A stretch of DNA of 63,992 nt, taken from the IMG/VR virus record IMGVR_UViG_3300048929_000258, positions 1-63,992 of that record; one strand, written 5' to 3'. Made by a program: the position numbers and the translations under genes. The DNA comes from a virus. Shown here piece after piece: positions 1 to 63,992 of the stretch. The notes under the pieces were generated by a model. The model worked only from the letters and a program-made list of their open reading frames with translations. It had not been told where the DNA came from and did no database searches. Positions within the stretch are counted from its first letter, which is position 1. Each line of letters starts with the position of its first letter.

Positions 1-653
1 TCGCTGAAATCGCGTCCGCCTTGGCTCCGGTGGTGCAGGACGCAGTTGCAGCGCACTTCGAAGCGAACCCCGTTCCTGCTGGCGAGAAGGGCGAGCGCGG
101 CGCGGACGGAAAGGACGGAAAGGACGGTGAGCAGATTAGCGATGAACAGATCGCGCAGCAGGTTGAGCGATTCTTTGAGATCAATCCTGCTCCAGCGGGG
201 CGCGACGGCAAGGATGGTCGCGACGGTCGCGACGCGGAGATGCTCACAGAAGATAAGATTTTCTCCCAAGTTGAACGCTACATGCGTCAGCATCCTGTCA
301 GTGATGGTGCTGATGGTCTTGGTTTTGACGATCTCAGTGTAGTGTACGATGGCGGTCGAAACATTACCTTGAGCTTCAGTCAAGGTGAGAACAAAAAGGA
401 ATTCACATTCAAGCTGAACATGATGATCTATCAAGGCGTGTTCAAACAAGGCACGACTTACGAGCAAGGCGATTCAGTTACGTTTGGCGGAAGCGTTTGG
501 ACAGCAAAGAAAGACACCAAGGAACGTCCAATGGAAGGAAGCGACTGGCAGCTGTCAGTGAAATGTGGCCGCGATGGTAAGGACGGTCAAAAGGGCGACA
601 AGGGCGAGAAAGGGCAAGATGGCAGGAACTGGGAACCGACGAAGGGGCTATGA
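1..653 (+). CDS. Collagen-like repeat / CBM5_12-like virion fibre protein, 3' part (same gene as 63205..63992, wrapping the circular junction)
   Basis: Frame 3 is open from nt 3. Nt 1-127 equal 63866-63992, so this continues the ORF that starts at ATG 63205 (about 437 aa on the circle). It has Gly-X-Y runs (GEKGERGADGKDGKDGE, GRDGKDGRDGRD, GRDGKDGQKGDKGEKGQDG). A YQGVFKQGTTYEQGDSVTFGGSVWTAKKDT...DWQL block at 429-554 resembles CBM5/12 sugar-binding modules. Confidence 0.8.
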   Translation, partial: AEIASALAPVVQDAVAAHFEANPVPAGEKGERGADGKDGKDGEQISDEQIAQQVERFFEINPAPAGRDGKDGRDGRDAEMLTEDKIFSQVERYMRQHPVSDGADGLGFDDLSVVYDGGRNITLSFSQGENKKEFTFKLNMMIYQGVFKQGTTYEQGDSVTFGGSVWTAKKDTKERPMEGSDWQLSVKCGRDGKDGQKGDKGEKGQDGRNWEPTKGL

Positions 654-1054
654 CGATGCTCATGCTTGTCTCTCCTGAGATTGTAAAGGCTCGCCTCAAG
701 ATCGACAATGACGTTGATGATGGAAACTTGGAGTTTGTAATTGCTGCAGCATCCAAGAGCATCATTACCTACATTGGCGACAACGTCGCACGAATCAGCG
801 ACAGTGCTGGCGATATCTTGACTGATACCAATGAAGTTGCCATCGACATCCCGGAAGACCTACAGATGGCAGTGTGCATGCTGGTGGGCATTTGGGTACG
901 TGATCCTGATGGAAAGAATATGGATCAGTGGCAGCAAGGATATTTGCCGTTCGCCGTCACATCGTTCATTTACACTGAATGGCATGAACCGTCGATGAGC
1001 CGCACAACTGATCTGAATCGCCGGCATGGATGGGACGATAATGGCTGCCGATAA
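650..1054 (+). CDS. Head-tail connector protein (gp6-like)
   Basis: 134 aa with an ATGA overlap on the upstream stop. VSPEIVKARLKIDNDVDDGNLEFVIAAASKSIITYIG fits the phage gp6-like head-tail connector N-terminal pattern. Confidence 0.7.
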   Translation: MTMLMLVSPEIVKARLKIDNDVDDGNLEFVIAAASKSIITYIGDNVARISDSAGDILTDTNEVAIDIPEDLQMAVCMLVGIWVRDPDGKNMDQWQQGYLPFAVTSFIYTEWHEPSMSRTTDLNRRHGWDDNGCR

Positions 1055-1406
1055 CACCTTCAGTGCAGGGCGCCTGCGGCATCGCGTTGACATTGAAAAA
1101 AATGTTCAGATGCAAGACACCAATGGTGATATGGTAGACAACTGGCAGCCATACTTGATGAATGTTGCTGCTGAAATTGCACCGTACAGCGCGCGTGAAT
1201 ACGTCGCAGCGCTTGCGATTCAATCTTCTGTGAATACCAAGATCACTATTCGCTTTCGCCCCAGCATCACTGCTGATATGCGAATTGTGCATCGTCCGAA
1301 GGGCGGCGATGAAACGATCTACAACATCGTCAAGCCAATTCGCGATCCTGAGACGGGGTTGGAATGGTTGCTCATTCTTACGAGCGATGGAGTCAATGAT
1401 GGCTAA
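1026..1406 (+). CDS. Head closure / head-tail adaptor protein (SPP1 gp16-like)
   Basis: 126 aa (ATG 1041 is an alternative start). GRLRHRVDIEK...DNWQP...VAAEIAPYSAREY...ITIRFRP..ITADMRIV fits the head-tail joining (Phage_H_T_join-like) pattern. Confidence 0.7.
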   Translation: MDGTIMAADNTFSAGRLRHRVDIEKNVQMQDTNGDMVDNWQPYLMNVAAEIAPYSAREYVAALAIQSSVNTKITIRFRPSITADMRIVHRPKGGDETIYNIVKPIRDPETGLEWLLILTSDGVNDG

Positions 1407-1899
1407 GTGGGCAGTATTGGCGAGCGGTCCCAGCATGAATGCTGAGATCGTTGAGCGTGTGCGCGGATTGCGCATCGCTGTCGTCAGTGACGTCTATAAG
1501 CTTGCTCCGCATGCTGACGTTCTTGTGTCGCAAGACAAAGCTTGGTGGAAAGCCCATCCTGAAGCGCTTAGCTTCGCAGGTCGCAAGTTCAGCGTCAATC
1601 CTGTTGATGGTGTTGAAGCATTTGAATGGCGTGATACGTATCCTCTGCTCACAACTTCTAGCAACAGTGGCTTGGTTGCTTGTCTTGTAGCTGAATGGAT
1701 GGGTGCAACAGAGATTGAGCTGTATGGATTTGACATGCATGGAAGTCATTATTTCGGAGATCATAAACCTCCATTGAAGAACACCACAGCAGATCGTTTT
1801 CGTATCATGATCAATCAATTTACTGATTGGCTTCCTCGTGCCCGCGTCATCAACCGGACGCCCGGCAGCGCGCTGACTTGCTTTGAAATGGTGGACTGA
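1399..1899 (+). CDS. DUF115 / Maf-like putative glycosyltransferase
   Basis: 166 aa from ATG 1399, with GGAG at 1389-1392 (ATG 1387 or 1396 also possible). VLASGPSMN and SNSGLVACLVAEWMGATEIELYGFDMHG resemble the GPS...LxGxD pattern of DUF115/Maf-type sugar transferases. By-eye call only. Confidence 0.45.
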   Translation: MAKWAVLASGPSMNAEIVERVRGLRIAVVSDVYKLAPHADVLVSQDKAWWKAHPEALSFAGRKFSVNPVDGVEAFEWRDTYPLLTTSSNSGLVACLVAEWMGATEIELYGFDMHGSHYFGDHKPPLKNTTADRFRIMINQFTDWLPRARVINRTPGSALTCFEMVD

Positions 1900-2648
1900 T
1901 GAAAGGCCGCGCTTGGATCGGACTCAAAGACACGCCTAACTACAGGCGTGATTCTTTTTCTGCAGGATTGAAGCGTGCAGGCTATCAGGTGGAACTTGAG
2001 ACCACTCTGCGTCCTGGAAACAATGACATTCTTGTTATTTGGAATCGTTTCGGTGCTGCTGAGGGTGCTGCTATTGCATTTGAAGCTGCTGGGCGTCCAG
2101 TGCTGGTTGCTGAGAATGGTTACTTGGGGAAAGAGTTCTGTGGTGAACCTTGGTATGCACTGAGCAGAAATCTACACAATGGAGCTGGCACTTGGGAATA
2201 TGAAGGTCCACAACGCTGGGACGCATTGGGAATTGAGCTGCCGCCATTTCGTACAAGCGGGAAAGAGATGGTGCTGTTGCCTCAGCGTTCTATCGGATCG
2301 AATGGCGTTGCGATGCCTCGCGGGTGGACAGAGGAAGCACAAGCACGCGTTAAGGCCCGTGTTCGCCCACATCCTGGGATACGCCCGGCAATTCCATTGG
2401 AAGTCGATCTTGGAAGTGCGCATTCTGTGTACACATGGGGGAGCGGCGCAGCGCTTAAGGCGATAGCAATGGGAATTCCTGCCTACTACGACATGCCTGC
2501 ATGGATAGGAGCGCCGGCAGCCGCGAAGTTAGGGGATAACCCTAACCGCAACGAAGTTGCTCGCCTAGATATGTTCCGCAGATTGGTTTGGGCGATGTGG
2601 CGACTTCGTGAGATTGAGAGTGGTGAAGCATTTGAGGTGCTGCTATGA
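1899..2648 (+). CDS. Putative glycosyltransferase (GT-B / capsule-biosynthesis-like)
   Basis: 249 aa with a 1-nt TGATG junction. AGRPVLVAENGYLG and the C-terminal TWGSGAALKAIAMGIPAYYD resemble GT-B nucleotide-sugar binding regions. The similarity is weak and by eye. Confidence 0.4.
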   Translation: MKGRAWIGLKDTPNYRRDSFSAGLKRAGYQVELETTLRPGNNDILVIWNRFGAAEGAAIAFEAAGRPVLVAENGYLGKEFCGEPWYALSRNLHNGAGTWEYEGPQRWDALGIELPPFRTSGKEMVLLPQRSIGSNGVAMPRGWTEEAQARVKARVRPHPGIRPAIPLEVDLGSAHSVYTWGSGAALKAIAMGIPAYYDMPAWIGAPAAAKLGDNPNRNEVARLDMFRRLVWAMWRLREIESGEAFEVLL

Positions 2649-3487
2649 GAATGCTGTTCACAGGCAATGGAACTGCAGGGTCTTGGAAGATTCGCGGCGA
2701 GCAGTTAGGCGGCGAGCTTGGTGCGATGATTCAACCACATGCTAGTTTTCAACACATCGTTCACTCCGATCTTATTGTTGTTGTGAAGCGTTGTCCGCAG
2801 AAGTTGTTAGATGCGCTTCGCCAAGCAAAGCGGAAATGGATATTTGATGTGGTTGATTTCTATCCACAACCTACTGCTGGTGCTTGGTCGCGTGATGAAG
2901 CTATCAATTGGGTGCGCAATCAGATCAAGAATATGAATCCAACAGCAGTGCTGTGGCCGAATCGAAAGATGATGGAAGACTGTAACGATGGACGTCCAGC
3001 AAAGGTGCTATATCATCATCATCGTCCTGGATTGCCGCGTCATCAAGTTCGTCAGCGCGTCGAAAAGGTCGCATATGAAGGCAGCGCTAAATACCTTGGA
3101 CGCTGGCAAAGCGATATCGAGATGGCTTGCCGTGCTCGCGGTTGGCAGTTTGAGGTCAATCCGTCTTGCTTATCTGATGCTGACATCGTCATTGCTGCAC
3201 GTGACGGCATTCACAATGGCTACGTACAACAGCATTGGAAGTCTAATGTGAAGCTTGCAAATGCGCAAGGTGCTGGTGTTGCATTTGTCGCACAGAAGGA
3301 AGACGGCTACACCGAGACATCTGCAGGAGAGGTTGGTTGGTTTAGCAGCCTCAGCGAACTACAGCATCAGTTCGATCTGCTTGACTCGATGACGATGCGA
3401 ACAATGGTACATCGTGGAATGCTGGCGAAAGCCTATCCTGTGGAGCGCGCTGCATCTGATCTGTTGGAGTTTGCTTGTGGACTGTGA
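2645..3487 (+). CDS. Putative glycosyltransferase (GT-B-like)
   Basis: 280 aa with an ATGA overlap. The C-terminal HWKSNVKLANAQGAGVAFVA fits the GT-B C-terminal pattern. Function is tentative. Confidence 0.4.
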   Translation: MRMLFTGNGTAGSWKIRGEQLGGELGAMIQPHASFQHIVHSDLIVVVKRCPQKLLDALRQAKRKWIFDVVDFYPQPTAGAWSRDEAINWVRNQIKNMNPTAVLWPNRKMMEDCNDGRPAKVLYHHHRPGLPRHQVRQRVEKVAYEGSAKYLGRWQSDIEMACRARGWQFEVNPSCLSDADIVIAARDGIHNGYVQQHWKSNVKLANAQGAGVAFVAQKEDGYTETSAGEVGWFSSLSELQHQFDLLDSMTMRTMVHRGMLAKAYPVERAASDLLEFACGL

Positions 3488-3494
3488 ATTGCTA

Positions 3495-4265
3495 ATGAGC
3501 AAAGATTTGAATGTGCGCGGCAGGAATATGCTGCAAGCACTGATTGATGCCGCTTCATATGCAGGCATCAAGGTCTATGTTTCCGAAATGTACGGCGCGC
3601 GCTCCCACAATTTGATGACATATGGACTTGGGCATCCTGTACGTCGTCAATGGAGTGAAGCGCACAAAGCGAGTGGCGGACGATTGATTGGGTGGGATTT
3701 GGGGTATTGGCTACGCGACGATTACATGCGTTTGACTATCAATGATGATCATCCACAACGTTTGTTGGAAGATCGTTCTCCAATGCGATTCGATTCATAT
3801 CACCTTCCGCTCCGCGAAGACTATCACCCAGAAGGTCCGATCATCCTCGCTGGCCTTGGTCGCAAGACGCGCGAAGAAATGCGACAGCGTGATCATCAAT
3901 GGGAACGCGAGATGTATTGCAAAATTCGCGCAGCCTATCCTCACAAGCAAATTCTTTACAAGCCCAAGAAAAAAGAATACATCTGCGACATGGAACCCTA
4001 TCTAGGAACCATTGAACAGGCATTGAATGGTGCTTCGTTGCTTGTTTGTAAACATAGCAACGTTGGTGTTGATGCTTGTTTTGCTGGTGTACCTGTTGTG
4101 TGTAGTGATGGTGCTGCTGCTGCGTTGTATGGCAACGATCTATTCAATCCGATCCGTCCAAGCTTCATGGAGCGCTTGCGCTTCCTTCGGAACTTGGCAT
4201 GGTGGCAATGGAAACCTTCAGAGGCGAAAGACGCATGGCTCTTCATAAAACAGGTTTGCAGCTAA
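3495..4265 (+). CDS. Putative glycosyltransferase (GT-B-like)
   Basis: 256 aa from ATG 3495 (frame open from 3414). LLVCKHSNVGVDACFAGVPVVCSDG is GT-B-like. Function is tentative. Confidence 0.4.
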   Translation: MSKDLNVRGRNMLQALIDAASYAGIKVYVSEMYGARSHNLMTYGLGHPVRRQWSEAHKASGGRLIGWDLGYWLRDDYMRLTINDDHPQRLLEDRSPMRFDSYHLPLREDYHPEGPIILAGLGRKTREEMRQRDHQWEREMYCKIRAAYPHKQILYKPKKKEYICDMEPYLGTIEQALNGASLLVCKHSNVGVDACFAGVPVVCSDGAAAALYGNDLFNPIRPSFMERLRFLRNLAWWQWKPSEAKDAWLFIKQVCS

Positions 4266-4753
4266 ACCTTGGCTGCGGCAGGCATGTATTGGATGGATGG
4301 TTCAATATCGATGTTCAACGCAGCCCGCGAGCGAAGCGTGATCCTGAGATGCTAAGCGATGTGCGGAAGATCGATCTGCCTGATGGTTGTGCTCAGACCA
4401 TAATGGCGATTCATCTTTGGGAGCATTTGTATCGCTGGGAATGTGACAACGTTATCAAGGAGTGGCGCCGATTGCTAGAAACTGGCGGTCAGCTAATCTT
4501 GGAGATGCCTGATCTGTACAAGTTCTGCGCGAACATCCTCGCGAACAAGACTGACCAGATGGGAATGTGGGGCTTGTATGGCGATCCAACCGAGGAAGAC
4601 CCTTACATGTGCCATCGTTGGGGTTGGTCATTTGCAACGTTGAAGCCTTTCTTGGAAGCAAATGGATTCACAAACTGTGAAGAGGAAGCTACTCAGTGGC
4701 ATCGTTGCGGTAAGTTGGAGCGAGACTTTCGAATTGTAGCGAGAAAGGCATGA
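4235..4753 (+). CDS. Class I SAM-dependent methyltransferase
   Basis: 172 aa from ATG 4235 (frame open from 4199). LNLGCGRHVLDGWFNIDV (motif I), IMAIHLWEHL and GGQLILEMP are typical of Methyltransf_11-like enzymes. Confidence 0.65.
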   Translation: MALHKTGLQLNLGCGRHVLDGWFNIDVQRSPRAKRDPEMLSDVRKIDLPDGCAQTIMAIHLWEHLYRWECDNVIKEWRRLLETGGQLILEMPDLYKFCANILANKTDQMGMWGLYGDPTEEDPYMCHRWGWSFATLKPFLEANGFTNCEEEATQWHRCGKLERDFRIVARKA

Positions 4754-5436
4754 AGGTCTATATCGGATATGATTCAAGAGAAGATGCGGCTTATGAAGCT
4801 GCAAGCAAAACGCTGCTTGAGCATTCTCCGCATTCGACCGTTACGAAGTTGGATGCTGAACGTTTGACAGCATCCGGTCTGTTGCGTCGCCCGATTGATC
4901 GTCGCTCAGGTATTTACGATTTGGTCAGCAACGCTCCTTGCTCCACTGATTTCAGCAACACTCGCTTCATGGTGCCTATCTTGTCTCAGACAGGCTGGGC
5001 ACTATTTGTGGATTGTGACATGCTGTTCTTCGCTGATGTTGATGAGCTATTTGGTTTAGCTGATCCGCAGAAAGCTGTAATGGTGGTGAAGCATAAGCTG
5101 GTAAGTGAGTTTGGAACGAAGATGGACAACCAGCCTCAAACGTCATATGCTCGCAAAAACTGGTCAAGTGTGATGCTGTTCAATTGTGATCATCCAGCGA
5201 ATCGTCGCTTGTCGCTCGATGATGTCAACAATCGTCCTGGTCGCGATCTGCATGCGTTCTACTGGCTACACGATCAAGAGATTGGCGAACTACCCGCTGG
5301 ATGGAACTGGCTAGTAGATGTACAGCCTAAGCCTGATGATGTAAAGGTGGCCCATTTCACGATGGGTGGTCCTTGGATCAAAGGATGGCGCGGCAGCCCC
5401 AATGATGAGTTGTGGGTGAGTTGCGCAGGAGGTTAA
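4750..5436 (+). CDS. GT-A fold glycosyltransferase (GT8-like)
   Basis: 228 aa with an ATGA overlap. VYIGYDSRE and the DxD context WALFVDCDMLFFADVDELF fit GT8-like retaining glycosyltransferases. Confidence 0.6.
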   Translation: MKVYIGYDSREDAAYEAASKTLLEHSPHSTVTKLDAERLTASGLLRRPIDRRSGIYDLVSNAPCSTDFSNTRFMVPILSQTGWALFVDCDMLFFADVDELFGLADPQKAVMVVKHKLVSEFGTKMDNQPQTSYARKNWSSVMLFNCDHPANRRLSLDDVNNRPGRDLHAFYWLHDQEIGELPAGWNWLVDVQPKPDDVKVAHFTMGGPWIKGWRGSPNDELWVSCAGG

Positions 5437-5437
5437 T

Positions 5438-5950
5438 GTGGCTGGCAACTTCAAAATTCAAGGCGCGAAGGAAGCGATTGACCGCTTGAAGAATTTGAAC
5501 CTTCGCATGCAACGTAAGTACATCGCTCGCGCTACACGCAAAGGTGCCAACGTCATCAGAACTGCAGCACAAGAGTCTTGGAAGCGAATTGATAATCCAA
5601 AGACTCCAAACAAAATCTGGCAGTATGTGACGGTGCGTTCCAATTCTCGGCTCGGCCGCCAATATGGCGGGATCGCGATGCTGATTGGTATGCGCGGCGG
5701 ATCGCAAGATGTGTCTGAGAAGAAATACAAGGACAACAAGGGGAACCGCAAAGCTAAAAAGGTCGGGCAGACCTATAGCGCAGGTTCTCCGGTATACTAT
5801 TGGCGGTTTCTGAACCTTGGTACGCGCAAGTATCGGCCCGGTTTGCATTTGATGGAAACTGCATTGACAAATAATGGTGAAAAAGCCGCAAGCACGATGG
5901 TTGATGATCTGAACGCTGGGATCGATGAAGCGCTATCAGCAGGGGGTTGA
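5438..5950 (+). CDS. HK97 gp10-family neck / tail-component protein
   Basis: 170 aa with a GTG start after AGGAGG. KIQGAKEAIDRLKNL, ARATRKGANVIRTAAQ and YYWRFLNLGTRK fit the HK97 gp10 family. Confidence 0.65.
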   Translation: MAGNFKIQGAKEAIDRLKNLNLRMQRKYIARATRKGANVIRTAAQESWKRIDNPKTPNKIWQYVTVRSNSRLGRQYGGIAMLIGMRGGSQDVSEKKYKDNKGNRKAKKVGQTYSAGSPVYYWRFLNLGTRKYRPGLHLMETALTNNGEKAASTMVDDLNAGIDEALSAGG

Positions 5951-6339
5951 TCGTGGCAATCAAATTTGAACCGCCAATGTTCGATACTCTGTCAGCAAGC
6001 GCTACTCTTCAAACATTGCTTCGTGATGGTAACAAGTTCAAATGTTTCGCAGCTGATGATGTACCGCAAGGAACGAAACCGCCGTATGTTGCATGGTCTA
6101 TTGTTGGAGGCTCACCTGAGAACTTCCTTGGTGCGTCTGCAGATATGGATGGTTTTGATACACAAATAGACGTCTACGCAAAGACGCAAGCAGACTGCCG
6201 CGAGATTGTTGCCGCAATCGACGCAGCCATTGACGGTAAAGCCTACATCACCAATTGGTTGGGACAGGGCAACGATCAAGAGAACACAAAGCTTGATTTT
6301 CGTTCCTTCTCGATCAGCTGGTTGGTACCACGTCAATAA
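5947..6339 (+). CDS. DUF3168-type tail terminator / neck protein
   Basis: 130 aa (start TTG 5947 or GTG 5953). PPYVAWSIVGG...QIDVYAKT fits the DUF3168 pattern. It sits immediately upstream of the tail tube gene. Confidence 0.6.
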   Translation: MIVAIKFEPPMFDTLSASATLQTLLRDGNKFKCFAADDVPQGTKPPYVAWSIVGGSPENFLGASADMDGFDTQIDVYAKTQADCREIVAAIDAAIDGKAYITNWLGQGNDQENTKLDFRSFSISWLVPRQ

Positions 6340-6353
6340 CCGGAGGAAAGATC

Positions 6354-6821
6354 ATGTCGCAGAAGACCCAAGGCACCAATCTATACACCATCGACCCACA
6401 GTCCGAAACGGTGCTGAAGGTCGGCTGTGTGATCAGCATCGATGGTATCGATACCACCCTCGATCAGCTGGAGACCACTTGTTTGGATTCTCCTGCGCGA
6501 ACCTACGTTGCCGGTCTCGCAACTCCTGGTACTGCAAGTTTTGGCATCAACTTCGATCCGAAGGATGCATCGCATGTTCGCCTTCATCAGCTCAAGGTGG
6601 CAGGCACCACGCTACCGTGGGCAGTTGGTTTTGGCGATGGCACCGCAGAGCCGACTGTGGGCACTGATGGTAATTTCGAATTGCCTGCGACGCGTTCTTG
6701 GATTGCATTCGACGGCTTCATGAACAGCTATCCGTTCACGTTCGCGCTCAACGCTGTTGTCACCTCCACGGTCGGCATCCAGATCAGCGGCGAGCCGGAA
6801 GTCATCAAGAAGTCTGCATAA
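6354..6821 (+). CDS. Major tail (tube) protein
   Basis: 155 aa with RBS GGAGGAAAG. It lies between the terminator-like protein and the chaperone pair. The T/G/S-rich composition is typical of siphovirus tail tube proteins. Confidence 0.7.
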   Translation: MSQKTQGTNLYTIDPQSETVLKVGCVISIDGIDTTLDQLETTCLDSPARTYVAGLATPGTASFGINFDPKDASHVRLHQLKVAGTTLPWAVGFGDGTAEPTVGTDGNFELPATRSWIAFDGFMNSYPFTFALNAVVTSTVGIQISGEPEVIKKSA

Positions 6822-6839
6822 CATAACTGAGGGACTGCC

Positions 6840-7178
6840 ATGAAACTCAACGATCTGAAAAAGAAAGGCGCAATGATCCAAGATGGACTTGTGACGAAGG
6901 AAGTTGAATGGAAGCACAAGGATGAAGAGAGCGGTGAGGAAGTCATCGACAAGTTCAATGTGTTCGTCGTGCGACAAAATTTCGCTACGATGAGCGACGT
7001 GATCAAGAACGATGCGCCCGGCTTCAGTCGAGTCTCTGCCATCATCGCGTCTTGCGTTCGTTTCGGTGATAGTGGCGAGGAAGTCATCACCTATGAGGAA
7101 GCTTGCGCGCTTCATCCGATGCTTGGCGGCGCTCTCCTCAAAGCAGTCAATGAGGTGAACAGTAACGGAAAAAACTGA
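6840..7178 (+). CDS. Tail assembly chaperone (gpG-like)
   Basis: 112 aa, acidic, between the tail tube and tape measure genes. It ends just after the slippery heptamer A_AAA_AAC. Confidence 0.75.
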   Translation: MKLNDLKKKGAMIQDGLVTKEVEWKHKDEESGEEVIDKFNVFVVRQNFATMSDVIKNDAPGFSRVSAIIASCVRFGDSGEEVITYEEACALHPMLGGALLKAVNEVNSNGKN

Positions 7179-7486
7179 CAAAGGCAGATGAGGTCTGGTT
7201 TGAATTGGTGATGAATGGAATTGGCGGCAGGACGGTAGAGGAAGCGCAGAGAAACATGAGTTGGGCTGAAGCGATGCAATGGATGGAGTTCATTGGAAAG
7301 CGCGGAACCCTCAACTTTGGTATGCGGCTTGAAATCCTTATGTCGCAATTGATGGAATGCGTGATGGCTGGAAAGAAAAAGCGCGATGGAAGCGCATATA
7401 CCTTTAAGGACTGGGCAATCCATTTAGACAAACCAGAACTGACCATTGAGAACGCGATCAGCGCGCTTGGTGCGAAGGAGAAATAG
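6840..7486 (+). CDS. Tail assembly chaperone frameshift product (gpGT-like, -1 PRF at 7169-7175)
   Basis: After a -1 slip on A_AAA_AAC, the -1 frame is open from 7175 to stop 7486 (CTG ACA AAG GCA GAT ...), giving a fusion of about 215 aa. This is the conserved G/GT arrangement upstream of tape measure genes. Confidence 0.7.
7169..7175 (+). promoter_or_regulatory. -1 programmed ribosomal frameshift slippery site A_AAA_AAC
   Basis: Zero-frame codons are GGA AAA AAC TGA at 7167-7178. The X_XXY_YYZ heptamer sits one codon before the stop. Confidence 0.7.
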
Positions 7487-7488
7487 CA

Positions 7489-9939
7489 ATGGCTGCTAAT
7501 CGTTCACTTGGTACACTGACCCTTCAGCTCATTGCTCAGATCGGTGGGTTCACCAAGCCACTGGACGATGCGGCTAGCAAGTCTCAGAAGACGTTCGACA
7601 CCATCGAGAAGTCAGCAGAAGCATTTAGCGACCAGCTGAAAGACGTTTTTGCCAATGCCTTTGCCGGCTTGGGGCTGGTCGCTTCTCTCGACAAGTTCGT
7701 TGAGTCGGTCAAAGAATCGCTCAACGTGATGGATGAGATGAGTAAGTCTGCGCAGCGCGTAGGCTTGTCGACTGAAGCGTTCTCATCGCTTGCCTTTGCC
7801 GCGAAACTTGCAGACGTCAACACTGACGCTTTGCAGGGTACGCTCGGCAAACTCATCAAGAACCTCGCGGCAGCGCAAGACCCTGCATCGCAGCAAGCAA
7901 AAGTATTCTCAGCACTTGGCATCTCTACCAAGACTGCCAGCGGCCAGATTCGCGATAGCGAGTCGGTGCTTAAGGACTTCGCAGATCGTTTCAAGGAGCT
8001 GGATGGAAGCCCTGAAGCGATTGCTGCTGGAATGGTTATCTTCGGAAAGAGTTTCCAAGACATCATCCCGTTGCTCAAGGATGGTGCTGATGGCATCTCT
8101 GACGCGCAAGCTGAAGCGGTCAAGTTGAACCAAGTCATCAGCACGGACAATGGTAAGGCTGCTGAAGAATTCAATGACAACCTTACGCGCCTTCAGAGCG
8201 CGGTCGAAGGTGTGTACAATGCAGTTGCAGCAAAGTTGCTCCCCCAGCTAGAGAACTGGAGTGACGAGACGGTTGCGCTGGTTGAGGAAAACGGAAAACT
8301 AGATGATGTTGCTACTGCATTGTATGATGGCCTTCAAGCGCTCGGCGCAATCGCTAATGTAGTTGCTGCCGGGTTCAAGTTTATCACTGCTGCGGTGCAG
8401 ACGACTGCGACTGCCGCTGCCGCATTGGTAACGATTTGGAAGCAGACTGACAATAACAATCCGTTTGATCAGGACATGTGGAAACAGGTTGGTCAATCTG
8501 TTACCAACATGAATGATCAGATCAAGGATATTTGGGCGAATGCCGCCAAAGGCATTGATGACTCGTTCGACGCGGCCGGCAACAACATCAAGCGCATCCA
8601 AGGTCAGCTTGTAGACCTTAACAAGCAGCAGCTGCAAAAAGGCGCGAACAATTTCATTGATAGCATCTTTGGAACCGATCAAGACGCTGACGATAAGAAA
8701 GCTAAGCTTACGAAGAATCTGCAAGACGTCTTCGGGAACTCAGACAAGTACAGTAAGGAAGCACAAAAGGCTGCCGATGAACTCGCCGCAGCCTATGCTA
8801 AGTTGAATGATGCTGTTGCGAAGACAACTGAGTCGCTCGATCCCAATCAGCAAGCCTATGCGAAGTATGCGGAGACCGTTCGCAATATCGATCAACTTGG
8901 CGCTGAGGCTATCAAGAAGGGCGGTGATGTTGTCTATGTTCAGCAGCAGGTTGCGCAAGCTGTAGATGCTGCACAGAAGAAGCTCGCGCAAGACCTAGCC
9001 GCGCCGATGCAGGCAGCGCAGGCTTACGCTGATGCTCTCCAGTCTCAGCTTGATGCTCACAAGCAGCTGATTCAAACGCAAGTCGATGCCATTGGCATGG
9101 GCACGAAGGAAGCTGCCAATCAGCAAGCGCTCGCGAAAGTCTATCAGGATGGCGTCAAGGCTATCTCTGATTACCAAAAGGCATATGATGAGAGCGTAGC
9201 AAAGGGCAAGCCCAACGCGACGCCTGATCAGTATCAGGCTCAGTTGAAGTCGCTGCAGGATTATTGGTCGCAGTACTACCAAGACACTAAGGACGGTCAG
9301 GATGCTGTAGACAGACAACAAGCCAACTGGATGAATGGAGCTATCTCCGCTTGGCAGAACTTCTTCGATGAGCAGTCGAATGCTGCGAAGATTGCGCAAG
9401 GACTCACCAACGATTTCTTCAATGATGCGTCTAGCGACCTATCAGACTTCATTTCTGGCACCAAGAGTGCCAATGATGCGTTGAAGGATTTCATCAACAA
9501 CTTCGAACAGCAAATCACTCAAGCTGTCTCCAAGCAGCTGCTCAAGAATCTGTTCAACATTGGTAACGATAGTGGCAGCAGCAGTGGCGGCTGGCTATCT
9601 CAATTGCTTAGCTCCTTTAACAACGGTGGCAGCAGCGGAAGTTCATCTAGTGTTTCCGATGCAATCGGACAATATGGTTGGGCGAACGGTGGCACTGTTC
9701 CTGCTGGCGCTTTCGGCCGAGTTGTCGAGCGCGGCCCGGAATTGCTTTCTGTTGGCGGTGAGGACTACTTGATGATGGGTAGTCAGACTGGTCGTGTAAC
9801 GCCGAACAATCAGTTGACTGGCGGTGGAGTGAACGTCACTAACAACTTCAACCTCGCGGCACCAACCAATCCCCTAACGCAGTCACAGATTGCCAACAAG
9901 GCGACTTATGAGCAGCGCCGCGCAGCGAGGCTTTCCTAA
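7489..9939 (+). CDS. Tape measure protein
   Basis: 816 aa, the largest tail ORF, with an A/Q/K-rich coiled-coil composition. It directly follows the G/GT chaperones. There is a Ser/Gly-rich stretch near the C-terminus (GNDSGSSSGG...GGSSGSSSSVSD). Confidence 0.85.
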   Translation: MAANRSLGTLTLQLIAQIGGFTKPLDDAASKSQKTFDTIEKSAEAFSDQLKDVFANAFAGLGLVASLDKFVESVKESLNVMDEMSKSAQRVGLSTEAFSSLAFAAKLADVNTDALQGTLGKLIKNLAAAQDPASQQAKVFSALGISTKTASGQIRDSESVLKDFADRFKELDGSPEAIAAGMVIFGKSFQDIIPLLKDGADGISDAQAEAVKLNQVISTDNGKAAEEFNDNLTRLQSAVEGVYNAVAAKLLPQLENWSDETVALVEENGKLDDVATALYDGLQALGAIANVVAAGFKFITAAVQTTATAAAALVTIWKQTDNNNPFDQDMWKQVGQSVTNMNDQIKDIWANAAKGIDDSFDAAGNNIKRIQGQLVDLNKQQLQKGANNFIDSIFGTDQDADDKKAKLTKNLQDVFGNSDKYSKEAQKAADELAAAYAKLNDAVAKTTESLDPNQQAYAKYAETVRNIDQLGAEAIKKGGDVVYVQQQVAQAVDAAQKKLAQDLAAPMQAAQAYADALQSQLDAHKQLIQTQVDAIGMGTKEAANQQALAKVYQDGVKAISDYQKAYDESVAKGKPNATPDQYQAQLKSLQDYWSQYYQDTKDGQDAVDRQQANWMNGAISAWQNFFDEQSNAAKIAQGLTNDFFNDASSDLSDFISGTKSANDALKDFINNFEQQITQAVSKQLLKNLFNIGNDSGSSSGGWLSQLLSSFNNGGSSGSSSSVSDAIGQYGWANGGTVPAGAFGRVVERGPELLSVGGEDYLMMGSQTGRVTPNNQLTGGGVNVTNNFNLAAPTNPLTQSQIANKATYEQRRAARLS

Positions 9940-10541
9940 TGTTCATCAACGCTGAGCTAGACATCTGCCCAAGTTACGGATGGCAAGGCGGTCCGTCTTT
10001 CAACACGCGCATCATCACGACTCAGGCTTGGATCGAGAGGCGCAACGCCAACAACATTGAATGCCGTCATACCTACTCGCTGCCTTTGCAGAATATTCGC
10101 GATGATGTGTATCTCACAGAGTTGAAGCAGATGTTCTTGGCAGCGCGCGGCATGCTGCATTCCTTCATGGTGAAGGACTACAGCGACTTCGAAGCAAACG
10201 CTGAAGTCTTTATGCAAGGCGATGGTACCACCAAGGTCTTTCAGCTTTCCAAGACTTCGACGTTTGGCGTTGCAAGTTATGTGCGCGTCATTACCAAGCC
10301 AGTTGGTACCATCGTCATCACGCTTAATGGTGTTACGACGGCCGCGACAGTCGATTTGCTTACTGGCTTGGTTACGTTTGCGAGCGCCCCAACTCTAGGA
10401 GTAATTGGCCGCTGGTCTGGACAATTTCGGGTACCAGTCCGCTTCAATAGTGATGCTCTCAGTAGCACTATCGACAATCGCAACAATGGCGATTATTTGA
10501 TGAATGGTAGTGTTGACTTGATTGAGGTATTTGGCGAATGA
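9939..10541 (+). CDS. Distal tail protein, DUF2460 (RcGTA g12-like)
   Basis: 200 aa with a TAATG junction. CPSYGWQGGPSFNTRIITTQAWIERRNAN and FLAARGMLHSFMVKDYSDF follow the DUF2460 pattern. Confidence 0.7.
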   Translation: MFINAELDICPSYGWQGGPSFNTRIITTQAWIERRNANNIECRHTYSLPLQNIRDDVYLTELKQMFLAARGMLHSFMVKDYSDFEANAEVFMQGDGTTKVFQLSKTSTFGVASYVRVITKPVGTIVITLNGVTTAATVDLLTGLVTFASAPTLGVIGRWSGQFRVPVRFNSDALSSTIDNRNNGDYLMNGSVDLIEVFGE

Positions 10542-11449
10542 GTGGCCGTCTCATCCCGACTCCCATCCAGCTAGCCGTTGACAGTCCAGCGTCAACGCTC
10601 ACGCGGCTGCTACGCGTGCTGTTGGCGAATGGAACGAGTTATGGATTGTGCATGAGCAACCAAGATGTCATCTATGATCACGGTGATGGTCCGATCACTT
10701 ATGTTGCTACCAACGGTTTCGATCCAAGCGCATTTAGCTCGGATATTGCCTACTCAGTAGACAATGCTGAAGGCTACGCGCTCATCAGCGATGATGTGCC
10801 TGGTGTTACTCAAGAAATGGTTGATGCTGGAGTTATGGATAGTGCACAATGGGTTTGCTACTATGTTGACTATCTGAATCCTGCAACTGGAAGTGCGGTT
10901 ATCCTCGATGCTGGCGATATAGGACAAGTGCGAACGCAATATGGGATGCTCTGGATTCCTGAGCTGCTGTCTTACATTATGCGGCTCAAGCAAACAATTG
11001 GCGATGTTTGGTCGCGTACCTGCCGCGCTGATTTCGGATCGCCCGCGCCTAGTCCTCATGGCTGCGGCATTGATGCGGATGCGCTCTGGCAGAACTTTAC
11101 GGTGGTGTCGGTTGGTGCAGAAAATGATCGCACATTTACTGCTAGTGGCCTTACGCAAGACCCTGACAAGCCGTTCTATCCAGGGAAGGTAGATTGGCTG
11201 ACAGGAGACAACGCTGGGCGTCGAGTTGCGACTGAATCCTTTACAGTGGATGGAAGCAATGGGGACATTACACTATTGGAAACGGTTTCTTATCCAATAC
11301 AGGTCGGTGACACCGGTCGTCTTCGTCCAGACTGCAACAAGACCAAGGATCAGTGCGACAAGTATGACAACTATGTCAACATGAAAGCTGAGCCGCTTAT
11401 TCCGGTAGGCGATACTGCTGCGATCCAGATTCCGGGAGCCCAGACGTGA
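10538..11449 (+). CDS. Tail protein, DUF2163 + BR0599-type C-terminus (RcGTA g13-like)
   Basis: 303 aa with an ATGA overlap. The C-terminal CNKTKDQCDKYDNYVNMKAEPLIP Cys motif matches the g13/BR0599 type. Confidence 0.65.
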   Translation: MSGRLIPTPIQLAVDSPASTLTRLLRVLLANGTSYGLCMSNQDVIYDHGDGPITYVATNGFDPSAFSSDIAYSVDNAEGYALISDDVPGVTQEMVDAGVMDSAQWVCYYVDYLNPATGSAVILDAGDIGQVRTQYGMLWIPELLSYIMRLKQTIGDVWSRTCRADFGSPAPSPHGCGIDADALWQNFTVVSVGAENDRTFTASGLTQDPDKPFYPGKVDWLTGDNAGRRVATESFTVDGSNGDITLLETVSYPIQVGDTGRLRPDCNKTKDQCDKYDNYVNMKAEPLIPVGDTAAIQIPGAQT

Positions 11450-11889
11450 CGAAGGATAGCCAAAAAGCAGTATTCGTCGCCCATGCACGTAGCCTTCTAG
11501 GCGCGCGCTGGCGCCATCGGGGTAGGAAGCCATGGGCGCTCGATTGCGTCGGTCTCGTAGTGTTGTCTGCAAGGGCTGCAGGATGGCCGGTTCAGGACCA
11601 AGATCACTACGGGCGCGAGCCTTGGGATGATAGACTGCGAAAGGAGATGCGCCGGCAGCTTGGTGAACCGATCTTGGATAAAGCAGACGCTGAACCGGGC
11701 GACGTGGCGCTGGTGCGCTGGTATGCCAAAGAACCTTCTCATGTTGCCATTATCGCAGATTACATCCACGGTGGTTTGTCGCTGATTCATTGCGAGAACT
11801 TGCACGGCTGCGTTGAGCATGGGATGGACGATTACTATGCGTCTTGCGTGATGGAGGTATATCGGCCATGCGCCAAGTTCTGCCAGTAG
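11446..11889 (+). CDS. NlpC/P60-family peptidase (RcGTA g14-like)
   Basis: 147 aa with a GTGA overlap. ARSLLGARWRHRGRKPWALDCVGLV holds the NlpC/P60 catalytic Cys context. Confidence 0.7.
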   Translation: MTKDSQKAVFVAHARSLLGARWRHRGRKPWALDCVGLVVLSARAAGWPVQDQDHYGREPWDDRLRKEMRRQLGEPILDKADAEPGDVALVRWYAKEPSHVAIIADYIHGGLSLIHCENLHGCVEHGMDDYYASCVMEVYRPCAKFCQ

Positions 11890-12869
11890 TTGGCGCCGCT
11901 ATCGGCGCATATTTTGGCGGTCAAGCAGGCGCACAGATTGGCTGGGCTATTGGCTCTGTCATTGGCAACGCTGTTGATCCTCAGGTCATCAAGGGACCAT
12001 CACTAGGCGATCTGTCACAGCAAACCGCTCAAGAAGGCGGCCCGCGCGGCATCGTGTTTGGTTTATCGCAACCGATGTCTGGTAACATCGTTTTTTGTAG
12101 CAAGCCAGTCATCAAGACTGTCGAACAACAAAGCGGTAAAGGTGGCGGACCAATCACAGAGTCGCAAAAGGTCTATCGCACCTATGCGATTGGGATTTGT
12201 GAAGGACCAATCACCGCGATCATTCGCGTCTGGAAGAATGGTAAGCTGGTGTATGACGCTCGCCCTGGCGGAGATGCTAGCAACAATGCAAAGTTCCTTG
12301 CTGCTACTCGCATTTTCCTTGGCGACTATGCACAAATGCCTTCACCAGACATTGAAGCAATTGTTGGCGCTGGCGAAGCCCCGGCGATGCGAGGCACTTG
12401 CTACATTTGCCGACCGAATGAAGATTTGACTGATCAAGGCGGTGCAGTTCCGCAGTTTGTTTTCCAAGTGCTGCGTTGCGAAGGGCAACTGTACACCAGT
12501 CGCCCATATGCAGTGGAAGTGCTGGATGATATCAGTACGAATATGGTGACGATTAAGGTCGAGCCGCAGCCTTATGTGATTCAGGCTCCTGATGTTATGC
12601 AGAGCGTCATGCAGTTGTTGAGCATCACTCGTTTTGGCGGACAAGTCAATTTCACCTTGCCGAATGAAGACAAGGTACAATCGACCTTGCAGATACTGAG
12701 CATCACTCGCTTTGGTTCGGAAGTGAATTTGCTGATGCCGAATGAAGACAAGGTTCAATCGACCGTCACTATTACATCTATCACAAGATTCGGCGGCCAA
12801 GTTGGCTATACCACACAGACAGATGAAGTTCAAGCTTCCATTGAAATTTTGTCCATTACTCGGAGTTAG
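11868..12869 (+). CDS. Central tail / host-specificity protein, N-terminal J-like part with a repeat tail
   Basis: 333 aa from ATG 11868 (frame open from 11844). GPRGIVFG, YRTYAIGICEGPI and VWKNGKLVYD resemble the N-terminal region of lambda J / RcGTA g15-type proteins. The C-terminus carries 3.3 tandem repeats (LSITRFGGQV...). Confidence 0.6.
   Translation: MRQVLPVVGAAIGAYFGGQAGAQIGWAIGSVIGNAVDPQVIKGPSLGDLSQQTAQEGGPRGIVFGLSQPMSGNIVFCSKPVIKTVEQQSGKGGGPITESQKVYRTYAIGICEGPITAIIRVWKNGKLVYDARPGGDASNNAKFLAATRIFLGDYAQMPSPDIEAIVGAGEAPAMRGTCYICRPNEDLTDQGGAVPQFVFQVLRCEGQLYTSRPYAVEVLDDISTNMVTIKVEPQPYVIQAPDVMQSVMQLLSITRFGGQVNFTLPNEDKVQSTLQILSITRFGSEVNLLMPNEDKVQSTVTITSITRFGGQVGYTTQTDEVQASIEILSITRS
12609..12869 (+). 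repeat. In-frame tandem repeat, period 78/78/75 bp (about 26 aa, SITRFG core)
   Basis: The SIT codons recur at 12621, 12699, 12777 and 12852. Repeat units are LSITRFGGQVNFTLPNEDKVQSTLQI, LSITRFGSEVNLLMPNEDKVQSTVTI, TSITRFGGQVGYTTQTDEVQASIEI and LSITRS. Confidence 0.85.
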
Positions 12870-12874
12870 CCACA

Positions 12875-13834
12875 ATGACCGTCAAGCCTAACTTTGTTCT
12901 AGAAGCTGCAGTTGAAGGCCGCTACATTGTTGAGCGCTTCAAAGGCGGCGAAGATGGTCTGCCTTATGGTGAGTGTCTGGAGCGTTTGGAATTCAAGAAC
13001 ATTATCACCAATACAGGCATGGGGAAAATCTATCTATGCGGGCACGATGGATTCGGTATTGGCTACGTATTCTCAGCTTGTGTCGTTGGCACTGGCAATA
13101 CTGCTGTCGCAAAAACTGATACCTCTCTTGCTGTTTGGCTGGCAACAGCAGACAATGGTCAATATCAGCCATCAGCAACATACGTCGCAGGATCGCCTTC
13201 GCCTGCGTATTGGAAGCTGGTTGGTGGATACCAATTTGCTACAGGCGTTGCTGCCGGCAACATTGCTGAGATTGGCATCTATTCATATGGTGCAAGTAAG
13301 ACTGCGCTGACGAGCCGCGCGTTGATCTTGGATACCAGTGGAAATCCTACCACCATCACTGTTCAGTCAGATGAGGTGCTGAATGTTACTTATGAATTCC
13401 GCGTATACATTCAGACCACCGATATCAGCAGCACTTTCGTTTCTGATGGCGTGACATACAATACTGTGCTGCGCCCATCAAATATCAATTCTCCAGGCGG
13501 CATTGCCAATGATATGTCCACGCAAGTTGCAAGTTGCTGGGCATATTCTGGAGCTTTGGGTGCTATTACCGCAGCGCCCGCTGGAAGCAGCATCAGCAAG
13601 AATTCTGGCTTTTCGAATTATTTGCTTAGTGGAGATACCGCACAAGTTGATACCTCTTTCCTATTCGGGGTAAATGATGCGAACTACACTAATGGAATTC
13701 AAGCATTCAACTTCACCACGAAGTATCATCAATTTCAGATGAGCTTCATTGATCCGCTAACTAGCAAAGGCATCCCTAAAGTTAGCGGTCAGCAGATGAT
13801 CGTTGCTGCTCGCTTTCTTTGGACGAGACTCTAA
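12875..13834 (+). CDS. Tail-associated protein of unknown function
   Basis: 319 aa ORF with beta-rich S/T/G composition, inside the distal tail module between the two J-like ORFs. Confidence 0.55.
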   Translation: MTVKPNFVLEAAVEGRYIVERFKGGEDGLPYGECLERLEFKNIITNTGMGKIYLCGHDGFGIGYVFSACVVGTGNTAVAKTDTSLAVWLATADNGQYQPSATYVAGSPSPAYWKLVGGYQFATGVAAGNIAEIGIYSYGASKTALTSRALILDTSGNPTTITVQSDEVLNVTYEFRVYIQTTDISSTFVSDGVTYNTVLRPSNINSPGGIANDMSTQVASCWAYSGALGAITAAPAGSSISKNSGFSNYLLSGDTAQVDTSFLFGVNDANYTNGIQAFNFTTKYHQFQMSFIDPLTSKGIPKVSGQQMIVAARFLWTRL

Positions 13835-14415
13835 TGCTACCGCAGAACGTTCTATCGACTGCAGTTATGTCAGCGGCCTTCCTGCCGCCGCGCAATGCAC
13901 CACCACAGCAACTCATTGATTACGAAATGGGTGGTGCAGGCATTTCTGATCCGTCGCGAGGCTTGATGGTAAAGGCTTGGCGCATGCGTTGGATTGAAGG
14001 CGATTTCATTATTGATGCGCAGGGAACGCCCGCGCAAACCGTTTACAGTCGAGCAGGCGTTACTGAGTTCTCATTTACCTTTGATCAGAACATGAAAGTA
14101 TTCTTGACGTTCGTTGATGCGACTGGTGCTTACTATTATTGGTATGATGCCACCATCCCCGGCTACACGCTCGTTGCGTTGGCAAGTGGCATCATTACTC
14201 CTAAGTGCAGTCTTGATGACAAGCGCCTGAATCAAGTTAGCATCAGCGACATCATCTTGGCATATATTCGTTCAGGCAATCTGTACTATCGCCAGCAACG
14301 GGATCGCTTCGGAACGGAACGTTTGCTAAAGGCCGGAGTTGGAGGATATCTACGTCGCATTGGCATGAATGAAATCTTGCGCTTTCAATTCGACATCGGG
14401 CAGACACCTGTATGA
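13834..14415 (+). CDS. Tail-associated protein of unknown function
   Basis: 193 aa from ATG 13834 (TAATG junction; frame open from 13819). ATGA overlap with the downstream J-like gene. Confidence 0.55.
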   Translation: MLPQNVLSTAVMSAAFLPPRNAPPQQLIDYEMGGAGISDPSRGLMVKAWRMRWIEGDFIIDAQGTPAQTVYSRAGVTEFSFTFDQNMKVFLTFVDATGAYYYWYDATIPGYTLVALASGIITPKCSLDDKRLNQVSISDIILAYIRSGNLYYRQQRDRFGTERLLKAGVGGYLRRIGMNEILRFQFDIGQTPV

Positions 14416-16103
14416 CCAATGCAATTGACAATCCGAATGGTGGGCACTTCGGTGGCGCGGCAGATGACGTCGCTGCAGGAATGTGCAACTATTCTCTCGC
14501 AAGCATCTTGATGGAGTTAGCTGTGCGCGCAGGTATGGACCCTCGCACAGTGGACGCATCTCGTCTTCAAGGTATTGGCGTGCGGGGATTTACGGTTGTC
14601 AATCAGTATGCTTGTAGCGCTGCGATGCAAGCGCTTAGTCAAATCTTCCTGTTTGATCCTTCGAACTATGATGGTGTCGTTCATTTTGTGCCGCGCGGCG
14701 ATGATGCTGTTGCTACTATCACAGAAGATGATTTAGTGCTTGACGATGTAACGCAGGGTGCGAATGATCCAACGCAGAATACACGCAGTGATGCTATCAC
14801 CATTCCGGCTCGGCTGAATCTGAACTACTATGACATTGCCGGTGGTCTCGCCACGTCGCTTCAAATCAGTCAACGTGATGGCGATCCGCGTGCTACTGGC
14901 AGTCAAGATTTGTCCACAACCATCATTCTTAGCGCTGATGAAGCAATGCGTGTTGTTCGCATCAACCATCAAGTAATGGTGGAAGATCAAAAGAATCAGT
15001 TCAACCTAACGTTGACAGATAAGTTCATCGGTCTAGTTCCAGCGCAGAACGTTTTCGTACAAAACAACGGGAAGGTACGCCGCGCTCGCATTACACAGAT
15101 CGATATGTATGATGGTAAACAGACCTATCAGATGTTACAAGATAGGCAGAGCGCTTACGGGAGCGACGCTCAAGGCTATCCTGCATATATTCCAACGCCG
15201 CCGCCGAGTGCTGTTATCGGTCAGACGTTGATTGAAGCTCTGGACATTCACATCATCTCTGATCGCGATGATTCGCTTGGCTGCTACATCGCAGTCAGTG
15301 GACAGACGCAATCTTGGCAAGGCGCATTGATTGAGCTATCCATTGATGGTGGTGCGAACTACATTGATAGCTTTACGGCCAACTCTTGGACAGTCATGGG
15401 ACATCTCGTCGGAACGCTTGGCGCAGGATCACCGGATGTTCCAGATGAAGGCAATAGCTGTGAGATTTATTTGCCGCTTCAGTTTGCCTCTCTCAATTCA
15501 GCAAGTCAGGCCCAAATGCAAAGTGGAGCAAATCTTTGCATCATAGGCAATGAGATGCTACAGTTTGGTAACGCAGCAGAGACGAGTACAGAGGGGACTT
15601 GGACGATTGATTATTTCTTCCGTGGTCGCAAGAGCACAGCTCCAGTTGCGCACAGCGACGGTGAGCGATTCGTTTTGTTGACGCGCAATTCGCTTTATTA
15701 CATTCCAGCTGAACTGTCTTACCTTGGTCGAAGCATCACACTGCGTGCGACCTCTCTCAATGGTGATGATACGGATGTTGTTACGACGACATTTGTATAC
15801 ACTGGCCAAAGTCAAGTTGAGCGTCCAGTTGCTTACCTAAGCGCTTATCGTGATACATCAGATGATGCTAACATCTCTTGGCAGGGCATCTGGAAGCTTG
15901 GTGCGGGCGCGCGCGTTGGCGCAGGTGTTCATTGGCTTGGCTATCAGATCACACTCACCGATGGATCCACAACTCAAGTCTTCAATCAGCTGACAGATGA
16001 ATTGGTTACATCGTTGGCTGCTTTCAGCGGTCCTGTAACCATCACCGTGGTTCAGCTTAATGGACTCACTGGCGCTGGCCCGGCAACCTCCGTGATCATC
16101 TAA
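14412..16103 (+). CDS. Host-specificity / central tail fibre protein (Phage-tail_3-like, RcGTA g15 / lambda J-like C-terminal part)
   Basis: 563 aa. SILMELAVRAGMDPRTVDASRL..VRGFTV, ALSQIFLFDP...VHFVPRG and LNLNYYD...ISQRDG follow the conserved body of g15/J-type tail proteins. Confidence 0.65.
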   Translation: MTNAIDNPNGGHFGGAADDVAAGMCNYSLASILMELAVRAGMDPRTVDASRLQGIGVRGFTVVNQYACSAAMQALSQIFLFDPSNYDGVVHFVPRGDDAVATITEDDLVLDDVTQGANDPTQNTRSDAITIPARLNLNYYDIAGGLATSLQISQRDGDPRATGSQDLSTTIILSADEAMRVVRINHQVMVEDQKNQFNLTLTDKFIGLVPAQNVFVQNNGKVRRARITQIDMYDGKQTYQMLQDRQSAYGSDAQGYPAYIPTPPPSAVIGQTLIEALDIHIISDRDDSLGCYIAVSGQTQSWQGALIELSIDGGANYIDSFTANSWTVMGHLVGTLGAGSPDVPDEGNSCEIYLPLQFASLNSASQAQMQSGANLCIIGNEMLQFGNAAETSTEGTWTIDYFFRGRKSTAPVAHSDGERFVLLTRNSLYYIPAELSYLGRSITLRATSLNGDDTDVVTTTFVYTGQSQVERPVAYLSAYRDTSDDANISWQGIWKLGAGARVGAGVHWLGYQITLTDGSTTQVFNQLTDELVTSLAAFSGPVTITVVQLNGLTGAGPATSVII

Positions 16104-16113
16104 GGGAATTATC

Positions 16114-16962
16114 ATGAGCGACTCTCCTAGCAACGAAATTCCCTATGTGCCGCAGGACACCACCGATCCTGCTGCCGGGCTAAATCTGTCTATCGATGTG
16201 ATTGATGCGCTGCTAAACACGCGCGTGATTGATATGACGCATAGTGCGCCTCCTGGCGGAACGCCTAGCGATGGCGACATGTACATGGTGAAGGCTACAG
16301 GCACAGGAGCTTGGGCTGGGCACAACAATGCTATCGCTCGATATGTCGCAGCAAGCAACACTTGGAAGTTTTTTGCTGCTGGCGTACAGGCTTGGCTGTT
16401 CATCAATCAAGATGATGGAAATTTGTACCGCTGGTTTAGCGGGTCATGGTCTGCTGCTAGTGGCGTGGGCGATGCACCGATGGATGGACTTCTCTATGCG
16501 CGTCGTAATGGCAACTGGCAATCGATTCCACAGACCAGTGGCGTGGAGAGCGTTAATGGAGAAACGCCAGACAGCTCCGGCAATATTGAGCTGACGTTCT
16601 TACAATCGCTGGTTGCTGCTTGTTCTGATGAGAGCACAGCGTTGACAACTGGAACGGCAAAGGTTACTTTCCGCAATCCGTATGCGACGGCCTTTCACAT
16701 CACCCATGTTAAGGCTTCATTGACAACTGCACAAGCTACAGGTTCAGTGCTTACTGTCGACATCAATGAAGCTGGCGCCAGCATCCTTTCGACAAAGCTC
16801 ACTTTCGACAATACGGAAAAGACGACAGAGAGCGCTGCGACGCCTCCTGTTGTGTCTGATAACTCTATCGCAGCGGATGCGGAGATTACAGTTGACATTG
16901 ATCAGGTTGGCGATGGTACTGCCAAGGGCTTGAAGGTCTACATCATTGGGTATCCGCTGTGA
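16114..16962 (+). CDS. DUF2793-domain tail fibre protein
   Basis: 282 aa. PPGGTPSDGDMYMVKATGTGAWAGHNNAIARYVAASNTWKFFAAGVQAWLFINQDDGNLYRWFSGSW is the DUF2793 signature. Confidence 0.65.
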   Translation: MSDSPSNEIPYVPQDTTDPAAGLNLSIDVIDALLNTRVIDMTHSAPPGGTPSDGDMYMVKATGTGAWAGHNNAIARYVAASNTWKFFAAGVQAWLFINQDDGNLYRWFSGSWSAASGVGDAPMDGLLYARRNGNWQSIPQTSGVESVNGETPDSSGNIELTFLQSLVAACSDESTALTTGTAKVTFRNPYATAFHITHVKASLTTAQATGSVLTVDINEAGASILSTKLTFDNTEKTTESAATPPVVSDNSIAADAEITVDIDQVGDGTAKGLKVYIIGYPL

Positions 16963-18992
16963 TCATCAATCCTTACATTTTCAGTTCTTCTGCTGATCCG
17001 TATTGGGATCGTGTTCGCTTGCTCCAGAACTTTGAAGGAGCAAATGCTAGCACTGCATTCTACGATGATGTCAGCGGCGATCCGTGGAGTTTTTCAGGCC
17101 CAACAATTTCTACAGATCAAGCCAAGTTCGGCTCAACCTGCGGCAAGTTCGCAGCGAGCAATGCTTATCTTGATTCTCCTTGCGCTGCATTCAACAAGAA
17201 TGATTTCACAATTGAGTGTTTCGTCTACTTGACAGCAACTAGCGCATCACTTGGCGCATTCATTTTCGATATGCGTCCAACAGGGCAAAATGGTGCATAT
17301 CCTGCACTGTACATTTTGAATGGGGCCGTTCGGTACTATGTAAATACTGCTGATCAAATAACGCAAGCCAGCGGTATGAGTACTGGCGCTTGGCATCATG
17401 TTGCGCTTTGTCGGGCGAGCGGCGTTACGAAATTGTTTGTGGATGGTACACAGGTCGGATCGAACTACACTGATACGAATGTGTATCAGGGATACAAGAT
17501 GAGGGTTGGCGCAAACCAGAACAATATTGGAGCGAGCGCTTTTGCACTTGGCTATATGGATGCGTTTCGCGTGACTGTAGGGGTTGCTCGCTACACAGCT
17601 GCTTTTACTCCGCCGTCCGTTCCATATCTGCAAGGTCCGCGCTACGATCCTTGGTTTGGCCAAGTAGCAGCACTCATGCATATGGATACGCCTGCGGACA
17701 CTTCCGGTCACATCAGCGATCAGACAGGCAAGGTCTATGCGATAAATGGCAATGCTGCAATCTCGACGCTTCAGAAGAAGTTTGGCGCAGCATCAGCATC
17801 ATTTGATGCTTCATTGACGAGTCATATTGACAGTCCGCTCAGCGGAGAGTTCTCTTTCTTTGCGGGGGACCTTACCATTGAGATGTGGGTGTACAAGCCT
17901 ACATTCACCACACAGTACAACTTCTTTGAAGTCAACACGACTCAAGGTGCTAACCCGTCTGATCGCATCGTGCTGTACTTCCCGAATGCTTCAGCTAATC
18001 CTCGCTTCTTCAACAACAGTGATAGAATTAGCTCTAGCATTGCTGTGTCTGCAAACACTTGGACACATATCGCACTCACGCGTGAATCTGCAGCTAGTAA
18101 CAACATGCAACTTTTCATTAATGGTGCTTCTGCAGGTACAGTATCACTTGGAACCTCTTTCCAGGAAGGTCGCATTCGCATTGGAGGCGACGGAACCACT
18201 GCCGCAATAAATGGTTACATCGATGAGCTGCGCATCACCAAGGGCGTTTGTCGCTACAGCGCTCCATTCCCAGCTCCCAACCAACCGCACGCAGATGTGC
18301 TAGCTGGGAATACAAGTGACTTGTTAAGCAACATCGTCAAGTCGCTTATGAATATGCGCGGCAGCAGTGGTGCTACATCCTTGATTGATGAGAAGGCTCG
18401 CACTTGGACGACGGGTGGTGATGTCAAGATTGACACTACTCAAGGATTCAACGCGGCAGTGTTCGATGGAACAGGAGATAGTTTGACAACTGCCAATGTA
18501 CAAGCAGACTTTGATTGGTGGATTGATGATTATACAATTGAGGCTTGGATCAAAGCTTCCAGCTTCAGCAGCTGGGAATATATCGATGGAAGCAATCACA
18601 ATCCGCGCCTTCACGGAAATATGACCGCAGCGTCATCTACCAGCAATTACTGGTCATTTGGCCCCATTGCTGGCGGTCAGCTGAAATTTTATTATTACAA
18701 TGGTTCATCGAATTCGGTTGTGAGCACAGCAACAGTGCCAACTGGACAGCTTACACATATTGCAATGACGAAGGCTGTTGATGGAATTCGCATGTTCATT
18801 GATGGAGTGCTAGTATCGGGGCCCACTGCTATATCTGGAACGCCTCAAAGTTCAACTGGCGTGACTCAAACCATTGGCGCGTTTAACAGTGGCAGTATTA
18901 CAGGCTACGTCAAAGCAACTCGCGTCACCAAAGGCAAAGCGAGATATCTTGCAAATTTCACCCCGCAAGCTGCACCCTATCCAACCTTCTGA
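16959..18992 (+). CDS. Tail fibre / receptor-binding protein with three LamG (concanavalin-like lectin) repeats
   Basis: 677 aa with a GTGA overlap. A block recurs three times: FTIECFVYL...WHHVALCR..GVTKLFVDGTQVGS, then LTIEMWVY...WTHIALTR...LFINGASAGT, then YTIEAWIKA...LTHIAMTK...MFIDGVLVSG. Confidence 0.65.
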   Translation: MIINPYIFSSSADPYWDRVRLLQNFEGANASTAFYDDVSGDPWSFSGPTISTDQAKFGSTCGKFAASNAYLDSPCAAFNKNDFTIECFVYLTATSASLGAFIFDMRPTGQNGAYPALYILNGAVRYYVNTADQITQASGMSTGAWHHVALCRASGVTKLFVDGTQVGSNYTDTNVYQGYKMRVGANQNNIGASAFALGYMDAFRVTVGVARYTAAFTPPSVPYLQGPRYDPWFGQVAALMHMDTPADTSGHISDQTGKVYAINGNAAISTLQKKFGAASASFDASLTSHIDSPLSGEFSFFAGDLTIEMWVYKPTFTTQYNFFEVNTTQGANPSDRIVLYFPNASANPRFFNNSDRISSSIAVSANTWTHIALTRESAASNNMQLFINGASAGTVSLGTSFQEGRIRIGGDGTTAAINGYIDELRITKGVCRYSAPFPAPNQPHADVLAGNTSDLLSNIVKSLMNMRGSSGATSLIDEKARTWTTGGDVKIDTTQGFNAAVFDGTGDSLTTANVQADFDWWIDDYTIEAWIKASSFSSWEYIDGSNHNPRLHGNMTAASSTSNYWSFGPIAGGQLKFYYYNGSSNSVVSTATVPTGQLTHIAMTKAVDGIRMFIDGVLVSGPTAISGTPQSSTGVTQTIGAFNSGSITGYVKATRVTKGKARYLANFTPQAAPYPTF

Positions 18993-19003
18993 GGATCACT
19001 ATC

Positions 19004-19543
19004 ATGTCCAAACAAATCGCTTGGGGTGCTCGTGTCGATCGATCCTTTGTTGATCGCGTTGTGCTTATGTGTAACAACCTACATTGGAACTGGGACCAAG
19101 CACCGTCGCAGCTGATGTCTTGCATTGCGTTTGAATCGGGCGAGACCTTCTCGCCTTCCATCAAGAACGCTGCCGGCAGCGGCGCAACTGGCTTGATTCA
19201 GTTTATGCCAGATACCGCGACAGGCTTGGGAACCAGCGTTCAAGCTTTGGCTGCAATGGACGCACTGGAACAGTTAAGCTGGGTGGAGCGATACTTCAGG
19301 CCGTATGCCGCCAAGATCGCTGCCGCGCCGGGCGTGCCGTCGATGTACATGGGCATCCTCCTACCCAAGTATTGCAGCGCGCCGGACAGCTCGATTTTGT
19401 TCACTGATGGAACGGTGGCTTACCGTCAAAATGCAGCGCTGGATGCAAATAATGACGGTAAGATCACCAAGGCAGAAGCTGCAGCGAAAGTAGCTGCAAA
19501 GCTGAGCAAAGGACTACTCCCTGCCAATGTCATAACGATCTGA
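19004..19543 (+). CDS. Endolysin, SLT-like lytic transglycosylase with a C-terminal EF-hand-like loop
   Basis: 179 aa. CIAFESGETFSP...GATGLIQFMPDTA is the E-S...GLxQ transglycosylase pattern. DANNDGKITKAE at 19442-19477 fits the 12-residue EF-hand loop consensus. Confidence 0.7.
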   Translation: MSKQIAWGARVDRSFVDRVVLMCNNLHWNWDQAPSQLMSCIAFESGETFSPSIKNAAGSGATGLIQFMPDTATGLGTSVQALAAMDALEQLSWVERYFRPYAAKIAAAPGVPSMYMGILLPKYCSAPDSSILFTDGTVAYRQNAALDANNDGKITKAEAAAKVAAKLSKGLLPANVITI

Positions 19544-19554
19544 CGGGAGGGGAT

Positions 19555-19890
19555 ATGGATTTTGGGCCTGGACATAATTTGCCCGCTTGGCTCCGCGCTG
19601 CCGCCTTTATGCTATTTGCTTCGATAGCCGGTGCGCTTGGTTATACGATGAGGATGATGGATTCGGATCGCAAGATCAGCAAGGCCCGCCTACTTGTTGA
19701 GTTCTTGTCATCTGGACTCGTTGGTCTATTTGTGATGTGGCTTTGCAACATTCAAGGTGTCAGTTTCGAAGTTACTGCGATCTCAGTTGGTGTCTCGGGG
19801 TGGCTGGGCGCATCAGCCTCTATCCAAATCATTCAACGATTTGTTTGGAGGAACCTGAAGCTCAACAGGAGCGATGACGATGTTGACTAA
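19555..19890 (+). CDS. Holin
   Basis: 111 aa with three hydrophobic segments (AAAFMLFASIAGALGY, LSSGLVGLFVMWLC, AISVGVSGWLGASA) and a charged C-terminus. It lies between the endolysin and spanin genes. Confidence 0.65.
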   Translation: MDFGPGHNLPAWLRAAAFMLFASIAGALGYTMRMMDSDRKISKARLLVEFLSSGLVGLFVMWLCNIQGVSFEVTAISVGVSGWLGASASIQIIQRFVWRNLKLNRSDDDVD

Positions 19891-20341
19891 TCTTTGGAAG
19901 TGGATCGAGTCAAAGTTTGCGGGCAAGCTGCGCTTGATCATCGAATACCTAATGATTGCAGCGTTGGCAACGGTTGCTGGATTCGCCTTCAATAGCTGGA
20001 TGAAGGAGCGCGACCTAGAAGGACAGGTGGGAACGCTGAGCACAAAGGTCGGTGGGCTGTCGCAAAGTCTCGATCAGGCAGTCCAAGCGAATCGTGATCA
20101 AGATGATGCGATCAAAGCTCTCAAGGATTTGCGCAAGAATGATAGCGACTCGATACTGGGTCTGCGCAAATTGGTGGAGACCAATGCCACCAAGAACCGA
20201 CAGGTGAGCGATAAGATCACCCAACTGGAGCAGAACAATGCGCAAGCAAAAGCTCTTCTGGATGTTGCTGTGCCCACTGCTGTTGGCTGCGTGCTCGACG
20301 GCACCTGTCCAGCCAACAGTGGTAGCACAAACAAAAACTGA
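19874..20341 (+). CDS. i-spanin (Rz-like)
   Basis: 155 aa with an N-terminal TM segment (IIEYLMIAALATVAGFAF) followed by a coiled-coil. The o-spanin gene overlaps its 3' end. Confidence 0.65.
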   Translation: MTMLTNLWKWIESKFAGKLRLIIEYLMIAALATVAGFAFNSWMKERDLEGQVGTLSTKVGGLSQSLDQAVQANRDQDDAIKALKDLRKNDSDSILGLRKLVETNATKNRQVSDKITQLEQNNAQAKALLDVAVPTAVGCVLDGTCPANSGSTNKN

Positions 20342-20618
20342 AATCCTAACGCCGCCAGAAGCGCTGATGGTGCTGTGCGAGCCTGCTACTCCAGTCCCGA
20401 CCAAGAAGGTGCGCGACATCGTTCAAAATGGACTTGGCTGGCAGAAGGCTTATGGCACTTGTGAAGCGCGGATGAAGTGTCTGGTGGGTTGGATACGATC
20501 CGTTGAAGCGGGGGCGAGTACCCCGGATTGCGACATCAACGTCGCTCCACCAGCCCCGGCAGCGACCAATAAACCGCCTACGAAGGCTCCTGCAAAGACC
20601 AAGCCCAAGGGTAAGTAG
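20238..20618 (+). CDS. o-spanin (Rz1-like lipoprotein)
   Basis: 126 aa with a signal peptide and LAAC lipobox (MRKQKLFWMLLCPLLLAAC). Pro-rich. It begins in another frame inside the Rz-like gene. Confidence 0.65.
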   Translation: MRKQKLFWMLLCPLLLAACSTAPVQPTVVAQTKTEILTPPEALMVLCEPATPVPTKKVRDIVQNGLGWQKAYGTCEARMKCLVGWIRSVEAGASTPDCDINVAPPAPAATNKPPTKAPAKTKPKGK

Positions 20619-20672
20619 CCGTAAGCGATTCGCGATCCTCCTGCACATGCTCCTGTGGTATCGACACAAAAG

Positions 20673-20697
20673 AAAAGCCGCCTCAAGGGCGGCTTTT
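20673..20697. terminator. Bidirectional rho-independent terminator between convergent late and early operons
   Basis: AAAAGCCGCC-tcaag-GGCGGCTTTT forms a 10-bp stem. An A-run lies upstream and a T-run downstream, so it can work on both strands. Confidence 0.8.
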
Positions 20698-20888
20698 CTC
20701 GTCTCAGGGGTAAGACTCCTACAACAGCTTGTGCACGTATCGGCGGTCAGTGTAGTACCCACCCAGCCTTTAACGTCTGCCCTTCTGGGAGCAATGCGCG
20801 GTGCATTCGCGCTGATGGACTCGACCTGCCATCAGTCAGGCTTGAAACACAGGGGTGTTCGCGGAAGGAGTAGGGTTTGATTACTTCA

Positions 20889-21131
20889 TCATCCACCTCC
20901 TGCTGTTGCCAGCTCAGGGTTCTTGCCAGCGTCCGGGGAAACGTCCCCAGAAATCTTGCATTCGGTTTTGAAGGTTTGACGGTAGTCCGGCCAAAGCTTG
21001 TTTCGCACCATTTCGCAATAGCTTGCTCGCTCGCGTAGCAAATCTTGCTTGTCCATCTCTCCGGAGATTCCGAAGACGGCCAGCAATACCATGGCAGTGA
21101 ACATCGTCCACAATTGGCGTTTGGTCGGCAT
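20889..21131 (-). CDS. Small membrane-anchored protein
   Basis: 80 aa from ATG 21129-21131, preceded by AAGGAG. It has an N-terminal TM segment (LWTMFTAMVLLAVFGI). Last gene of the second early operon. Confidence 0.55.
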   Translation of the reverse strand: MPTKRQLWTMFTAMVLLAVFGISGEMDKQDLLRERASYCEMVRNKLWPDYRQTFKTECKISGDVSPDAGKNPELATAGGG

Positions 21132-21142
21132 GAATCTTCTCC

Positions 21143-21364
21143 TTAATGGATCGCCATCAAGATCGCGGCGACAACCGTCATGACAGATGCGACGACAGCC
21201 AGCACCTTCGGCCACAGCGGCTTGCGTCGGGAAGCGAGCCAAAGGCGAGAATTCGCTTCATAGGCTTGTTGCGACTCGCGAAGCGCAGTGTGCTCATCGA
21301 CCAGCATAACATCAGGCACTTGATGCGCAAGATGAAGGTTGGCAGTGTATTCGGAACGGTCCAT
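21143..21364 (-). CDS. Small tail-anchored membrane protein
   Basis: 73 aa from ATG 21362-21364 (TTG 21370 is also in frame). It has a C-terminal TM segment (LWPKVLAVVASVMTVVAAILMAI). Confidence 0.5.
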   Translation of the reverse strand: MDRSEYTANLHLAHQVPDVMLVDEHTALRESQQAYEANSRLWLASRRKPLWPKVLAVVASVMTVVAAILMAIH

Positions 21365-21366
21365 GG

Positions 21367-21588
21367 TCAATGATCCTTTTTGCAGCTACAGCATTCATTG
21401 AATTCCACCATCCCAGGACCAAGCAGCATACCATCCCAGTCCGGGCAAAAATGCCAGCCTTCTGCGATCTCTTCTGCTGTGAGTTCTAGAAGGATGTTCA
21501 TTTCTAATGCGTAGTATCGCGCGGCATCCACAATCAAAGCTCCATCATGTCGCAGATGTCGATAAAAACGTTCCACTGAACACCGCAA
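21367..21588 (-). CDS. Hypothetical small Cys-containing protein (start uncertain)
   Basis: Up to 73 aa. The first 18 codons overlap the upstream zinc-ribbon gene, so ATG 21499-21501 (44 aa, MNILLELTAEE...) is an alternative start. Confidence 0.45.
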   Translation of the reverse strand: MRCSVERFYRHLRHDGALIVDAARYYALEMNILLELTAEEIAEGWHFCPDWDGMLLGPGMVEFNECCSCKKDH

Positions 21589-21722
21589 TCCTTACAGGTT
21601 AGCACGACATCCAGCTTGGGTTCTTCACCAGCAGGGCTATACCCAGCAACGGTGACTTCGTGATCCGCTGCGCCACAGCGGCTACAGCCGCGATCTAGGT
21701 TCAGGTCTAGAGATTCGTTCAC
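21534..21722 (-). CDS. Zinc-ribbon protein
   Basis: 62 aa with paired CxxC motifs (CSRCG ... CKDCG). Confidence 0.55.
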   Translation of the reverse strand: MNESLDLNLDRGCSRCGAADHEVTVAGYSPAGEEPKLDVVLTCKDCGVQWNVFIDICDMMEL

Positions 21723-21723
21723 G

Positions 21724-21957
21724 TCATTCTCCAGCCTGAGCGAGCGCGATCATCATGCGGGCCTCTTCCAGCATTTCAAGCCCCAGCTCGCGAAGGCCCA
21801 TCTTATCGAACTGCCGGGCGAGCGCGATGTGTTCATGCGCTTGGTTGAGGGTGATCTGACACGGAGTCAGACGTGGCGCCGGCAACGCGGTAATCAGTAG
21901 GATGATGTCCATGTTAAACTCGCTCGATCCGGTCCCACGATTTATGAATGGAAGCAA
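21724..21957 (-). CDS. Hypothetical protein (start uncertain)
   Basis: 77 aa ORF. ATG 21910-21912 (MDIILLIT..., 62 aa) is an alternative start lying 1 nt after the stop of a 41-aa upstream ORF (21914-22039). Confidence 0.45.
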   Translation of the reverse strand: MLPFINRGTGSSEFNMDIILLITALPAPRLTPCQITLNQAHEHIALARQFDKMGLRELGLEMLEEARMMIALAQAGE

Positions 21958-22077
21958 GATGGCGCATCACTTCCTCGCTGGAGCTGGCAATGACCTCAAG
22001 GATCATTACGCCAAAACGCCAAACCTGATAAGTGTTCATGACGGTCCCCGTTTTGATCAGTTGATGATCGTCCGTCG

Positions 22078-22104
22078 ATACTCCCGCTCCTTTGCGCGGG
22101 AGTA
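22078..22104 (-). promoter_or_regulatory. Intergenic 10-bp-stem hairpin
   Basis: ATACTCCCGC-tcctttg-GCGGGAGTAT lies just downstream of the 22116 stop on the transcript. No U-run follows, so this may be an RNA stability or processing element rather than a terminator. Confidence 0.4.
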
Positions 22105-22115
22105 TAGGCTGAAGA

Positions 22116-22346
22116 TCACTCCTTGGCGTTCTCCAGAGCGTCACGCGCGGATTCCAGTGAGCTGTAGGCGTCTTCCAGATTGCTGATGGCTTCCTGAGCC
22201 TTGTCGCCCTTCTCGCTTTGCTGTAGGCTTTCGGGCATGCCGTCGAAGGCGTCAGTTTCTTCATCACGGATCGTGTCGAGTTCGCTGATGGCGTTTTCGA
22301 TATCACTGATGAGCTTCTCGATGAGTTTGCGGCGAGCCTTGTTCAC
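22116..22346 (-). CDS. Hypothetical acidic coiled-coil protein
   Basis: 76 aa with a GTG start in a GTGA overlap. E/D/K-rich heptad-like sequence. Confidence 0.55.
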   Translation of the reverse strand: MNKARRKLIEKLISDIENAISELDTIRDEETDAFDGMPESLQQSEKGDKAQEAISNLEDAYSSLESARDALENAKE

Positions 22347-22618
22347 AGCTTAACTCCTTGCGGATGTGATGCCTTATAAATGGCAACTGCCTTGTCGAAT
22401 GCGATCTGAGATTCTTCAGCGTGCTTTTGAAAAGCGGTTCGCCAAATCACCTCAGCCTGCTCAGCGGTAAGATCGGAGCGCTCAACATAGGTCAGTTTGC
22501 CCCAGTGACCATAGATGTCTTGCATGGTCTTCTGGAAACTCTTGTAGGAGCGCGTGTAATAATGGAAGGTGTGATGCTTTCCATTACAGAGAACTTCTAG
22601 CACCTTGCTGCCAGCCAT
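22343..22618 (-). CDS. Hypothetical early protein (first gene of the second early operon)
   Basis: 91 aa. ATG preceded by CAGGAGAAAGCG within the duplicated leader. Confidence 0.6.
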   Translation of the reverse strand: MAGSKVLEVLCNGKHHTFHYYTRSYKSFQKTMQDIYGHWGKLTYVERSDLTAEQAEVIWRTAFQKHAEESQIAFDKAVAIYKASHPQGVKL

Positions 22619-22742
22619 CTCGCTTTCTCCTGTATCCGGTAGGGTCGCTCCCTTCCGTGAAAGTCATTATCCTCCAAAATAGCTTCGTGCGACAACGTTA
22701 CAGCGAATTATTCACCAGACAGATGTTCTAGGACATTTGGAC
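22619..22742 (-). promoter_or_regulatory. Early promoter/leader element, copy A
   Basis: 124 bp that aligns along its length with 36741-36866. The two share an identical 21-bp core GAATTATTCACCAGACAGATG (22705-22725 on the plus strand), a shared TGGAGGATA and TTCACGG, a hairpin, and ACCGGATAnAGGAGAAAGCGnG-ATG. Confidence 0.65.
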
Positions 22743-22781
22743 TATCTTTTCCTGGGCGCGAGAGGTGCTTTCTGCACGCCT

Positions 22782-23408
22782 CTAGGAGCCTCGGGCTGGT
22801 TTCCCGCGAGGATTCCCGCGACCCTTTCCAGCGCGTCCTGGAGCGACATGCTCCGGTGGTGCGCGATCCCTTCCGGTTCGCGACCCGCGATCACTAGCCA
22901 GCCGCGCTCCCGACTCCATGTGAGCGAGAAGCTGCTGAGCTGATTGGTGGCGATGTAGCCGGTTATACCGGGAGGCGGTGAAGATGACATTTCGCAACAA
23001 CTCCCATTGCTCACGCTTCATCGGAAGCGTTTGATGGAACAGCGCGCCGGCAATCATCTCATTCACCGTCGCATCATTAAAGGTCTTCGCCCAGTCACAA
23101 CCATTCAGCAACAGCACTCGCTTGTCAGTTCTCAAAAGGATGAAGGCGATACCACCCGCTTGACGCTGTCGCAAGAACCAGTTCTCTTGGGAGATGAGCA
23201 AGCCATGGTTGTTGCCAGAGATGAGCTTGGTGGTAGGCCGCGCTGGCTCCTTTGGTGCCTTCAATTCGATCCAAGCATCCTCGCTCGCCAAACATCCATT
23301 CACGTCCGGCTGGCCATTTCCAACTTCATTCTCGATCCGGTCCAAGCGATCCATATTGCGCGGCAGATGTTCACGAATTGACTGCCACCAAAGTGCTTCA
23401 GGCTTCAT
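22782..23408 (-). CDS. VRR-NUC / PD-(D/E)xK-like nuclease (3' end uncertain)
   Basis: 208 aa ORF. GQPDVNGCL...DAWIELKAP...ISQENWFLRQRQAGGIAFIL fits the D...ExK...Q..W pattern of VRR-NUC nucleases. The Arg/Gly-rich last 60 aa or so look non-coding, and an alternative frame (22742-23014) looks more protein-like. Confidence 0.5.
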   Translation of the reverse strand: MKPEALWWQSIREHLPRNMDRLDRIENEVGNGQPDVNGCLASEDAWIELKAPKEPARPTTKLISGNNHGLLISQENWFLRQRQAGGIAFILLRTDKRVLLLNGCDWAKTFNDATVNEMIAGALFHQTLPMKREQWELLRNVIFTASRYNRLHRHQSAQQLLAHMESGARLASDRGSRTGRDRAPPEHVAPGRAGKGRGNPRGKPARGS

Positions 23409-23605
23409 GAGCAGTCTTCATCAAAATTACAACGAGCACTTCGTTGCTGACCACATCGCGAACATTCTATGATGTCACGACCATCTTCGATGCCCTTATC
23501 ATGCTCACAGCAAGCAACGACTCTCCAATGTCCATGAATTCCATGTGGGCATTTTTCAGGTTGCTCAGCATCAAATAATGTGTACTGATTTTTAATTCGG
23601 TTCAT
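23405..23605 (-). CDS. Cys-rich small protein
   Basis: 66 aa with an ATGA overlap to the downstream gene. It has several Cys/His clusters (CPHGIHGH, CCEH, CSRCG, C..DEDC). Confidence 0.55.
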   Translation of the reverse strand: MNRIKNQYTLFDAEQPEKCPHGIHGHWRVVACCEHDKGIEDGRDIIECSRCGQQRSARCNFDEDCS

Positions 23606-26453
23606 GATTTATTACCTCATCAAGTAGCAGCGCCTTCTTGATGCCCAATCGGCGCCAGCCTTTTTGCATATCGCACCGCAGCAGCCACCAGCTTCCCGTA
23701 GGCGCGTTCAAAAACGGCTTGCTCAGCATCGCATAGTCGAAGAAAGCGACAGTGCCCATAATCTTGTCAGTGTCATCCTCAAACTCCATGTTTAGCCAAA
23801 ACTCCTTGGCGGTAGGAACGCGCTTGCCACCTCGCCGTGACAGAGCCTGCGTCTCGTTGCGCGAACGGATATCCTTGGTGTTCAGTTTGACGATGACGCA
23901 GATGGTTCCTGACATCTGATCATCAATCTCGATCAGGCGGTGGATTCGATCCGCATTGACGATCTGTACCGGGTTGTCGCGCGGATTCTCATACACACGC
24001 CCGAACCGGCGCGCTGCCGGGAAAAGATCGCTGTACATGAGAGGTGGATTGGCTAGCAGCGCATCCTGCTTCTTGCTCAGCGTTCCTTCGTCGCGCGCCT
24101 TCACGAGCGCCTTAGCGGTCTTCTCCGCGACACCCTTGATGGAGACCATTCCGCCTAGCACCGCACCATTGTGGATGGTCCAGTTCACTCCGCTGTGCTC
24201 ACGATCAAAGGGTATGTACTTGATCTGACCTTCGTTCACGATCTCACGCAATAGGCGGATGGTTTGGTCTTCATCCTTCGCGTGCGCAAGCGATGCCATC
24301 GCAAACTCGGTAGCGTGATGCGCTTTGAGCCATGCGCACCAATAGCTGATGATGGCGTAGGCGACAGCATGCGAGCGATTGAAGCCGTAGGAACCGAAGT
24401 GGATCATCAGCTCCCAAATCTTGCGCGTCGCTTCCTCATCAACGTTGTTTGCGCGCGCGCCAGCGACAAAGCGTTCATAGAACTGTTCGAAGAATTCCAG
24501 ACCAAGGCTCTTGGACATCGCGCGACGAAGTATCTGCACGTCTGCCCATTCCATCGAGCCAACCTCACGCAAAAGCTGCATGACCTGTTCTTGATACAGC
24601 ACCATGCCTTGGGTCTTGGCGGTGATGCGGTCGAAGATGGGATGAATGAGTTCGACCTTCTCTTTGCCGAGTTTGCGATTGACGAACGAAGTCGCACCGC
24701 CAGAATGCAACGGGCCGGGCCGTGCCAGCGACGTAATCGCAACGATGTCTTCAAATTCATGCACGCCGATCTGTTTACAGATCGATTGGAGCGCTGGTCC
24801 TTCGAACTGGAACACGCCTACGAAGCGACCGCGATTGAGGGTGTCGAAAGCCTTGGGATCATCTAGCGGAACGTTGCGTACGTCGATTCCGGTGGTCTCG
24901 ATCAGCGACAGCGTGCGCAGACCCAGCACATCCACCTTCATCAAGTTGATAGCTTCCGCGTCCTTCTTGTCGAGCTGCGCGGTGCCTTCATCGTTCACCG
25001 TACAGTAGGTGCGCACCGGCTTGTTACAGACCAATGCCCCGGCAGCATGCACTCCAGTATGCCAGGCATGGTCTTCCAAGTTCGCTGCCTGCATCATCGC
25101 CGGATATTTGACGACGAATTGCTGACCAATCTCGATGGACTTGAAGGTGTCTTCAATACACAGCGCGGAGCGCGCATCGCCGCCGCTACGCTCGATCATT
25201 GCATCCTTGACAGCAGCAGTTTCCCAAGGTGGAATATCGAGAGCCTTTGCAACAGTACCAATCGCGCTCTTGGCTTTGAGGCGAGACACAGTACCAATAT
25301 GTGCGACGTTTGCAGCCCCGTAACGCTTTCGCAGATACTCAAAAACGATCTCACGTTTCTCATCGGGGAAGTCTAAGTCAATGTCAGGGAAGTCGTAGCG
25401 CGTCTCATCGATGAAACGCTCAAACATCAGATCATGAACAAGCGGGTCAATCTCGGTGATGTTGAGCAAGAAGCAAACCAGCGAGCCTGCTGCTGATCCG
25501 CGCGCTGGTCCTACCAGCATATGCTTCTTGGCATGGGAGCACATACCTGAAAGCATGGCGAAGTAATCGTCGAACTTCTTGGCGTGAATCGTTGCCAGCT
25601 CCAACTTTAGCCGCTTCTCATATTCATCATTCCAGACCGCAACCTTGAGCTTGATCGCCTTGCGGCATGCGCGCTCCAAGTTCATCGGATGAACGATGTT
25701 CTCTGCTTTGAGTAACTCCACTCCAGTGCAGCGCTCGCGCAGAATGTCATGCGTCTTCCAGCTCTCAGCGGGAAGATCACGCATATGGAACTTCATCTCT
25801 CGCTCGCTGAGCAGCCATTGTGGCGAAGGCTTCAACGAGATGCCCATCAACTCAGCGACAGGCTTGTCATGAACCGTTGGATAGGCCGGATCGGAACAAG
25901 GCAGCACCAGCTTCTTGAAACGCTTTGCCAGCTCAATCGCGCGGCGGCGCTGAATCGCTGACACTGGGTTCGCCTCAATACAGTCCACTGCCGGCAGCAG
26001 CGATTCAGTTATCTGCGTCGAAGCAACTTTGACGATGCCATCGGTCATCTCGCGCACATCGTCAAATGTGATCGCATTGCCTTGCGAGGAAGCGAGCGTG
26101 GTCCACCCATACAGCTCACTGAGACCATCGGTCGTTGAAGCGTAGAACACGCAGGTACGCTTGTCGTCGGAATCGAGCTGCTCCTTGACGAACAATTCCA
26201 CACCGAGAATGGGCAGCATCTCCGCTGCCTTCATTGCCTTGTAGAACGAAACATGCCCAAAGGTATTCGGATCGGTCAGCGCCATGGCTCGCGCGCCTAC
26301 GGCTTTGCCAGCTGCGATCACTTTGGTGAGCTGACCGAAGGATTTGCGGAAGTTGAACTCACTGCGAACGCGAAACTGATCCATCTGCGTGTTCCCATTT
26401 GACGGTGTAGGAGGTTGATGGGGTATAGCGTCCGCGCCAAATGCCTTCATCAT
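23592..26453 (-). CDS. dnaE: DNA polymerase III alpha subunit-like replicative polymerase
   Basis: Up to 953 aa (ATG 26382-26384, MDQFRVRSEF..., is a plausible start). It has an N-terminal PHP-like region (MALTDPNTFGHVSFYKA...GVELFV). It also has the DnaE core GPARGSAAGSLVCFLLNITEIDP...FERFIDETRYDFPDIDLDF. Confidence 0.85.
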   Translation of the reverse strand: MMKAFGADAIPHQPPTPSNGNTQMDQFRVRSEFNFRKSFGQLTKVIAAGKAVGARAMALTDPNTFGHVSFYKAMKAAEMLPILGVELFVKEQLDSDDKRTCVFYASTTDGLSELYGWTTLASSQGNAITFDDVREMTDGIVKVASTQITESLLPAVDCIEANPVSAIQRRRAIELAKRFKKLVLPCSDPAYPTVHDKPVAELMGISLKPSPQWLLSEREMKFHMRDLPAESWKTHDILRERCTGVELLKAENIVHPMNLERACRKAIKLKVAVWNDEYEKRLKLELATIHAKKFDDYFAMLSGMCSHAKKHMLVGPARGSAAGSLVCFLLNITEIDPLVHDLMFERFIDETRYDFPDIDLDFPDEKREIVFEYLRKRYGAANVAHIGTVSRLKAKSAIGTVAKALDIPPWETAAVKDAMIERSGGDARSALCIEDTFKSIEIGQQFVVKYPAMMQAANLEDHAWHTGVHAAGALVCNKPVRTYCTVNDEGTAQLDKKDAEAINLMKVDVLGLRTLSLIETTGIDVRNVPLDDPKAFDTLNRGRFVGVFQFEGPALQSICKQIGVHEFEDIVAITSLARPGPLHSGGATSFVNRKLGKEKVELIHPIFDRITAKTQGMVLYQEQVMQLLREVGSMEWADVQILRRAMSKSLGLEFFEQFYERFVAGARANNVDEEATRKIWELMIHFGSYGFNRSHAVAYAIISYWCAWLKAHHATEFAMASLAHAKDEDQTIRLLREIVNEGQIKYIPFDREHSGVNWTIHNGAVLGGMVSIKGVAEKTAKALVKARDEGTLSKKQDALLANPPLMYSDLFPAARRFGRVYENPRDNPVQIVNADRIHRLIEIDDQMSGTICVIVKLNTKDIRSRNETQALSRRGGKRVPTAKEFWLNMEFEDDTDKIMGTVAFFDYAMLSKPFLNAPTGSWWLLRCDMQKGWRRLGIKKALLLDEVINHEPN

Positions 26454-26577
26454 TCTGGATATAGAACTGGAGCGTCATGGCTTGCGTCTGCTGTATCGTT
26501 AAACAAAGCCATTTCCCCTTCCAAGGTCCATCTGAACATCGATAAAGCTTGCGTTTTGGCGCGGACAGCTTTCTCAT
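26359..26577 (-). CDS. Hypothetical protein
   Basis: 72 aa from ATG 26575-26577, 4 nt after the methyltransferase stop. The frame is open up to 26649. Confidence 0.45.
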   Translation of the reverse strand: MRKLSAPKRKLYRCSDGPWKGKWLCLTIQQTQAMTLQFYIQNDEGIWRGRYTPSTSYTVKWEHADGSVSRSQ

Positions 26578-26581
26578 GGCA

Positions 26582-27193
26582 TCACCCGATAATGTTGCCC
26601 AGTGCCACCTTTGGCGGCTCCTTGACCAGCTGACAAAGGATAGCCGCATTGCGTTCGGTTATCGCCATCAAGGCGTTGAAATGGATGCGGAACTGCCAGT
26701 CATGACGGTCCTTGTCGTACCAAGGCGCGCTGAACGTATTGCTCCACGTATCGATGGCGAAATTGTGCTTGTGGTCCAGATCGTGATGCGCCATGCTCCC
26801 CCAGTAATGTGGCACGCAGATGTTGAGCACACCATCAATTCGCAAGCAGCGCTGTATCTCGCGCAACATGCGGCGCGGATCGTGAACATGCTCAAGGAAA
26901 TGGTAGGCGTGTACACCAGCCAGGAAGCCATCAGGGCAACGCACCAGCTGCTTGCGATACAGAACGTTGCCGAGCGCTTCCTCGCTCTGGCAGCGCGGAT
27001 CGTTCGGATACACAACCTCGCGCGGCAGCTGAATCTCGTAGCGCTCCGCTTCCCAATCGGGGAAGTCGAGATTGATACAATCGGGTAGCACATGCTTGCC
27101 GCAACCAAGGTTGACGACGACGCCTGGCAGGAAGCTGAGAAGCTCAGGCAGCTGGCGCTTCATTCCCAGATTGAAAAGGTCTTGGATGTTCAT
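26582..27193 (-). CDS. Class I SAM-dependent methyltransferase (second copy of this type)
   Basis: 203 aa from ATG 27191-27193 (ATGA overlap; frame open to 27220). VVVNLGCGKHVL..INLD, AYHFLEHV and IDGVLNICVP are methyltransferase motifs. No DPPY/NPPY or PC DNA-methyltransferase motifs were seen. Confidence 0.65.
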   Translation of the reverse strand: MNIQDLFNLGMKRQLPELLSFLPGVVVNLGCGKHVLPDCINLDFPDWEAERYEIQLPREVVYPNDPRCQSEEALGNVLYRKQLVRCPDGFLAGVHAYHFLEHVHDPRRMLREIQRCLRIDGVLNICVPHYWGSMAHHDLDHKHNFAIDTWSNTFSAPWYDKDRHDWQFRIHFNALMAITERNAAILCQLVKEPPKVALGNIIG

Positions 27194-27498
27194 GCCAAGC
27201 GCTCCAGATAGAAATGCCATACAAACTCGCCAGACTGCACAGTGCTGATGTATTCCAGATTGCCATCGGGAATCTCTTGCCCTGTACCGACGACATGAAC
27301 AATCTGCCTGTAGATGTTTCGCTTCTGTTTCGGTTGAGGCGTCAAATCTTGAACAGATGACACAAACTCCATTTCAGTTTCAGCCCACATGCAAAATGCG
27401 TTGCGCTGGAGTTGAACTGATAGAGGCTTGATGGGATGAAAGGTACGAAGCTCTTGTGCATCCGTCAATCGAAGTTCGAACTTGTGAATGGTCTTCAT
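27190..27498 (-). CDS. Hypothetical protein
   Basis: 102 aa (MKTIHKFEL...) with ATGA overlaps at both ends. Confidence 0.55.
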   Translation of the reverse strand: MKTIHKFELRLTDAQELRTFHPIKPLSVQLQRNAFCMWAETEMEFVSSVQDLTPQPKQKRNIYRQIVHVVGTGQEIPDGNLEYISTVQSGEFVWHFYLERLA

Positions 27499-27755
27499 TT
27501 CTTTGCAGCCTTCTTGGTAGCTTTGGCAGGAGGATTGCCGCGCGCTTGTTCCACTTCGCAGCGCTCGATAGCTTGCACAAACATGATGACGAACATCATC
27601 ATCTCATGCACCGAAAGATTGCGCGTGTAACGACCGGGGAAATTTCCCTGAACAGTATCATCGTAGATATCCAAGCGCACCGCATCAGGAGCAATGACGG
27701 TGCATTCCGCATCTGCCATGACGAAGGTCTTGTCATCGTGCGCTTTAGCTGGCAT
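27495..27755 (-). CDS. Hypothetical protein
   Basis: 86 aa ORF tightly packed in the early operon. Confidence 0.5.
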   Translation of the reverse strand: MPAKAHDDKTFVMADAECTVIAPDAVRLDIYDDTVQGNFPGRYTRNLSVHEMMMFVIMFVQAIERCEVEQARGNPPAKATKKAAKK

Positions 27756-28053
27756 TGCTGTAGCGCTCCTTCACATATTGCTTGAACTGAGCCCACTGAT
27801 CCCCAAGCCAATAGAAGATATTGGAAGGATGATGGATGATTGCCATCGCTTCCAGATCAGTTCCACGCGCAAAGCAAGTAATCTCTGCACGCCAAAGATC
27901 ATCCACCTGAGCGGTGAGAACGATCTTGGTGACATGACTGAGCTTGTTCTCGCCAACAAACACCTGTGTGCCACGCGTATGCTGTGCACAATTGTCATCG
28001 GCGCGAGGCGCAGGAACGATGCGCGCTACAAATGCTTTCGTTTCCATCACCAT
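27745..28053 (-). CDS. Hypothetical protein
   Basis: 102 aa ORF with 7-11 nt overlaps on both neighbours. Confidence 0.5.
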   Translation of the reverse strand: MVMETKAFVARIVPAPRADDNCAQHTRGTQVFVGENKLSHVTKIVLTAQVDDLWRAEITCFARGTDLEAMAIIHHPSNIFYWLGDQWAQFKQYVKERYSNAS

Positions 28054-28634
28054 CTCCTTTCGCGCACAATCTCTACCAACGCGTGAACGTCATCCAACGC
28101 GCGGTGAGTCTGGTCAAGTTCGCGGCCCATCGTGTCCTTGTAAAGTTCGATCATGCGAGCGCGCCGACCATAGATCAGTTCGTGCGCGAGCTGAACCGTA
28201 CAGACCCATTCTTGCGGATAGGGGAATTTGAACTCCAAGCCGAGTCGCTTGAGTTCATTCACAAGCATGCCATGATCGAACGGCGCATTGTGCGCAATGA
28301 TGCGGTCTTGCTGGCGTACAACTGCAGCGATCTCAGGCAGCACTTCGATGAAGCTGGGCGCATCCTTCAGATCAGCATCGGTCAAGCCAGTGATCTTAGT
28401 GATCTCATCGGTGATGGGGATACCCGGATTGATCAGCCATACATGATCAGAGATGATGTTGTACTGACGATCAAGCGAGCTGAGTGCGAACTCGATGATG
28501 CGAGGTTGCTTATCGAGATCAGCAACATTGGGCAGGATTAGCCCTGTGGTTTCGGTATCGTACACACCAGTGCGATCATAGCCGCTGTCGAGCGGCTCAA
28601 CGACTGGCGGGGCTTTGCGCTTGGAAGGTGCCAT
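28047..28634 (-). CDS. DnaQ-like 3'-5' exonuclease (DEDDh, Pol III epsilon-like)
   Basis: 195 aa with Exo I VYDTETTGL, Exo II IAHNAPFDHGML and Exo III HRALDDVHAL. Confidence 0.85.
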   Translation of the reverse strand: MAPSKRKAPPVVEPLDSGYDRTGVYDTETTGLILPNVADLDKQPRIIEFALSSLDRQYNIISDHVWLINPGIPITDEITKITGLTDADLKDAPSFIEVLPEIAAVVRQQDRIIAHNAPFDHGMLVNELKRLGLEFKFPYPQEWVCTVQLAHELIYGRRARMIELYKDTMGRELDQTHRALDDVHALVEIVRERRW

Positions 28635-28819
28635 CAGTTCTGCTCCTGAAGATATTCTTGATATGCTGCTTGAGCTTCGCCAACTTCCTTTTCACCATTG
28701 ACGGCTTCCCAGCATTCGCGCTCCCAACGATCACCACCGCCATTGTAGTCGAACTGCTCCTTGAGTTTATCGAGCGCTGCGCCTAGCTTCTTGATCAGGG
28801 CATCTTTGTTGATGCTCAT
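28634..28819 (-). CDS. Hypothetical protein
   Basis: 61 aa, translationally coupled on both sides. Confidence 0.5.
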   Translation of the reverse strand: MSINKDALIKKLGAALDKLKEQFDYNGGGDRWERECWEAVNGEKEVGEAQAAYQEYLQEQN

Positions 28820-29280
28820 GCGTGCTGCTCCTGTGTGAGTTCTTCAAGCATCGCAGAATACACCATCATGTCGTGCGCAGAATCCTTGTTACCGCCGCGA
28901 TTGATGTTCTGTGCGTAACGAGTCAGCTTGTTGATGATGTGGCAGAAAACAAGGAAGCGATTCCACTGCTCAGACGTCTTCAGTTCCACGCCTGCCGGCA
29001 GCAGCGCAGCCATCACAGCTCCTGCCTCCTTGTAGTTGTTACCCCAGAGCTTTGCGCGCTCACGAGCGGTCCGCGCGGCAAACTCTAGAATGTCAGCGAG
29101 TGGACTGCCAGGTTTGGGTGGTGGTGCTATGATGTCTTCACCGCTTAGCATTACACATTGCTGACACTGACCGCAGAACATCGACTGTCCGTCCCGCATC
29201 GGTTGACTGGACTGGAATTGCTGTCCGCATTTCGGACAAGGGCAGCTCCATACTTCCAGATATTCAATCTGTGCTTCCAT
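28816..29280 (-). CDS. Zinc-ribbon + all-alpha MazG-like / DUF6378-like protein
   Basis: 154 aa. The N-terminus has CPCPKCG...CGQCQQC. The C-terminus RERAKLWGNNYKEAG...INKLTRYAQN...NKDSAHDMMVYSAML resembles all-alpha NTP-pyrophosphohydrolase-related phage domains. Tentative. Confidence 0.4.
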   Translation of the reverse strand: MEAQIEYLEVWSCPCPKCGQQFQSSQPMRDGQSMFCGQCQQCVMLSGEDIIAPPPKPGSPLADILEFAARTARERAKLWGNNYKEAGAVMAALLPAGVELKTSEQWNRFLVFCHIINKLTRYAQNINRGGNKDSAHDMMVYSAMLEELTQEQHA

Positions 29281-29752
29281 TTACCACCTCCACATGATGG
29301 AGCGGAATTTCATGAATGGCGACGCGTCTAACTGCCGGCACGCCTTCTGCTAGATACATGTCCAAGATGTCTTGACGATCATCAATGGCGAACTGGATGT
29401 CGTATTGCAGGCGTCGCGCATCAGCAAGCATCTCGCGCTTGATGTCGACCGAATTGAGATGACAATCGTCAGGACGCATCCAAACAATGACGTAGGGGAT
29501 GCCAAATTTTTGCAATGAGCGGAGCGTCTTGCTGCGCACTGACTCTGGACGCGAAGTGAAGATCAAGAACTTGTATTGGCGCGTCAGTTCCAGGACGTAC
29601 TCGATAGTGTCACCAGGAATGTCCAGATGGCAGTTGTCGTGATAGCGAACATATCGATCATTCACGACAGGCTGTGTGAGATCGATCATCGGATGCCGCC
29701 AGCGATCATCGAACACGCAGTTGTCCAAGTCAACGATGCAAAACGGCTTCAT
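29264..29752 (-). CDS. HAD-superfamily phosphatase (nucleotidase / PNK-phosphatase-like)
   Basis: 162 aa from ATG 29750-29752. It has a DxD nucleophile motif in FCIVDLDNCVFDD, then FLIFTSRPE, then a late acidic motif AIDDRQD. Confidence 0.55.
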   Translation of the reverse strand: MKPFCIVDLDNCVFDDRWRHPMIDLTQPVVNDRYVRYHDNCHLDIPGDTIEYVLELTRQYKFLIFTSRPESVRSKTLRSLQKFGIPYVIVWMRPDDCHLNSVDIKREMLADARRLQYDIQFAIDDRQDILDMYLAEGVPAVRRVAIHEIPLHHVEVVNGSTD

Positions 29753-29985
29753 CACAACTCCTTTGGCGGAGGATTCTCAGCCTCATGTTCTTTGAACCAA
29801 ACCCAATTGCTAATGGGCTGATAGCCAGCACCATTCGGAAACTCTACGCGTCGCGTCTCGCAACCGCGACGCATACACTTCGAATAGACATTGACGCCAG
29901 AGACGACATCGACTTGCTTGAAGCTATGACCGAGATACTTGCACAGCTTCGCTTTGGTATGCGTGATGGTGAGCTGATTGTTCAT
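29752..29985 (-). CDS. Hypothetical protein
   Basis: 77 aa, coupled to its neighbours. Confidence 0.5.
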   Translation of the reverse strand: MNNQLTITHTKAKLCKYLGHSFKQVDVVSGVNVYSKCMRRGCETRRVEFPNGAGYQPISNWVWFKEHEAENPPPKEL

Positions 29986-30287
29986 AGCAGCACGCCTCCC
30001 ATCGATTCGCCAAAATTGAAAATGCGTGTGTCTCGAAAAGCATTCCCAGAGGCAACAGCTTCCACTTTGATGTTACAGGTTTCACTTCCAGGCTGGCAAA
30101 TGAATGAATCGCCTTCGATCCAGATTGTTCCGGCGCTGAGTACCTCTACCGTCTTGAATGGCGAATCGAAGTGCACAAGATGAATGAAGCGCCTCGCAGC
30201 ATCTGCGTGTACGATGCGTTCAGAGAACAGGAAAGGGAATGCGTAGTCAGCAGCATCGGTCGTCGCTTTGAGAATGACATACTTCAC
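29982..30287 (-). CDS. Hypothetical protein
   Basis: 101 aa with a GTG start in a GTGA overlap. Confidence 0.5.
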   Translation of the reverse strand: MKYVILKATTDAADYAFPFLFSERIVHADAARRFIHLVHFDSPFKTVEVLSAGTIWIEGDSFICQPGSETCNIKVEAVASGNAFRDTRIFNFGESMGGVLL

Positions 30288-30601
30288 GGCTTGCTCCTTG
30301 AGGCATTCTTGATGATATAGCCATATGCCTTGATAGCAATGGTCAGGATATAGCGCGGAGCCTTCAGACCTTCATGATTGAAGACAGCTGCCTCCCGCGA
30401 TAAATGAGCGTGCAACTCCTGGACACATTTCGAACGCAGCATGGAGTCTTCCGTCTCGCCCGGATTCGGAAAGGTCATCTGCAGCATCCAGTCCAGAATC
30501 TCTTTGTCTGACATCTGATCCTTGGCGATGATGCGATCAATGGCCTCCTTAATCTGGGCTTTGTCACCTTCGACACGCGGCAGGAATCGATTCATGTCCA
30601 T
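30284..30601 (-). CDS. Hypothetical protein
   Basis: 105 aa ORF. Confidence 0.5.
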   Translation of the reverse strand: MDMNRFLPRVEGDKAQIKEAIDRIIAKDQMSDKEILDWMLQMTFPNPGETEDSMLRSKCVQELHAHLSREAAVFNHEGLKAPRYILTIAIKAYGYIIKNASRSKP

Positions 30602-30602
30602 G

Positions 30603-30776
30603 CTAATCCCCTGTGGTTACTTTCACTGCGTGACATTCATACAGCGTACCATCCAGCTGCAAGACGCCTTCGCGGTCGCAATGCTTGGCGGTACTCTCAT
30701 TTGCTAACTGACCGCCATACCATTCAAACAAACCGACGATTGTCAGCAAGACGATGAGAAGGATGACAGTTTTCAC
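30603..30776 (-). CDS. Small membrane protein (below the ORF-track cutoff)
   Basis: 57 aa. GTG 30774-30776 overlaps the thyX stop (GTGA). N-terminal TM segment VKTVILLIVLLTIVGLF. The stop lies 1 nt before the next ATG. Confidence 0.45.
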   Translation of the reverse strand: MKTVILLIVLLTIVGLFEWYGGQLANESTAKHCDREGVLQLDGTLYECHAVKVTTGD

Positions 30777-31525
30777 CCCCATGTCCCCTTCAGAGTATCC
30801 AGCTCCTTGAGAGCTGCGTTGATGTCGGGGAGTTCGACGGGCGAGTGGTTGCCGAGCGCTTCCTTGAGCAGCTTGTCGAGCGCGGGCGTTTGCAGGCGTT
30901 CAGGATAGAGGAATGGCTTCAGCCAAGGCATCACTTCCAATGCAGCCTTCGCCATTCCGCGAACCACATCTGCGTACTCGCCTTGCGCACGCAAGTTCTC
31001 GCGCTTGCCAACGAGATCGGCGAGCGTGCGCAAGTTCATGTGAATGCAGATGTTGGTGGCGATGTTCGTGGGAACGATGCCGCGTGCATCTTGGTTCGGA
31101 ATGCCTGCAGCCTGCGCGGCTTTGTAGGCGTCGCGGATCGCGCTCACTGCCACATCCCAAGCAGCACTTGCTTCAGGAGACATCGCGATGGAATCGGGCT
31201 TGATAACTTCACCGGCAGACAGGTCGACAACACGCTGAGCTTGCTGCGCATAGGACGCGGTACGCGTGCGAACTTGCTGATGGGTGTAGGCACGCGTGAC
31301 GCCTTGGACTTGGAAGTCGAACGTGACGAATTCCCAAGAGCTGCGAAGCGTGTTGGCAATGTAGATCAGTTCCGGTTCCAGCGTCGCGAAGTCCATCGCC
31401 AGAAAGCGCGCGAAGCCTTCTTCACCTTGCTCAAGGCGCGTGTTCTTCGTGTAGGCGAGTAACGCTGCCGCGAAGTTGGGGTTGGGATGGCCACAACCCG
31501 TGTAGTTCATGAGCGAGACTTTCAT
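30773..31525 (-). CDS. thyX: Flavin-dependent thymidylate synthase ThyX-like, with a divergent signature motif
   Basis: 250 aa. FDFQVQGVTRAYTHQQVRTRTASYAQQAQRV aligns to the ThyX block ...RQ.fRHR..S....SqRY. ARGIVPTNIATNICIHMNLRTLADLVGKRENLRAQGE matches the C-terminal ThyX block. RHR is replaced by RTR, and the second Ser and the Tyr by Ala and Val. Confidence 0.7.
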   Translation of the reverse strand: MKVSLMNYTGCGHPNPNFAAALLAYTKNTRLEQGEEGFARFLAMDFATLEPELIYIANTLRSSWEFVTFDFQVQGVTRAYTHQQVRTRTASYAQQAQRVVDLSAGEVIKPDSIAMSPEASAAWDVAVSAIRDAYKAAQAAGIPNQDARGIVPTNIATNICIHMNLRTLADLVGKRENLRAQGEYADVVRGMAKAALEVMPWLKPFLYPERLQTPALDKLLKEALGNHSPVELPDINAALKELDTLKGTWG

Positions 31526-31689
31526 TTGGAATCCTTCAGGAATTGATTGGCGCGCACAAGCGCAGAATCGAAGCGATCCCTTGCGAGTGGAAATTCGTCA
31601 TCCACAATTGCTGTGTTGCGTAGCCTGTTACCAGCTTCCACAAGTTCCAGCAATCGCTCTCTGCATTCTTTTTGCTGATCAGCATTCAT
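31522..31689 (-). CDS. Hypothetical small protein (below the ORF-track cutoff)
   Basis: 55 aa (MNADQQKECRERLLELVEAGNRL...) with ATGA overlaps at both ends. Confidence 0.45.
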   Translation of the reverse strand: MNADQQKECRERLLELVEAGNRLRNTAIVDDEFPLARDRFDSALVRANQFLKDSK

Positions 31690-31835
31690 GAGCTGTAGCC
31701 TTCAACGATGGCTTCCGCCATTGCGTTCCAAACTGCTTGGTCGCTGGGCTCTAGATTTCCCCAGCATTCCACTACACAATTGCACAGTTCGCCGTTCTTG
31801 TCAGCATACAGTTCATACAAGATTTCGCCGTTCAT
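31686..31835 (-). CDS. Hypothetical small protein (below the ORF-track cutoff)
   Basis: 49 aa (MNGEILYELYADKNGELCNCVVECWG...) with ATGA overlaps at both ends. Confidence 0.45.
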   Translation of the reverse strand: MNGEILYELYADKNGELCNCVVECWGNLEPSDQAVWNAMAEAIVEGYSS

Positions 31836-32062
31836 AATTGCTCCTTTTTGGCTGCACGAGCTTCGTTCATGCGCTCAACATTCTTCGCAATTCGTTCATC
31901 GTGAGTGTCTTTTGCGCGATCCTCAGCATATTGAGAAATTTCATTCCAGAAATCCTCTCTACTTTGGTATGACACGATCTTGCCATCTTGACGTTCCAAG
32001 AATCGCTGACTAAGAGAAATTGCAGCTCTCACAGAACGCATATTTTTGCGAGGCTGATTCAT
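31832..32062 (-). CDS. Hypothetical protein
   Basis: 76 aa from ATG 32060-32062, preceded by AAGGAG with a 6-nt spacer. Confidence 0.55.
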   Translation of the reverse strand: MNQPRKNMRSVRAAISLSQRFLERQDGKIVSYQSREDFWNEISQYAEDRAKDTHDERIAKNVERMNEARAAKKEQL

Positions 32063-32065
32063 CAA

Positions 32066-33004
32066 CTACTCCTTGGAATGCTGGATGGCTGCGCTGTAAT
32101 GCCCATTGGTGATGAGACGCTTGATGACAGCGATGTCGCTCGCAACATCATCTAGCAAGATGTTCCGCCAAGTCGCGAATCGTCCCAATGAATAGATGTG
32201 ATGCTTTACGGTGGCATTGTAGATGAGTTGCCGGCGTTCGCGGTCGCTTTCCATCGGCGCAATTTTGCCGAAGCGTTGGCGATGAGACAGGTCCAACAAT
32301 TCAACGTCATCGTGTCGAACGCCAAAACTACGCAGCACTTGATCAAAGCAAGCATCAGTGCCGACAACTTCCCCCTGTTCATCGCAAACCATTTCCATGA
32401 TGAGTAGATCGCCAGTCACACTGGCGCGATAGACACCCATCTCCGGTCGCGGATAATACACCGTCTGATAGATGTCAGCCCCCTTGATACGGAATCGATC
32501 AACGCGGATCGACTTGAAGCTGAATGGAGCGCTTGCCTGCCAGTCCAACATCTTGAGAAGTGTCGGCATGGGGATGGTAGAGATGAAGGCGTGCTGGCGA
32601 TCTTCGTCGCGTATCTCCTCAGGCTGGATTGCAGCATTCCAATGAATGCGATTGCCTACCAACTCCACCAGTTGACTCCAGATCGTTTCAGGCGCGATGA
32701 AGCGTTCAACCGGATTGATGTTCCAGATACTGCGATCCATGTACTGGCCGTTGGTCTTGCGAGAGTACATGTTCGACAGATCAACACTCGGCTGGCAATG
32801 CTGACCGTTGAACCAGATCGATTTGCGCACCATCACTTGGCGAAATGGAATGCCAATGAGACGGCTGATAGTGTCGGAGCGAAAGCGCAACAATGCGCGA
32901 TGCGAAATGCTTTCAGGCCCGTTCGCTTCGTAAACCTGAGCCTGCGGAAACTGAGTGGCCGCTATTAAGCCACTCAGCCCAGCGCCGATGATATCGACGT
33001 TCAC
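32066..33004 (-). CDS. FAD/NAD(P)-binding Rossmann-fold oxidoreductase (UDP-galactopyranose-mutase / amine-oxidase-like)
   Basis: 312 aa with a GTG start in a GTGA overlap. The N-terminus is VDIIGAGLSGLIAA (GxGxxG). The C-terminal YSLGRFATWRNILLDDV resembles the GRxxxYxYxxMDxV end of UGM-like flavoenzymes. Specific function is unresolved. Confidence 0.5.
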   Translation of the reverse strand: MNVDIIGAGLSGLIAATQFPQAQVYEANGPESISHRALLRFRSDTISRLIGIPFRQVMVRKSIWFNGQHCQPSVDLSNMYSRKTNGQYMDRSIWNINPVERFIAPETIWSQLVELVGNRIHWNAAIQPEEIRDEDRQHAFISTIPMPTLLKMLDWQASAPFSFKSIRVDRFRIKGADIYQTVYYPRPEMGVYRASVTGDLLIMEMVCDEQGEVVGTDACFDQVLRSFGVRHDDVELLDLSHRQRFGKIAPMESDRERRQLIYNATVKHHIYSLGRFATWRNILLDDVASDIAVIKRLITNGHYSAAIQHSKE

Positions 33005-33588
33005 TTAGCTTCCTTCGTCTTCAGCATACCGAACTTGACAAGATAGTCAAGCGATGCCTTGACGTTGATGGCTTCGTTGTCGACAAAGTTGTTCTCGATA
33101 GACTCGCGGTCGATACCGTTCGCACCCTTCGTTTCCACGAAGCGATACACGATGGTGCGGGCTGAGCCTTCGTTCATGCGGTTGGTATGCTTCTGCGCGA
33201 CGTACAACAGATTGGTACGGGGAGCGCCGCGCGGCGGGATCGTCCGGGTGTTACCAGCCTTCTTCGCCACCTTCTCGGGCTTGGCAGGCTTCTCAGACTT
33301 CGTTTCGGTTGCCTTCTTACCACGTCCGGTCGCTGCAGCGGCTGGCGCGGCTTCTGCCTTACCCTTCGCCTTCCCAGCCTTCGCGGGAGCTGCCTTAGCG
33401 GCCCCATTGGCCTTCTTCGGACCGCCCGGCAGATCGCCTTCCCACTGTCCTGCTTCTTGCAGAAGTATCGCTGTCCGCTTTTCCGCTTCAGTTCGGTCGG
33501 AGAACCGCTTGATGGAGCGCTCAGCCATGGTGTTGTAGATGTCGCGGATTTCGGCGGACGATTTGCCGCGCAATTCTTCGATATTCAT
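33001..33588 (-). CDS. Histone-H1-like (Ala/Lys/Pro-rich) putative DNA-binding protein
   Basis: 195 aa from ATG 33586-33588 after GAAGGAAG (frame open to 33780). The central part is KKANGAAKAAPAKAGKAKGKAEAAPAAAATGRGKKATETKSEKPAKPEKVAKKAG. The C-terminal region looks folded (winged-helix-like). Confidence 0.5.
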   Translation of the reverse strand: MNIEELRGKSSAEIRDIYNTMAERSIKRFSDRTEAEKRTAILLQEAGQWEGDLPGGPKKANGAAKAAPAKAGKAKGKAEAAPAAAATGRGKKATETKSEKPAKPEKVAKKAGNTRTIPPRGAPRTNLLYVAQKHTNRMNEGSARTIVYRFVETKGANGIDRESIENNFVDNEAINVKASLDYLVKFGMLKTKEAK

Positions 33589-33703
33589 CTCAGGGTCTTC
33601 CTTCTCGTTGTGCCACAGAATGATGGCTGCTATTTGGAAACCGGTCTGATTGGCTTTCAGTGCCCCTGTCAGACCACCATGCTGCCGGATGGCCGGCGGT
33701 GAT

Positions 33704-34096
33704 TTAGGAGGCGCGTCCATGTGCCAGATTGTCATTGCGCACAATCTGAACCAAGCAACGCGATCCCTTCCGCGTCGCATCCTTCAACGGAATCAACACC
33801 CGCGTATAGCCGTCGCGCCAAGGCTGAGGCGACATGGCCTGCCAAGGGAACGGATAGCACAACACATTGCCCTTTTTGATATACAGCTCGCGCGGTCGCG
33901 GATGATGCGCGGCTTCTTGCGCCTTGGCTTCGCGCTCGATGGCGCCTTGAATTTTGTCGCGCAGAGACTTCTGGCGACGACGCTTCGCATTGCGCGCAGC
34001 TCGCTTGCCTTCATGCTTTGGTTCCAGCACTTCGATCTGCGCATCAACAGCAGCCTGCGCGGCGACGACGTTCTCAGAGACTTTCTTGCGTGCCAT
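33704..34096 (-). CDS. Hypothetical basic protein
   Basis: 130 aa with RBS AAGGAGAAG. The N-terminal half is K/R-rich. Confidence 0.55.
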   Translation of the reverse strand: MARKKVSENVVAAQAAVDAQIEVLEPKHEGKRAARNAKRRRQKSLRDKIQGAIEREAKAQEAAHHPRPRELYIKKGNVLCYPFPWQAMSPQPWRDGYTRVLIPLKDATRKGSRCLVQIVRNDNLAHGRAS

Positions 34097-34135
34097 GATC
34101 CACTTCTCCTTGGTACGATTGATGGGCGAGGAAAG

Positions 34136-34167
34136 AGGCGCGGAGCGTTGCCCGTAGCTCCGCGCCT
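34136..34167 (-). terminator. Intra-operon hairpin / partial terminator
   Basis: 11-bp GC-rich stem AGGCGCGGAGC-n10-GCTCCGCGCCT. On the transcript it is followed by CTCTTTCCT, directly after the DUF932 gene stop. Confidence 0.5.
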
Positions 34168-34177
34168 TTGGAACAGT

Positions 34178-34972
34178 TTACTTGGAGGCGAGTTCTTCCG
34201 CCATCTCCCACAAACCGCGATTGAAGTGGAGGAGGTTGTTCACCGACTTGATGGCACGAACCTGAACCGCACGTCCGGTAGCGCTATGACCTTCCGCACC
34301 ACCCTTGGTGAGTGCTTCTTGGATCACATTGAAGGTCCGCCACAGCGTGAACGCTTCATCCTCATTGCGATGCGGCACAAGGATATCCGCTGCGGTGACC
34401 GGAATGGGCATCGATCCGTAGCGAAGCGCCAGGGCCTTGTTGGCAAAGCGCGTCCGCGCTGCAGCAATCATCTTGATCTTGTCCCATTCCTTCGTGACGC
34501 GGATAATCTCGGGGAGCTGCTTGGAGATATCGTCAGCTGCCGCGCGAACCGCCTCCAGCATCTCATCACCCTTGTGGTTGAGAGTGATGGAACCGTGATC
34601 TTGTGACTTGACGACAAGACCGTTCGAACAGGCGAGCCGGAACAAACCCGCATCGAGACGGAAGCTGGATGTGCCATCGTGCGAGTTGATGAGGATGATC
34701 TCAGGGATCACGTCGCCAACCTTCTTGCCTTCATCAAGGAACGCTTTCTGGCGCAGACGCACCATATGGCGCATGTACGGCGAGCGATCCTCGCGACCCT
34801 TGCGCACTGCGCTTTGGTTCGCGGATACCGGTACATAGTCTGCCTTGCGCAGACGATTGATGATGTCGATAGTCGGAACGTGCGCATAGCGCTGCGAACG
34901 GGAGTTATGGGCTTCAGCTGAGAACACTGAAGGCGCTGCCGCCAGCAACATCGCATCACTCATGGCTTTCAT
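34178..34972 (-). CDS. DUF932-family protein
   Basis: 264 aa. HVPTIDIINRL, ILINSHDGTSSFRLDAGLFRLACSNGLVV and RFANKAL follow the DUF932 pattern known from plasmids, ICEs and phages. Confidence 0.7.
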   Translation of the reverse strand: MKAMSDAMLLAAAPSVFSAEAHNSRSQRYAHVPTIDIINRLRKADYVPVSANQSAVRKGREDRSPYMRHMVRLRQKAFLDEGKKVGDVIPEIILINSHDGTSSFRLDAGLFRLACSNGLVVKSQDHGSITLNHKGDEMLEAVRAAADDISKQLPEIIRVTKEWDKIKMIAAARTRFANKALALRYGSMPIPVTAADILVPHRNEDEAFTLWRTFNVIQEALTKGGAEGHSATGRAVQVRAIKSVNNLLHFNRGLWEMAEELASK

Positions 34973-34995
34973 AACATTCTCCTTTATGGTCTGGA

Positions 34996-35712
34996 TTATT
35001 TACCATCCCAACCCAAAAGGGAAGGGGTAGCGGACCCACTGTTTGATGAAGCATCCTCTCCCACAGGGCGGTGGATGCTAAAGGAAGCAGCTGCGCGCTT
35101 CCCGGCTTGGGTACTGCGGCTATCTAACTTAGGCTCGCTGATCTTAGCATTGGGAATTTCATCCTTGCCATAGAACCTATCGCGTGCCGCTTGCACCTTC
35201 TGCTTTTGTTCATCGGTGAGGCCGAATGCCACCACCTTATCTTCCACACCAGCAAGCCAACCGATCCAAAAGCTAGCACGGTCGCTCGCGTTGAAACCTA
35301 GAATGTCAGATGCGCGGTATTGATTCCAAGCCTTGCGCATCTCGCGGAACATCACCTCATGCGCATACTTAGCGAAAGCCGATGAGGCTCCCATTCCGAA
35401 GTAACGCACCCCTTGATTGCCGCCTGCGAATTCGAACGTAGCAGAGCAGCCAAACGCCCGGCAGCACAGCGCAGCGATACAAGACAGATACAGAGGCTGC
35501 GTGTGAACTTTGTAAGGCTCAGGCGTGATCACCAACTCAGTGTTGATGACAAGACCTTCAATTTCATCTTCCGTGATAGAGTGCTGTTCCATCATTTTCT
35601 GCGCCTGACGGATCGCGGCAGCGGCTTCGTGCGGCTCGCTCGACTTGCTCAGCGCGAATAGCTTGCGCAGCTTATCTAGCATCTTCTTGCGGGCTTGTTC
35701 TTCGCGTTCCAT
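34996..35712 (-). CDS. DUF2786-domain protein
   Basis: 238 aa. KLRKLFALSKSSEPHEAAAAIRQAQKMMEQHSITEDEI is the DUF2786 N-terminal signature. Confidence 0.65.
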   Translation of the reverse strand: MEREEQARKKMLDKLRKLFALSKSSEPHEAAAAIRQAQKMMEQHSITEDEIEGLVINTELVITPEPYKVHTQPLYLSCIAALCCRAFGCSATFEFAGGNQGVRYFGMGASSAFAKYAHEVMFREMRKAWNQYRASDILGFNASDRASFWIGWLAGVEDKVVAFGLTDEQKQKVQAARDRFYGKDEIPNAKISEPKLDSRSTQAGKRAAASFSIHRPVGEDASSNSGSATPSLLGWDGK

Positions 35713-35713
35713 C

Positions 35714-35914
35714 TTAGCCTCCGACCTGTACCAGCCAGTCCACCGCTTTCGGATTGTCCATCAGCAACTTGACGCCTCGCTTGAACTCGCTCAGTGCAGC
35801 GGGGATTCCGGTGCCCCATCCCATTTCCTCGCGGATCATCTTGAGGGTTTGGCCGATGGTGTAGCGCTGCTCCATGCAAAGCTCAAGCAGCGCGATGAGG
35901 TCTTGATCAGCCAT
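35714..35914 (-). CDS. Hypothetical protein
   Basis: 66 aa from ATG 35912-35914 (frame open to 36040). 8-nt overlap with the upstream gene. Confidence 0.45.
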   Translation of the reverse strand: MADQDLIALLELCMEQRYTIGQTLKMIREEMGWGTGIPAALSEFKRGVKLLMDNPKAVDWLVQVGG

Positions 35915-36095
35915 CGACCAACTCCCAGCAACCAGCAGCGCGGAAGCCGAGCTGGAACGTTTCCCAAGCGCGCTGCGTGTGGAGCGAGAAGTAACTGTCA
36001 TCGTCTTTGCGCACCAGATTATACAGGCGCTGCTTCTCATTGATGACGCGCTCGAACACGAGACGCAAATTGCTTGCGAGCATTTTCTTGCTCAT
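35907..36095 (-). CDS. Hypothetical protein
   Basis: 62 aa with an ATGA overlap to the upstream gene. Confidence 0.5.
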   Translation of the reverse strand: MSKKMLASNLRLVFERVINEKQRLYNLVRKDDDSYFSLHTQRAWETFQLGFRAAGCWELVDG

Positions 36096-36490
36096 GCTAC
36101 ATACTCCCGACTGTTCAGTTCAGCGAGCAGCGCGCGAAATTCCGAATCACTGCGCGCGGCAGTGGCGAGCTTCTCAGCCATCTGCTGGCGATAATAGCGG
36201 CGGTTCTCGTCTGCCGCGCGTTGGCGATAGAACGCTTGACCTTGCTCAGCGCGTTCTATTGTCTCCAGATGAGCACCGAAGTAACTGCCCTTGTCGCCGA
36301 TTCGCTGCCCGCTGAGAATGCTGAATGATTCGTCATTCGCGGTCGGTGCGCCTTCTACCATTACCACCGTCCGAACTGTAACGCGCGTCTTGCTGACGCG
36401 GACGACTTCGCCGAACTTGTAGCGGTTTGGACGATGTCCGTGACCGGAATAGGAAACTGCAATCTTCTGGCCGATTGTGTAGTTGCTCAT
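36092..36490 (-). CDS. Hypothetical protein
   Basis: 132 aa ORF, second gene of the first early operon. Confidence 0.55.
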   Translation of the reverse strand: MSNYTIGQKIAVSYSGHGHRPNRYKFGEVVRVSKTRVTVRTVVMVEGAPTANDESFSILSGQRIGDKGSYFGAHLETIERAEQGQAFYRQRAADENRRYYRQQMAEKLATAARSDSEFRALLAELNSREYVA

Positions 36491-36500
36491 AGTGTTCCCC

Positions 36501-36740
36501 TTAGACCGGGAAGCCGAGCGCTTCGACGCACTCGCTCATGGAGAGAGATTCGCAGAACGTTTGGAAGCGCGTTTCTGCGCTGCCTGCGAAGAACTTGAAT
36601 TTAGTATCGGAGATGTAACCGCCTTGAAGGCCAGCGCGAGTTACCTTAGCGATCTGTATGCCATCTTCCAAGAGAAACGCGCTGGCCTTACCGAAGCGGC
36701 GAGCGCTCTGGGAGATGATCTGGATCGAATAATTTGCCAT
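36501..36740 (-). CDS. Hypothetical early protein (first gene of the first early operon)
   Basis: 79 aa. ATG preceded by AAGGAGAAAGCG inside the duplicated leader. Confidence 0.6.
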   Translation of the reverse strand: MANYSIQIISQSARRFGKASAFLLEDGIQIAKVTRAGLQGGYISDTKFKFFAGSAETRFQTFCESLSMSECVEALGFPV

Positions 36741-36866
36741 CGCGCTTTCTCCTTTATCCGGTATGGGCCTTTCCCCTCACCGTGAAGCTAGTATCCTCCA
36801 TTTCTCGTTCGTGAGACACGAAAGTTGAGAATTATTCACCAGACAGATGGTCTAGGCCATATGGTC
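36741..36866 (-). promoter_or_regulatory. Early promoter/leader element, copy B
   Basis: 126 bp paralogous to 22619-22742. The identical 21-bp core lies at 36829-36849. The same hairpin-plus-RBS architecture precedes the ATG. Confidence 0.65.
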
Positions 36867-36961
36867 GATGTAAGCTATCGTCTGCCGGGCGAGCTATTAT
36901 GATGTCGCGGCCCGCGATCCGCTAGGCGAGAATCGCTCCATAACTGATACGGAGACAACCA

Positions 36962-38560
36962 GTGCGCTTTAAGACCAAGCCAATGAAGCATCAGCTTCAG
37001 GCGCTCAACGCAATGCGTGGTAAGCGCGCGTTCGCGCTGCTGATGGAGCAAGGAACTGGCAAGACCAAAGTGGAGATTGATGACATTGCTGATTGGTGGT
37101 CGCAAGGCGAGATTGAAGGCGTGTTTGTGTTCGCACCGAACGGCGTACACATCAAGTGGGTAACACTGGAACTTCCCAAGCACATGCCTGACTGGGTTCA
37201 CTATCGCGCTTCTTGGTACAGTTCCGGCTCAACCAAGCGTCACAAGGCCACCGTTGAAGCGTTGTTCGATCCAACACCAGAATCGGCTCCGCGTGAACTG
37301 CGCATTCTCGCGATGAACTACGATGCGTTGAACACCGCTGATGGTGTTGAGCTATTCGAACGCTTCAGCAAGACCTTTGCTTGCCTTGCGATCATCGATG
37401 AATCGCAGCGTATCAAAAACCCTGGCGCCAAGCGTACAGACCGATTGCTTAAGGCTCGTCGTCGCTTCGTCGTGAAGCGCATTCTCTCTGGCACTCCTGT
37501 CACGCGCGCACCGTTCGATGTGTTCACGCAATTCCAGTTCTTGGATGAAACGATCTTGCGCACTTCCAGCTACACTGCTTTCAAAAGCGAGTATGCGGAG
37601 ATGCTGCCTGAAGATCACTGGCTTGTGAAACAGATTCGCAAGACATCGCCCAACTTCCAAAAGAAAGATGGGTCGCTATCGAAACGCATTCCACAGCTCA
37701 TTGCGACCGATCCTGTTACCAAGCAGCCCATCTATCGAAACTTGGACAAGCTCAATCGGCTGATCGCGCCCCATTCGTTCCGCGTGCTCAAGCGTCAATG
37801 TCTCGATCTGCCGGCGAAGATTTATGACACTCTACCTTTCGAGATGACTGCGCGGCAGCAAACGATGTACGACACGATGAACAAGCAGCTGCGTGCGCAG
37901 ATTGGCGACTTGATGCGACAGATTGTGTTGTCGGGTCGTCGAGTTGGGCTCAATGAAGAACAAGCGCTGAACGAAGGGCGTGAGCTGATTGTGCAGAATA
38001 AACTCGCTGCAATGGCAAAGCTCCAGCAGATTACTTGCGGCTATACGAAGCTGGAAGACAAATCTGTGCTGCGCATCTTCAAGAAGGTGATGGACAACCC
38101 GCGCAATCAGGTGCTGATGGAATCAGTCGAAGACGCATCAGATGGCGGCATCATCATTTGGGCGCCGCACCGTGACAAGATTGATCAAATCATGGAATGC
38201 CTGCGTGAAGGCTATGAGGCTGATCAAATCGTTCGCTTCGATGGCGCTGTGGGTAAGGATGAACGCATGAGGGGCGTCGATCTCTTCAGCGATGGCAAAG
38301 CCAAGTTCTTTGTTGGCAACCCGAAAGCTGGCGGCACCGGCTTGACGCTCAATTGGGGAAAGACGACGTATTATTACAGTGACAGTTTCAACTTGGAGGA
38401 TCGCCTCCAGTCAGAAGACAGGAATCATCGTATCGGTCAGGATGACTCTGTTCGTTACTACGATCTGTGCGCGGTTGGCACGATTGATGAAACGATTGCC
38501 CAGTCCCATCAGGCCAAAATCGCAATTGCGAATGCTATCACTGGAGACGACAAACTATGA
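36962..38560 (+). CDS. SNF2-family helicase / ATPase
   Basis: 532 aa with a GTG start after GGAG. MEQGTGKT (motif I), AIIDESQRIKN (DExx box), GTGLTLNWGKTTYYYS and QSEDRNHRIGQ (motif VI). Confidence 0.85.
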   Translation: MRFKTKPMKHQLQALNAMRGKRAFALLMEQGTGKTKVEIDDIADWWSQGEIEGVFVFAPNGVHIKWVTLELPKHMPDWVHYRASWYSSGSTKRHKATVEALFDPTPESAPRELRILAMNYDALNTADGVELFERFSKTFACLAIIDESQRIKNPGAKRTDRLLKARRRFVVKRILSGTPVTRAPFDVFTQFQFLDETILRTSSYTAFKSEYAEMLPEDHWLVKQIRKTSPNFQKKDGSLSKRIPQLIATDPVTKQPIYRNLDKLNRLIAPHSFRVLKRQCLDLPAKIYDTLPFEMTARQQTMYDTMNKQLRAQIGDLMRQIVLSGRRVGLNEEQALNEGRELIVQNKLAAMAKLQQITCGYTKLEDKSVLRIFKKVMDNPRNQVLMESVEDASDGGIIIWAPHRDKIDQIMECLREGYEADQIVRFDGAVGKDERMRGVDLFSDGKAKFFVGNPKAGGTGLTLNWGKTTYYYSDSFNLEDRLQSEDRNHRIGQDDSVRYYDLCAVGTIDETIAQSHQAKIAIANAITGDDKL

Positions 38561-38916
38561 GCGCACAAGCGCCGCGCGTTATCGTGACGCAGGTTCCTTC
38601 TATCCGCGATCCCGCAACCGGAGTGTGGAAGCCTACCATCAACCTCAACCCAGCCAAGGAGTTTGGAGAAATCGAAGTGCTGCTGCCACCCGGCATGCAG
38701 ATGTATGCAGGTACGGAAGTTGTACGCATCATTCGCGCTCGCCTCGCTGAGATCGATGTACATCCGGGCGATTACCTTTTGCTAGCAGGATCGCCCACCA
38801 TCATGGGTGTCGCGGCAGCCATCATCTCTCGCCGCAACAATGATCAGCTGAAACTGCTTCAATGGGATAAGACCACCACCAGCTACAACGTCATTGACGC
38901 TGAGCATCTGAACTAA
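38557..38916 (+). CDS. Hypothetical protein
   Basis: 119 aa with an ATGA overlap on the SNF2 gene. Confidence 0.55.
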   Translation: MSAQAPRVIVTQVPSIRDPATGVWKPTINLNPAKEFGEIEVLLPPGMQMYAGTEVVRIIRARLAEIDVHPGDYLLLAGSPTIMGVAAAIISRRNNDQLKLLQWDKTTTSYNVIDAEHLN

Positions 38917-38935
38917 CCATACAGGAGAATTTGTA

Positions 38936-39337
38936 ATGACGACTCCCGCCGCTGCCGCGCATTACCTCGCAGCCCATCTTCACGAAGTCGAAGGGCGCAA
39001 GGTTGTTATCTTCAATCCGTCGAACAGGCCATTGTACGAACTGCCTGTGATCTTTGGCTTCAACAATGGCGGTTCGGATCACTGGTATGAGGCTGTCGCT
39101 ATCGCGCAAGATGGCGTTGTGCTTGCTGGCCACGTTTGCTCCGATGAAGGCTACATGCCCAGCGATCTTGGCATCATTGAAGGTGGCTGCGACCCGAAGC
39201 ACGAGCAGTATCGTGAGCACTATGCGGACGGCTATCGCATGGAATGGGTCTCCACTGAAGCGATGGAGCAACACGAAGGTTTGAACGCAGCAATTGCTGC
39301 CAACAAGTTGACCAAGGAACAGAACAATGGAAACTGA
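38936..39337 (+). CDS. Hypothetical protein
   Basis: 133 aa with RBS AGGAG. Confidence 0.55.
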   Translation: MTTPAAAAHYLAAHLHEVEGRKVVIFNPSNRPLYELPVIFGFNNGGSDHWYEAVAIAQDGVVLAGHVCSDEGYMPSDLGIIEGGCDPKHEQYREHYADGYRMEWVSTEAMEQHEGLNAAIAANKLTKEQNNGN

Positions 39338-39890
39338 AGCGCGCATCTCGCTGGAAGCCGTCAAGGATGCCTACAACATCTATTCAGATTGGACCGACAA
39401 GACAGCGATGTATCCGAAGATTCATGAAGCGCATTATCTTGCACTAGGCATCGCTGAAGAAACAGGCGAGTTGCTCAATGCGAAGAACATTGGCGCTCCG
39501 CACGACATCATGGCTGAGGCTGGTGATGTGTTTTGGTACGGTGCGCGCTATTCCCGACTGGTGCTGAACATTCCGTTCTCGGATGTGATGGCTGCCGCGC
39601 GCAATGCGCAGTTTGGCTCCATCATTCGTCCGCGTTACTTGCTGACTGCGATGGGTCAGCTTTGCGGTGTCGAGAAGAAACGTTTGCGCGATGGGGAGAA
39701 TTGGAACGCAGCAAAGCGCTCCGCCAAGCACGAAGATGCGCGTGTAGCGCTGCTCACCATTCTTGCCTATGCTCAGCGTTCCGTTGTCGAATGCGGAATG
39801 ACGGTGATGGAATGCATCGTGCGCAACCAGCAGAAACTTGAAGCGCGGAAAGCCGCTGACACGATCAAAGGAGACGGAGACCACCGCTAA
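39327..39890 (+). CDS. MazG-like nucleoside triphosphate pyrophosphohydrolase
   Basis: 187 aa. LALGIAEETGELLNA ... MAEAGDVFWYGARY is the EExGE...E..D MazG metal-binding pattern. Confidence 0.7.
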   Translation: METEARISLEAVKDAYNIYSDWTDKTAMYPKIHEAHYLALGIAEETGELLNAKNIGAPHDIMAEAGDVFWYGARYSRLVLNIPFSDVMAAARNAQFGSIIRPRYLLTAMGQLCGVEKKRLRDGENWNAAKRSAKHEDARVALLTILAYAQRSVVECGMTVMECIVRNQQKLEARKAADTIKGDGDHR

Positions 39891-40522
39891 TGCCCAGAGC
39901 TGCGAAAGTCACGCAAGTCCAGAAAGTAACCAAGCGCATTGGAAAGGAGGCACCCAAGACCGAGAAGATCACCAACCGTGGCATGCGGCAAATCTCCAAG
40001 CTTGCTCAGCTTCAGCATTCCATCCAAGTCACCATTGCGACGATGGAAGATGAAATTGCTGTGGAGAAAGAGAAGCTGCGCCGGATTCGTGAAGAGGATT
40101 TGCCGACCGCGATGCTTGAAGTTGGGATCGACAAGTTTACGACCGATGATGGGCTGTTGGTGGAATCGAAATATGAAGTGGTCGCCAACATCACGCAAGC
40201 CAATCAAGAAGCTTGTTATGAATGGTTGACGAAAAACGGCTTCGCCGGCATCATCAAGATGATTGTAGATGTACAATTTGAGCGCGGCGAAATCGACAAG
40301 GCCAGAAAGTTGGCTGAGATGCTGATGAAGAAGAAAGTCAACGTTGCAGTGAAAGAATCGATCCACGCTGCTACGTTAAAGTCTTTTGTCAAGGAACGCA
40401 TGCAGGAGGAAAACCCAAAGGTGCCATTCCCGACCGATCTGTTTGGCGCTCGCGGCTATCAAGCAGCAACAGTGAAGCCACCCAAGGCGCATCAAGCGCC
40501 AAAACCCAAGAGGAAGAAATGA
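39890..40522 (+). CDS. Hypothetical coiled-coil protein
   Basis: 210 aa with a TAATG junction. Basic N-terminus and C-terminus, with a central coiled-coil. Confidence 0.5.
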   Translation: MPRAAKVTQVQKVTKRIGKEAPKTEKITNRGMRQISKLAQLQHSIQVTIATMEDEIAVEKEKLRRIREEDLPTAMLEVGIDKFTTDDGLLVESKYEVVANITQANQEACYEWLTKNGFAGIIKMIVDVQFERGEIDKARKLAEMLMKKKVNVAVKESIHAATLKSFVKERMQEENPKVPFPTDLFGARGYQAATVKPPKAHQAPKPKRKK

Positions 40523-40989
40523 TGAGCCTGAAAGATGAAGAACAGAAAGTGGAGAATGCGCTGCAGTCCTTTCGTGACAAAGCGGTGCATGAATTCCAGA
40601 AGCTGAAGGAGCTGGTGCTCAGCCATATTCGCTTGGGCAACCAAGCCGATCCGATTGCTCAGCATATCGACAACGCGCTGGACTCGATCCTCACGCACGA
40701 CGCCACCCAGCCGTTTGTCGCTCCGGGTACTGCGGAAGCCGAGCCGACGAAGGCGGGTAACGCGGTCGGCGCGATGAGCAACGCTCCGGTCGAGCCAGTC
40801 GAGGCCGCGCCGCCTGCAGCCGCTCCGGTGGCCTCGGGAAACGGTACCAGCAACGATTCGACTTCGGACCTGAGCAATCAGGATGGGCAGCTGCCCCCGA
40901 AGGATGGTGAAACGCTTCCGAAGACCGGCGACGAAACGCCCCCGAAGGAAGGCGAGTCCAACCCCGGTAACACCGGCAACCAGCAGTAA
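40519..40989 (+). CDS. Hypothetical protein with a Pro/Ala/Gly-rich tail
   Basis: 156 aa with an ATGA overlap. Confidence 0.5.
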   Translation: MMSLKDEEQKVENALQSFRDKAVHEFQKLKELVLSHIRLGNQADPIAQHIDNALDSILTHDATQPFVAPGTAEAEPTKAGNAVGAMSNAPVEPVEAAPPAAAPVASGNGTSNDSTSDLSNQDGQLPPKDGETLPKTGDETPPKEGESNPGNTGNQQ

Positions 40990-41013
40990 TTCATCATACA
41001 GCGAGAACTGATC

Positions 41014-41883
41014 ATGGCAAATACAAAGACTGCGCCGGCCAAAGCAGCTGCCGGCAACACCAAGGGTCCGCAGACCGCAGGCAAGGGCAAGCAGGAAGTG
41101 GCGACCAAGAAGGACCAGCTGCCGGCAGTTGCTATCGACATGGCAGCTGACGCGGGCATGGGCAACGAGAACATCGACCGCGATTCGCTGGCGACACCGT
41201 TCTTGGCAATCGCACAGAAGATGTCGCCGCAGGTTGACAAGGACGATGACCGCTATGTAAAGGGTCTGGAAATCGGCGACCTGTTCCTCACCTCCAACAA
41301 CACCATCTTCAAAGATGAGGAAGGCGTTCAGATCGTCTTTTGCGGTTTCCAGCGCAAGTTCCTGCGTTGGGCTCCGCGCGATCAGGGCGGCGGCTTCAAG
41401 GGGGAAGTGGCAGTTGACGCGGTCGCTGCGGCTCGCGCAACGGGCGAGTTCACGGAAGTCGAAGGCAAGCTGTTCGCTGACAATGGCGATCTGATCCGCG
41501 ACACGCGCGTGCACTATGTCATGGTGCTGTTGCCGGATGGCAGCTATACGCCTGCGGTGCTGTCGATGGCTTCGACGCAGATCAAGAAGTCCAAGCAGTT
41601 GCTCACACAGCTGACGACGTACAAGCGCACCGAGAACGGCCGCACCTTCACGCCTCCGCAGTTCGGCCACATCTTCCGCGCCGAGACCATCGCGGAACAG
41701 AACGATCAGGGCAGCTGGCGCGGTTGGAAGTTCACGCGCGAAGCGGATGTGACGGATACCGATCTGTATCTGCAGTGCCGCTTGTTCTCGCAGCAGGTTG
41801 TGGATAACAAGGTCCGCGTTGACCACACGCAGGAAGCCGGGGCAGCGGGTAGCAGCACGGACGAAAACGGCGAAGGTTTCTAA
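41014..41883 (+). CDS. Hypothetical abundant-looking protein (possible ssDNA-binding or recombination role)
   Basis: 289 aa with a low-complexity basic N-terminus followed by a folded domain. A strong terminator follows it. The functional guess rests on context only. Confidence 0.35.
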   Translation: MANTKTAPAKAAAGNTKGPQTAGKGKQEVATKKDQLPAVAIDMAADAGMGNENIDRDSLATPFLAIAQKMSPQVDKDDDRYVKGLEIGDLFLTSNNTIFKDEEGVQIVFCGFQRKFLRWAPRDQGGGFKGEVAVDAVAAARATGEFTEVEGKLFADNGDLIRDTRVHYVMVLLPDGSYTPAVLSMASTQIKKSKQLLTQLTTYKRTENGRTFTPPQFGHIFRAETIAEQNDQGSWRGWKFTREADVTDTDLYLQCRLFSQQVVDNKVRVDHTQEAGAAGSSTDENGEGF

Positions 41884-41895
41884 CCTGAGCCTTTG

Positions 41896-41929
41896 GGACG
41901 GCTCTGTAATAGGAGCCGTCCAGTTTTAT
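41896..41929 (+). terminator. Rho-independent terminator
   Basis: GGACGGCTC-tgtaatag-GAGCCGTCC forms a 9-bp stem, followed by AGTTTTAT. Confidence 0.75.
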
Positions 41930-41947
41930 CCATAAAGGATACAGACA

Positions 41948-42052
41948 ATGTGGCGCATCTTCTTTAGCTTGGTAGGCCGCTTGGCGATTGCTGGCGCTAT
42001 CTCTGATGTTGCACACGCTCTACTCAAGATCGCAGAAGGAATGTCCAAATGA
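41948..42052 (+). CDS. Small hydrophobic protein (below the ORF-track cutoff)
   Basis: 34 aa (MWRIFFSLVGRLAIAGAISDVAHALLKIAEGMSK). AAGGA lies 8 nt upstream. ATGA overlap with the next gene. Confidence 0.4.
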   Translation: MWRIFFSLVGRLAIAGAISDVAHALLKIAEGMSK

Positions 42053-42261
42053 GCCGCTACAGGATCATTGAGCAGAGTGTGTCTTGCCATTGCTGCTTCG
42101 ATTTCACTGTTGTGGATAGCGGATCGTCTTACGACAAAAACGACACGTACAATCTCCGCACCTACGGTTTCGACTTCGTCAGCGTGTGTGAATGCTTTAC
42201 CAAGCCACACGCAGAATTGATCTGCAACGCACTTAACCAATCCATTGGAGATGCTACATGA
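42049..42261 (+). CDS. Hypothetical Cys-containing protein
   Basis: 70 aa ORF. Confidence 0.5.
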   Translation: MSRYRIIEQSVSCHCCFDFTVVDSGSSYDKNDTYNLRTYGFDFVSVCECFTKPHAELICNALNQSIGDAT

Positions 42262-42437
42262 GCATGCTATTCAAAGTCACCGCCCAAGGCGATACGATCT
42301 ATGTGCGCACGCAAGGCGACGGACGCGACGTGCCGGCAGTTATGGCCAAGCACTTTGGCGCGATCCCCGCTGGCATCTACAATGCCAAGGCTATCGAAGA
42401 ATCCGAACTGCCGGCAGGCGAGGAAGTGCTGGAATGA
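42258..42437 (+). CDS. Hypothetical small protein (below the ORF-track cutoff)
   Basis: 59 aa (MSMLFKVTAQGDTIYVRTQGDG...) with ATGA overlaps at both ends. Confidence 0.45.
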   Translation: MSMLFKVTAQGDTIYVRTQGDGRDVPAVMAKHFGAIPAGIYNAKAIEESELPAGEEVLE

Positions 42438-43036
42438 GTATGTACTGGCGATTCTTCCAAGTGATTGGCGGGCCTATCTGGGATAGCTTAGCAAGCATTC
42501 GCGCTCAGCGCATTGCTACTGAAAAGGCCGTCAAGAAGTTCATGAAGCAAATTGGTGCTGACAACTGTTATGGAACGTCGGCTGACAACTATGCTTTCAC
42601 GTTCCCCGCTGACAAGCGGCGCGAAATCAGCAAAGACGCTGCATGGTCGAAGCATCCACGTATCAGTGGAGCCTTTTACCCCGCTAAGCGAGCGAAGGAA
42701 GCAGCTGAGCTTCGTAGCCAGTTGAAGGAGCTTCCTGAGCTTCCTTCCATTCATGGATGTATTCGCGAAGCAGGTTTGATGGAAGGTTTTCCAGCCATCA
42801 TTGAAGGTGGCTTTGGCAAATCGTCTTCCGTCCGCTACTACGATGTTGATCGCCAGTTGCTCATCATTCAAGTTCCTTGGCGCGATGTTCCTGAATGGGA
42901 GTTGAACAAATACAAGAGAGAGCATGAAGCAGGCACTCATTCCTCCGCGTTCTATGATCACATGCTCTGGAAGCCTCACGACAGCATGGAAGAGATCAAG
43001 GAATGGCAGGCCTTGAAGCTGATATCTGGAGATTGA
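42434..43036 (+). CDS. Hypothetical protein
   Basis: 200 aa from ATG 42434. The frame is open from 42245, but that upstream part overlaps the 59-aa ORF and reads as Arg-rich out-of-frame sequence. Confidence 0.55.
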   Translation: MSMYWRFFQVIGGPIWDSLASIRAQRIATEKAVKKFMKQIGADNCYGTSADNYAFTFPADKRREISKDAAWSKHPRISGAFYPAKRAKEAAELRSQLKELPELPSIHGCIREAGLMEGFPAIIEGGFGKSSSVRYYDVDRQLLIIQVPWRDVPEWELNKYKREHEAGTHSSAFYDHMLWKPHDSMEEIKEWQALKLISGD

Positions 43037-43039
43037 GCT

Positions 43040-43366
43040 GTGGCCATCACGCACAAGAAAGATTCCATTCTAGTCATCACTATGGGCGAGTACTCATCCT
43101 ATCGCATCAAGGGTGTGTATCGCGTTCGTGTGGATACGGACTTGAATGAGCAATGGGATAGTTGGTGGAACGCGATCCCTGAGCATCGTCGTTTCCATTT
43201 CCGCGAGCAGCGCCAGGGTGGCGTCTATCACGATTCAGCGGAAAAGCTGATGGACTGGTTGGTCAATGTCGGTCTGATTGAACGAATTGAAGGAGTGAAT
43301 GAATTGTGCTTGGATGAATACAGCGCTGATGCACGTTACAAGAAAGGTTGTTATTCGGAGATTTAA
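43040..43366 (+). CDS. Hypothetical protein
   Basis: 108 aa with a GTG start. Confidence 0.5.
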   Translation: MAITHKKDSILVITMGEYSSYRIKGVYRVRVDTDLNEQWDSWWNAIPEHRRFHFREQRQGGVYHDSAEKLMDWLVNVGLIERIEGVNELCLDEYSADARYKKGCYSEI

Positions 43367-43367
43367 G

Positions 43368-44291
43368 ATGACCATCAAGCTCAGCAACAAAGACTTCCTC
43401 AATGCGCTATTCCGCGACATGCCAAGCGGTTGCCGAGCCACATTGCACTCTTTCACTGGTGATCCCAAGGACGTGAAGGGATGGGGTGCGACGCCGTGGC
43501 AAGTTGGCAAGATACTGCCTACGCTCAATCCATTTGCCAACAACTACTGCTCAGTCAGTTCGTTCGCTGAGCACAACGATGGCAAGTTCTATCGCCGCAA
43601 GGTCTTGTTCGCAGGGCTACACGCGGTGATGATTGATGATCTTGGCACTAAGCTTCCGATGAGCGATTTGAAGATGGAGCCGTCTGTACTGATCGAGACG
43701 TCACCGGGCAACTATCAGGCTTGGCTATTCCTCGCTAAGCCAATATTCACCATCGGTGGCGCTGAGACGCTCGTGAACGAGATGATCGCCAAAGGCATCA
43801 CCGCTGAGCTCGATCCGGGCATGAAGGGCGTCACGCGCGTCGCTCGCCTTCCGGTCTCCAGCAATGGCAAAGCCAAGTATCTGGGGCCGCGCGGTCAGGT
43901 CTGGCCGCAGGTTACCCATAAGGCTGCGCTAGACCAGCGCTACACACCGGAGGACATCGCGAAAGTCTACGGGCTAGACCTTACCCACAAGCGCGAAGCT
44001 CCGCCCCCGCCGCCCCCGCGCGCTGGTATCGACGCAGAGCGCGCAACTGTCATCAAATGGATCAAGCTATTTGGTCATCACAAAGCGGAGCTGCGACCGG
44101 GCTATCATGAGATCGTCTGCCCTTGGCTCGATAGCCATTCAGATGGCGCTGACACAGGAACCTACTACACTGAGCCGGAAGCGCTCAACAGCTGGCATGG
44201 CGGCTTCATGTGCCATCACGGCCACTGCGGTGAGCGCGACATTTCTGATCTGATGGGCTGGCTGCGCGCAATGAAGGACATGCACAAATGA
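43368..44291 (+). CDS. RepB-like DNA primase domain protein with a C-terminal Cys/His cluster
   Basis: 307 aa from ATG 43368. VMIDDLG and LIETSPGNYQAWLFL resemble plasmid RepB-type primase catalytic motifs. The C-terminus is CPWLDSHSD...CHHGHC. By-eye call. Confidence 0.5.
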   Translation: MTIKLSNKDFLNALFRDMPSGCRATLHSFTGDPKDVKGWGATPWQVGKILPTLNPFANNYCSVSSFAEHNDGKFYRRKVLFAGLHAVMIDDLGTKLPMSDLKMEPSVLIETSPGNYQAWLFLAKPIFTIGGAETLVNEMIAKGITAELDPGMKGVTRVARLPVSSNGKAKYLGPRGQVWPQVTHKAALDQRYTPEDIAKVYGLDLTHKREAPPPPPPRAGIDAERATVIKWIKLFGHHKAELRPGYHEIVCPWLDSHSDGADTGTYYTEPEALNSWHGGFMCHHGHCGERDISDLMGWLRAMKDMHK

Positions 44292-45067
44292 GTCAACTTC
44301 AAAAGCTAGATAACGATCTTTGGCTAAATGCGCAGCAAGGTGCCCACGTTTTTAAGTTTCCTGATCTTGACGAGTTTCCTGATGAAGCTCTGCAATTTGG
44401 TCAAGATGCTTCAAATCTTGGGCTAGTGTTCATTCCATTTCAGCTTTGCGTTTTTCGATGCTGTATGGAAGACCACGCAGTAAATTTTATGATGTATCTT
44501 GATTACATCAAAGAATCCGGCGACGCATTTCTTCAATGCGCAGCCAATATCGTCAGGAAATTGGATGGTGCTCGCGCAGTTTACGAATTTGGTTTCGTTT
44601 CAATTGACGGGCAAGTTCGCGGATGGATACCAGATGACAATCAAAAAATCATCAAAGACTCTAAATTGCCAGATGATCAGCAATTGGCGAAGCTACACTC
44701 TGCTATCTATTCAATGCTTGGTTTGTTATCGTCTGGTATGGGTAAAATAGAAACCATCCCTGCGCCTGAAAAGTTAAACAAAAAGCGTATTCAAAATGAC
44801 AAGCCGCCAATTACTGAGCATATCATTGTTCACATTCATCCAAAAGCAAGGAAGCGTTATCGAGCAGAAGCTCAGAGAAAAGGAGTAAAGCTGCATTGGA
44901 GGCGCGGACATCTTCGCAAGCTGGGTCGTGATCATATTGTCATTGTCAAGCCGCATCTTGTTGGTAGCAGGAAATATGGCGAAACAGTTGTTGATGCTTA
45001 TGATCTGAGATCAATGATCGCTATCAAACCCAAAGGTGTTCATCTTTCAATAGAGGATGCATCATGA
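44288..45067 (+). CDS. Hypothetical protein in a low-GC island
   Basis: 259 aa with an ATGA overlap. My hand count over 44281-44520 gives about 37-43% G+C per 60-nt line, against about 60% in the preceding line. Confidence 0.55.
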   Translation: MSQLQKLDNDLWLNAQQGAHVFKFPDLDEFPDEALQFGQDASNLGLVFIPFQLCVFRCCMEDHAVNFMMYLDYIKESGDAFLQCAANIVRKLDGARAVYEFGFVSIDGQVRGWIPDDNQKIIKDSKLPDDQQLAKLHSAIYSMLGLLSSGMGKIETIPAPEKLNKKRIQNDKPPITEHIIVHIHPKARKRYRAEAQRKGVKLHWRRGHLRKLGRDHIVIVKPHLVGSRKYGETVVDAYDLRSMIAIKPKGVHLSIEDAS

Positions 45068-45330
45068 CCACATTCCAAAACGATCCGCCAAGCTATCCGC
45101 GACCGCCAGCGCCTCCAGCACCGCCAAAGCCAAGCCCATTGCAAGCAACCAAACGTCATTTGTGCCCTGATTGTGGTTCGCGGCTAGAGATGACAACCGT
45201 CATTGACGTTGGTTCCAATCGTCAGGCTAAGTTCAAGTCGCTTGTGGACTGGATTATCGCGCCCATTGATCAATGCCCGCTTTGCGAGGGGATGAAGGGG
45301 AAGGCAGATGCTGACGTTCCAAAAGATTGA
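45064..45330 (+). CDS. Pro-rich / zinc-ribbon small protein
   Basis: 88 aa. YPRPPAPPAPPKPSP is followed by CPDCG ... CPLCEG. Confidence 0.5.
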   Translation: MTTFQNDPPSYPRPPAPPAPPKPSPLQATKRHLCPDCGSRLEMTTVIDVGSNRQAKFKSLVDWIIAPIDQCPLCEGMKGKADADVPKD

Positions 45331-45601
45331 ACACGAGAGCGGTGGCGTTGCTTACAGCGTCATTCATGATAATGGCGTTGAGATTGGATCGCTATATATG
45401 GAGGTGGATGGGTACTGGGTGTTCTATCCGATCCAGCGCCACGGTTATTGGGATGCAAATACGCTGATCAAGATCGCTCGTCGCCTACACAAGATGAACC
45501 GTAAGTGGCACGCGCAGGTTTGTGCGGCAATGGAGTCAGTCAATGGTGACGAAGCGTCGTCCGACATATCCTATGAACCGTTCAATGATCTTTCTAGGTG
45601 A
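45308..45601 (+). CDS. Hypothetical protein
   Basis: 97 aa ORF. Confidence 0.5.
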   Translation: MLTFQKIEHESGGVAYSVIHDNGVEIGSLYMEVDGYWVFYPIQRHGYWDANTLIKIARRLHKMNRKWHAQVCAAMESVNGDEASSDISYEPFNDLSR

Positions 45602-45656
45602 GCCCAAGAAAGGAGCCATCGACGCAAGACCGATGACGGGGAGAAGGAGCAGCAAG

Positions 45657-45815
45657 ATGAATGAGTTCAACAAGATGCTGGAGAAACTACAGGAAGCCTA
45701 CGCAGAGAAGTTTGAAGGACGTGGAGAGCCATTCCACATGGAGGATTTGATTGATACTCGTATCAACGAGATCAAAATGGAAATGCGCGCATTCGTCAGG
45801 AGGAATCTAAAGTGA
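45657..45815 (+). CDS. Hypothetical small protein
   Basis: 52 aa from ATG 45657 after GAAGGAG (frame open from 45522). Confidence 0.45.
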   Translation: MNEFNKMLEKLQEAYAEKFEGRGEPFHMEDLIDTRINEIKMEMRAFVRRNLK

Positions 45816-46012
45816 GATTGTTACTGTGCTGTATCATGATTGGCGTGTTGCTTGCGGGCTGCCGCCCAGCAGCTGATGCGCCTCGTGAAGATCGAACCAT
45901 CATGTGGGATAGTGATGGCTGCGCTTACTCTGTCGAGCATCAAGTGGCAGACTCGTTCTTCGTTCATCGTTTGCCAGATGTAGATATCTCAACCGACTGT
46001 AAAAGGAAATGA
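45812..46012 (+). CDS. Small lipoprotein
   Basis: 66 aa with a GTG start in a GTGA overlap. Signal peptide with lipobox LAGC (MRLLLCCIMIGVLLAGC). Confidence 0.55.
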   Translation: MRLLLCCIMIGVLLAGCRPAADAPREDRTIMWDSDGCAYSVEHQVADSFFVHRLPDVDISTDCKRK

Positions 46013-46410
46013 CAATGTTCAATCAATTGACCGATCAGCAAATGGAACGCCTGTTCTATCTTTCTGAGGAACTGGGCGAGGCACAAAAGGCTGTTGCCAA
46101 GATTCTTCGGCATGGCTATGCCTCTGGCAATCCCGACAAGATCGTTAATCAGACCGACAAAGGCATCGTCTACGACAACAAGATGGAGCTGGAAGATGAA
46201 ATGAGCGACGTGATGCGCGCTATGAATTTCCTCTGCCGCGCGGGCGAGCTTGATGTACAGCGCATGACGATCCAGTCGATGGATGAAACGCGTGTCAAGA
46301 AATATCTCCATCGCGCGGGCGAGCTTGATGTACAGCGCATGACGATCCAGTCGATGGATGAAACGCGTGTCAAGAAATATCTCCATCACGATGCTGACAT
46401 TCCGTTCTGA
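46009..46410 (+). CDS. MazG-like all-alpha NTP pyrophosphohydrolase with an internal 25-aa duplication
   Basis: 133 aa. LSEELGEAQKAV ... ELEDEMSDVMRAM is MazG-like. RAGELDVQRMTIQSMDETRVKKYLH occurs twice in tandem. Confidence 0.6.
   Translation: MTMFNQLTDQQMERLFYLSEELGEAQKAVAKILRHGYASGNPDKIVNQTDKGIVYDNKMELEDEMSDVMRAMNFLCRAGELDVQRMTIQSMDETRVKKYLHRAGELDVQRMTIQSMDETRVKKYLHHDADIPF
46237..46386 (+). repeat. Perfect 75-bp x 2 in-frame tandem duplication
   Basis: CGCGCGGGCGAGCTTGATGTACAGCGCATGACGATCCAGTCGATGGATGAAACGCGTGTCAAGAAATATCTCCAT occurs at 46237-46311 and again at 46312-46386. Confidence 0.9.
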
Positions 46411-46419
46411 GGTGATGCG

Positions 46420-46659
46420 ATGAACCTTTCCGATATCGATGCTGTTGTGCGACTGTGTGAGGAACGCAAGACGCTCAATCGTCACTATGATGAAATCTAT
46501 GAGCACAAAAACAATGTGCTTGGCGTCACCATTCGCGGAACTTATCAGGATGATCGCCTTGTCAATGCTGTTCGACCGATTGTGCTTGATGACATATCCG
46601 CGCGCATTCGTGAGATCGACAAGTGCCTGCTGGAACTTAATGTGAGGGCTGATCAATGA
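46420..46659 (+). CDS. Hypothetical protein
   Basis: 79 aa ORF. Confidence 0.5.
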   Translation: MNLSDIDAVVRLCEERKTLNRHYDEIYEHKNNVLGVTIRGTYQDDRLVNAVRPIVLDDISARIREIDKCLLELNVRADQ

Positions 46660-47297
46660 GCAAGATGACGTTTGAGCAGTATCGCGACAAGGAAGGCTTT
46701 CCGCTGAATTCGACGCAGGAGAGGCTTTGGCGCAAATGCTGGAATACAGCACAGCGAGAATTGCTGAAAGACTTCACACATGAGCAATCGTATAGCGAAG
46801 GCAGTATCGGTGATGGAGCTGCGATCTTGTACAACGGCCAGATGCTCAAGGTGGATGAGATCATTTCACATCTCAATACCAACTTGGCGTATGCTGAAAT
46901 GCGCGGAAAGGAGCGCAATGATCTGGATGAACGCCTTACGCGAGCGCTGATTGAGGTTAATCGCCTTGAGCGCGAATTGGAGCAGCATCGTGAAGTAACC
47001 ACATCGCGCAATGTATTGGTCAAGCAACTTGATGATCTTCTCAATGGCGCTGAGAACGCTGCTGCTGCGCCTTCGCTTTGCGATATTGTTTCACAGGTTG
47101 CGCATCATGTTCGCCAAAATGGAGGACCGCTGCTAGGTGAGACGCCATTCAATCGCATCAGCCAGCAAATTCGCGACGTGCTTGGCAGCATCAACACGAT
47201 ACAGACCAATCTAGATTTCAATACCAACAAAGTCATCACGCAAATCCAGCTGAGCACAGATCGTCTCAAGGGCTCAAACATCCCCGGTCCACGCTAA
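46656..47297 (+). CDS. Hypothetical coiled-coil protein
   Basis: 213 aa with an ATGA overlap. Confidence 0.5.
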   Translation: MSKMTFEQYRDKEGFPLNSTQERLWRKCWNTAQRELLKDFTHEQSYSEGSIGDGAAILYNGQMLKVDEIISHLNTNLAYAEMRGKERNDLDERLTRALIEVNRLERELEQHREVTTSRNVLVKQLDDLLNGAENAAAAPSLCDIVSQVAHHVRQNGGPLLGETPFNRISQQIRDVLGSINTIQTNLDFNTNKVITQIQLSTDRLKGSNIPGPR

Positions 47298-47503
47298 TGC
47301 CGCGCCCATTCAACGTTGCCTTCGCAGATACCAATTCGCCGCGCATGCGCAAGGCAAATAAATTGATTGATGACTTGGTGGCGGCAGCGCGCGTGTTTGA
47401 ATTCACCAGCTCCAATGTACAAAGCACATCCTATCAAATCGCCAAGCAAAATTTGGAAGGGGCTAGGATGGAATTGCGTCGCTTTGTTAGGGAACTCAAA
47501 TAG
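47297..47503 (+). CDS. Hypothetical protein
   Basis: 68 aa with a TAATG junction. Confidence 0.5.
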   Translation: MPRPFNVAFADTNSPRMRKANKLIDDLVAAARVFEFTSSNVQSTSYQIAKQNLEGARMELRRFVRELK

Positions 47504-47547
47504 CTCGCGCGATAGAATCTGAATCGAACCATATAGGAGAATGCTTC

Positions 47548-47691
47548 ATGGGCAATGTACAGTTTATGACAGCTGATGAGCAGATGGGGATGATCATGGG
47601 CGTCAAGTTCTACATGAAGACCTTCAACCGCAAGCTGGCAGTGGAATGCTTCAACTATTGTGAGCTGCGTCGTCGGGGGATCGTGTCATGA
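47548..47691 (+). CDS. Hypothetical small protein (below the ORF-track cutoff)
   Basis: 47 aa with AGGAG 8 nt upstream and an ATGA overlap on the next gene. Confidence 0.45.
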   Translation: MGNVQFMTADEQMGMIMGVKFYMKTFNRKLAVECFNYCELRRRGIVS

Positions 47692-48137
47692 GGGGTGATG
47701 CGTTCTGGATCATGCTGTTTGCGATTTGCGTGTTCATCGGTTCAGCAATTGGACTGATCTGGGTTGAATGGCCGCGCCACAAGCCTCCTACTTGGAGCTG
47801 GTTTCGCTTCTTCAACACGCGCAAATGCAAGGAATGCGGCTGCCGCGAGTTCTACCATGAGCCAACCGTCATCGATCAAGGCATGATGATTGTGCTGGAA
47901 GAATCCATCAGATGCATTGCTTGTCGCAATGAGCACAACTTCTGGGCCTATGGATCGTATCAGCATCCTCGCACACACACAGAAGCTATCCGCATTTGGT
48001 GGAATAGAGTTCTGCTTGGTAGCATCTATGATTGGAAGCTTTCCAGACTGAGATATTCATATAGTCAATCAATCAGAATTGCTCCACGAGAACGGATCGT
48101 ACAGGTACTGAAGAAGTTCTCACGCTATCAGGACTGA
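47688..48137 (+). CDS. Membrane-anchored Cys-cluster protein
   Basis: 149 aa. N-terminal TM segment (FWIMLFAICVFIGSAIGLIWV), then CKECGC ... CIAC. Confidence 0.5.
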   Translation: MRGDAFWIMLFAICVFIGSAIGLIWVEWPRHKPPTWSWFRFFNTRKCKECGCREFYHEPTVIDQGMMIVLEESIRCIACRNEHNFWAYGSYQHPRTHTEAIRIWWNRVLLGSIYDWKLSRLRYSYSQSIRIAPRERIVQVLKKFSRYQD

Positions 48138-48141
48138 CATC

Positions 48142-48588
48142 ATGGACGCGATCCGCTTTCGCATCGCGCTCGCCGGACTCATCATCCATGCAGCGCGCGC
48201 TTACATCCTTGAGCACGTCAAAGTGGTTCCTTCTGAACGCGTCGAAGGTACGCGACGCTTTATCAATCGATGCTGGGAATGGCAAGGTGGAGGCGACGGA
48301 CGTTATGGTCATGCTTACTTTCTCGGACGTCGCTATAAAGCGCACGTGCTTGCCTATCTGGCGTTTATCGGAACCTTCAAAAGACATCACGTCATCGATC
48401 ATCACAAGTGCAACAATCCAGCGTGCTGTAGTCCGTTTCACTTGCGCGCAGTTACGCAATCGCACAACATCAAGCGCGCCTATGCGCTGGGTCGTGTTCG
48501 CAATCCCAATCCACGCCTGAAAGTGAATGGCATCGAGCCAACAGGCGTCATCATTGATGAAGTAACGGAGAACAGTAATGGCATATGA
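48142..48588 (+). CDS. HNH endonuclease (free-standing)
   Basis: 148 aa. GRYGHAYFLGRRYKAHVLAY ... VIDHHKCNNPACCSPFHLRAVTQSHNI is an HNH_3-type motif. Confidence 0.7.
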   Translation: MDAIRFRIALAGLIIHAARAYILEHVKVVPSERVEGTRRFINRCWEWQGGGDGRYGHAYFLGRRYKAHVLAYLAFIGTFKRHHVIDHHKCNNPACCSPFHLRAVTQSHNIKRAYALGRVRNPNPRLKVNGIEPTGVIIDEVTENSNGI

Positions 48589-48874
48589 TCATTTGAATGA
48601 TGCGCTGAGCGGCGTACCTGAACGTGCCCATCACGCTACCTCGCGCACTGCGGAAAGCGCGCAGCGCAATGAGGCTGATCACAATATCGTGGAAGGCATT
48701 CGCGAGCTATGCGGCAATATCGCTTCTGGCGAATCAGAAGCCGTGCTGATCTATCAGGACGATGCGACGCACGAATGGTTCTGTAAGGCTGGATCGATTG
48801 AAGGCCACGGACAAACGCTGCGCTCGGCAGTGCGTGATGCGATGAAGCGCGCCCACATCGTGATAAAGGGGTAA
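48578..48874 (+). CDS. Hypothetical protein
   Basis: 98 aa ORF. Confidence 0.5.
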   Translation: MAYDHLNDALSGVPERAHHATSRTAESAQRNEADHNIVEGIRELCGNIASGESEAVLIYQDDATHEWFCKAGSIEGHGQTLRSAVRDAMKRAHIVIKG

Positions 48875-48880
48875 TGCGCC

Positions 48881-49603
48881 ATGATTGTGAATAATATTCG
48901 CGCTGCGCAGACGCTGATACAAAGCATTCAAGAAGGCATGTTCAAGAATGACTTGACTGTCACCATAAACCAAGCGCAAAAATATCTCAATGAGGCTGCT
49001 GACAACGCAAACAAGATTCCTGGCGTTGTACTAGAGCAAATCGCTCATAGCAGCATGATGGCATATCACCTGCCGGGCGAAGCTGAGAGGGTCAGTGTCA
49101 GTCTGGAGGTGTTCGGATCGGAAGCTGCGATCAATAAACTCAGCGAGCTGCTACACAACTCTGCGATGACGATGGGAATTGGCGATGGCAGCGGAAAGCT
49201 GTTCGTTCATGGAGACTATGATTCCATTGCTCAGTTGCGCTCAATCCTTGGGCAGAATGAAGAACAGCGACGCGCTATCAACTCAATGAAAGCTGAGCTG
49301 GAGCGCTCGCGCAATCGCTCTGTGATTGATGCTTGTCAGAAGGCACAAAAGCTCAGCGCAGACGTGACCATCAGCGAGATGAATTCGCTGGTGCGTTGGC
49401 AGAGTGAGCTGGACTACGGTGGCGAGAAGCTGACCATCATACACAGCGACAAGTTCGCTGATGGCTGCTATTACGTTCGTCATTCGTTTGGCGATGGTAG
49501 TGTTGCTGAGAACATCTACCCCGCGTACAACCATCTTGGCGCGTTGCTTCTTGCGAAGAATGCTGACCTCAACTATGCAGTTCCGCTGGAGTGGTTCTCA
49601 TGA
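48881..49603 (+). CDS. Hypothetical protein
   Basis: 240 aa ORF. Confidence 0.55.
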   Translation: MIVNNIRAAQTLIQSIQEGMFKNDLTVTINQAQKYLNEAADNANKIPGVVLEQIAHSSMMAYHLPGEAERVSVSLEVFGSEAAINKLSELLHNSAMTMGIGDGSGKLFVHGDYDSIAQLRSILGQNEEQRRAINSMKAELERSRNRSVIDACQKAQKLSADVTISEMNSLVRWQSELDYGGEKLTIIHSDKFADGCYYVRHSFGDGSVAENIYPAYNHLGALLLAKNADLNYAVPLEWFS

Positions 49604-49986
49604 AGATGTGCCAATCCCATTGGGACAAGATCATTGCTGCTATCAAGGAGCGCGGCCTGTGGCATCTCGTTGCGCAAAGCGGCGAAGAAGCAGTAACCAA
49701 TCTTCAAAAAGAAGCAGCAGGCGAAGCTTGCAACTACGATCCGTTGATGGCAGTCAACAACATGATCTTCGCGCGCGCAATTGAGCAGGGCGGTCTGTAC
49801 TTGATGGCGGCCGATTACTGCCCGATCTGCGAGGTGATGAAATATCACGCTGGCGGCGTTGACGCGGACGGAAAGACTTGGACCGCTGAAATGATTGAGA
49901 CACATTGGGTAGATGGCCTGGCAGATATCGCTCTGGATGTCTGTCGCGATCTTAAGCTGATGCCGCCAAAGGAGTCATTGCAATGA
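49600..49986 (+). CDS. Hypothetical Cys-containing protein
   Basis: 128 aa from ATG 49600 (ATGA overlap; GTG 49591 is also in frame). Confidence 0.5.
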   Translation: MKMCQSHWDKIIAAIKERGLWHLVAQSGEEAVTNLQKEAAGEACNYDPLMAVNNMIFARAIEQGGLYLMAADYCPICEVMKYHAGGVDADGKTWTAEMIETHWVDGLADIALDVCRDLKLMPPKESLQ

Positions 49987-50153
49987 GCATCAAACTGAAG
50001 GGTATGAGCCGTGCTGGCGACAATGAGAAGGCAATCGTGGTGCACTTTGATCGCGAGCCGACCAATGAAGAATTCATGGAGCTTTGGGATCAGTTGAAGG
50101 AGCTGCTTGGTCAGCCGAGCGATAAAGAAGGCATCCAGAATGAAATCCACTGA
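49983..50153 (+). CDS. Hypothetical small protein (below the ORF-track cutoff)
   Basis: 56 aa (MSIKLKGMSRAGDNEKAIVVHFDREPT...) with an ATGA overlap on the upstream stop. Confidence 0.45.
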   Translation: MSIKLKGMSRAGDNEKAIVVHFDREPTNEEFMELWDQLKELLGQPSDKEGIQNEIH

Positions 50154-50613
50154 CTTGCTCCTGTTCTGTCCGCAATGCTTCGCCAGTAATGAAGACGGCT
50201 CACAAGGCCAAGTCATTGCAAGCGATCAAAAATCGGTGCATACGATTTGCTACAACTGTGGACTGAACGATGGTGCTGTTGTGCTGCCGCGCGGTGCGAT
50301 TGAGTCGATTCGCAAGCAGGCATCTTGGGTCGGCAAGCGCTACTATCCACACGCTGAGGATATGGACGCGATTGAGGAACGCTACGACCTACTGCGCACC
50401 ATCAAAGTCTTTCCAGGTCGCTCAGCGAAGCAAGTCAGTGATGAAAAATATTGGGAGGTTAAGCAGTTGTTGCCCGATGGTAGCAGTGTAGCTTGCTACA
50501 TTGATGGTGCTGTTGCTCACAATGCTGAGGAAGCCATTGAGGCATCGCGACGTGTGCTGATATACATCCCCGAAGAAAAACTGAAAGGTCCGAAGGCTGC
50601 TGATGCTCACTAA
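50140..50613 (+). CDS. Zinc-ribbon protein
   Basis: 157 aa from ATG 50140 (frame open from 50107). CPQC ... CYNCG. Confidence 0.5.
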   Translation: MKSTDLLLFCPQCFASNEDGSQGQVIASDQKSVHTICYNCGLNDGAVVLPRGAIESIRKQASWVGKRYYPHAEDMDAIEERYDLLRTIKVFPGRSAKQVSDEKYWEVKQLLPDGSSVACYIDGAVAHNAEEAIEASRRVLIYIPEEKLKGPKAADAH

Positions 50614-50720
50614 CATTGGTCTGATCATCTTCGCGATCTTCGTTATCGCTGATCAATTCCGCACGGATGCGGAAACGCAGCGCCAGAAGGATCGCCTCAA
50701 ACATCTTGGAGCAATGACAG

Positions 50721-51200
50721 ATGAAAGGCACCGTATCCATAAATGAAAGTGACGCCATAAAAGCATTGGAACGTATCAAGTATCTCAACTCTAAAGTTGC
50801 CATCTTGGAAGGCAATTGTGACAGATTGAAAGAGAAGAATGCTGCATTGGAAGCTATCGAGAAGGATCATATCAAGCGCATCAATCGCTGTGCTGAAGTT
50901 GAACAATACCTTCTCGATGCTGCGCGCGGCAAACACGAACTACCTGATGCTGCGAAGTGTCGTCAACTCGGCAATCGCATTGGCGATGAGAAGACTATTG
51001 CTATACGTAATGCTTGGGCGCTAGATAGTGGCAGGATTGATTATCTGGAAGACTTCTTGAAGACAGGCCTCATCAGCGCTGGCTTCGAAATCGATGGCGG
51101 CGTTTATTTTGACTACACAGTTTTTGGTAACGATGAAGTCTCCCTGCGTGATCAGAACACGCTTCGCTTCGCAATCGACAAGGCAAGGAGTCAGACGTGA
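50721..51200 (+). CDS. Hypothetical coiled-coil protein
   Basis: 159 aa ORF. Confidence 0.5.
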   Translation: MKGTVSINESDAIKALERIKYLNSKVAILEGNCDRLKEKNAALEAIEKDHIKRINRCAEVEQYLLDAARGKHELPDAAKCRQLGNRIGDEKTIAIRNAWALDSGRIDYLEDFLKTGLISAGFEIDGGVYFDYTVFGNDEVSLRDQNTLRFAIDKARSQT

Positions 51201-51586
51201 CTGAGAACAACTGGACGCTAGAGGAAGCAATTGAGCATCTCGATGCGCGCGGCACCTTCGGTTGTGGCGGCTGTGATGATGCTTGGTTGTACCTGAAGGA
51301 ATACATCAAATCGCAAGATGCGACGATGACAGGAATGGAAAGCTTGCTGGCTGATTACCTTCCGCGCAAGCCTGCTCCTGAGATCGCAACGCTGAGCGCG
51401 CGGCAGCGAGAGATTGCTGACATGATCGCTGTCGGCATGAGCGATGAAGCAATCGCAAGCAAACTCGATCTTGCCTATGGCACCATCAAGCAGCATTCCT
51501 ACGAAATTCGTCACAAGCTGCGCGTCAATACTCGCATCAAGGTCGCGTTGCTGATGGCTGGCGTACCTGTCGAGCAGTTATCATGA
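51197..51586 (+). CDS. LuxR/GerE-type HTH transcriptional regulator
   Basis: 129 aa with a GTG start in a GTGA overlap. LSARQREIADMIAVGMSDEAIASKLDLAYGTIKQHSYEIRHKLRVNTR is a GerE-type HTH. Confidence 0.75.
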   Translation: MTENNWTLEEAIEHLDARGTFGCGGCDDAWLYLKEYIKSQDATMTGMESLLADYLPRKPAPEIATLSARQREIADMIAVGMSDEAIASKLDLAYGTIKQHSYEIRHKLRVNTRIKVALLMAGVPVEQLS

Positions 51587-52686
51587 AGCGCGCATTGATG
51601 GCTTGGGAGATTGGTGATGGCTATGGTCATATCGAGAACTTGATAGCTATCGCGCAGCGCCTACAAGCAGAAGGTGACTGGATCATCTATTGGTCGATCC
51701 CGCGCCATGCGACGGCACAACGCAACTACCTTGAGGCGCGCGACTTCTGCGAAATATTTGCATTCGACCATCCGTCCGTGCTGCCGCGCGCGGTCGAGTT
51801 GGGGGCCAGTAGCTATCTCGATATGCTTGGGCAATACGCCTATAGCTCGCGGGAGCGCTTGCAGCCGCTTGTTGATCGCGTTAGGTGGATATGTGAATTT
51901 GTTAAGCCTGACCTGATCTTTTCGGAATGTGCGCCGACCTTCGCGCTTGTTGCGCCGAGCGTTGGGGTTGGCACGTCGTTCGGTTTGCCCGCATCTGGTG
52001 GACAGAAAGCTGGGAAGTGGAATCTGTCTGAGAAGCGCGACGCTTGGATGCACGATCCGATCTTCTACGCGATCATTGCGCAATGCGGGTTGGATCGCTT
52101 CCAATACACCCATCGTCTCGCATTCTGCTACCCTGAGATGAATTGCTATGATGATGCTTGCGAAAGCATCGGGCCTGTACGCAAGTATCGACGTTGGGCG
52201 GATTGTGGAACAGATATCTTTGCCTACCTTGATCGCAATCACCCTCATCTTCACTCGATCCTTGATGCATGCGACGCGTATGCGTCCAGGATGAAAGTGA
52301 AAGCGGATATCTATATCAAGGGTCAAGGCGAGCCGTTCAATGAGCATCGTATGATGCTGGCAGGTCGTCTGGTCCACCACGGTTCTGCCGGCATGGCGCA
52401 CGCTGGGCTTCAGCTAGGCATTCCCCAGTTCTGTTTTCCGTTCCATGCGGAGAACACCATCAACACGCGTCGACTCATGGACATTGGCGTTGCGAATGCA
52501 GCGGGCTACGCGGAAGCCGATTTATACGAGCATCGACTGCTACAAAGCTATGAATTGGAGCTGGCTGGCGCACGCATCTATCAACCGCCGCTGACCAATG
52601 CGATTGAAACGCTGATGGCGAAGATTGGCGTGGTGGACTTGCTAGCGAAATTCGATCTGAGCGGAGATGACGAAGATGAGACGTGA
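51583..52686 (+). CDS. GT-B fold (GT1/MGT-like) UDP-glycosyltransferase
   Basis: 367 aa with an ATGA overlap on the LuxR gene. The N-terminus is GDGYGHIENLIAIAQRL. The C-terminus HHGSAGMAHAGLQLGIPQFCFPFHAENTINTRRL matches HHGGaGT...G.P....P...DQ..N. Confidence 0.65.
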   Translation: MKRALMAWEIGDGYGHIENLIAIAQRLQAEGDWIIYWSIPRHATAQRNYLEARDFCEIFAFDHPSVLPRAVELGASSYLDMLGQYAYSSRERLQPLVDRVRWICEFVKPDLIFSECAPTFALVAPSVGVGTSFGLPASGGQKAGKWNLSEKRDAWMHDPIFYAIIAQCGLDRFQYTHRLAFCYPEMNCYDDACESIGPVRKYRRWADCGTDIFAYLDRNHPHLHSILDACDAYASRMKVKADIYIKGQGEPFNEHRMMLAGRLVHHGSAGMAHAGLQLGIPQFCFPFHAENTINTRRLMDIGVANAAGYAEADLYEHRLLQSYELELAGARIYQPPLTNAIETLMAKIGVVDLLAKFDLSGDDEDET

Positions 52687-52873
52687 TGGCGTTCATTACA
52701 ACTATACCAACCAGCCCGACAATGTTGGCGCTTGGCGACTCGGTGAGGCTTGTAGTAAAGCGTCGAAGGATAGCGCTGGCGACTACATTGATCGTGGCCT
52801 GAGCTTGCTACATCGATTGAACGAAATGGGATATGGGGTCTATCTAATTGCTGAGGCGGAGAAAGCATCATGA
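52667..52873 (+). CDS. Hypothetical protein
   Basis: 68 aa (ATG 52676 is an alternative start). Confidence 0.45.
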   Translation: MTKMRRDGVHYNYTNQPDNVGAWRLGEACSKASKDSAGDYIDRGLSLLHRLNEMGYGVYLIAEAEKAS

Positions 52874-53103
52874 GCAATGAACTGGAATCGACAGAACGTG
52901 CCGTTGAGGTCAATCTTGGTGAAGACGATGTGCTTGTTGTAAAAGCCAAAGGACGCATCAGCAATGAGCATGCTGATCGCATCTACCATCATCTGGAAGG
53001 TATTTTGGGGAAACGCGGCAACCAGATCATCTTGCTGGGCGATGATCTTGAGCTGGTGGTGTTACATAGAGAGCTGCCTGCTATCAAGGAGATCAATTCA
53101 TGA
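52870..53103 (+). CDS. Hypothetical protein
   Basis: 77 aa with an ATGA overlap. Confidence 0.5.
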   Translation: MSNELESTERAVEVNLGEDDVLVVKAKGRISNEHADRIYHHLEGILGKRGNQIILLGDDLELVVLHRELPAIKEINS

Positions 53104-53390
53104 TGACGGATGCGGGTTACGAAACGGCGGCGATCCCCGATAAATGGAACACCTATGCGATATGTACTGAGAGATGTGGCTGGGTAACGCAATATGCAGT
53201 ATGGGGCAAGCCGCTTAGTCCGCGTTGCTGTCCGACTTGTGGCGCTTATATTGGCGTTGTAATTGGCAGGTGGTGGCGAATTTGGATACCACAAGTTTGG
53301 TGGAAGCGCTGGCGCAGCAAGGGTCATTACTTCCATGTGCGATTTGAGGTTCGTCCGATAACTGCGACGGGGCTGCGCAATGAAAATTGA
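53100..53390 (+). CDS. Zinc-ribbon, Trp/Arg-rich small protein
   Basis: 96 aa. CTERCG ... CCPTCG. Confidence 0.5.
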   Translation: MMTDAGYETAAIPDKWNTYAICTERCGWVTQYAVWGKPLSPRCCPTCGAYIGVVIGRWWRIWIPQVWWKRWRSKGHYFHVRFEVRPITATGLRNEN

Positions 53391-53721
53391 CTTTCTGATT
53401 TTTGGCAACGGCTACGGCCTTGGTGCGCCTAGATGTGAGCAATCCTTTCATTGGTTGAAAGATACGCGTACTGGGAAATGCGCAATGTACCATGAGGATG
53501 GTTGGTTCGGCGCGCAGCTCGTTTCATTTCAATGGTTCAATCCGCAAGTTGGCGAAAGACGACGTTTGCTTGGAAGAGAATTTGTTGCTGTCAGTGCTAG
53601 GCGCAGATGGTTACGTGTCAGCATATCTTGGAGTCAACGACTCTCTGAAGACACCGATCAAGCAAACAAGTTCTTGCATAAATTCTTTGACGATCTACGA
53701 AACTTGAGGGCTGTATCATGA
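53380..53721 (+). CDS. Hypothetical protein
   Basis: 113 aa ORF. Confidence 0.5.
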   Translation: MKIDFLIFGNGYGLGAPRCEQSFHWLKDTRTGKCAMYHEDGWFGAQLVSFQWFNPQVGERRRLLGREFVAVSARRRWLRVSISWSQRLSEDTDQANKFLHKFFDDLRNLRAVS

Positions 53722-54026
53722 TGACTCTTGAAGAAGCTGTCAACACTGTCACGCTTGGCATCCCACAGTCCGATGCGCGTGCACACAAAGCGTTGCTTAT
53801 CATGCTCAATGCGCTTCAAATGACAGGGATCGAAGCAGAAGGAGCGCGACAGGAAGTTGAAGCGCTGAATGGTGAGATTGCTGCCATGAAGAACTTGAAC
53901 GACATCTCGCGCTACAAGTGCCATCCATTTGGTTACATGAGGCCACATCCCGCCGGCAAGTTCGTCAAGCTGGAGGATGTGGAATCGTATCTGAGCAATC
54001 CCTTTGGAGAGAGCTATCATGGTTAG
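53718..54026 (+). CDS. Hypothetical protein
   Basis: 102 aa with an ATGA overlap. Confidence 0.5.
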   Translation: MMTLEEAVNTVTLGIPQSDARAHKALLIMLNALQMTGIEAEGARQEVEALNGEIAAMKNLNDISRYKCHPFGYMRPHPAGKFVKLEDVESYLSNPFGESYHG

Positions 54027-54240
54027 CAGCCTACTTGATGAAGATCGCAAACATCTTGCTGCGCAGATCGCACGTGACGAGATGGAGGAAGCGGTTGAGA
54101 CTATCCTCGATGACTGCGTGGACGCCTACATCGCTGCAGGCGGTGGCATCGGAACCGACTACCAAGAAGATCGCGACCAAATCAAAACAGTGCTGATCAC
54201 AGCCTACAACCTCTGGGGCATCGGACGTGTCGACAAATGA
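54019..54240 (+). CDS. Hypothetical acidic protein
   Basis: 73 aa from ATG 54019 (TTG 54004 is also in frame). Confidence 0.45.
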   Translation: MVSSLLDEDRKHLAAQIARDEMEEAVETILDDCVDAYIAAGGGIGTDYQEDRDQIKTVLITAYNLWGIGRVDK

Positions 54241-55711
54241 AAGCGATACCCGCTCGCAAAACGAGCGCATCCAAGCAGAGGCTCGCGCGCTGCTAGATGC
54301 AGAACTGGAAGCAGCGCGACAAGCGGATGAACGAAACCCAATGCTCCCATCGCTGCGCGCCGATCCGCTGCGCGCGGCAGTTACGGTACTGGAGCGATTC
54401 TTTACCAAGAACGGCTTGCGGCAGCTAATCTACTACCGCGAGAACTGGTACAGCTATTACGACCGATTGTGGGGCCAACGTCACGAACAAGACATTGACC
54501 ACTTTGTCCACTCGAAACTGATCCACTGCCGGGCGATGGATGCGGAAGGTGAGGTGATTGACTTCCCAACCACCTCCGCGAACGTGACCGAGATACGCAA
54601 ACAGATTCAGCACATCCAAACGATCCCCTCGCACTACCGCGTTCCATGCGTCAAGAATGGCAATGGGAAATGGGTTGAGATCGATGCAGCTGGGAAGATG
54701 GTTTGTCGCGGTTCGCTGGTGGATATGAAGACTGGTGAAGTCAACGACAATCATAGTCTGTTCATCCCCAATGGTGCTGAATGGGAATACAAGCCCAAAG
54801 CGCGCAAACCGAAACACTGGCACGAGTTCCTTGAATCGATCTTCTCAGATCGCGAGGAAGATGTGACGTTACTCCAGGAATGGTTCGGCTATGTGCTCAG
54901 CGGCGATACTTGGGCGCAGAAAGGCTTGATCATTGTTGGTCCGCCGCGAGCCGGTAAAGGTATCATCGGCCATGTTCTTAGCAATCTGTTAGGCAAGTCG
55001 ATGGTATCCAGCCCCGCGCTCCACGCTATCGGCACGAGGTTTGGCTTGGAAGACCTGATCGATAAGCGACTGTGCTTGATCTCAGACGCGCGCCTATCGA
55101 ACCGCCAGGATATCTTCGCGGTGATCGAAACGCTGTTGCGGATCATTGGTGGTGACTCGGTCAGTGTTGATCGAAAGAACAAAGGTGCACTCAATCTCGA
55201 TCTGCTAGCGCGCATCATGCTGCTGTCGAACGAGATGCCTCAGCTGTCGGATAACTCCACCGCCATCAACAATCGCTTCCTAATCATGAACCTTCACGAA
55301 TCGTTCCTTGGTCGTGAGGATGTTCATCTACTCGACAAGCTGATGAAGGAATTGCCTGCTATCGCAAACTGGGCCATTGAGGGCTACAAGCGGTTGATTG
55401 CTACCCACAAGTTCTCTGAGCCGGAGTCGAGCAAGATTGCGCGTCAAGAGTGGTATGAGGAAAACAACCCGCTTGCGCAGTTTGTGGAAGATTGCTGTGA
55501 GGTTGATGCTGGCCACAAGGTTGCGATGACGGAGCTGTTTGATGCTTATAAGGCTTGGTGCGAGGGTCGCGGTTACCAGTCGATGGCAGCGAATGCGTTG
55601 AGCAGAAGGTTAAGCGCCATGCTCGGTGCCCGTATCACACGCGTCAAAAATGACAATATCCGCTATGTTGGCGGCATCGGACTGCGCAAATCGAGTCGCG
55701 AGGCGTTCTAG
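54227..55711 (+). CDS. D5/P4-family primase-helicase (SF3 NTPase)
   Basis: 494 aa. WFGYVLSGDTWAQKGLIIVGPPRAGKGIIGHVLSNLLG (Walker A) and RLCLISDARL (Walker B-like) follow the phage/plasmid primase P4-family C-terminal domain pattern. Confidence 0.75.
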   Translation: MSTNESDTRSQNERIQAEARALLDAELEAARQADERNPMLPSLRADPLRAAVTVLERFFTKNGLRQLIYYRENWYSYYDRLWGQRHEQDIDHFVHSKLIHCRAMDAEGEVIDFPTTSANVTEIRKQIQHIQTIPSHYRVPCVKNGNGKWVEIDAAGKMVCRGSLVDMKTGEVNDNHSLFIPNGAEWEYKPKARKPKHWHEFLESIFSDREEDVTLLQEWFGYVLSGDTWAQKGLIIVGPPRAGKGIIGHVLSNLLGKSMVSSPALHAIGTRFGLEDLIDKRLCLISDARLSNRQDIFAVIETLLRIIGGDSVSVDRKNKGALNLDLLARIMLLSNEMPQLSDNSTAINNRFLIMNLHESFLGREDVHLLDKLMKELPAIANWAIEGYKRLIATHKFSEPESSKIARQEWYEENNPLAQFVEDCCEVDAGHKVAMTELFDAYKAWCEGRGYQSMAANALSRRLSAMLGARITRVKNDNIRYVGGIGLRKSSREAF

Positions 55712-55771
55712 TCGAGAGCTGCCCGATGAGCCTTGCAGAAGGGTTTGTTCACCATGCAGGCGTGTGTCTAC

Positions 55772-56085
55772 GGGACGATATTAGGGCAGCGAACGGGACG
55801 ATATTAGGCTGAAAGGTACGATCTAGGACGATGTTTTCGATGGTTCTAGAGCAATGCGAAATGCGCCTTGAGGGTGGTTGCCGGCGAGTTGGCTGCCGGG
55901 CGGGACGATATAAGGCCTGTTTCGGGACGGTTTTGGTACGATGTTTGGTACGATTGCCGCCAGTGTTTATCTGTGTTCGTACGATACGGGACGATATTTT
56001 CCTATTCCTAGGAAAGAAAGATAGAAATAGAAGAATAGAGAGAGGGGTATAGGTAGGTGCGTAAATATCCGCCCGTATCGTCCCG
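55772..56085. repeat. Iteron-like array of GGGACGATAT-type motifs plus a purine/AT-rich tract (candidate origin or terminase/regulator binding region)
   Basis: Direct copies lie at 55772, 55795, 55902 and 55988 (GGGACGATAT[TA]). Variants lie at 55815, 55825, 55924, 55935, 55947 and 55978 (GGTACGAT / AGGACGAT / GGGACGGT / CGTACGAT). One inverted copy lies at 56072-56085. A purine-rich AT-rich tract spans 56012-56045. Confidence 0.7.
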
Positions 56086-56197
56086 TAAAAGAGCGCGCGG
56101 CAGCGCTGAATTGGAGTGATGAAGATGGCATGTTCTGGATGCGACCGGCGACGGAAGTGGATACTTGACAAAGCACGCAAGGTTTGGAGGATGATTG

Positions 56198-56458
56198 ATG
56201 TCAAAGCCGATGGTACACCTCTCAACAGAGCGCCTCATGCGCCAGCTGATAGTGTCACTGGACGAACTGACGCAGAGCAATCTGGCGCTGGCACAGTCGT
56301 TAGCGATTCAAGCAGAAGCTCAGCAGGCGATATTGGAAAGGATTGACGCGTTGTATAGTCGTGCTGGCGATGAAGTAGGACAAGAACCGCTGGCGACTGA
56401 TCTTGGTCAGTCACTATCGCATCTGGAACCAGACTACAAGAAGGAGCACAGCCTGTAA
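56198..56458 (+). CDS. Hypothetical helical protein, first gene of the packaging operon
   Basis: 86 aa from ATG 56198. GGAGG lies at 56186-56190. TAATG junction with the HNH gene. Confidence 0.55.
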   Translation: MSKPMVHLSTERLMRQLIVSLDELTQSNLALAQSLAIQAEAQQAILERIDALYSRAGDEVGQEPLATDLGQSLSHLEPDYKKEHSL

Positions 56459-56907
56459 TGCCTGATAAGCCGACAATCTATCGACCGCCCACGCGCGCCC
56501 GGCAGTCGCATAACTGGAACAAGAATGCAGACTCCCCCAAACGAGTAACAGGCAGAGCATTACAGGCACGCAATAAGCGTATCAAGGTGCGTGATAGGTT
56601 CACCTGCCAGAACAAGCAGTGTGGTCTCCTCACTACAGATGTACAGATCGATCATAAGATAGCACTCACCCAAGGCGGCGAAGATACCGATGACAATCTA
56701 CAGTGCCTATGTCCTCAGTGTCATGCTATCAAGTCCAAGATAGAAGCAGTACATAAGCGACTGCCTGACCCTACCGACTATCCTCTGACGTACAAGGCAG
56801 CACTGCTGTCGCTGAAGTCTAGCAACGATAGTGAGGGTGATGAGTGGGATGTACAAGCAATGATGCGTTGTGGTGGTACACCGTTACAGACAGATGGACA
56901 GCCATGA
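56458..56907 (+). CDS. HNH endonuclease (terminase-associated)
   Basis: 149 aa. CQNKQCG ... QIDHKIALTQGGEDTDDNLQCLCPQCHAIKS. It sits immediately upstream of terS/terL, as in HK97-like cos phages. Confidence 0.8.
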   Translation: MPDKPTIYRPPTRARQSHNWNKNADSPKRVTGRALQARNKRIKVRDRFTCQNKQCGLLTTDVQIDHKIALTQGGEDTDDNLQCLCPQCHAIKSKIEAVHKRLPDPTDYPLTYKAALLSLKSSNDSEGDEWDVQAMMRCGGTPLQTDGQP

Positions 56908-57116
56908 AAGCAACACACACCACCAGCATTTTGAGCACGCACGAAAACACACATGGCATGGGGGCTGTGCCCGCCCGGTCGGGGGGTGTGACAGCTTTGA
57001 AAATGGATGCCACGGGAATCCGCCATGTGAGGTTTTTTTCCAATGGCTTTGAATAAGCCACGAAACATGAAATGGTATATAAATCAAAATCGTGACAGAT
57101 TCTGGAGCACCAAAAT

Positions 57117-57629
57117 ATGGCAACGCGTGGACGCAAACCAGTTCCAGCAGCAATACGTGAGTTGACAGGCAACAAGAGCAGCCATCCACCACCGAATCCA
57201 AAGGGACACAAGATCAAGCGACCGCTCGGCGGACCGCCATCTTGGATGACGCAGCTTCAAAAGGAGATATGGCGGGAAGGTTTGGAGAATGTGCCCATGG
57301 GTTTGCTGCGTGCACTTGATGCTGGCATCTATCAATCTTGGGTGTTTGCGAGTTACAGCCAGCGCCGCGCGGCAGAACGTTACATTTCCGAAGGTGAGCA
57401 TCCAACGATCATGACAGTGAATGGTGGCGTGCGCGAGAACCCGCTGCTTCGCATCATTCGCTCAGAAGGTCAAACTGCTGCACGTTTGGCAACAGAGATG
57501 GGATTCACTCCAACATCCAGGCAGCGAGTAAAGGGCGATGGCGACAACGAAAAGCCGGAAAACGAGTTCAACGAGTTCCAAGACGGCGACTCAGCGCAGA
57601 ACGCGCAAGGCAGCAAGTCAGTCAACTAG
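57117..57629 (+). CDS. terS: Terminase small subunit (P27 family)
   Basis: 170 aa. MATRGRKPVPAAIRELTGN ... LDAGIYQSWVFASYSQRRAAERYI ... NPLLRIIRSEGQTAARLATEMGFTPTSR fits the P27-family TerS pattern. Confidence 0.8.
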   Translation: MATRGRKPVPAAIRELTGNKSSHPPPNPKGHKIKRPLGGPPSWMTQLQKEIWREGLENVPMGLLRALDAGIYQSWVFASYSQRRAAERYISEGEHPTIMTVNGGVRENPLLRIIRSEGQTAARLATEMGFTPTSRQRVKGDGDNEKPENEFNEFQDGDSAQNAQGSKSVN

Positions 57630-59343
57630 CGCGCCGCTCGACGGACCGCTAACCCCTGTTCAGCGAGCCAACCGCTATGTAGCAGGCGTGCTGAACGGGT
57701 CTGTACCGGCTTGTAAATGGGTGAAGGCGGCTTGTAAGAGGCAACGTGACGACCTGAAACGTAAGTCATGGGCCTATCATTTTGATGAGGAAGTTGCCAA
57801 CCGTCCTTGTAACTTTGCTCATAAGCTGCCTCATATCAAGGGCAAAGACTTCGCTGGCAAGAAGATTGAGTTTGAGGATTGGCAGTGTTTCATCGTCACC
57901 ACCGTGTATGGCTGGGTCGACGCAGTAGGCAACCGCCGCTTCAAAATCGCCTACATCGAAGTGCCTCGCAAGAATGGTAAGTCTACCATGTCCGCTCCAA
58001 TTGGTCTGTATGCGCTCGCAGCAGACAAGGAGCCTGGCGCAGAAGTCTACAGTGCAGCAACAACTCGCGAACAGGCAAGGATCGTTTGGGCCGATGCAAA
58101 GGCAATGGTGGACAAATGCAAGCCGTTGCGCGAGGCACTTTGCGTTGCGACCTCATCGCATTCCATCTTCAAAGCAAACAACAGTTCAAAGTTCCAAGCG
58201 CTATCTCGCGACCAGCAAGGCAACTTGGATGGTTTGAATATCCATCTAGCAATCATCGATGAGCTACACGCTCATAAGACAAGAGACGTTTGGGACGTTA
58301 TCGAGACAGCGACCGGCGCGCGCACACAGCCGCTGATTTGGGCAATCACGACCGCAGGTAGCAATCGCGCAGGCATCTGCTATGAGCAGCGCTCTTATGT
58401 TATCAAGATTCTGAGCAAGGTGCATTCTGATGACACCTACTTCGGAATCATCTACACCATCGACAAGGGCGACGATCCGTTCGACCCGGTTTCGTGGGCA
58501 AAGGCCAATCCCAACTATGGTGTGTCAGTAAAGCCGGACGATCTTCAGCGCAAAGCTGTGAAGGCCCGGCAAATGGCATCAGCCTTGAACAATTTCCTCA
58601 CCAAACATCTTAATGTGTGGGTGAATGCTGACTCGCCTTGGATGAATATGACGGCTTGGGATGAATGTGCCGAGCCTGCGATGCGTGAGGAAGACTTCGC
58701 CAGTGAAGAGTGCATGGTGTCTTGCGATTTGGCAACGAAGACCGACATCGCTCCCAAGCTCAAAATATTCCGTCGCATCAAGGAAGAAGTTCAAAAGGAT
58801 GGCACATCAAAACCTGTGCCGCATTACTACGTGTTTGGAAGCTTCTACCTTCCTGAGACTGCAATCGAAGACGGTCGCAACTCTCAGTATGAAGGTTGGG
58901 AGCTAGATGGATTGCTCATCAAGACGCCCGGCAGCGTTACAGATTTTGGATTGATAGAAGACGACATCAAAGCGGATGCTGCGAAGTATCGAGTGTTGAA
59001 CGCAGGCTTCGATCCTTGGCAAGCCAGCTATCTCATCCAACGCCTCCAGGTAGAAAACTTGCCTGTCTTGGAGTATCGTCAGACTGTGCAAAACATGAGT
59101 CAGCCGATGAAGGAAGTTGAGGCGCTCGTGTTGTCAAAACATCTTCATCATAATGGCGATCCTGTTCTAGCGTGGATGATATCAAATGTGGTTTGCCACA
59201 TTGATGTGAAGGAAAATATCTACCCACGCAAGGAGAAGCCTGAGAACAAAATCGATGGAGCAGTTGCACTGATAATGGGGATTGGTATGTGGCTCCAACC
59301 TCAAGCTGAAGTCAAAGAATACCAAATGATGTTCTTACGCTGA
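57538..59343 (+). CDS. terL: Terminase large subunit (Terminase_1 family)
   Basis: 601 aa. EDWQCFIVTTVYGW ... IEVPRKNGKSTMSA (Walker A-like) ... LAIIDELHAH (Walker B). The nuclease half follows. The only ATG lies 92 nt inside terS, so the start is uncertain. Confidence 0.85.
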   Translation: MATTKSRKTSSTSSKTATQRRTRKAASQSTSAPLDGPLTPVQRANRYVAGVLNGSVPACKWVKAACKRQRDDLKRKSWAYHFDEEVANRPCNFAHKLPHIKGKDFAGKKIEFEDWQCFIVTTVYGWVDAVGNRRFKIAYIEVPRKNGKSTMSAPIGLYALAADKEPGAEVYSAATTREQARIVWADAKAMVDKCKPLREALCVATSSHSIFKANNSSKFQALSRDQQGNLDGLNIHLAIIDELHAHKTRDVWDVIETATGARTQPLIWAITTAGSNRAGICYEQRSYVIKILSKVHSDDTYFGIIYTIDKGDDPFDPVSWAKANPNYGVSVKPDDLQRKAVKARQMASALNNFLTKHLNVWVNADSPWMNMTAWDECAEPAMREEDFASEECMVSCDLATKTDIAPKLKIFRRIKEEVQKDGTSKPVPHYYVFGSFYLPETAIEDGRNSQYEGWELDGLLIKTPGSVTDFGLIEDDIKADAAKYRVLNAGFDPWQASYLIQRLQVENLPVLEYRQTVQNMSQPMKEVEALVLSKHLHHNGDPVLAWMISNVVCHIDVKENIYPRKEKPENKIDGAVALIMGIGMWLQPQAEVKEYQMMFLR

Positions 59344-59353
59344 GGACCACTGT

Positions 59354-61381
59354 ATGTCGCATCGCAAATTTACTGGTGGTGTCCAGCGCGCTTATTCACA
59401 GCTGACCGTCAAGGCTGTGGTTGAAGATGGCAAGCGCATCATTCGTGGTGTAGCTACCACGCCAACGACTGATCGTGTTGGTGATGTTGTTTTGCCGGAA
59501 GGCGCGCAATACAACCTGCCCATTCCGTTCTTGTGGCAGCACAACTCCAGTCAGCCCATCGGCTGGATCACCGAAGTAACCGTCACCAAAGCAGGCATCA
59601 CGGTCGTGGGTGAGGTTGCCCAGACTGATGAAGAAGGATCGCTGAAAGACCTTCTCGACTTCGCGTGGCAATCCATTCAGTTGGGATTGGTGCGTGGCTT
59701 GTCGATTGGTTTCAACGCGCTCAAATATGCCTACATGGATGACAGCTGGGGCATCGAATTCCAAGAATGGGAATGGCTGGAACTTTCAGCTGTGACGATT
59801 CCGGCGAACGCCGATGCGTCCATCCTCGCAATTAAGAAACTCGATGGGGCTGTGCTTGCCGCGATTGGCAAACCTGCACAGAATCAGAAGTCTCTCCCTG
59901 TCGTGTCGCTGAGTAAGTCGAACCAGCCCAGCGCTTTGGGCAACAAGAAAACCACACCTGTTGTTCCCATTGAGCCCACGGAGGCTGGTAACATGAACAT
60001 CGCAGAACTCAAGAAGCAGTATGAGGCCACTCGTCAGGCCAAGGCCGCTCGGATGATGGAGCTGATGGAAGCTTCCGCCGAGAAGGGTGAAACGCTGGAT
60101 GCCTCCCAGCAGGAAGAATACGATGGCTTGGGCATCGAGCTGAAGTCCATCGATGCGCACTTGGTGCGACTCAACGACATGGAAAAGATTCAGGGCACCG
60201 TCGCCAAGCGCGTCGAAGGCCAGAGTGCGACGGAAGCTGGCAACAGCCGCGTGCTTGCCACCGTCAAGTCTGACGAAGGCAAGAACAAGCTGAAGGATGG
60301 CATTGGCTTGGCACAGGTCGTGAAGTATCTTGGCCGTGCGAAGGGCAATCGCTGGGAAGCGTTGGAGATGGCCAAAGCCGCTTCCAATATCGATGAGCGC
60401 GTGCTGGGCGTCCTCAAGGCTGCTGTTGCGGCTGGTACCACGACCAATGCGACCTGGGCTGGTGGCTTGGTTGGCGATGAAACGTCGCTGTTCGCCGACT
60501 TCGTGGAATATCTGCGTCCTCTCACGATCTTGGGCAAGTTCGGTACTGGTGGCGTCCCGGCGCTGCGCAAGGTTCCGTTCCGCGTGCCGCTGATCGGTCA
60601 GACCACCGGTGGTGCGGGCTTCTGGGTTGGTGAAGGTAAGGCCAAGCCGCTTACCAAGTTCGACTTCACCCGCCGCGTGCTCGATCCGCTGAAGGTCGCC
60701 AACATCGCCGTCGTGACGATGGAGACGCTGCGCGATTCCAGCCCGTCCGCCGATGGCATCATCCGCGATCAGTTGGTGGAAGCGCTGCGTGGTCGTCTGG
60801 ATACCGACTTCATCGATCCCAGCAAGACTGCATCGGCCGGCATTTCGCCTGCGTCGATCACCAATGGTGTCACGCCCATCCACAGCTCCGGCAACGATGC
60901 TGATGCGGTGCGTGCTGACGTCAAGAAGCTGTTCAGCACCTTCATCGCCGCCAACAACGCGCCGACTTCGGGCGTGTGGGTGATGTCGGCTGTGACGGCG
61001 CTGGCGCTGAGCCTTATGGTGACGCCGCTTGGTGTGCCGGTGTTCCCGACGATTGGCATGAATGGTGGTACCTTCCAGGGTCTGCCGGTGATCGTTTCGG
61101 AATATGTGACGCACACGTCAGCTGGCGCGACGGTTATCCTGATGAACGCTCAGGATATCTACTACGCGGATGACGGCGACTTCGCAGTGGACTTCTCCAC
61201 GGAAGCTTCACTGGAAATGTCCGATGCGCCCACGAACAACAGCGGCACCGGTACTGGTGCTTCGCTGGTGTCGATGTTCCAGACGAACAGCGCAGCCTTC
61301 CGCGCTGAGCGCACCGTCAACTGGGACAAGCGTCGTCCGTCCGCCGTTGCCGTGCTGGATGAAGTCAACTGGGGTAGCTAA
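59354..61381 (+). CDS. Prohead protease (S78/HK97-type) fused to an HK97-fold major capsid protein
   Basis: 675 aa. The protease part is RGVATTPTTDRVGDVV...FLWQHNSSQPIGW...GLSIGF...LELSAVTIPANADASI. A coiled-coil delta-like region follows (NIAELKKQYEATRQAKAARMMEL...). Then the capsid body (FVEYLRPLTILGKFG...FWVGEGKAKP...VVTMETLRDS). Confidence 0.8.
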   Translation: MSHRKFTGGVQRAYSQLTVKAVVEDGKRIIRGVATTPTTDRVGDVVLPEGAQYNLPIPFLWQHNSSQPIGWITEVTVTKAGITVVGEVAQTDEEGSLKDLLDFAWQSIQLGLVRGLSIGFNALKYAYMDDSWGIEFQEWEWLELSAVTIPANADASILAIKKLDGAVLAAIGKPAQNQKSLPVVSLSKSNQPSALGNKKTTPVVPIEPTEAGNMNIAELKKQYEATRQAKAARMMELMEASAEKGETLDASQQEEYDGLGIELKSIDAHLVRLNDMEKIQGTVAKRVEGQSATEAGNSRVLATVKSDEGKNKLKDGIGLAQVVKYLGRAKGNRWEALEMAKAASNIDERVLGVLKAAVAAGTTTNATWAGGLVGDETSLFADFVEYLRPLTILGKFGTGGVPALRKVPFRVPLIGQTTGGAGFWVGEGKAKPLTKFDFTRRVLDPLKVANIAVVTMETLRDSSPSADGIIRDQLVEALRGRLDTDFIDPSKTASAGISPASITNGVTPIHSSGNDADAVRADVKKLFSTFIAANNAPTSGVWVMSAVTALALSLMVTPLGVPVFPTIGMNGGTFQGLPVIVSEYVTHTSAGATVILMNAQDIYYADDGDFAVDFSTEASLEMSDAPTNNSGTGTGASLVSMFQTNSAAFRAERTVNWDKRRPSAVAVLDEVNWGS

Positions 61382-61403
61382 TTCAACTTGGCAGTCCGTC
61401 AAA

Positions 61404-61437
61404 GGGAGCAGCAGCAGATTCGCTGCTCCCTCTTTTT
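61404..61437 (+). terminator. Rho-independent terminator after the capsid gene
   Basis: GGGAGCAGC-agcagattc-GCTGCTCCC forms a 9-bp stem, followed by TCTTTTT. Confidence 0.8.
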
Positions 61438-61456
61438 GCTACTAGGAGTTCATAAA

Positions 61457-61750
61457 GTGGAAATCATCATCAATCAGTCAAACAGGCAGATGACCGCTAG
61501 CAAGGTGCTGGGCGATGAACTTGTTCGTATGGGTATTGCGAGGAGCATCGATAAGCCAGCATCGCGAGTCGCCAACAAGCAGACCTACAGCACGCGTCAT
61601 CTGGAAGCACAGCACGCGAATACCAGCAATGAGGCTTCCAACAATTCCAGCGTCAGCAACAGCGTCAATACAAACTCCAATCCGAAGACCAGCAACAGCA
61701 ATGCGCGCGTCAACCAACGCAATGCGCGTCCCAAGCAGTTTGGTAAGTAA
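61457..61750 (+). CDS. Small protein with an Asn/Ser-rich low-complexity tail
   Basis: 97 aa from GTG 61457 after AGGAG (frame open from 61388, but that part spans the terminator). The C-terminal half is NTSNEASNNSSVSNSVNTNSNPKTSNSNARVNQRN. Confidence 0.5.
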   Translation: MEIIINQSNRQMTASKVLGDELVRMGIARSIDKPASRVANKQTYSTRHLEAQHANTSNEASNNSSVSNSVNTNSNPKTSNSNARVNQRNARPKQFGK

Positions 61751-61774
61751 TCACCAACCAATTCGGAGACAGAT

Positions 61775-63208
61775 ATGCGCATCTTTGGATTGACCATTGG
61801 CCGCTCCAAGGCTACGCAAGCACGACCGCCGTTGGCACCAGCAGGCTCTGGTAGTTGGTGGGGCTGGGGCTGGGGCGCCATCAAGGAATCTTTCGCTGGC
61901 GCTTGGCAGCGCAACATCCTCAAGAATCCTGAGACGGTCTGTCGCAACACGACCGTCTTTGCTTGTGTGACGCTTATCGCTAGCGATATCGCGAAGCTGA
62001 AGTGGAAGCTCACCAAGCCTTACAAGCCCAAAAGTAATGTTTGGGTTGAATGGCCGAACAGCGCTTATGATCCGGTGCTGAATGATCCCAATCATTACCA
62101 GAACCAAATTCAGTTCCGCGAGTTTTGGCTACTGTCGAAGCTCACTACAGGCAACACCTATGTGCTGAAGGAGCGCGACGCATCTAACAAGGTGCGCAAG
62201 CTTTACATTCTCGATCCGCGCCGTGTGTTCCCGATGGTGAGTGATGATGGAAGCGTGTACTATGAATTGTACATGGACAATCTCAACAATGTGCTTCCTG
62301 ATAAGCTGTTGGTGCCAGCATCAGAGATTATCCACGACCGGTTCAACTGTTTGTTCCACCCGCTGATTGGTTTGTCGCCTCTGTTCGCGGCGGCGCTACC
62401 TGCGTATCAGGCAAACACCATCATGGGAACCTTCACCAATTTCTTTCGCAATGGCGCAATGCCCAGTGGCATCTTGACTGCGCCCGGCACCATCAAGCAA
62501 GAGACTGCTGATCGCCTCAAAGCAGACTGGGACAAGAATTACACCGGTGAAGGTGCTGGTGGTGTTGCTGTGCTCGGTGACAACCTAAAGTTTGAAAAGA
62601 TTTCAATGACTGCTGCTGATGCGCAAGTTATTGAACAGATGCGCTTCTCCGATGAAAAGATTTGCTCAGCTTATCATGTACCAGGTTACAAGGTTGGCGT
62701 TGGCGCTTATCCGAACTATGGCGCAGATGTCGCTCAACAGGATTACTACAACACCTGTCTCCAGACGCTGATTGAAGCGATGGAGCTGTGCATGGATGAA
62801 GGTCTGAGCCTTCCTTCTGATGTTGGTCTGTGCTTGGATATTCGCGGGCTGCTGCGAATGGATGCAAAGTCGCTGATGACGTTTGTCGCTGAAGGCGTCA
62901 AGGCATCTGTGCTGTCGCCGAATGATGGTCGTGAATACTTCGATCTTATCCCAGTGACTGGCGGCGACAGTCCAATGATCCAGCAGCAAAACTATTCGCT
63001 GGAGGCTATCGCGAAGCGCGATGCTCAGCCTGATCCATTCATTACTGCTAAGCCGACATCGGTGCCTGAAGGTAATATCGCTGAGGACACTGGCGGCGCT
63101 GCAGCTGCTGGTGAGACAACTACCAACAACGCTGATGAGAACGCTGCAAATGAAGGCAAGTTCTTGGAAGCGCTCACCAAGGCATTTGAGATGGAGATGG
63201 CCGCATGA
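61775..63208 (+). CDS. Portal protein (HK97 family)
   Basis: 477 aa. VFACVTLIASDIAKL ... FREFWLLSKLTTGNTYVLKERD ... IIHDRFNCLFHPLIGLSPL ... fits the Phage_portal (HK97-type) pattern. Confidence 0.8.
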   Translation: MRIFGLTIGRSKATQARPPLAPAGSGSWWGWGWGAIKESFAGAWQRNILKNPETVCRNTTVFACVTLIASDIAKLKWKLTKPYKPKSNVWVEWPNSAYDPVLNDPNHYQNQIQFREFWLLSKLTTGNTYVLKERDASNKVRKLYILDPRRVFPMVSDDGSVYYELYMDNLNNVLPDKLLVPASEIIHDRFNCLFHPLIGLSPLFAAALPAYQANTIMGTFTNFFRNGAMPSGILTAPGTIKQETADRLKADWDKNYTGEGAGGVAVLGDNLKFEKISMTAADAQVIEQMRFSDEKICSAYHVPGYKVGVGAYPNYGADVAQQDYYNTCLQTLIEAMELCMDEGLSLPSDVGLCLDIRGLLRMDAKSLMTFVAEGVKASVLSPNDGREYFDLIPVTGGDSPMIQQQNYSLEAIAKRDAQPDPFITAKPTSVPEGNIAEDTGGAAAAGETTTNNADENAANEGKFLEALTKAFEMEMAA

Positions 63209-63992
63209 ACGCAGTCGAAGCCGCGAAGCATTTGGCTGCTGTGACCAAGGAGGCTGTGGCGCGAGCCTTGGCTCCGATTGGCGAGCAGCTGACAGCATTT
63301 GGTGATCGTCTCAAGGCGCTTGAAGATGCACCACAGCCCAGCAATGGGCAGGACGGTCGCGATGGACAAGACGCATCACCTGAGCAGATCGCCAAAGCTG
63401 TATCAGAGCATCTTGAAGCCAACCCGATTGTGGCGGAAAAAGGCGACAAAGGGGACGCTGGCGAGAAGGGTGAGCAAGGTGAACCGGGCGAAGCTGGTCG
63501 CGACGGTACGTCGCCATCAGTGGATGAAATCGCGCCGGCAGTTGCGACGATCCTTGCTGAGACCGCGCCGGCAGTTGCGACGATCCTTGCTGAGACCGTT
63601 CCGGGAGCGCTGAAGGAGTATCTGGAAGCGAACCCCGTTCCTGCTGGCGAGAAGGGCGAGCGCGGCGCGGACGGAAAGGACGGAAAGGACGGAAAGGACG
63701 CTACTAGCCCTGACGTCGCTGAAATCGCGTCCGCCTTGGCTCCGGTGGTGCAGGACGCAGTTGCAGCGCACTTCGAAGCGAACCCCGTTCCTGCTGGCGA
63801 GAAGGGCGAGCGCGGCGCGGACGGAAAGGACGGAAAGGACGGAAAGGACGCTACTAGCCCTGACGTCGCTGAAATCGCGTCCGCCTTGGCTCCGGTGGTG
63901 CAGGACGCAGTTGCAGCGCACTTCGAAGCGAACCCCGTTCCTGCTGGCGAGAAGGGCGAGCGCGGCGCGGACGGAAAGGACGGAAAGGACGG
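63205..63992 (+). CDS. Collagen-like repeat virion fibre protein, 5' part (continues at nt 1-653)
   Basis: ATG 63205 in an ATGA overlap with the portal stop. The frame stays open to the window end. It has repeated modules of an amphipathic segment (..IA.ALAPVVQDAVAAHFEANPVPAG) plus a short Gly-X-Y run (EKGERGADGKDGKDGKD). Confidence 0.8.
   Translation, partial: MNAVEAAKHLAAVTKEAVARALAPIGEQLTAFGDRLKALEDAPQPSNGQDGRDGQDASPEQIAKAVSEHLEANPIVAEKGDKGDAGEKGEQGEPGEAGRDGTSPSVDEIAPAVATILAETAPAVATILAETVPGALKEYLEANPVPAGEKGERGADGKDGKDGKDATSPDVAEIASALAPVVQDAVAAHFEANPVPAGEKGERGADGKDGKDGKDATSPDVAEIASALAPVVQDAVAAHFEANPVPAGEKGERGADGKDGKD
63532..63597 (+). repeat. 33-bp x 2 perfect in-frame tandem repeat
   Basis: GCGCCGGCAGTTGCGACGATCCTTGCTGAGACC occurs twice (APAVATILAET x2). 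Confidence 0.9.
63625..63992 (+). repeat. 150-bp in-frame tandem repeat (2 full copies plus a partial third that runs into nt 1-127)
   Basis: The unit starts GAAGCGAACCCCGTTCCTGCTGGCGAG at 63625, 63775 and 63925. Each unit encodes 50 aa. Each unit also contains GACGGAAAG 9-bp sub-repeats. Confidence 0.9.

Follow-up and report, generated by a model that had tools for sequence, protein, structure and literature searches.

Organization of the island

The window, the whole 63,992-nucleotide stretch of IMG/VR record IMGVR_UViG_3300048929_000258, contains six tightly packed + strand ORFs (g1–g6) at positions 1399-5436. They lie between a Phage_HCP head-closure (Hc1) gene (1026..1406, +; Pfam Phage_HCP 5.2e-25; phrog_25) and an HK97-gp10-like neck (Neck1/tail-completion) gene (5438..5950, +; HK97-gp10_like 6.6e-4; phrog_5 2.4e-12), confirming the six co-oriented genes that an earlier note had placed in the connector module. 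In order, the genes encode a 166-aa GT42/DUF115 (sialyltransferase/Maf-core)-like protein (g1, 1399..1899), a small GT-B protein of the CMP-sugar (Kdo-transferase-like) type (g2, 1899..2648), a compact GT4-like GT-B protein of the NDP-sugar type (g3, 2645..3487), a paralogue of g2 (g4, 3495..4265), a class I SAM-dependent methyltransferase (g5, 4235..4753) and a GT8-like GT-A glycosyltransferase (g6, 4750..5436). Profile and structure searches upheld these enzyme superfamilies, and with them the earlier view of the genes as sugar and methyl transferases. No TM-like segment was found in any of the six proteins.

Coupling by ATGA/TGATG overlaps, as first described, holds for g1/g2 (TGATG), g2/g3 (ATGA) and g5/g6 (ATGA), but not for g3/g4, which are separated by a 7-nt gap, or for g4/g5, which overlap by 31 nt if g5 starts at ATG 4235 and by 10 nt if it starts at the alternative TTG 4256. 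The head-closure gene overlaps g1 by 8 nt, with GGAG upstream of ATG 1399, and g6 meets the neck gene at TAAT-GTG, with AGGAGG upstream. The GC content of the island is that of its flanks, and a search for promoters and terminators at its borders revealed no enrichment. The island is thus embedded in the late structural operon and probably co-transcribed with it, in agreement with the late co-expression already proposed from its position.

Related cassettes in other phages

The island had been regarded as unusual among connector genes and as a possible insertion. Comparison with relatives (L numbers denote related loci) does not bear this out, since homologous cassettes recur across dozens of phage contigs and also in prophages of Lysobacter, Dokdonella and Inquilinus. 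Among the cultured phages that carry such cassettes are PAJU2 and D3 of Pseudomonas and the Bertelyvirus phages of Caulobacter. The cassettes are always co-oriented with structural genes in the late operon, and they occupy at least four different slots. IMG/VR relatives with structural proteins only 26-46% identical carry all six between the head-closure and tail-terminator genes; the closest relative (L040) has the same g1–g6 order. The same gene set lies between the MCP and adaptor genes in a Lysobacter prophage and a MAG. In L029 it follows an ORF judged by eye to be tail-completion-like and precedes the presumed tail genes and TMP, and in Caulobacter phage CcrBL9 it has the tail genes upstream and the endolysin gene downstream. 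Many independent loci share the gene set, with amino-acid identities of 25-65%, which indicates that the layout is more than chance.

Within this module g1 is constant. What follows it ranges from nothing to about seven transferases and differs between close relatives. PAJU2, D3, L042 and L047 carry g1, a methyltransferase and a protein resembling GT9 heptosyltransferases, a resemblance confined to an N-terminal GLGD motif, with no Pfam match. L053 has g1, methyltransferases, a second DUF115 protein and a protein with a DxD-type motif, and L001-type loci also have a methyltransferase and a 2OG oxygenase. The largest variant has eight genes, including a 2OG-Fe(II) oxygenase. The oxygenase of these relatives matches 2OG-FeII_Oxy_3 (PF13640), which we take to be a prolyl-4-hydroxylase-type family, and not Tet_JBP. 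The cassette methyltransferases are of the Methyltransf_11/23 type. The island is therefore no one-off insertion but one form of an uncharacterised module that is both widespread and variable. The module is old and hypervariable and is found in a large group of Pseudomonadota phages, temperate phages and prophages included.

The anchor gene g1

The g1 protein matched PHROG 4603 (phrog_4603, 'alpha-2,3-sialyltransferase') at 9e-25, and MptE-like (Pfam) at a sub-threshold 0.027. The profile of its family (1650 cluster representatives) matched the GT42 enzymes CstII/CstI at about 9e-4, over about 57 residues. Maf (DUF115/PF01973) and GT42 CstI/CstII have in common with g1 the nucleotide-binding core (GPS...NSG...G-x-D) and a conserved His. 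The N- and C-terminal domains of Maf are absent from g1 (about 166-200 aa), and it falls short of the PF01973 gathering cut-off. The original DUF115/Maf-like assignment therefore stands at the superfamily level, but g1 is not a Maf, only a 166-aa GT42/DUF115-like core. Maf itself is a soluble enzyme that uses CMP-activated nonulosonic acids to glycosylate Ser/Thr residues directly, its acceptor being a structural protein that self-assembles.

Residues G10-P11, D46, W49-W50, S90, G110, G115 and H117 are invariant and are common to PAJU2 ORF010, D3 orf7 and CcrBL9 gp527. Five cluster representatives join the g1 domain to collagen repeats, PKD and LamininG domains, and in two of them, L013 and L014, the g1-fibre fusion gene occupies the g1 position, directly downstream of head closure. 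PAJU2 ORF010 is labelled 'structural protein', a label otherwise given only to MCP and MTP among the 17 features shown. The fusions and this label together suggest a link to the virion particle.

These observations could also mean that g1 is mainly a structural or anchoring protein of the virion, its sialyltransferase-like fold serving as a capsid- or neck-binding fibre base or as a sugar-binding decoration, and the downstream transferases making up an accessory module with g1, the fibre or some other molecule as its target. Such a role would suit the only invariant gene of the module, one that can stand alone between head closure and neck (L057) and that forms the N-terminus of collagen/PKD/lectin fibre-like proteins. 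We nevertheless consider it distinctly unlikely, since the active-site-type residues (GPS, D46, G110-x-D112 and H117) are invariant in very distant homologues, fusions included, and the domain is elsewhere joined to methyltransferases, GT2 and a TOD1/MUCI70 glycosyltransferase-like domain, as would be expected of an enzyme. A structural role for g1 is compatible with virion glycosylation, and the two are not strictly exclusive.

The transferases g2 to g6

The AF2 model of g2 (pLDDT 96) was compared with the PDB using Foldseek. The best 17 matches were KpsC/WbbB, with KrkA at ranks 24-30 (E 1e-6, TM about 0.5). These retaining beta-Kdo transferases (KpsC, GT107; WbbB, GT99; KrkA, GT140) have the same reduced GT-B architecture as g2 (Foldseek prob 1.0). 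Kdo transferases carry (K/R)XHP CMP-binding and QXXXD motifs (PMC12887879). An invariant R156-P-H158-P159 in g2 fits the first, whereas the site of the second reads Q129-R-S-I-G133. Lacking the aspartate nucleophile, g2 is unlikely to follow WbbB/KpsC in their double-displacement mechanism. DUF6716 matches 33 of the 54 g2 family members. Paralogy of g4 and g2 was evident from hhalign (prob 98%, E 2.2e-13, 249 columns). In g4 the HP motif is replaced by Y-K-P-K (Y-R-P-K in the family consensus), and its invariant residues include K158, H187-S188-N189 and D193. The pair is reminiscent of KpsC, in which two GT107 modules add alternating linkages, but g2 and g4 are only about 250 aa long, and KpsC, WbbB and KrkA act on lipid-linked glycans at the membrane.

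The g3 protein is unrelated to g4 by profile comparison. Of the three proteins described earlier as GT-B-like, all thus belong to that superfamily, but they are of two kinds: the KpsC/WbbB-like paralogues g2 and g4, and the GT4-like g3. The AF2 model of g3 (pLDDT 97) gave Gtf3, SenB, SdgB and GtfC as its best PDB matches (TM 0.6-0.72), and viral 'Glycosyl transferases group 1' proteins also matched, with Glyco_trans_1_2 sub-threshold. Gtf3/GtfC and SdgB are cytoplasmic GT-B enzymes that extend O-glycans on serine-rich-repeat/SD-repeat adhesins, glycosylating low-complexity regions of surface proteins before export. Their sequence identity to g3 is only 10-13%, and similarity to the GT4-like fold is generic, so that it says little about the acceptor of g3.

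As first proposed, g5 is a class I SAM methyltransferase; it exceeds the Pfam cut-off for Methyltransf_11 (6.5e-5, 23.9 bits; cut-off 21.2), has an LNLGCG motif and shows a weak MftM-like match. The GT8-like GT-A assignment of g6, with its DxD, also holds at the superfamily level. Pfam GT8 matched this phage's protein at 0.0023 and four of ten homologues, down to 4.9e-9; phrog_28018 matched at 1.8e-48, and D88-x-D90 and H202 are invariant. Phage homologues of g6 are annotated as nucleotide-diphospho-sugar transferases.

Host envelope or phage DNA as the target

The resemblance of these enzymes to LPS and capsule enzymes makes a lipid-linked or envelope acceptor possible. They might alter or cap a host glycoconjugate (LPS core, O-antigen or capsule Kdo linker) and so block superinfection or prevent re-adsorption to debris. 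KpsC, WbbB and KrkA are the closest structural relatives, GT8 enzymes are known as LPS glucosyl/galactosyltransferases, and variant cassettes include the GT9 heptosyltransferase-like protein; the island is present in prophages, and its gene content is variable, like that of O-antigen and capsule loci. It is, however, not a separately promoted moron, being apparently co-transcribed with the late morphogenesis genes that surround it, and it has no membrane component, flippase or polymerase. The phage has its own replication machinery, and neither an integrase nor a repressor was found among about 30 larger non-structural ORFs scanned. The D3 seroconversion genes (iap, wzy-beta and oac) presumably form a locus other than the island, and both the fibre fusions of g1 and the annotation of PAJU2 ORF010 speak for the particle. 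We therefore consider an envelope target unlikely. The earlier distinction from a lysogenic O-antigen conversion locus was borne out: the island is unlike a Gtr-type locus, because it encodes no membrane proteins and lies among structural genes in D3, PAJU2, the Caulobacter phages and all metagenomic relatives.

Very unlikely, in our judgement, is glycosylation and methylation of phage DNA shortly before packaging, as an anti-restriction sugar hypermodification of bases. Phage glycosyltransferases whose ancestry is LPS-/teichoic-acid-like, including heptose-adding ones, do hypermodify DNA, and their clusters can adjoin structural genes (Pyle et al., bioRxiv 10.1101/2023.12.21.572611); group transfer to DNA takes place late, before packaging (PMC13326640), so that late expression fits this explanation too. 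The phage has its own DNA polymerase, a MazG-like pyrophosphatase, PNK-like proteins and a divergent ThyX, and g2, g3 and g4 are mildly basic. Known hypermodification systems, however, use a ThyA-family hydroxymethylase/hydroxylase, or a C5-MTase with TET/5mYOX, usually clustered with glycosyltransferases (PMC13326640; bioRxiv 10.1101/2023.12.21.572611). The sole thymidylate synthase found here was ThyX (PF02511), and no C5-MTase or TET was found among the ORFs scanned, which were part of those in the window. The types of cassette methyltransferase and oxygenase given above also argue against DNA as the target, as do the absence of T4 beta-glucosyltransferase from the best 50 structural matches of g2 and g3, the presence of the island in HK97-like temperate prophages (Lysobacter, D3 and PAJU2) and the fusion of g1 to a fibre protein.

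Candidate acceptors

Candidate acceptors on the virion are a collagen-like fibre, a small S-rich post-capsid protein, the capsid protein and the tail tube, none of which is clearly favoured over the others. The Ser-rich C-terminus of the tape measure, listed in the earlier note, is likewise a candidate only. The fibre gene, a possible partner of g1, runs from 63205..63992 (+, 5' part) to 1..653 (+, 3' part), its ORF being continuous across the 127-nt identical ends of the window. It encodes seven short GXY runs, contains a 150-nt perfect tandem repeat, and ends in a conserved domain (YxGVFxxGxxYxxGDxVTxGGSxW; PAJU2 ORF007 homologue) that we take to be carbohydrate-binding-like. Fibre homologues lie upstream of g1 in most relatives. 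In L008 and L010 none was detected beside the cassette, which rules out the fibre as a universal acceptor.

The small protein encoded after the capsid gene (61457..61750, +) has an S/N-rich basic tail, and proteins of similar layout follow the MCP gene in L008, L010 and L018 and occur as D3 orf6.5. The capsid protein is a prohead protease-major capsid protein fusion (59354..61381, +; Peptidase_S78 + Phage_capsid), 56% identical to PAJU2 ORF003, with an S/T/G/N-rich insertion near the C-terminus (seen by eye). No word starting with 'glyc' occurs in the D3 capsid cryo-EM paper, which speaks of decoration proteins in other phages only.

Discussion

On the sequence evidence, we put it at a little better than an even chance that the island enzymes are expressed late and glycosylate and methylate a virion component, perhaps one of the candidates above, probably with ulosonic-acid sugars. 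The six proteins would be products of the late morphogenesis transcript and work in the cytoplasm as a soluble assembly line for glycans, modifying a component of the virion as it forms. As the initiating transferase, g1 would recognise a conserved acceptor and add the first sugar, as Maf does on flagellin. The (K/R)XHP motif of g2 and the GT42-like core of g1 suggest that both would use a CMP-activated ulosonic acid, the donors being inferred from fold and motif only. Neither the cassettes nor the roughly 30 larger non-structural ORFs scanned yielded a nucleotide-sugar synthesis gene, so the donor would most simply be host CMP-Kdo. Hexose or HexNAc from host UDP-sugars may then be added by g3 and g6 and a further residue by g4, and g5 may O-methylate the glycan. 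The product would be a surface glycan under diversifying selection, which would account for the differences in gene content downstream of g1 among close relatives; by analogy, its likely roles would be shielding, stability or adhesion.

Giant viruses (chloroviruses and Mimivirus, with its fibrils) use cytoplasmic virus-encoded glycosyl- and methyltransferases to build unusual glycans on capsid and fibre proteins independently of host pathways. Compared by description, they differ from the island in infecting eukaryotes and in having far larger gene sets and their own nucleotide-sugar synthesis. Mycobacteriophages have glycosylation operons (clusters O, F and others), and there, as related in PMC11600133 and PMC12619734, capsid and tail tube C-termini are glycosylated (Freeman et al. 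2023). Like the island, those operons encode an O-methyltransferase together with phage glycosyltransferases arranged in tandem, and their products too are proposed to modify proteins of the particle. Glycosylation has been shown in that case, whereas the island of this phage is known from its genes. The enzyme families there are other than the GT42-like and HP-motif Kdo-transferase-like ones of the island, and tblastn of g1, g2 and g6 against 50,697 phage records returned no Mycobacterium phage. Unlike those operons, the island belongs to phages of Pseudomonadota hosts, lies among the connector genes and has a single anchor gene around which its content is hypervariable. Particle-glycosylating gene sets in phages were found reported only for mycobacteriophages, and the D3/PAJU2/Caulobacter-type island, which may well be another, is uncharacterised.

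Position and organization of the island

The window is a phage genome of approximately 64 kb, assembled as a circle. Its two ends (1-127 and 63866-63992) are identical over 127 nt and lie inside a perfect 150-nt × 2.5 tandem repeat of the collagen-like fibre gene (63625-63992). As the ends fall inside this repeat, neither the point of circular closure nor the number of repeat copies nor the exact length of the genome is certain. In gene order, the late region starts with TerS and TerL and includes a prohead protease (S78)-HK97 capsid fusion (59354-61381), a small S/N-rich ORF directly after the capsid gene (61457-61750), the portal gene downstream of the capsid gene (61775-63208), the collagen-like fibre gene (63205, wrapping to 653), and the adaptor (650-1054) and head closure (1026-1406) genes. 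The co-oriented island genes g1 to g6 occupy 1399-5436, and are followed by the HK97-gp10-like neck gene (5438-5950) and by tail terminator, lambda-type tail tube, tape measure and GTA-like distal tail genes. The protease-capsid fusion with the portal after the capsid is an unusual order, common to the window and Pseudomonas phage PAJU2. At the nucleotide level, GenBank phages gave no megablast matches, and blastn found one 83-nt tail-tube match only.

Inspection of the gene junctions bears out an earlier description of six co-oriented, coupled genes within the head-tail joining region. The ATGA/TGATG coupling proposed at the same time holds for most junctions: g1/g2 overlap through TGATG, and g2/g3 and g5/g6 through ATGA. 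It does not extend to g3/g4, which are separated by a 7-nt gap, or to g4/g5, which overlap by 10 or 31 nt. At the borders, head closure and g1 overlap by 8 nt, and g6 meets the neck gene at TAAT-GTG. Shine-Dalgarno sequences are recognisable at most island genes, and the GC content of the island is that of its flanks. In a scan against shuffled sequence, promoter- and terminator-like sites did not exceed the shuffled level, and none lay at the island borders.

Gtr-type O-antigen conversion involves membrane-embedded GtrA, GtrB and Gtr(type) proteins encoded near the att/integrase region. The island differs on both counts, as none of its six proteins has a membrane-like segment (no hydrophobic segment with KD19 > 1.6) and it lies inside the connector genes. 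These two features uphold the view that it is not a lysogenic O-antigen conversion locus.

The island in relatives and cultured phages

A search with the head-closure protein gave seven IMG/VR loci whose structural proteins are 26-46% identical to those of the window. Wherever the contig extends far enough, all six genes are found in the same slot, in the order g2-MT-g3-g4-oxygenase-g5-g6-g1. The extra genes encode a SAM methyltransferase (MT) and a 2OG-Fe(II) oxygenase matching 2OG-FeII_Oxy_3 (L001 11401-11997, PF13640, 7.8e-19; also in loci L004, L007 and L022), the prolyl-4-hydroxylase-type family. Together they could serve protein or sugar hydroxylation; the window island has neither.

A search with the tail-tube protein gave 24 closer relatives. 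Locus L040 carries g1-g6 in the order of the window, and L038 carries g1, g2, a g4-like gene, a GT2-like gene, a methyltransferase gene and g6. A large group of these relatives combines g1 with a methyltransferase and a 278-aa protein that has a GT9-like N-terminal motif and no Pfam match. Besides g1, L053 encodes methyltransferases, another DUF115 protein and one with a DxD-type motif, and in L057 g1 is the sole gene between head closure and neck. A prophage of Lysobacter sp. 5GHs7-4 and one MAG have the six-gene set between their capsid and adaptor genes; in L029, with neighbours assigned by eye, the island follows a tail-completion-like ORF and precedes presumed tail genes. A scan of 185,579 species genomes gave 19 loci, mostly from Pseudomonadota and including the isolate Inquilinus sp. 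CA228. In most of them g1 and g2 are adjacent, in many g6 lies downstream, and in several the intervening genes differ (for example, extra methyltransferases or a GT9 heptosyltransferase-like protein).

Cultured phages also carry the island, among them the Caulobacter Bertelyvirus phages and CcrColossus. In CcrBL9, gp527 to gp522 correspond to g1, g2, a g2/g4-like paralogue, g6, a methyltransferase and a GT9-like protein, placed after the tail genes and before the endolysin gene. On its protein sequences, PAJU2 (L061, AP009624.1) is a true relative of the window phage, with 56% identity in the protease-capsid fusion, 58% in the tail tube and 46% in the portal; ORF010 (g1), ORF011 and ORF012 (methyltransferase) lie between its head closure and neck genes. 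In phage D3 (L062, NC_002484.2) the island is split (5585-6043 and 7382-8777). The g1 gene of D3, orf7, comes after the capsid gene and orf6.5, while orf12, a homologue of the 278-aa protein, and orf13, a methyltransferase gene, lie between head closure/orf11 and the gp10-like orf14. We found no paper on the island of the window, nor on the island genes in Caulobacter phages, D3 or PAJU2.

This distribution over relatives, other lineages and cultured carriers indicates that the island has long belonged to the structural operon as a mobile, variable section, of which g1 is the constant element. The earlier note had called an enzyme island at this place unusual and asked whether it is an insertion; its recurrence across relatives, prophages and cultured phages speaks against an insertion peculiar to this genome.

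A minimal sialyltransferase-like protein, g1

The product of g1 (1399-1899) is 166 aa long, its homologues mostly 160-200 aa, and the family numbers 1650 cluster representatives in a library of 1.84 billion proteins. It matches phrog_4603, 'alpha-2,3-sialyltransferase', at 9e-25, and more weakly Pfam MptE-like/DUF115 (PF01973; 14.7 bits, gathering cut-off 34.6), for which its homologues are sub-threshold too. A PDB search with g1 as a single sequence gave nothing useful; a profile of 52 family members matched Campylobacter CstII/CstI (1ro7, 2x61 and others) over 57 residues with E ~9e-4. Residues G10-P11, D46, W49-W50, S90, G110, G115 and H117 are invariant, and hold against homologues at 25-35% identity.

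Maf/DUF115 proteins are multi-domain proteins of ~400-650 aa, whose flanking domains bind flagellin. In contrast, g1 is a 166-aa minimal core that scores below the PF01973 gathering threshold. The assignment of g1 as DUF115/Maf-like thus stands for the superfamily and fails for Maf itself. In some family members the fusion partner is a methyltransferase, GT2 or a TOD1/MUCI70 glycosyltransferase-like domain, the pattern expected of an enzyme.

The downstream enzymes

The g2 protein (1899-2648; 249 aa, 1475 homologues) has no Pfam domain. In a Foldseek search with its AlphaFold model (pLDDT 96), the top 17 matches were the retaining beta-Kdo transferases KpsC/WbbB (prob 1.0, TM 0.46-0.56), KrkA occupied ranks 24-30, and other folds matched much more poorly. 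R156-P157-H158-P159, invariant in 54 sequences, fits the (K/R)XHP motif, which serves CMP binding in sialyl- and Kdo-transferases (PMC12887879). The Kdo transferases of GT99, GT107 and GT140 share with g2 a modified GT-B fold and this motif, but the nucleophilic Asp of QXXXD is theirs alone: motif inspection of g2 found Q129-R-S-I-G133 in its place, with G133 invariant. The g4 protein (3495-4265; 256 aa) is paralogous to g2 over its full length (hhalign 98%, E 2e-13), and is assigned the retaining beta-Kdo transferase GT-B fold by this paralogy only. It lacks the HP motif (YKPK/YRPK) and has its own separate set of invariant residues; hhalign places GLGxK, again without QXXXD, at the g2-aligned site.

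The g3 protein (2645-3487; 280 aa) is a compact GT4-like GT-B protein with two Rossmann domains (AlphaFold pLDDT 97). Its best structural matches are Gtf3, SenB, SdgB and GtfC, and it also matches viral 'group 1' glycosyltransferases. Its matches to Pfam Glyco_trans_1_2 are below cut-off both in the window (0.067) and in L001 (0.006). A relationship between g4 and g3 was ruled out (hhalign prob 0.1%). PDB searches with g2, g3 and g4 profiles gave nothing useful. The three GT-B-like proteins of the earlier note are thus confirmed as to superfamily, and resolve into a paralogous pair, g2 and g4, and an unrelated third, g3.

Two further assignments made from the sequence, of g5 as a class I SAM methyltransferase and of g6 as a GT8-like GT-A enzyme with a DxD motif, proved sound, the latter at superfamily level. 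The g5 protein (4235-4753) exceeds the cut-off of Methyltransf_11 (23.9 bits, cut-off 21.2) and has the SAM motif LNLGCG. The g6 protein (4750-5436) matches phrog_28018 at 2e-48, and has invariant D88xD90 and C-terminal H202. It scores 18 bits against a GT8 profile with a cut-off of 24.3, which four of 10 homologues match, down to 4.9e-9. A single-sequence PDB search with g6 and an NCBIfam search gave nothing useful.

A second SAM methyltransferase gene of the window (26582-27220, minus strand) lies beside the DNA polymerase gene; its product matches phrog_6636 at 2e-42, a family also weakly matched by g5. Homologues of g6 are found near methyltransferase genes in unrelated phages too. In DLP_6 (L016 4379-5648) and podovirus MW202512.1 (L011 8291-9684) the g6 homologue directly follows a methyltransferase gene, the podovirus pair being just downstream of the capsid gene, and in Mosig (L015 3587-5660) it lies one gene after two methyltransferases.

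Links to the phage particle

Five g1-family cluster representatives (P0369, P0374, P0381, P0383 and P0388) have an N-terminal g1-like domain followed by collagen triple-helix repeats, and some of them also have PKD and Laminin-G lectin domains. In loci L013 (534-2474) and L014 (3747-5366) such a g1-fibre fusion takes the place of g1 right after head closure, and g2, g3 and further genes follow. Upstream of g1, most relatives of the window have a collagen-like or fibre gene whose C-terminal domain is conserved; no fibre homologue was detected in the Lysobacter-type loci. In the PAJU2 record ORF010 (g1; 5968-6537) is labelled 'structural protein' without 'putative', a wording that it shares, of the 17 features shown, with the capsid and the tail tube only. 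It is possible that g1 is itself a structural protein, which would be compatible with glycosylation of the virion.

The ancestry of the island enzymes suggests another target, the host LPS or capsule. The g1-fibre fusions speak against such envelope remodelling, as do the position of the island in the structural operon and the absence of membrane components from it.

The D3 capsid structure paper makes no mention of glycans, and refers to decoration proteins for other phages only. The small proteins encoded right after the capsid gene (window 61457-61750, L008 1689-1967, L010 8529-8816, D3 orf6.5) have in common, by eye, a short N-terminal region and a basic low-complexity tail rich in S, A and N. 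A 677-aa distal-tail protein of the window (16959-18992, plus strand) has three Laminin_G_3 (ConA-like lectin) domains, and is likely to have a receptor-binding or adhesion role.

The collagen-like fibre and the oxygenase of L001-type cassettes raised the idea of collagen hydroxylysine glycosylation. It was not adopted, because the window has no such oxygenase, the L008 and L010 cassettes have no detectable fibre homologue, and the PAJU2 fibre homologue has no GXY runs. The sequence '(T/A)S(P/V)xxD(D/E)' after each collagen run was set aside as a glycosylation sequon, as it more resembles a helix N-cap box.

DNA as an alternative acceptor

Sugar hypermodification of DNA by the island enzymes is a serious alternative, as transferases of this kind are late-acting, have LPS-type enzymes as ancestors and may be encoded near structural genes. 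However, the cassette contains neither a ThyA-family hydroxymethylase/hydroxylase nor a C5-MTase with TET/5mYOX partners. Among the approximately 30 larger ORFs scanned, which likewise showed no C5-MTase or TET, the sole thymidylate synthase is a ThyX homologue (30773-31525, minus strand; PF02511, 7.5e-30), which rules it out as the hydroxymethylase. Furthermore, the oxygenase of the relatives fits 2OG-FeII_Oxy_3 and not Tet_JBP, and the island is present in ordinary temperate HK97-like phages. The isoelectric points of the island proteins do not help to tell DNA from protein as the acceptor.

The ThyX homologue has R-T-R...A-Q-R at sites where ThyX enzymes presumably have R-H-R...S-Q-R, and may have altered activity. 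A seventh putative glycosyltransferase is encoded in the replication region (51583-52686, plus strand), just upstream of the D5-like primase-helicase gene. This GT1/EryCIII-like GT-B protein has an 'HHGSAG' motif, matches rhamnosyltransferase 9ke1 at 1.3e-4, and could be directed at DNA or a small molecule.

Discussion

The most economical reading is that the island encodes a late-expressed cytoplasmic pathway that would glycosylate and methylate a component of the virion. In such a pathway g1 would carry out the initiating transfer, and the variable enzymes encoded after it would extend a surface glycan under diversifying selection. From motif and fold we infer that g1 and g2 would use a CMP-ulosonic acid, most simply host CMP-Kdo, g3 and g6 UDP-sugars, and the variants with a GT9 match ADP-heptose. 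Neither the cassettes nor the approximately 30 larger window ORFs scanned showed a gene for nucleotide-sugar synthesis.

A bolder version, which we consider rather unlikely, is that a hypervariable 'virion serotype' locus in many phages of Pseudomonadota (D3, PAJU2 and the giant Caulobacter phages among them) coats the particle in host-like sugars. The minimal sialyltransferase-like g1 would prime a structural protein, and might itself ride on the particle or on the collagen-like fibre. Swappable Kdo-transferase-like, heptosyltransferase-like, GT4, GT8 and methyltransferase enzymes would then draw on host nucleotide sugars to build a glycan resembling the LPS core (Kdo, heptose, hexose, O-methyl).

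As far as we found, phage-encoded glycosylation of phage particles has been demonstrated for mycobacteriophages only, on capsid or tail-tube subunits, where it alters antibody recognition. The published account describes a cluster of phage glycosyltransferases with an O-methyltransferase in the structural/late region (PMC11600133). The island likewise places glycosyltransferases and a methyltransferase among structural and late genes. In tblastn searches of 50,697 phage records, g1, g2 and g6 matched no Mycobacterium phage. As a virion glycosylation system, the island would differ from the known one in its enzymes, its hosts and its genomic logic.

The proposal is open to direct test in cultured, tractable systems, D3 and PAJU2 on P. 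aeruginosa and CcrBL9 and CcrColossus on C. crescentus. If true, it would give a function to D3 orf7, orf12 and orf13, now hypothetical or auto-annotated only. Virion glycosylation would then reach a large group of phages with Gram-negative hosts, among them the therapeutic-target host Pseudomonas aeruginosa, through enzyme families unrelated to the known ones and probably involving ulosonic-acid chemistry. Variable genes around one anchor would mean that diversifying selection acts on a particle 'serotype', with a bearing on phage immunogenicity, stability, adsorption and evasion of defence.
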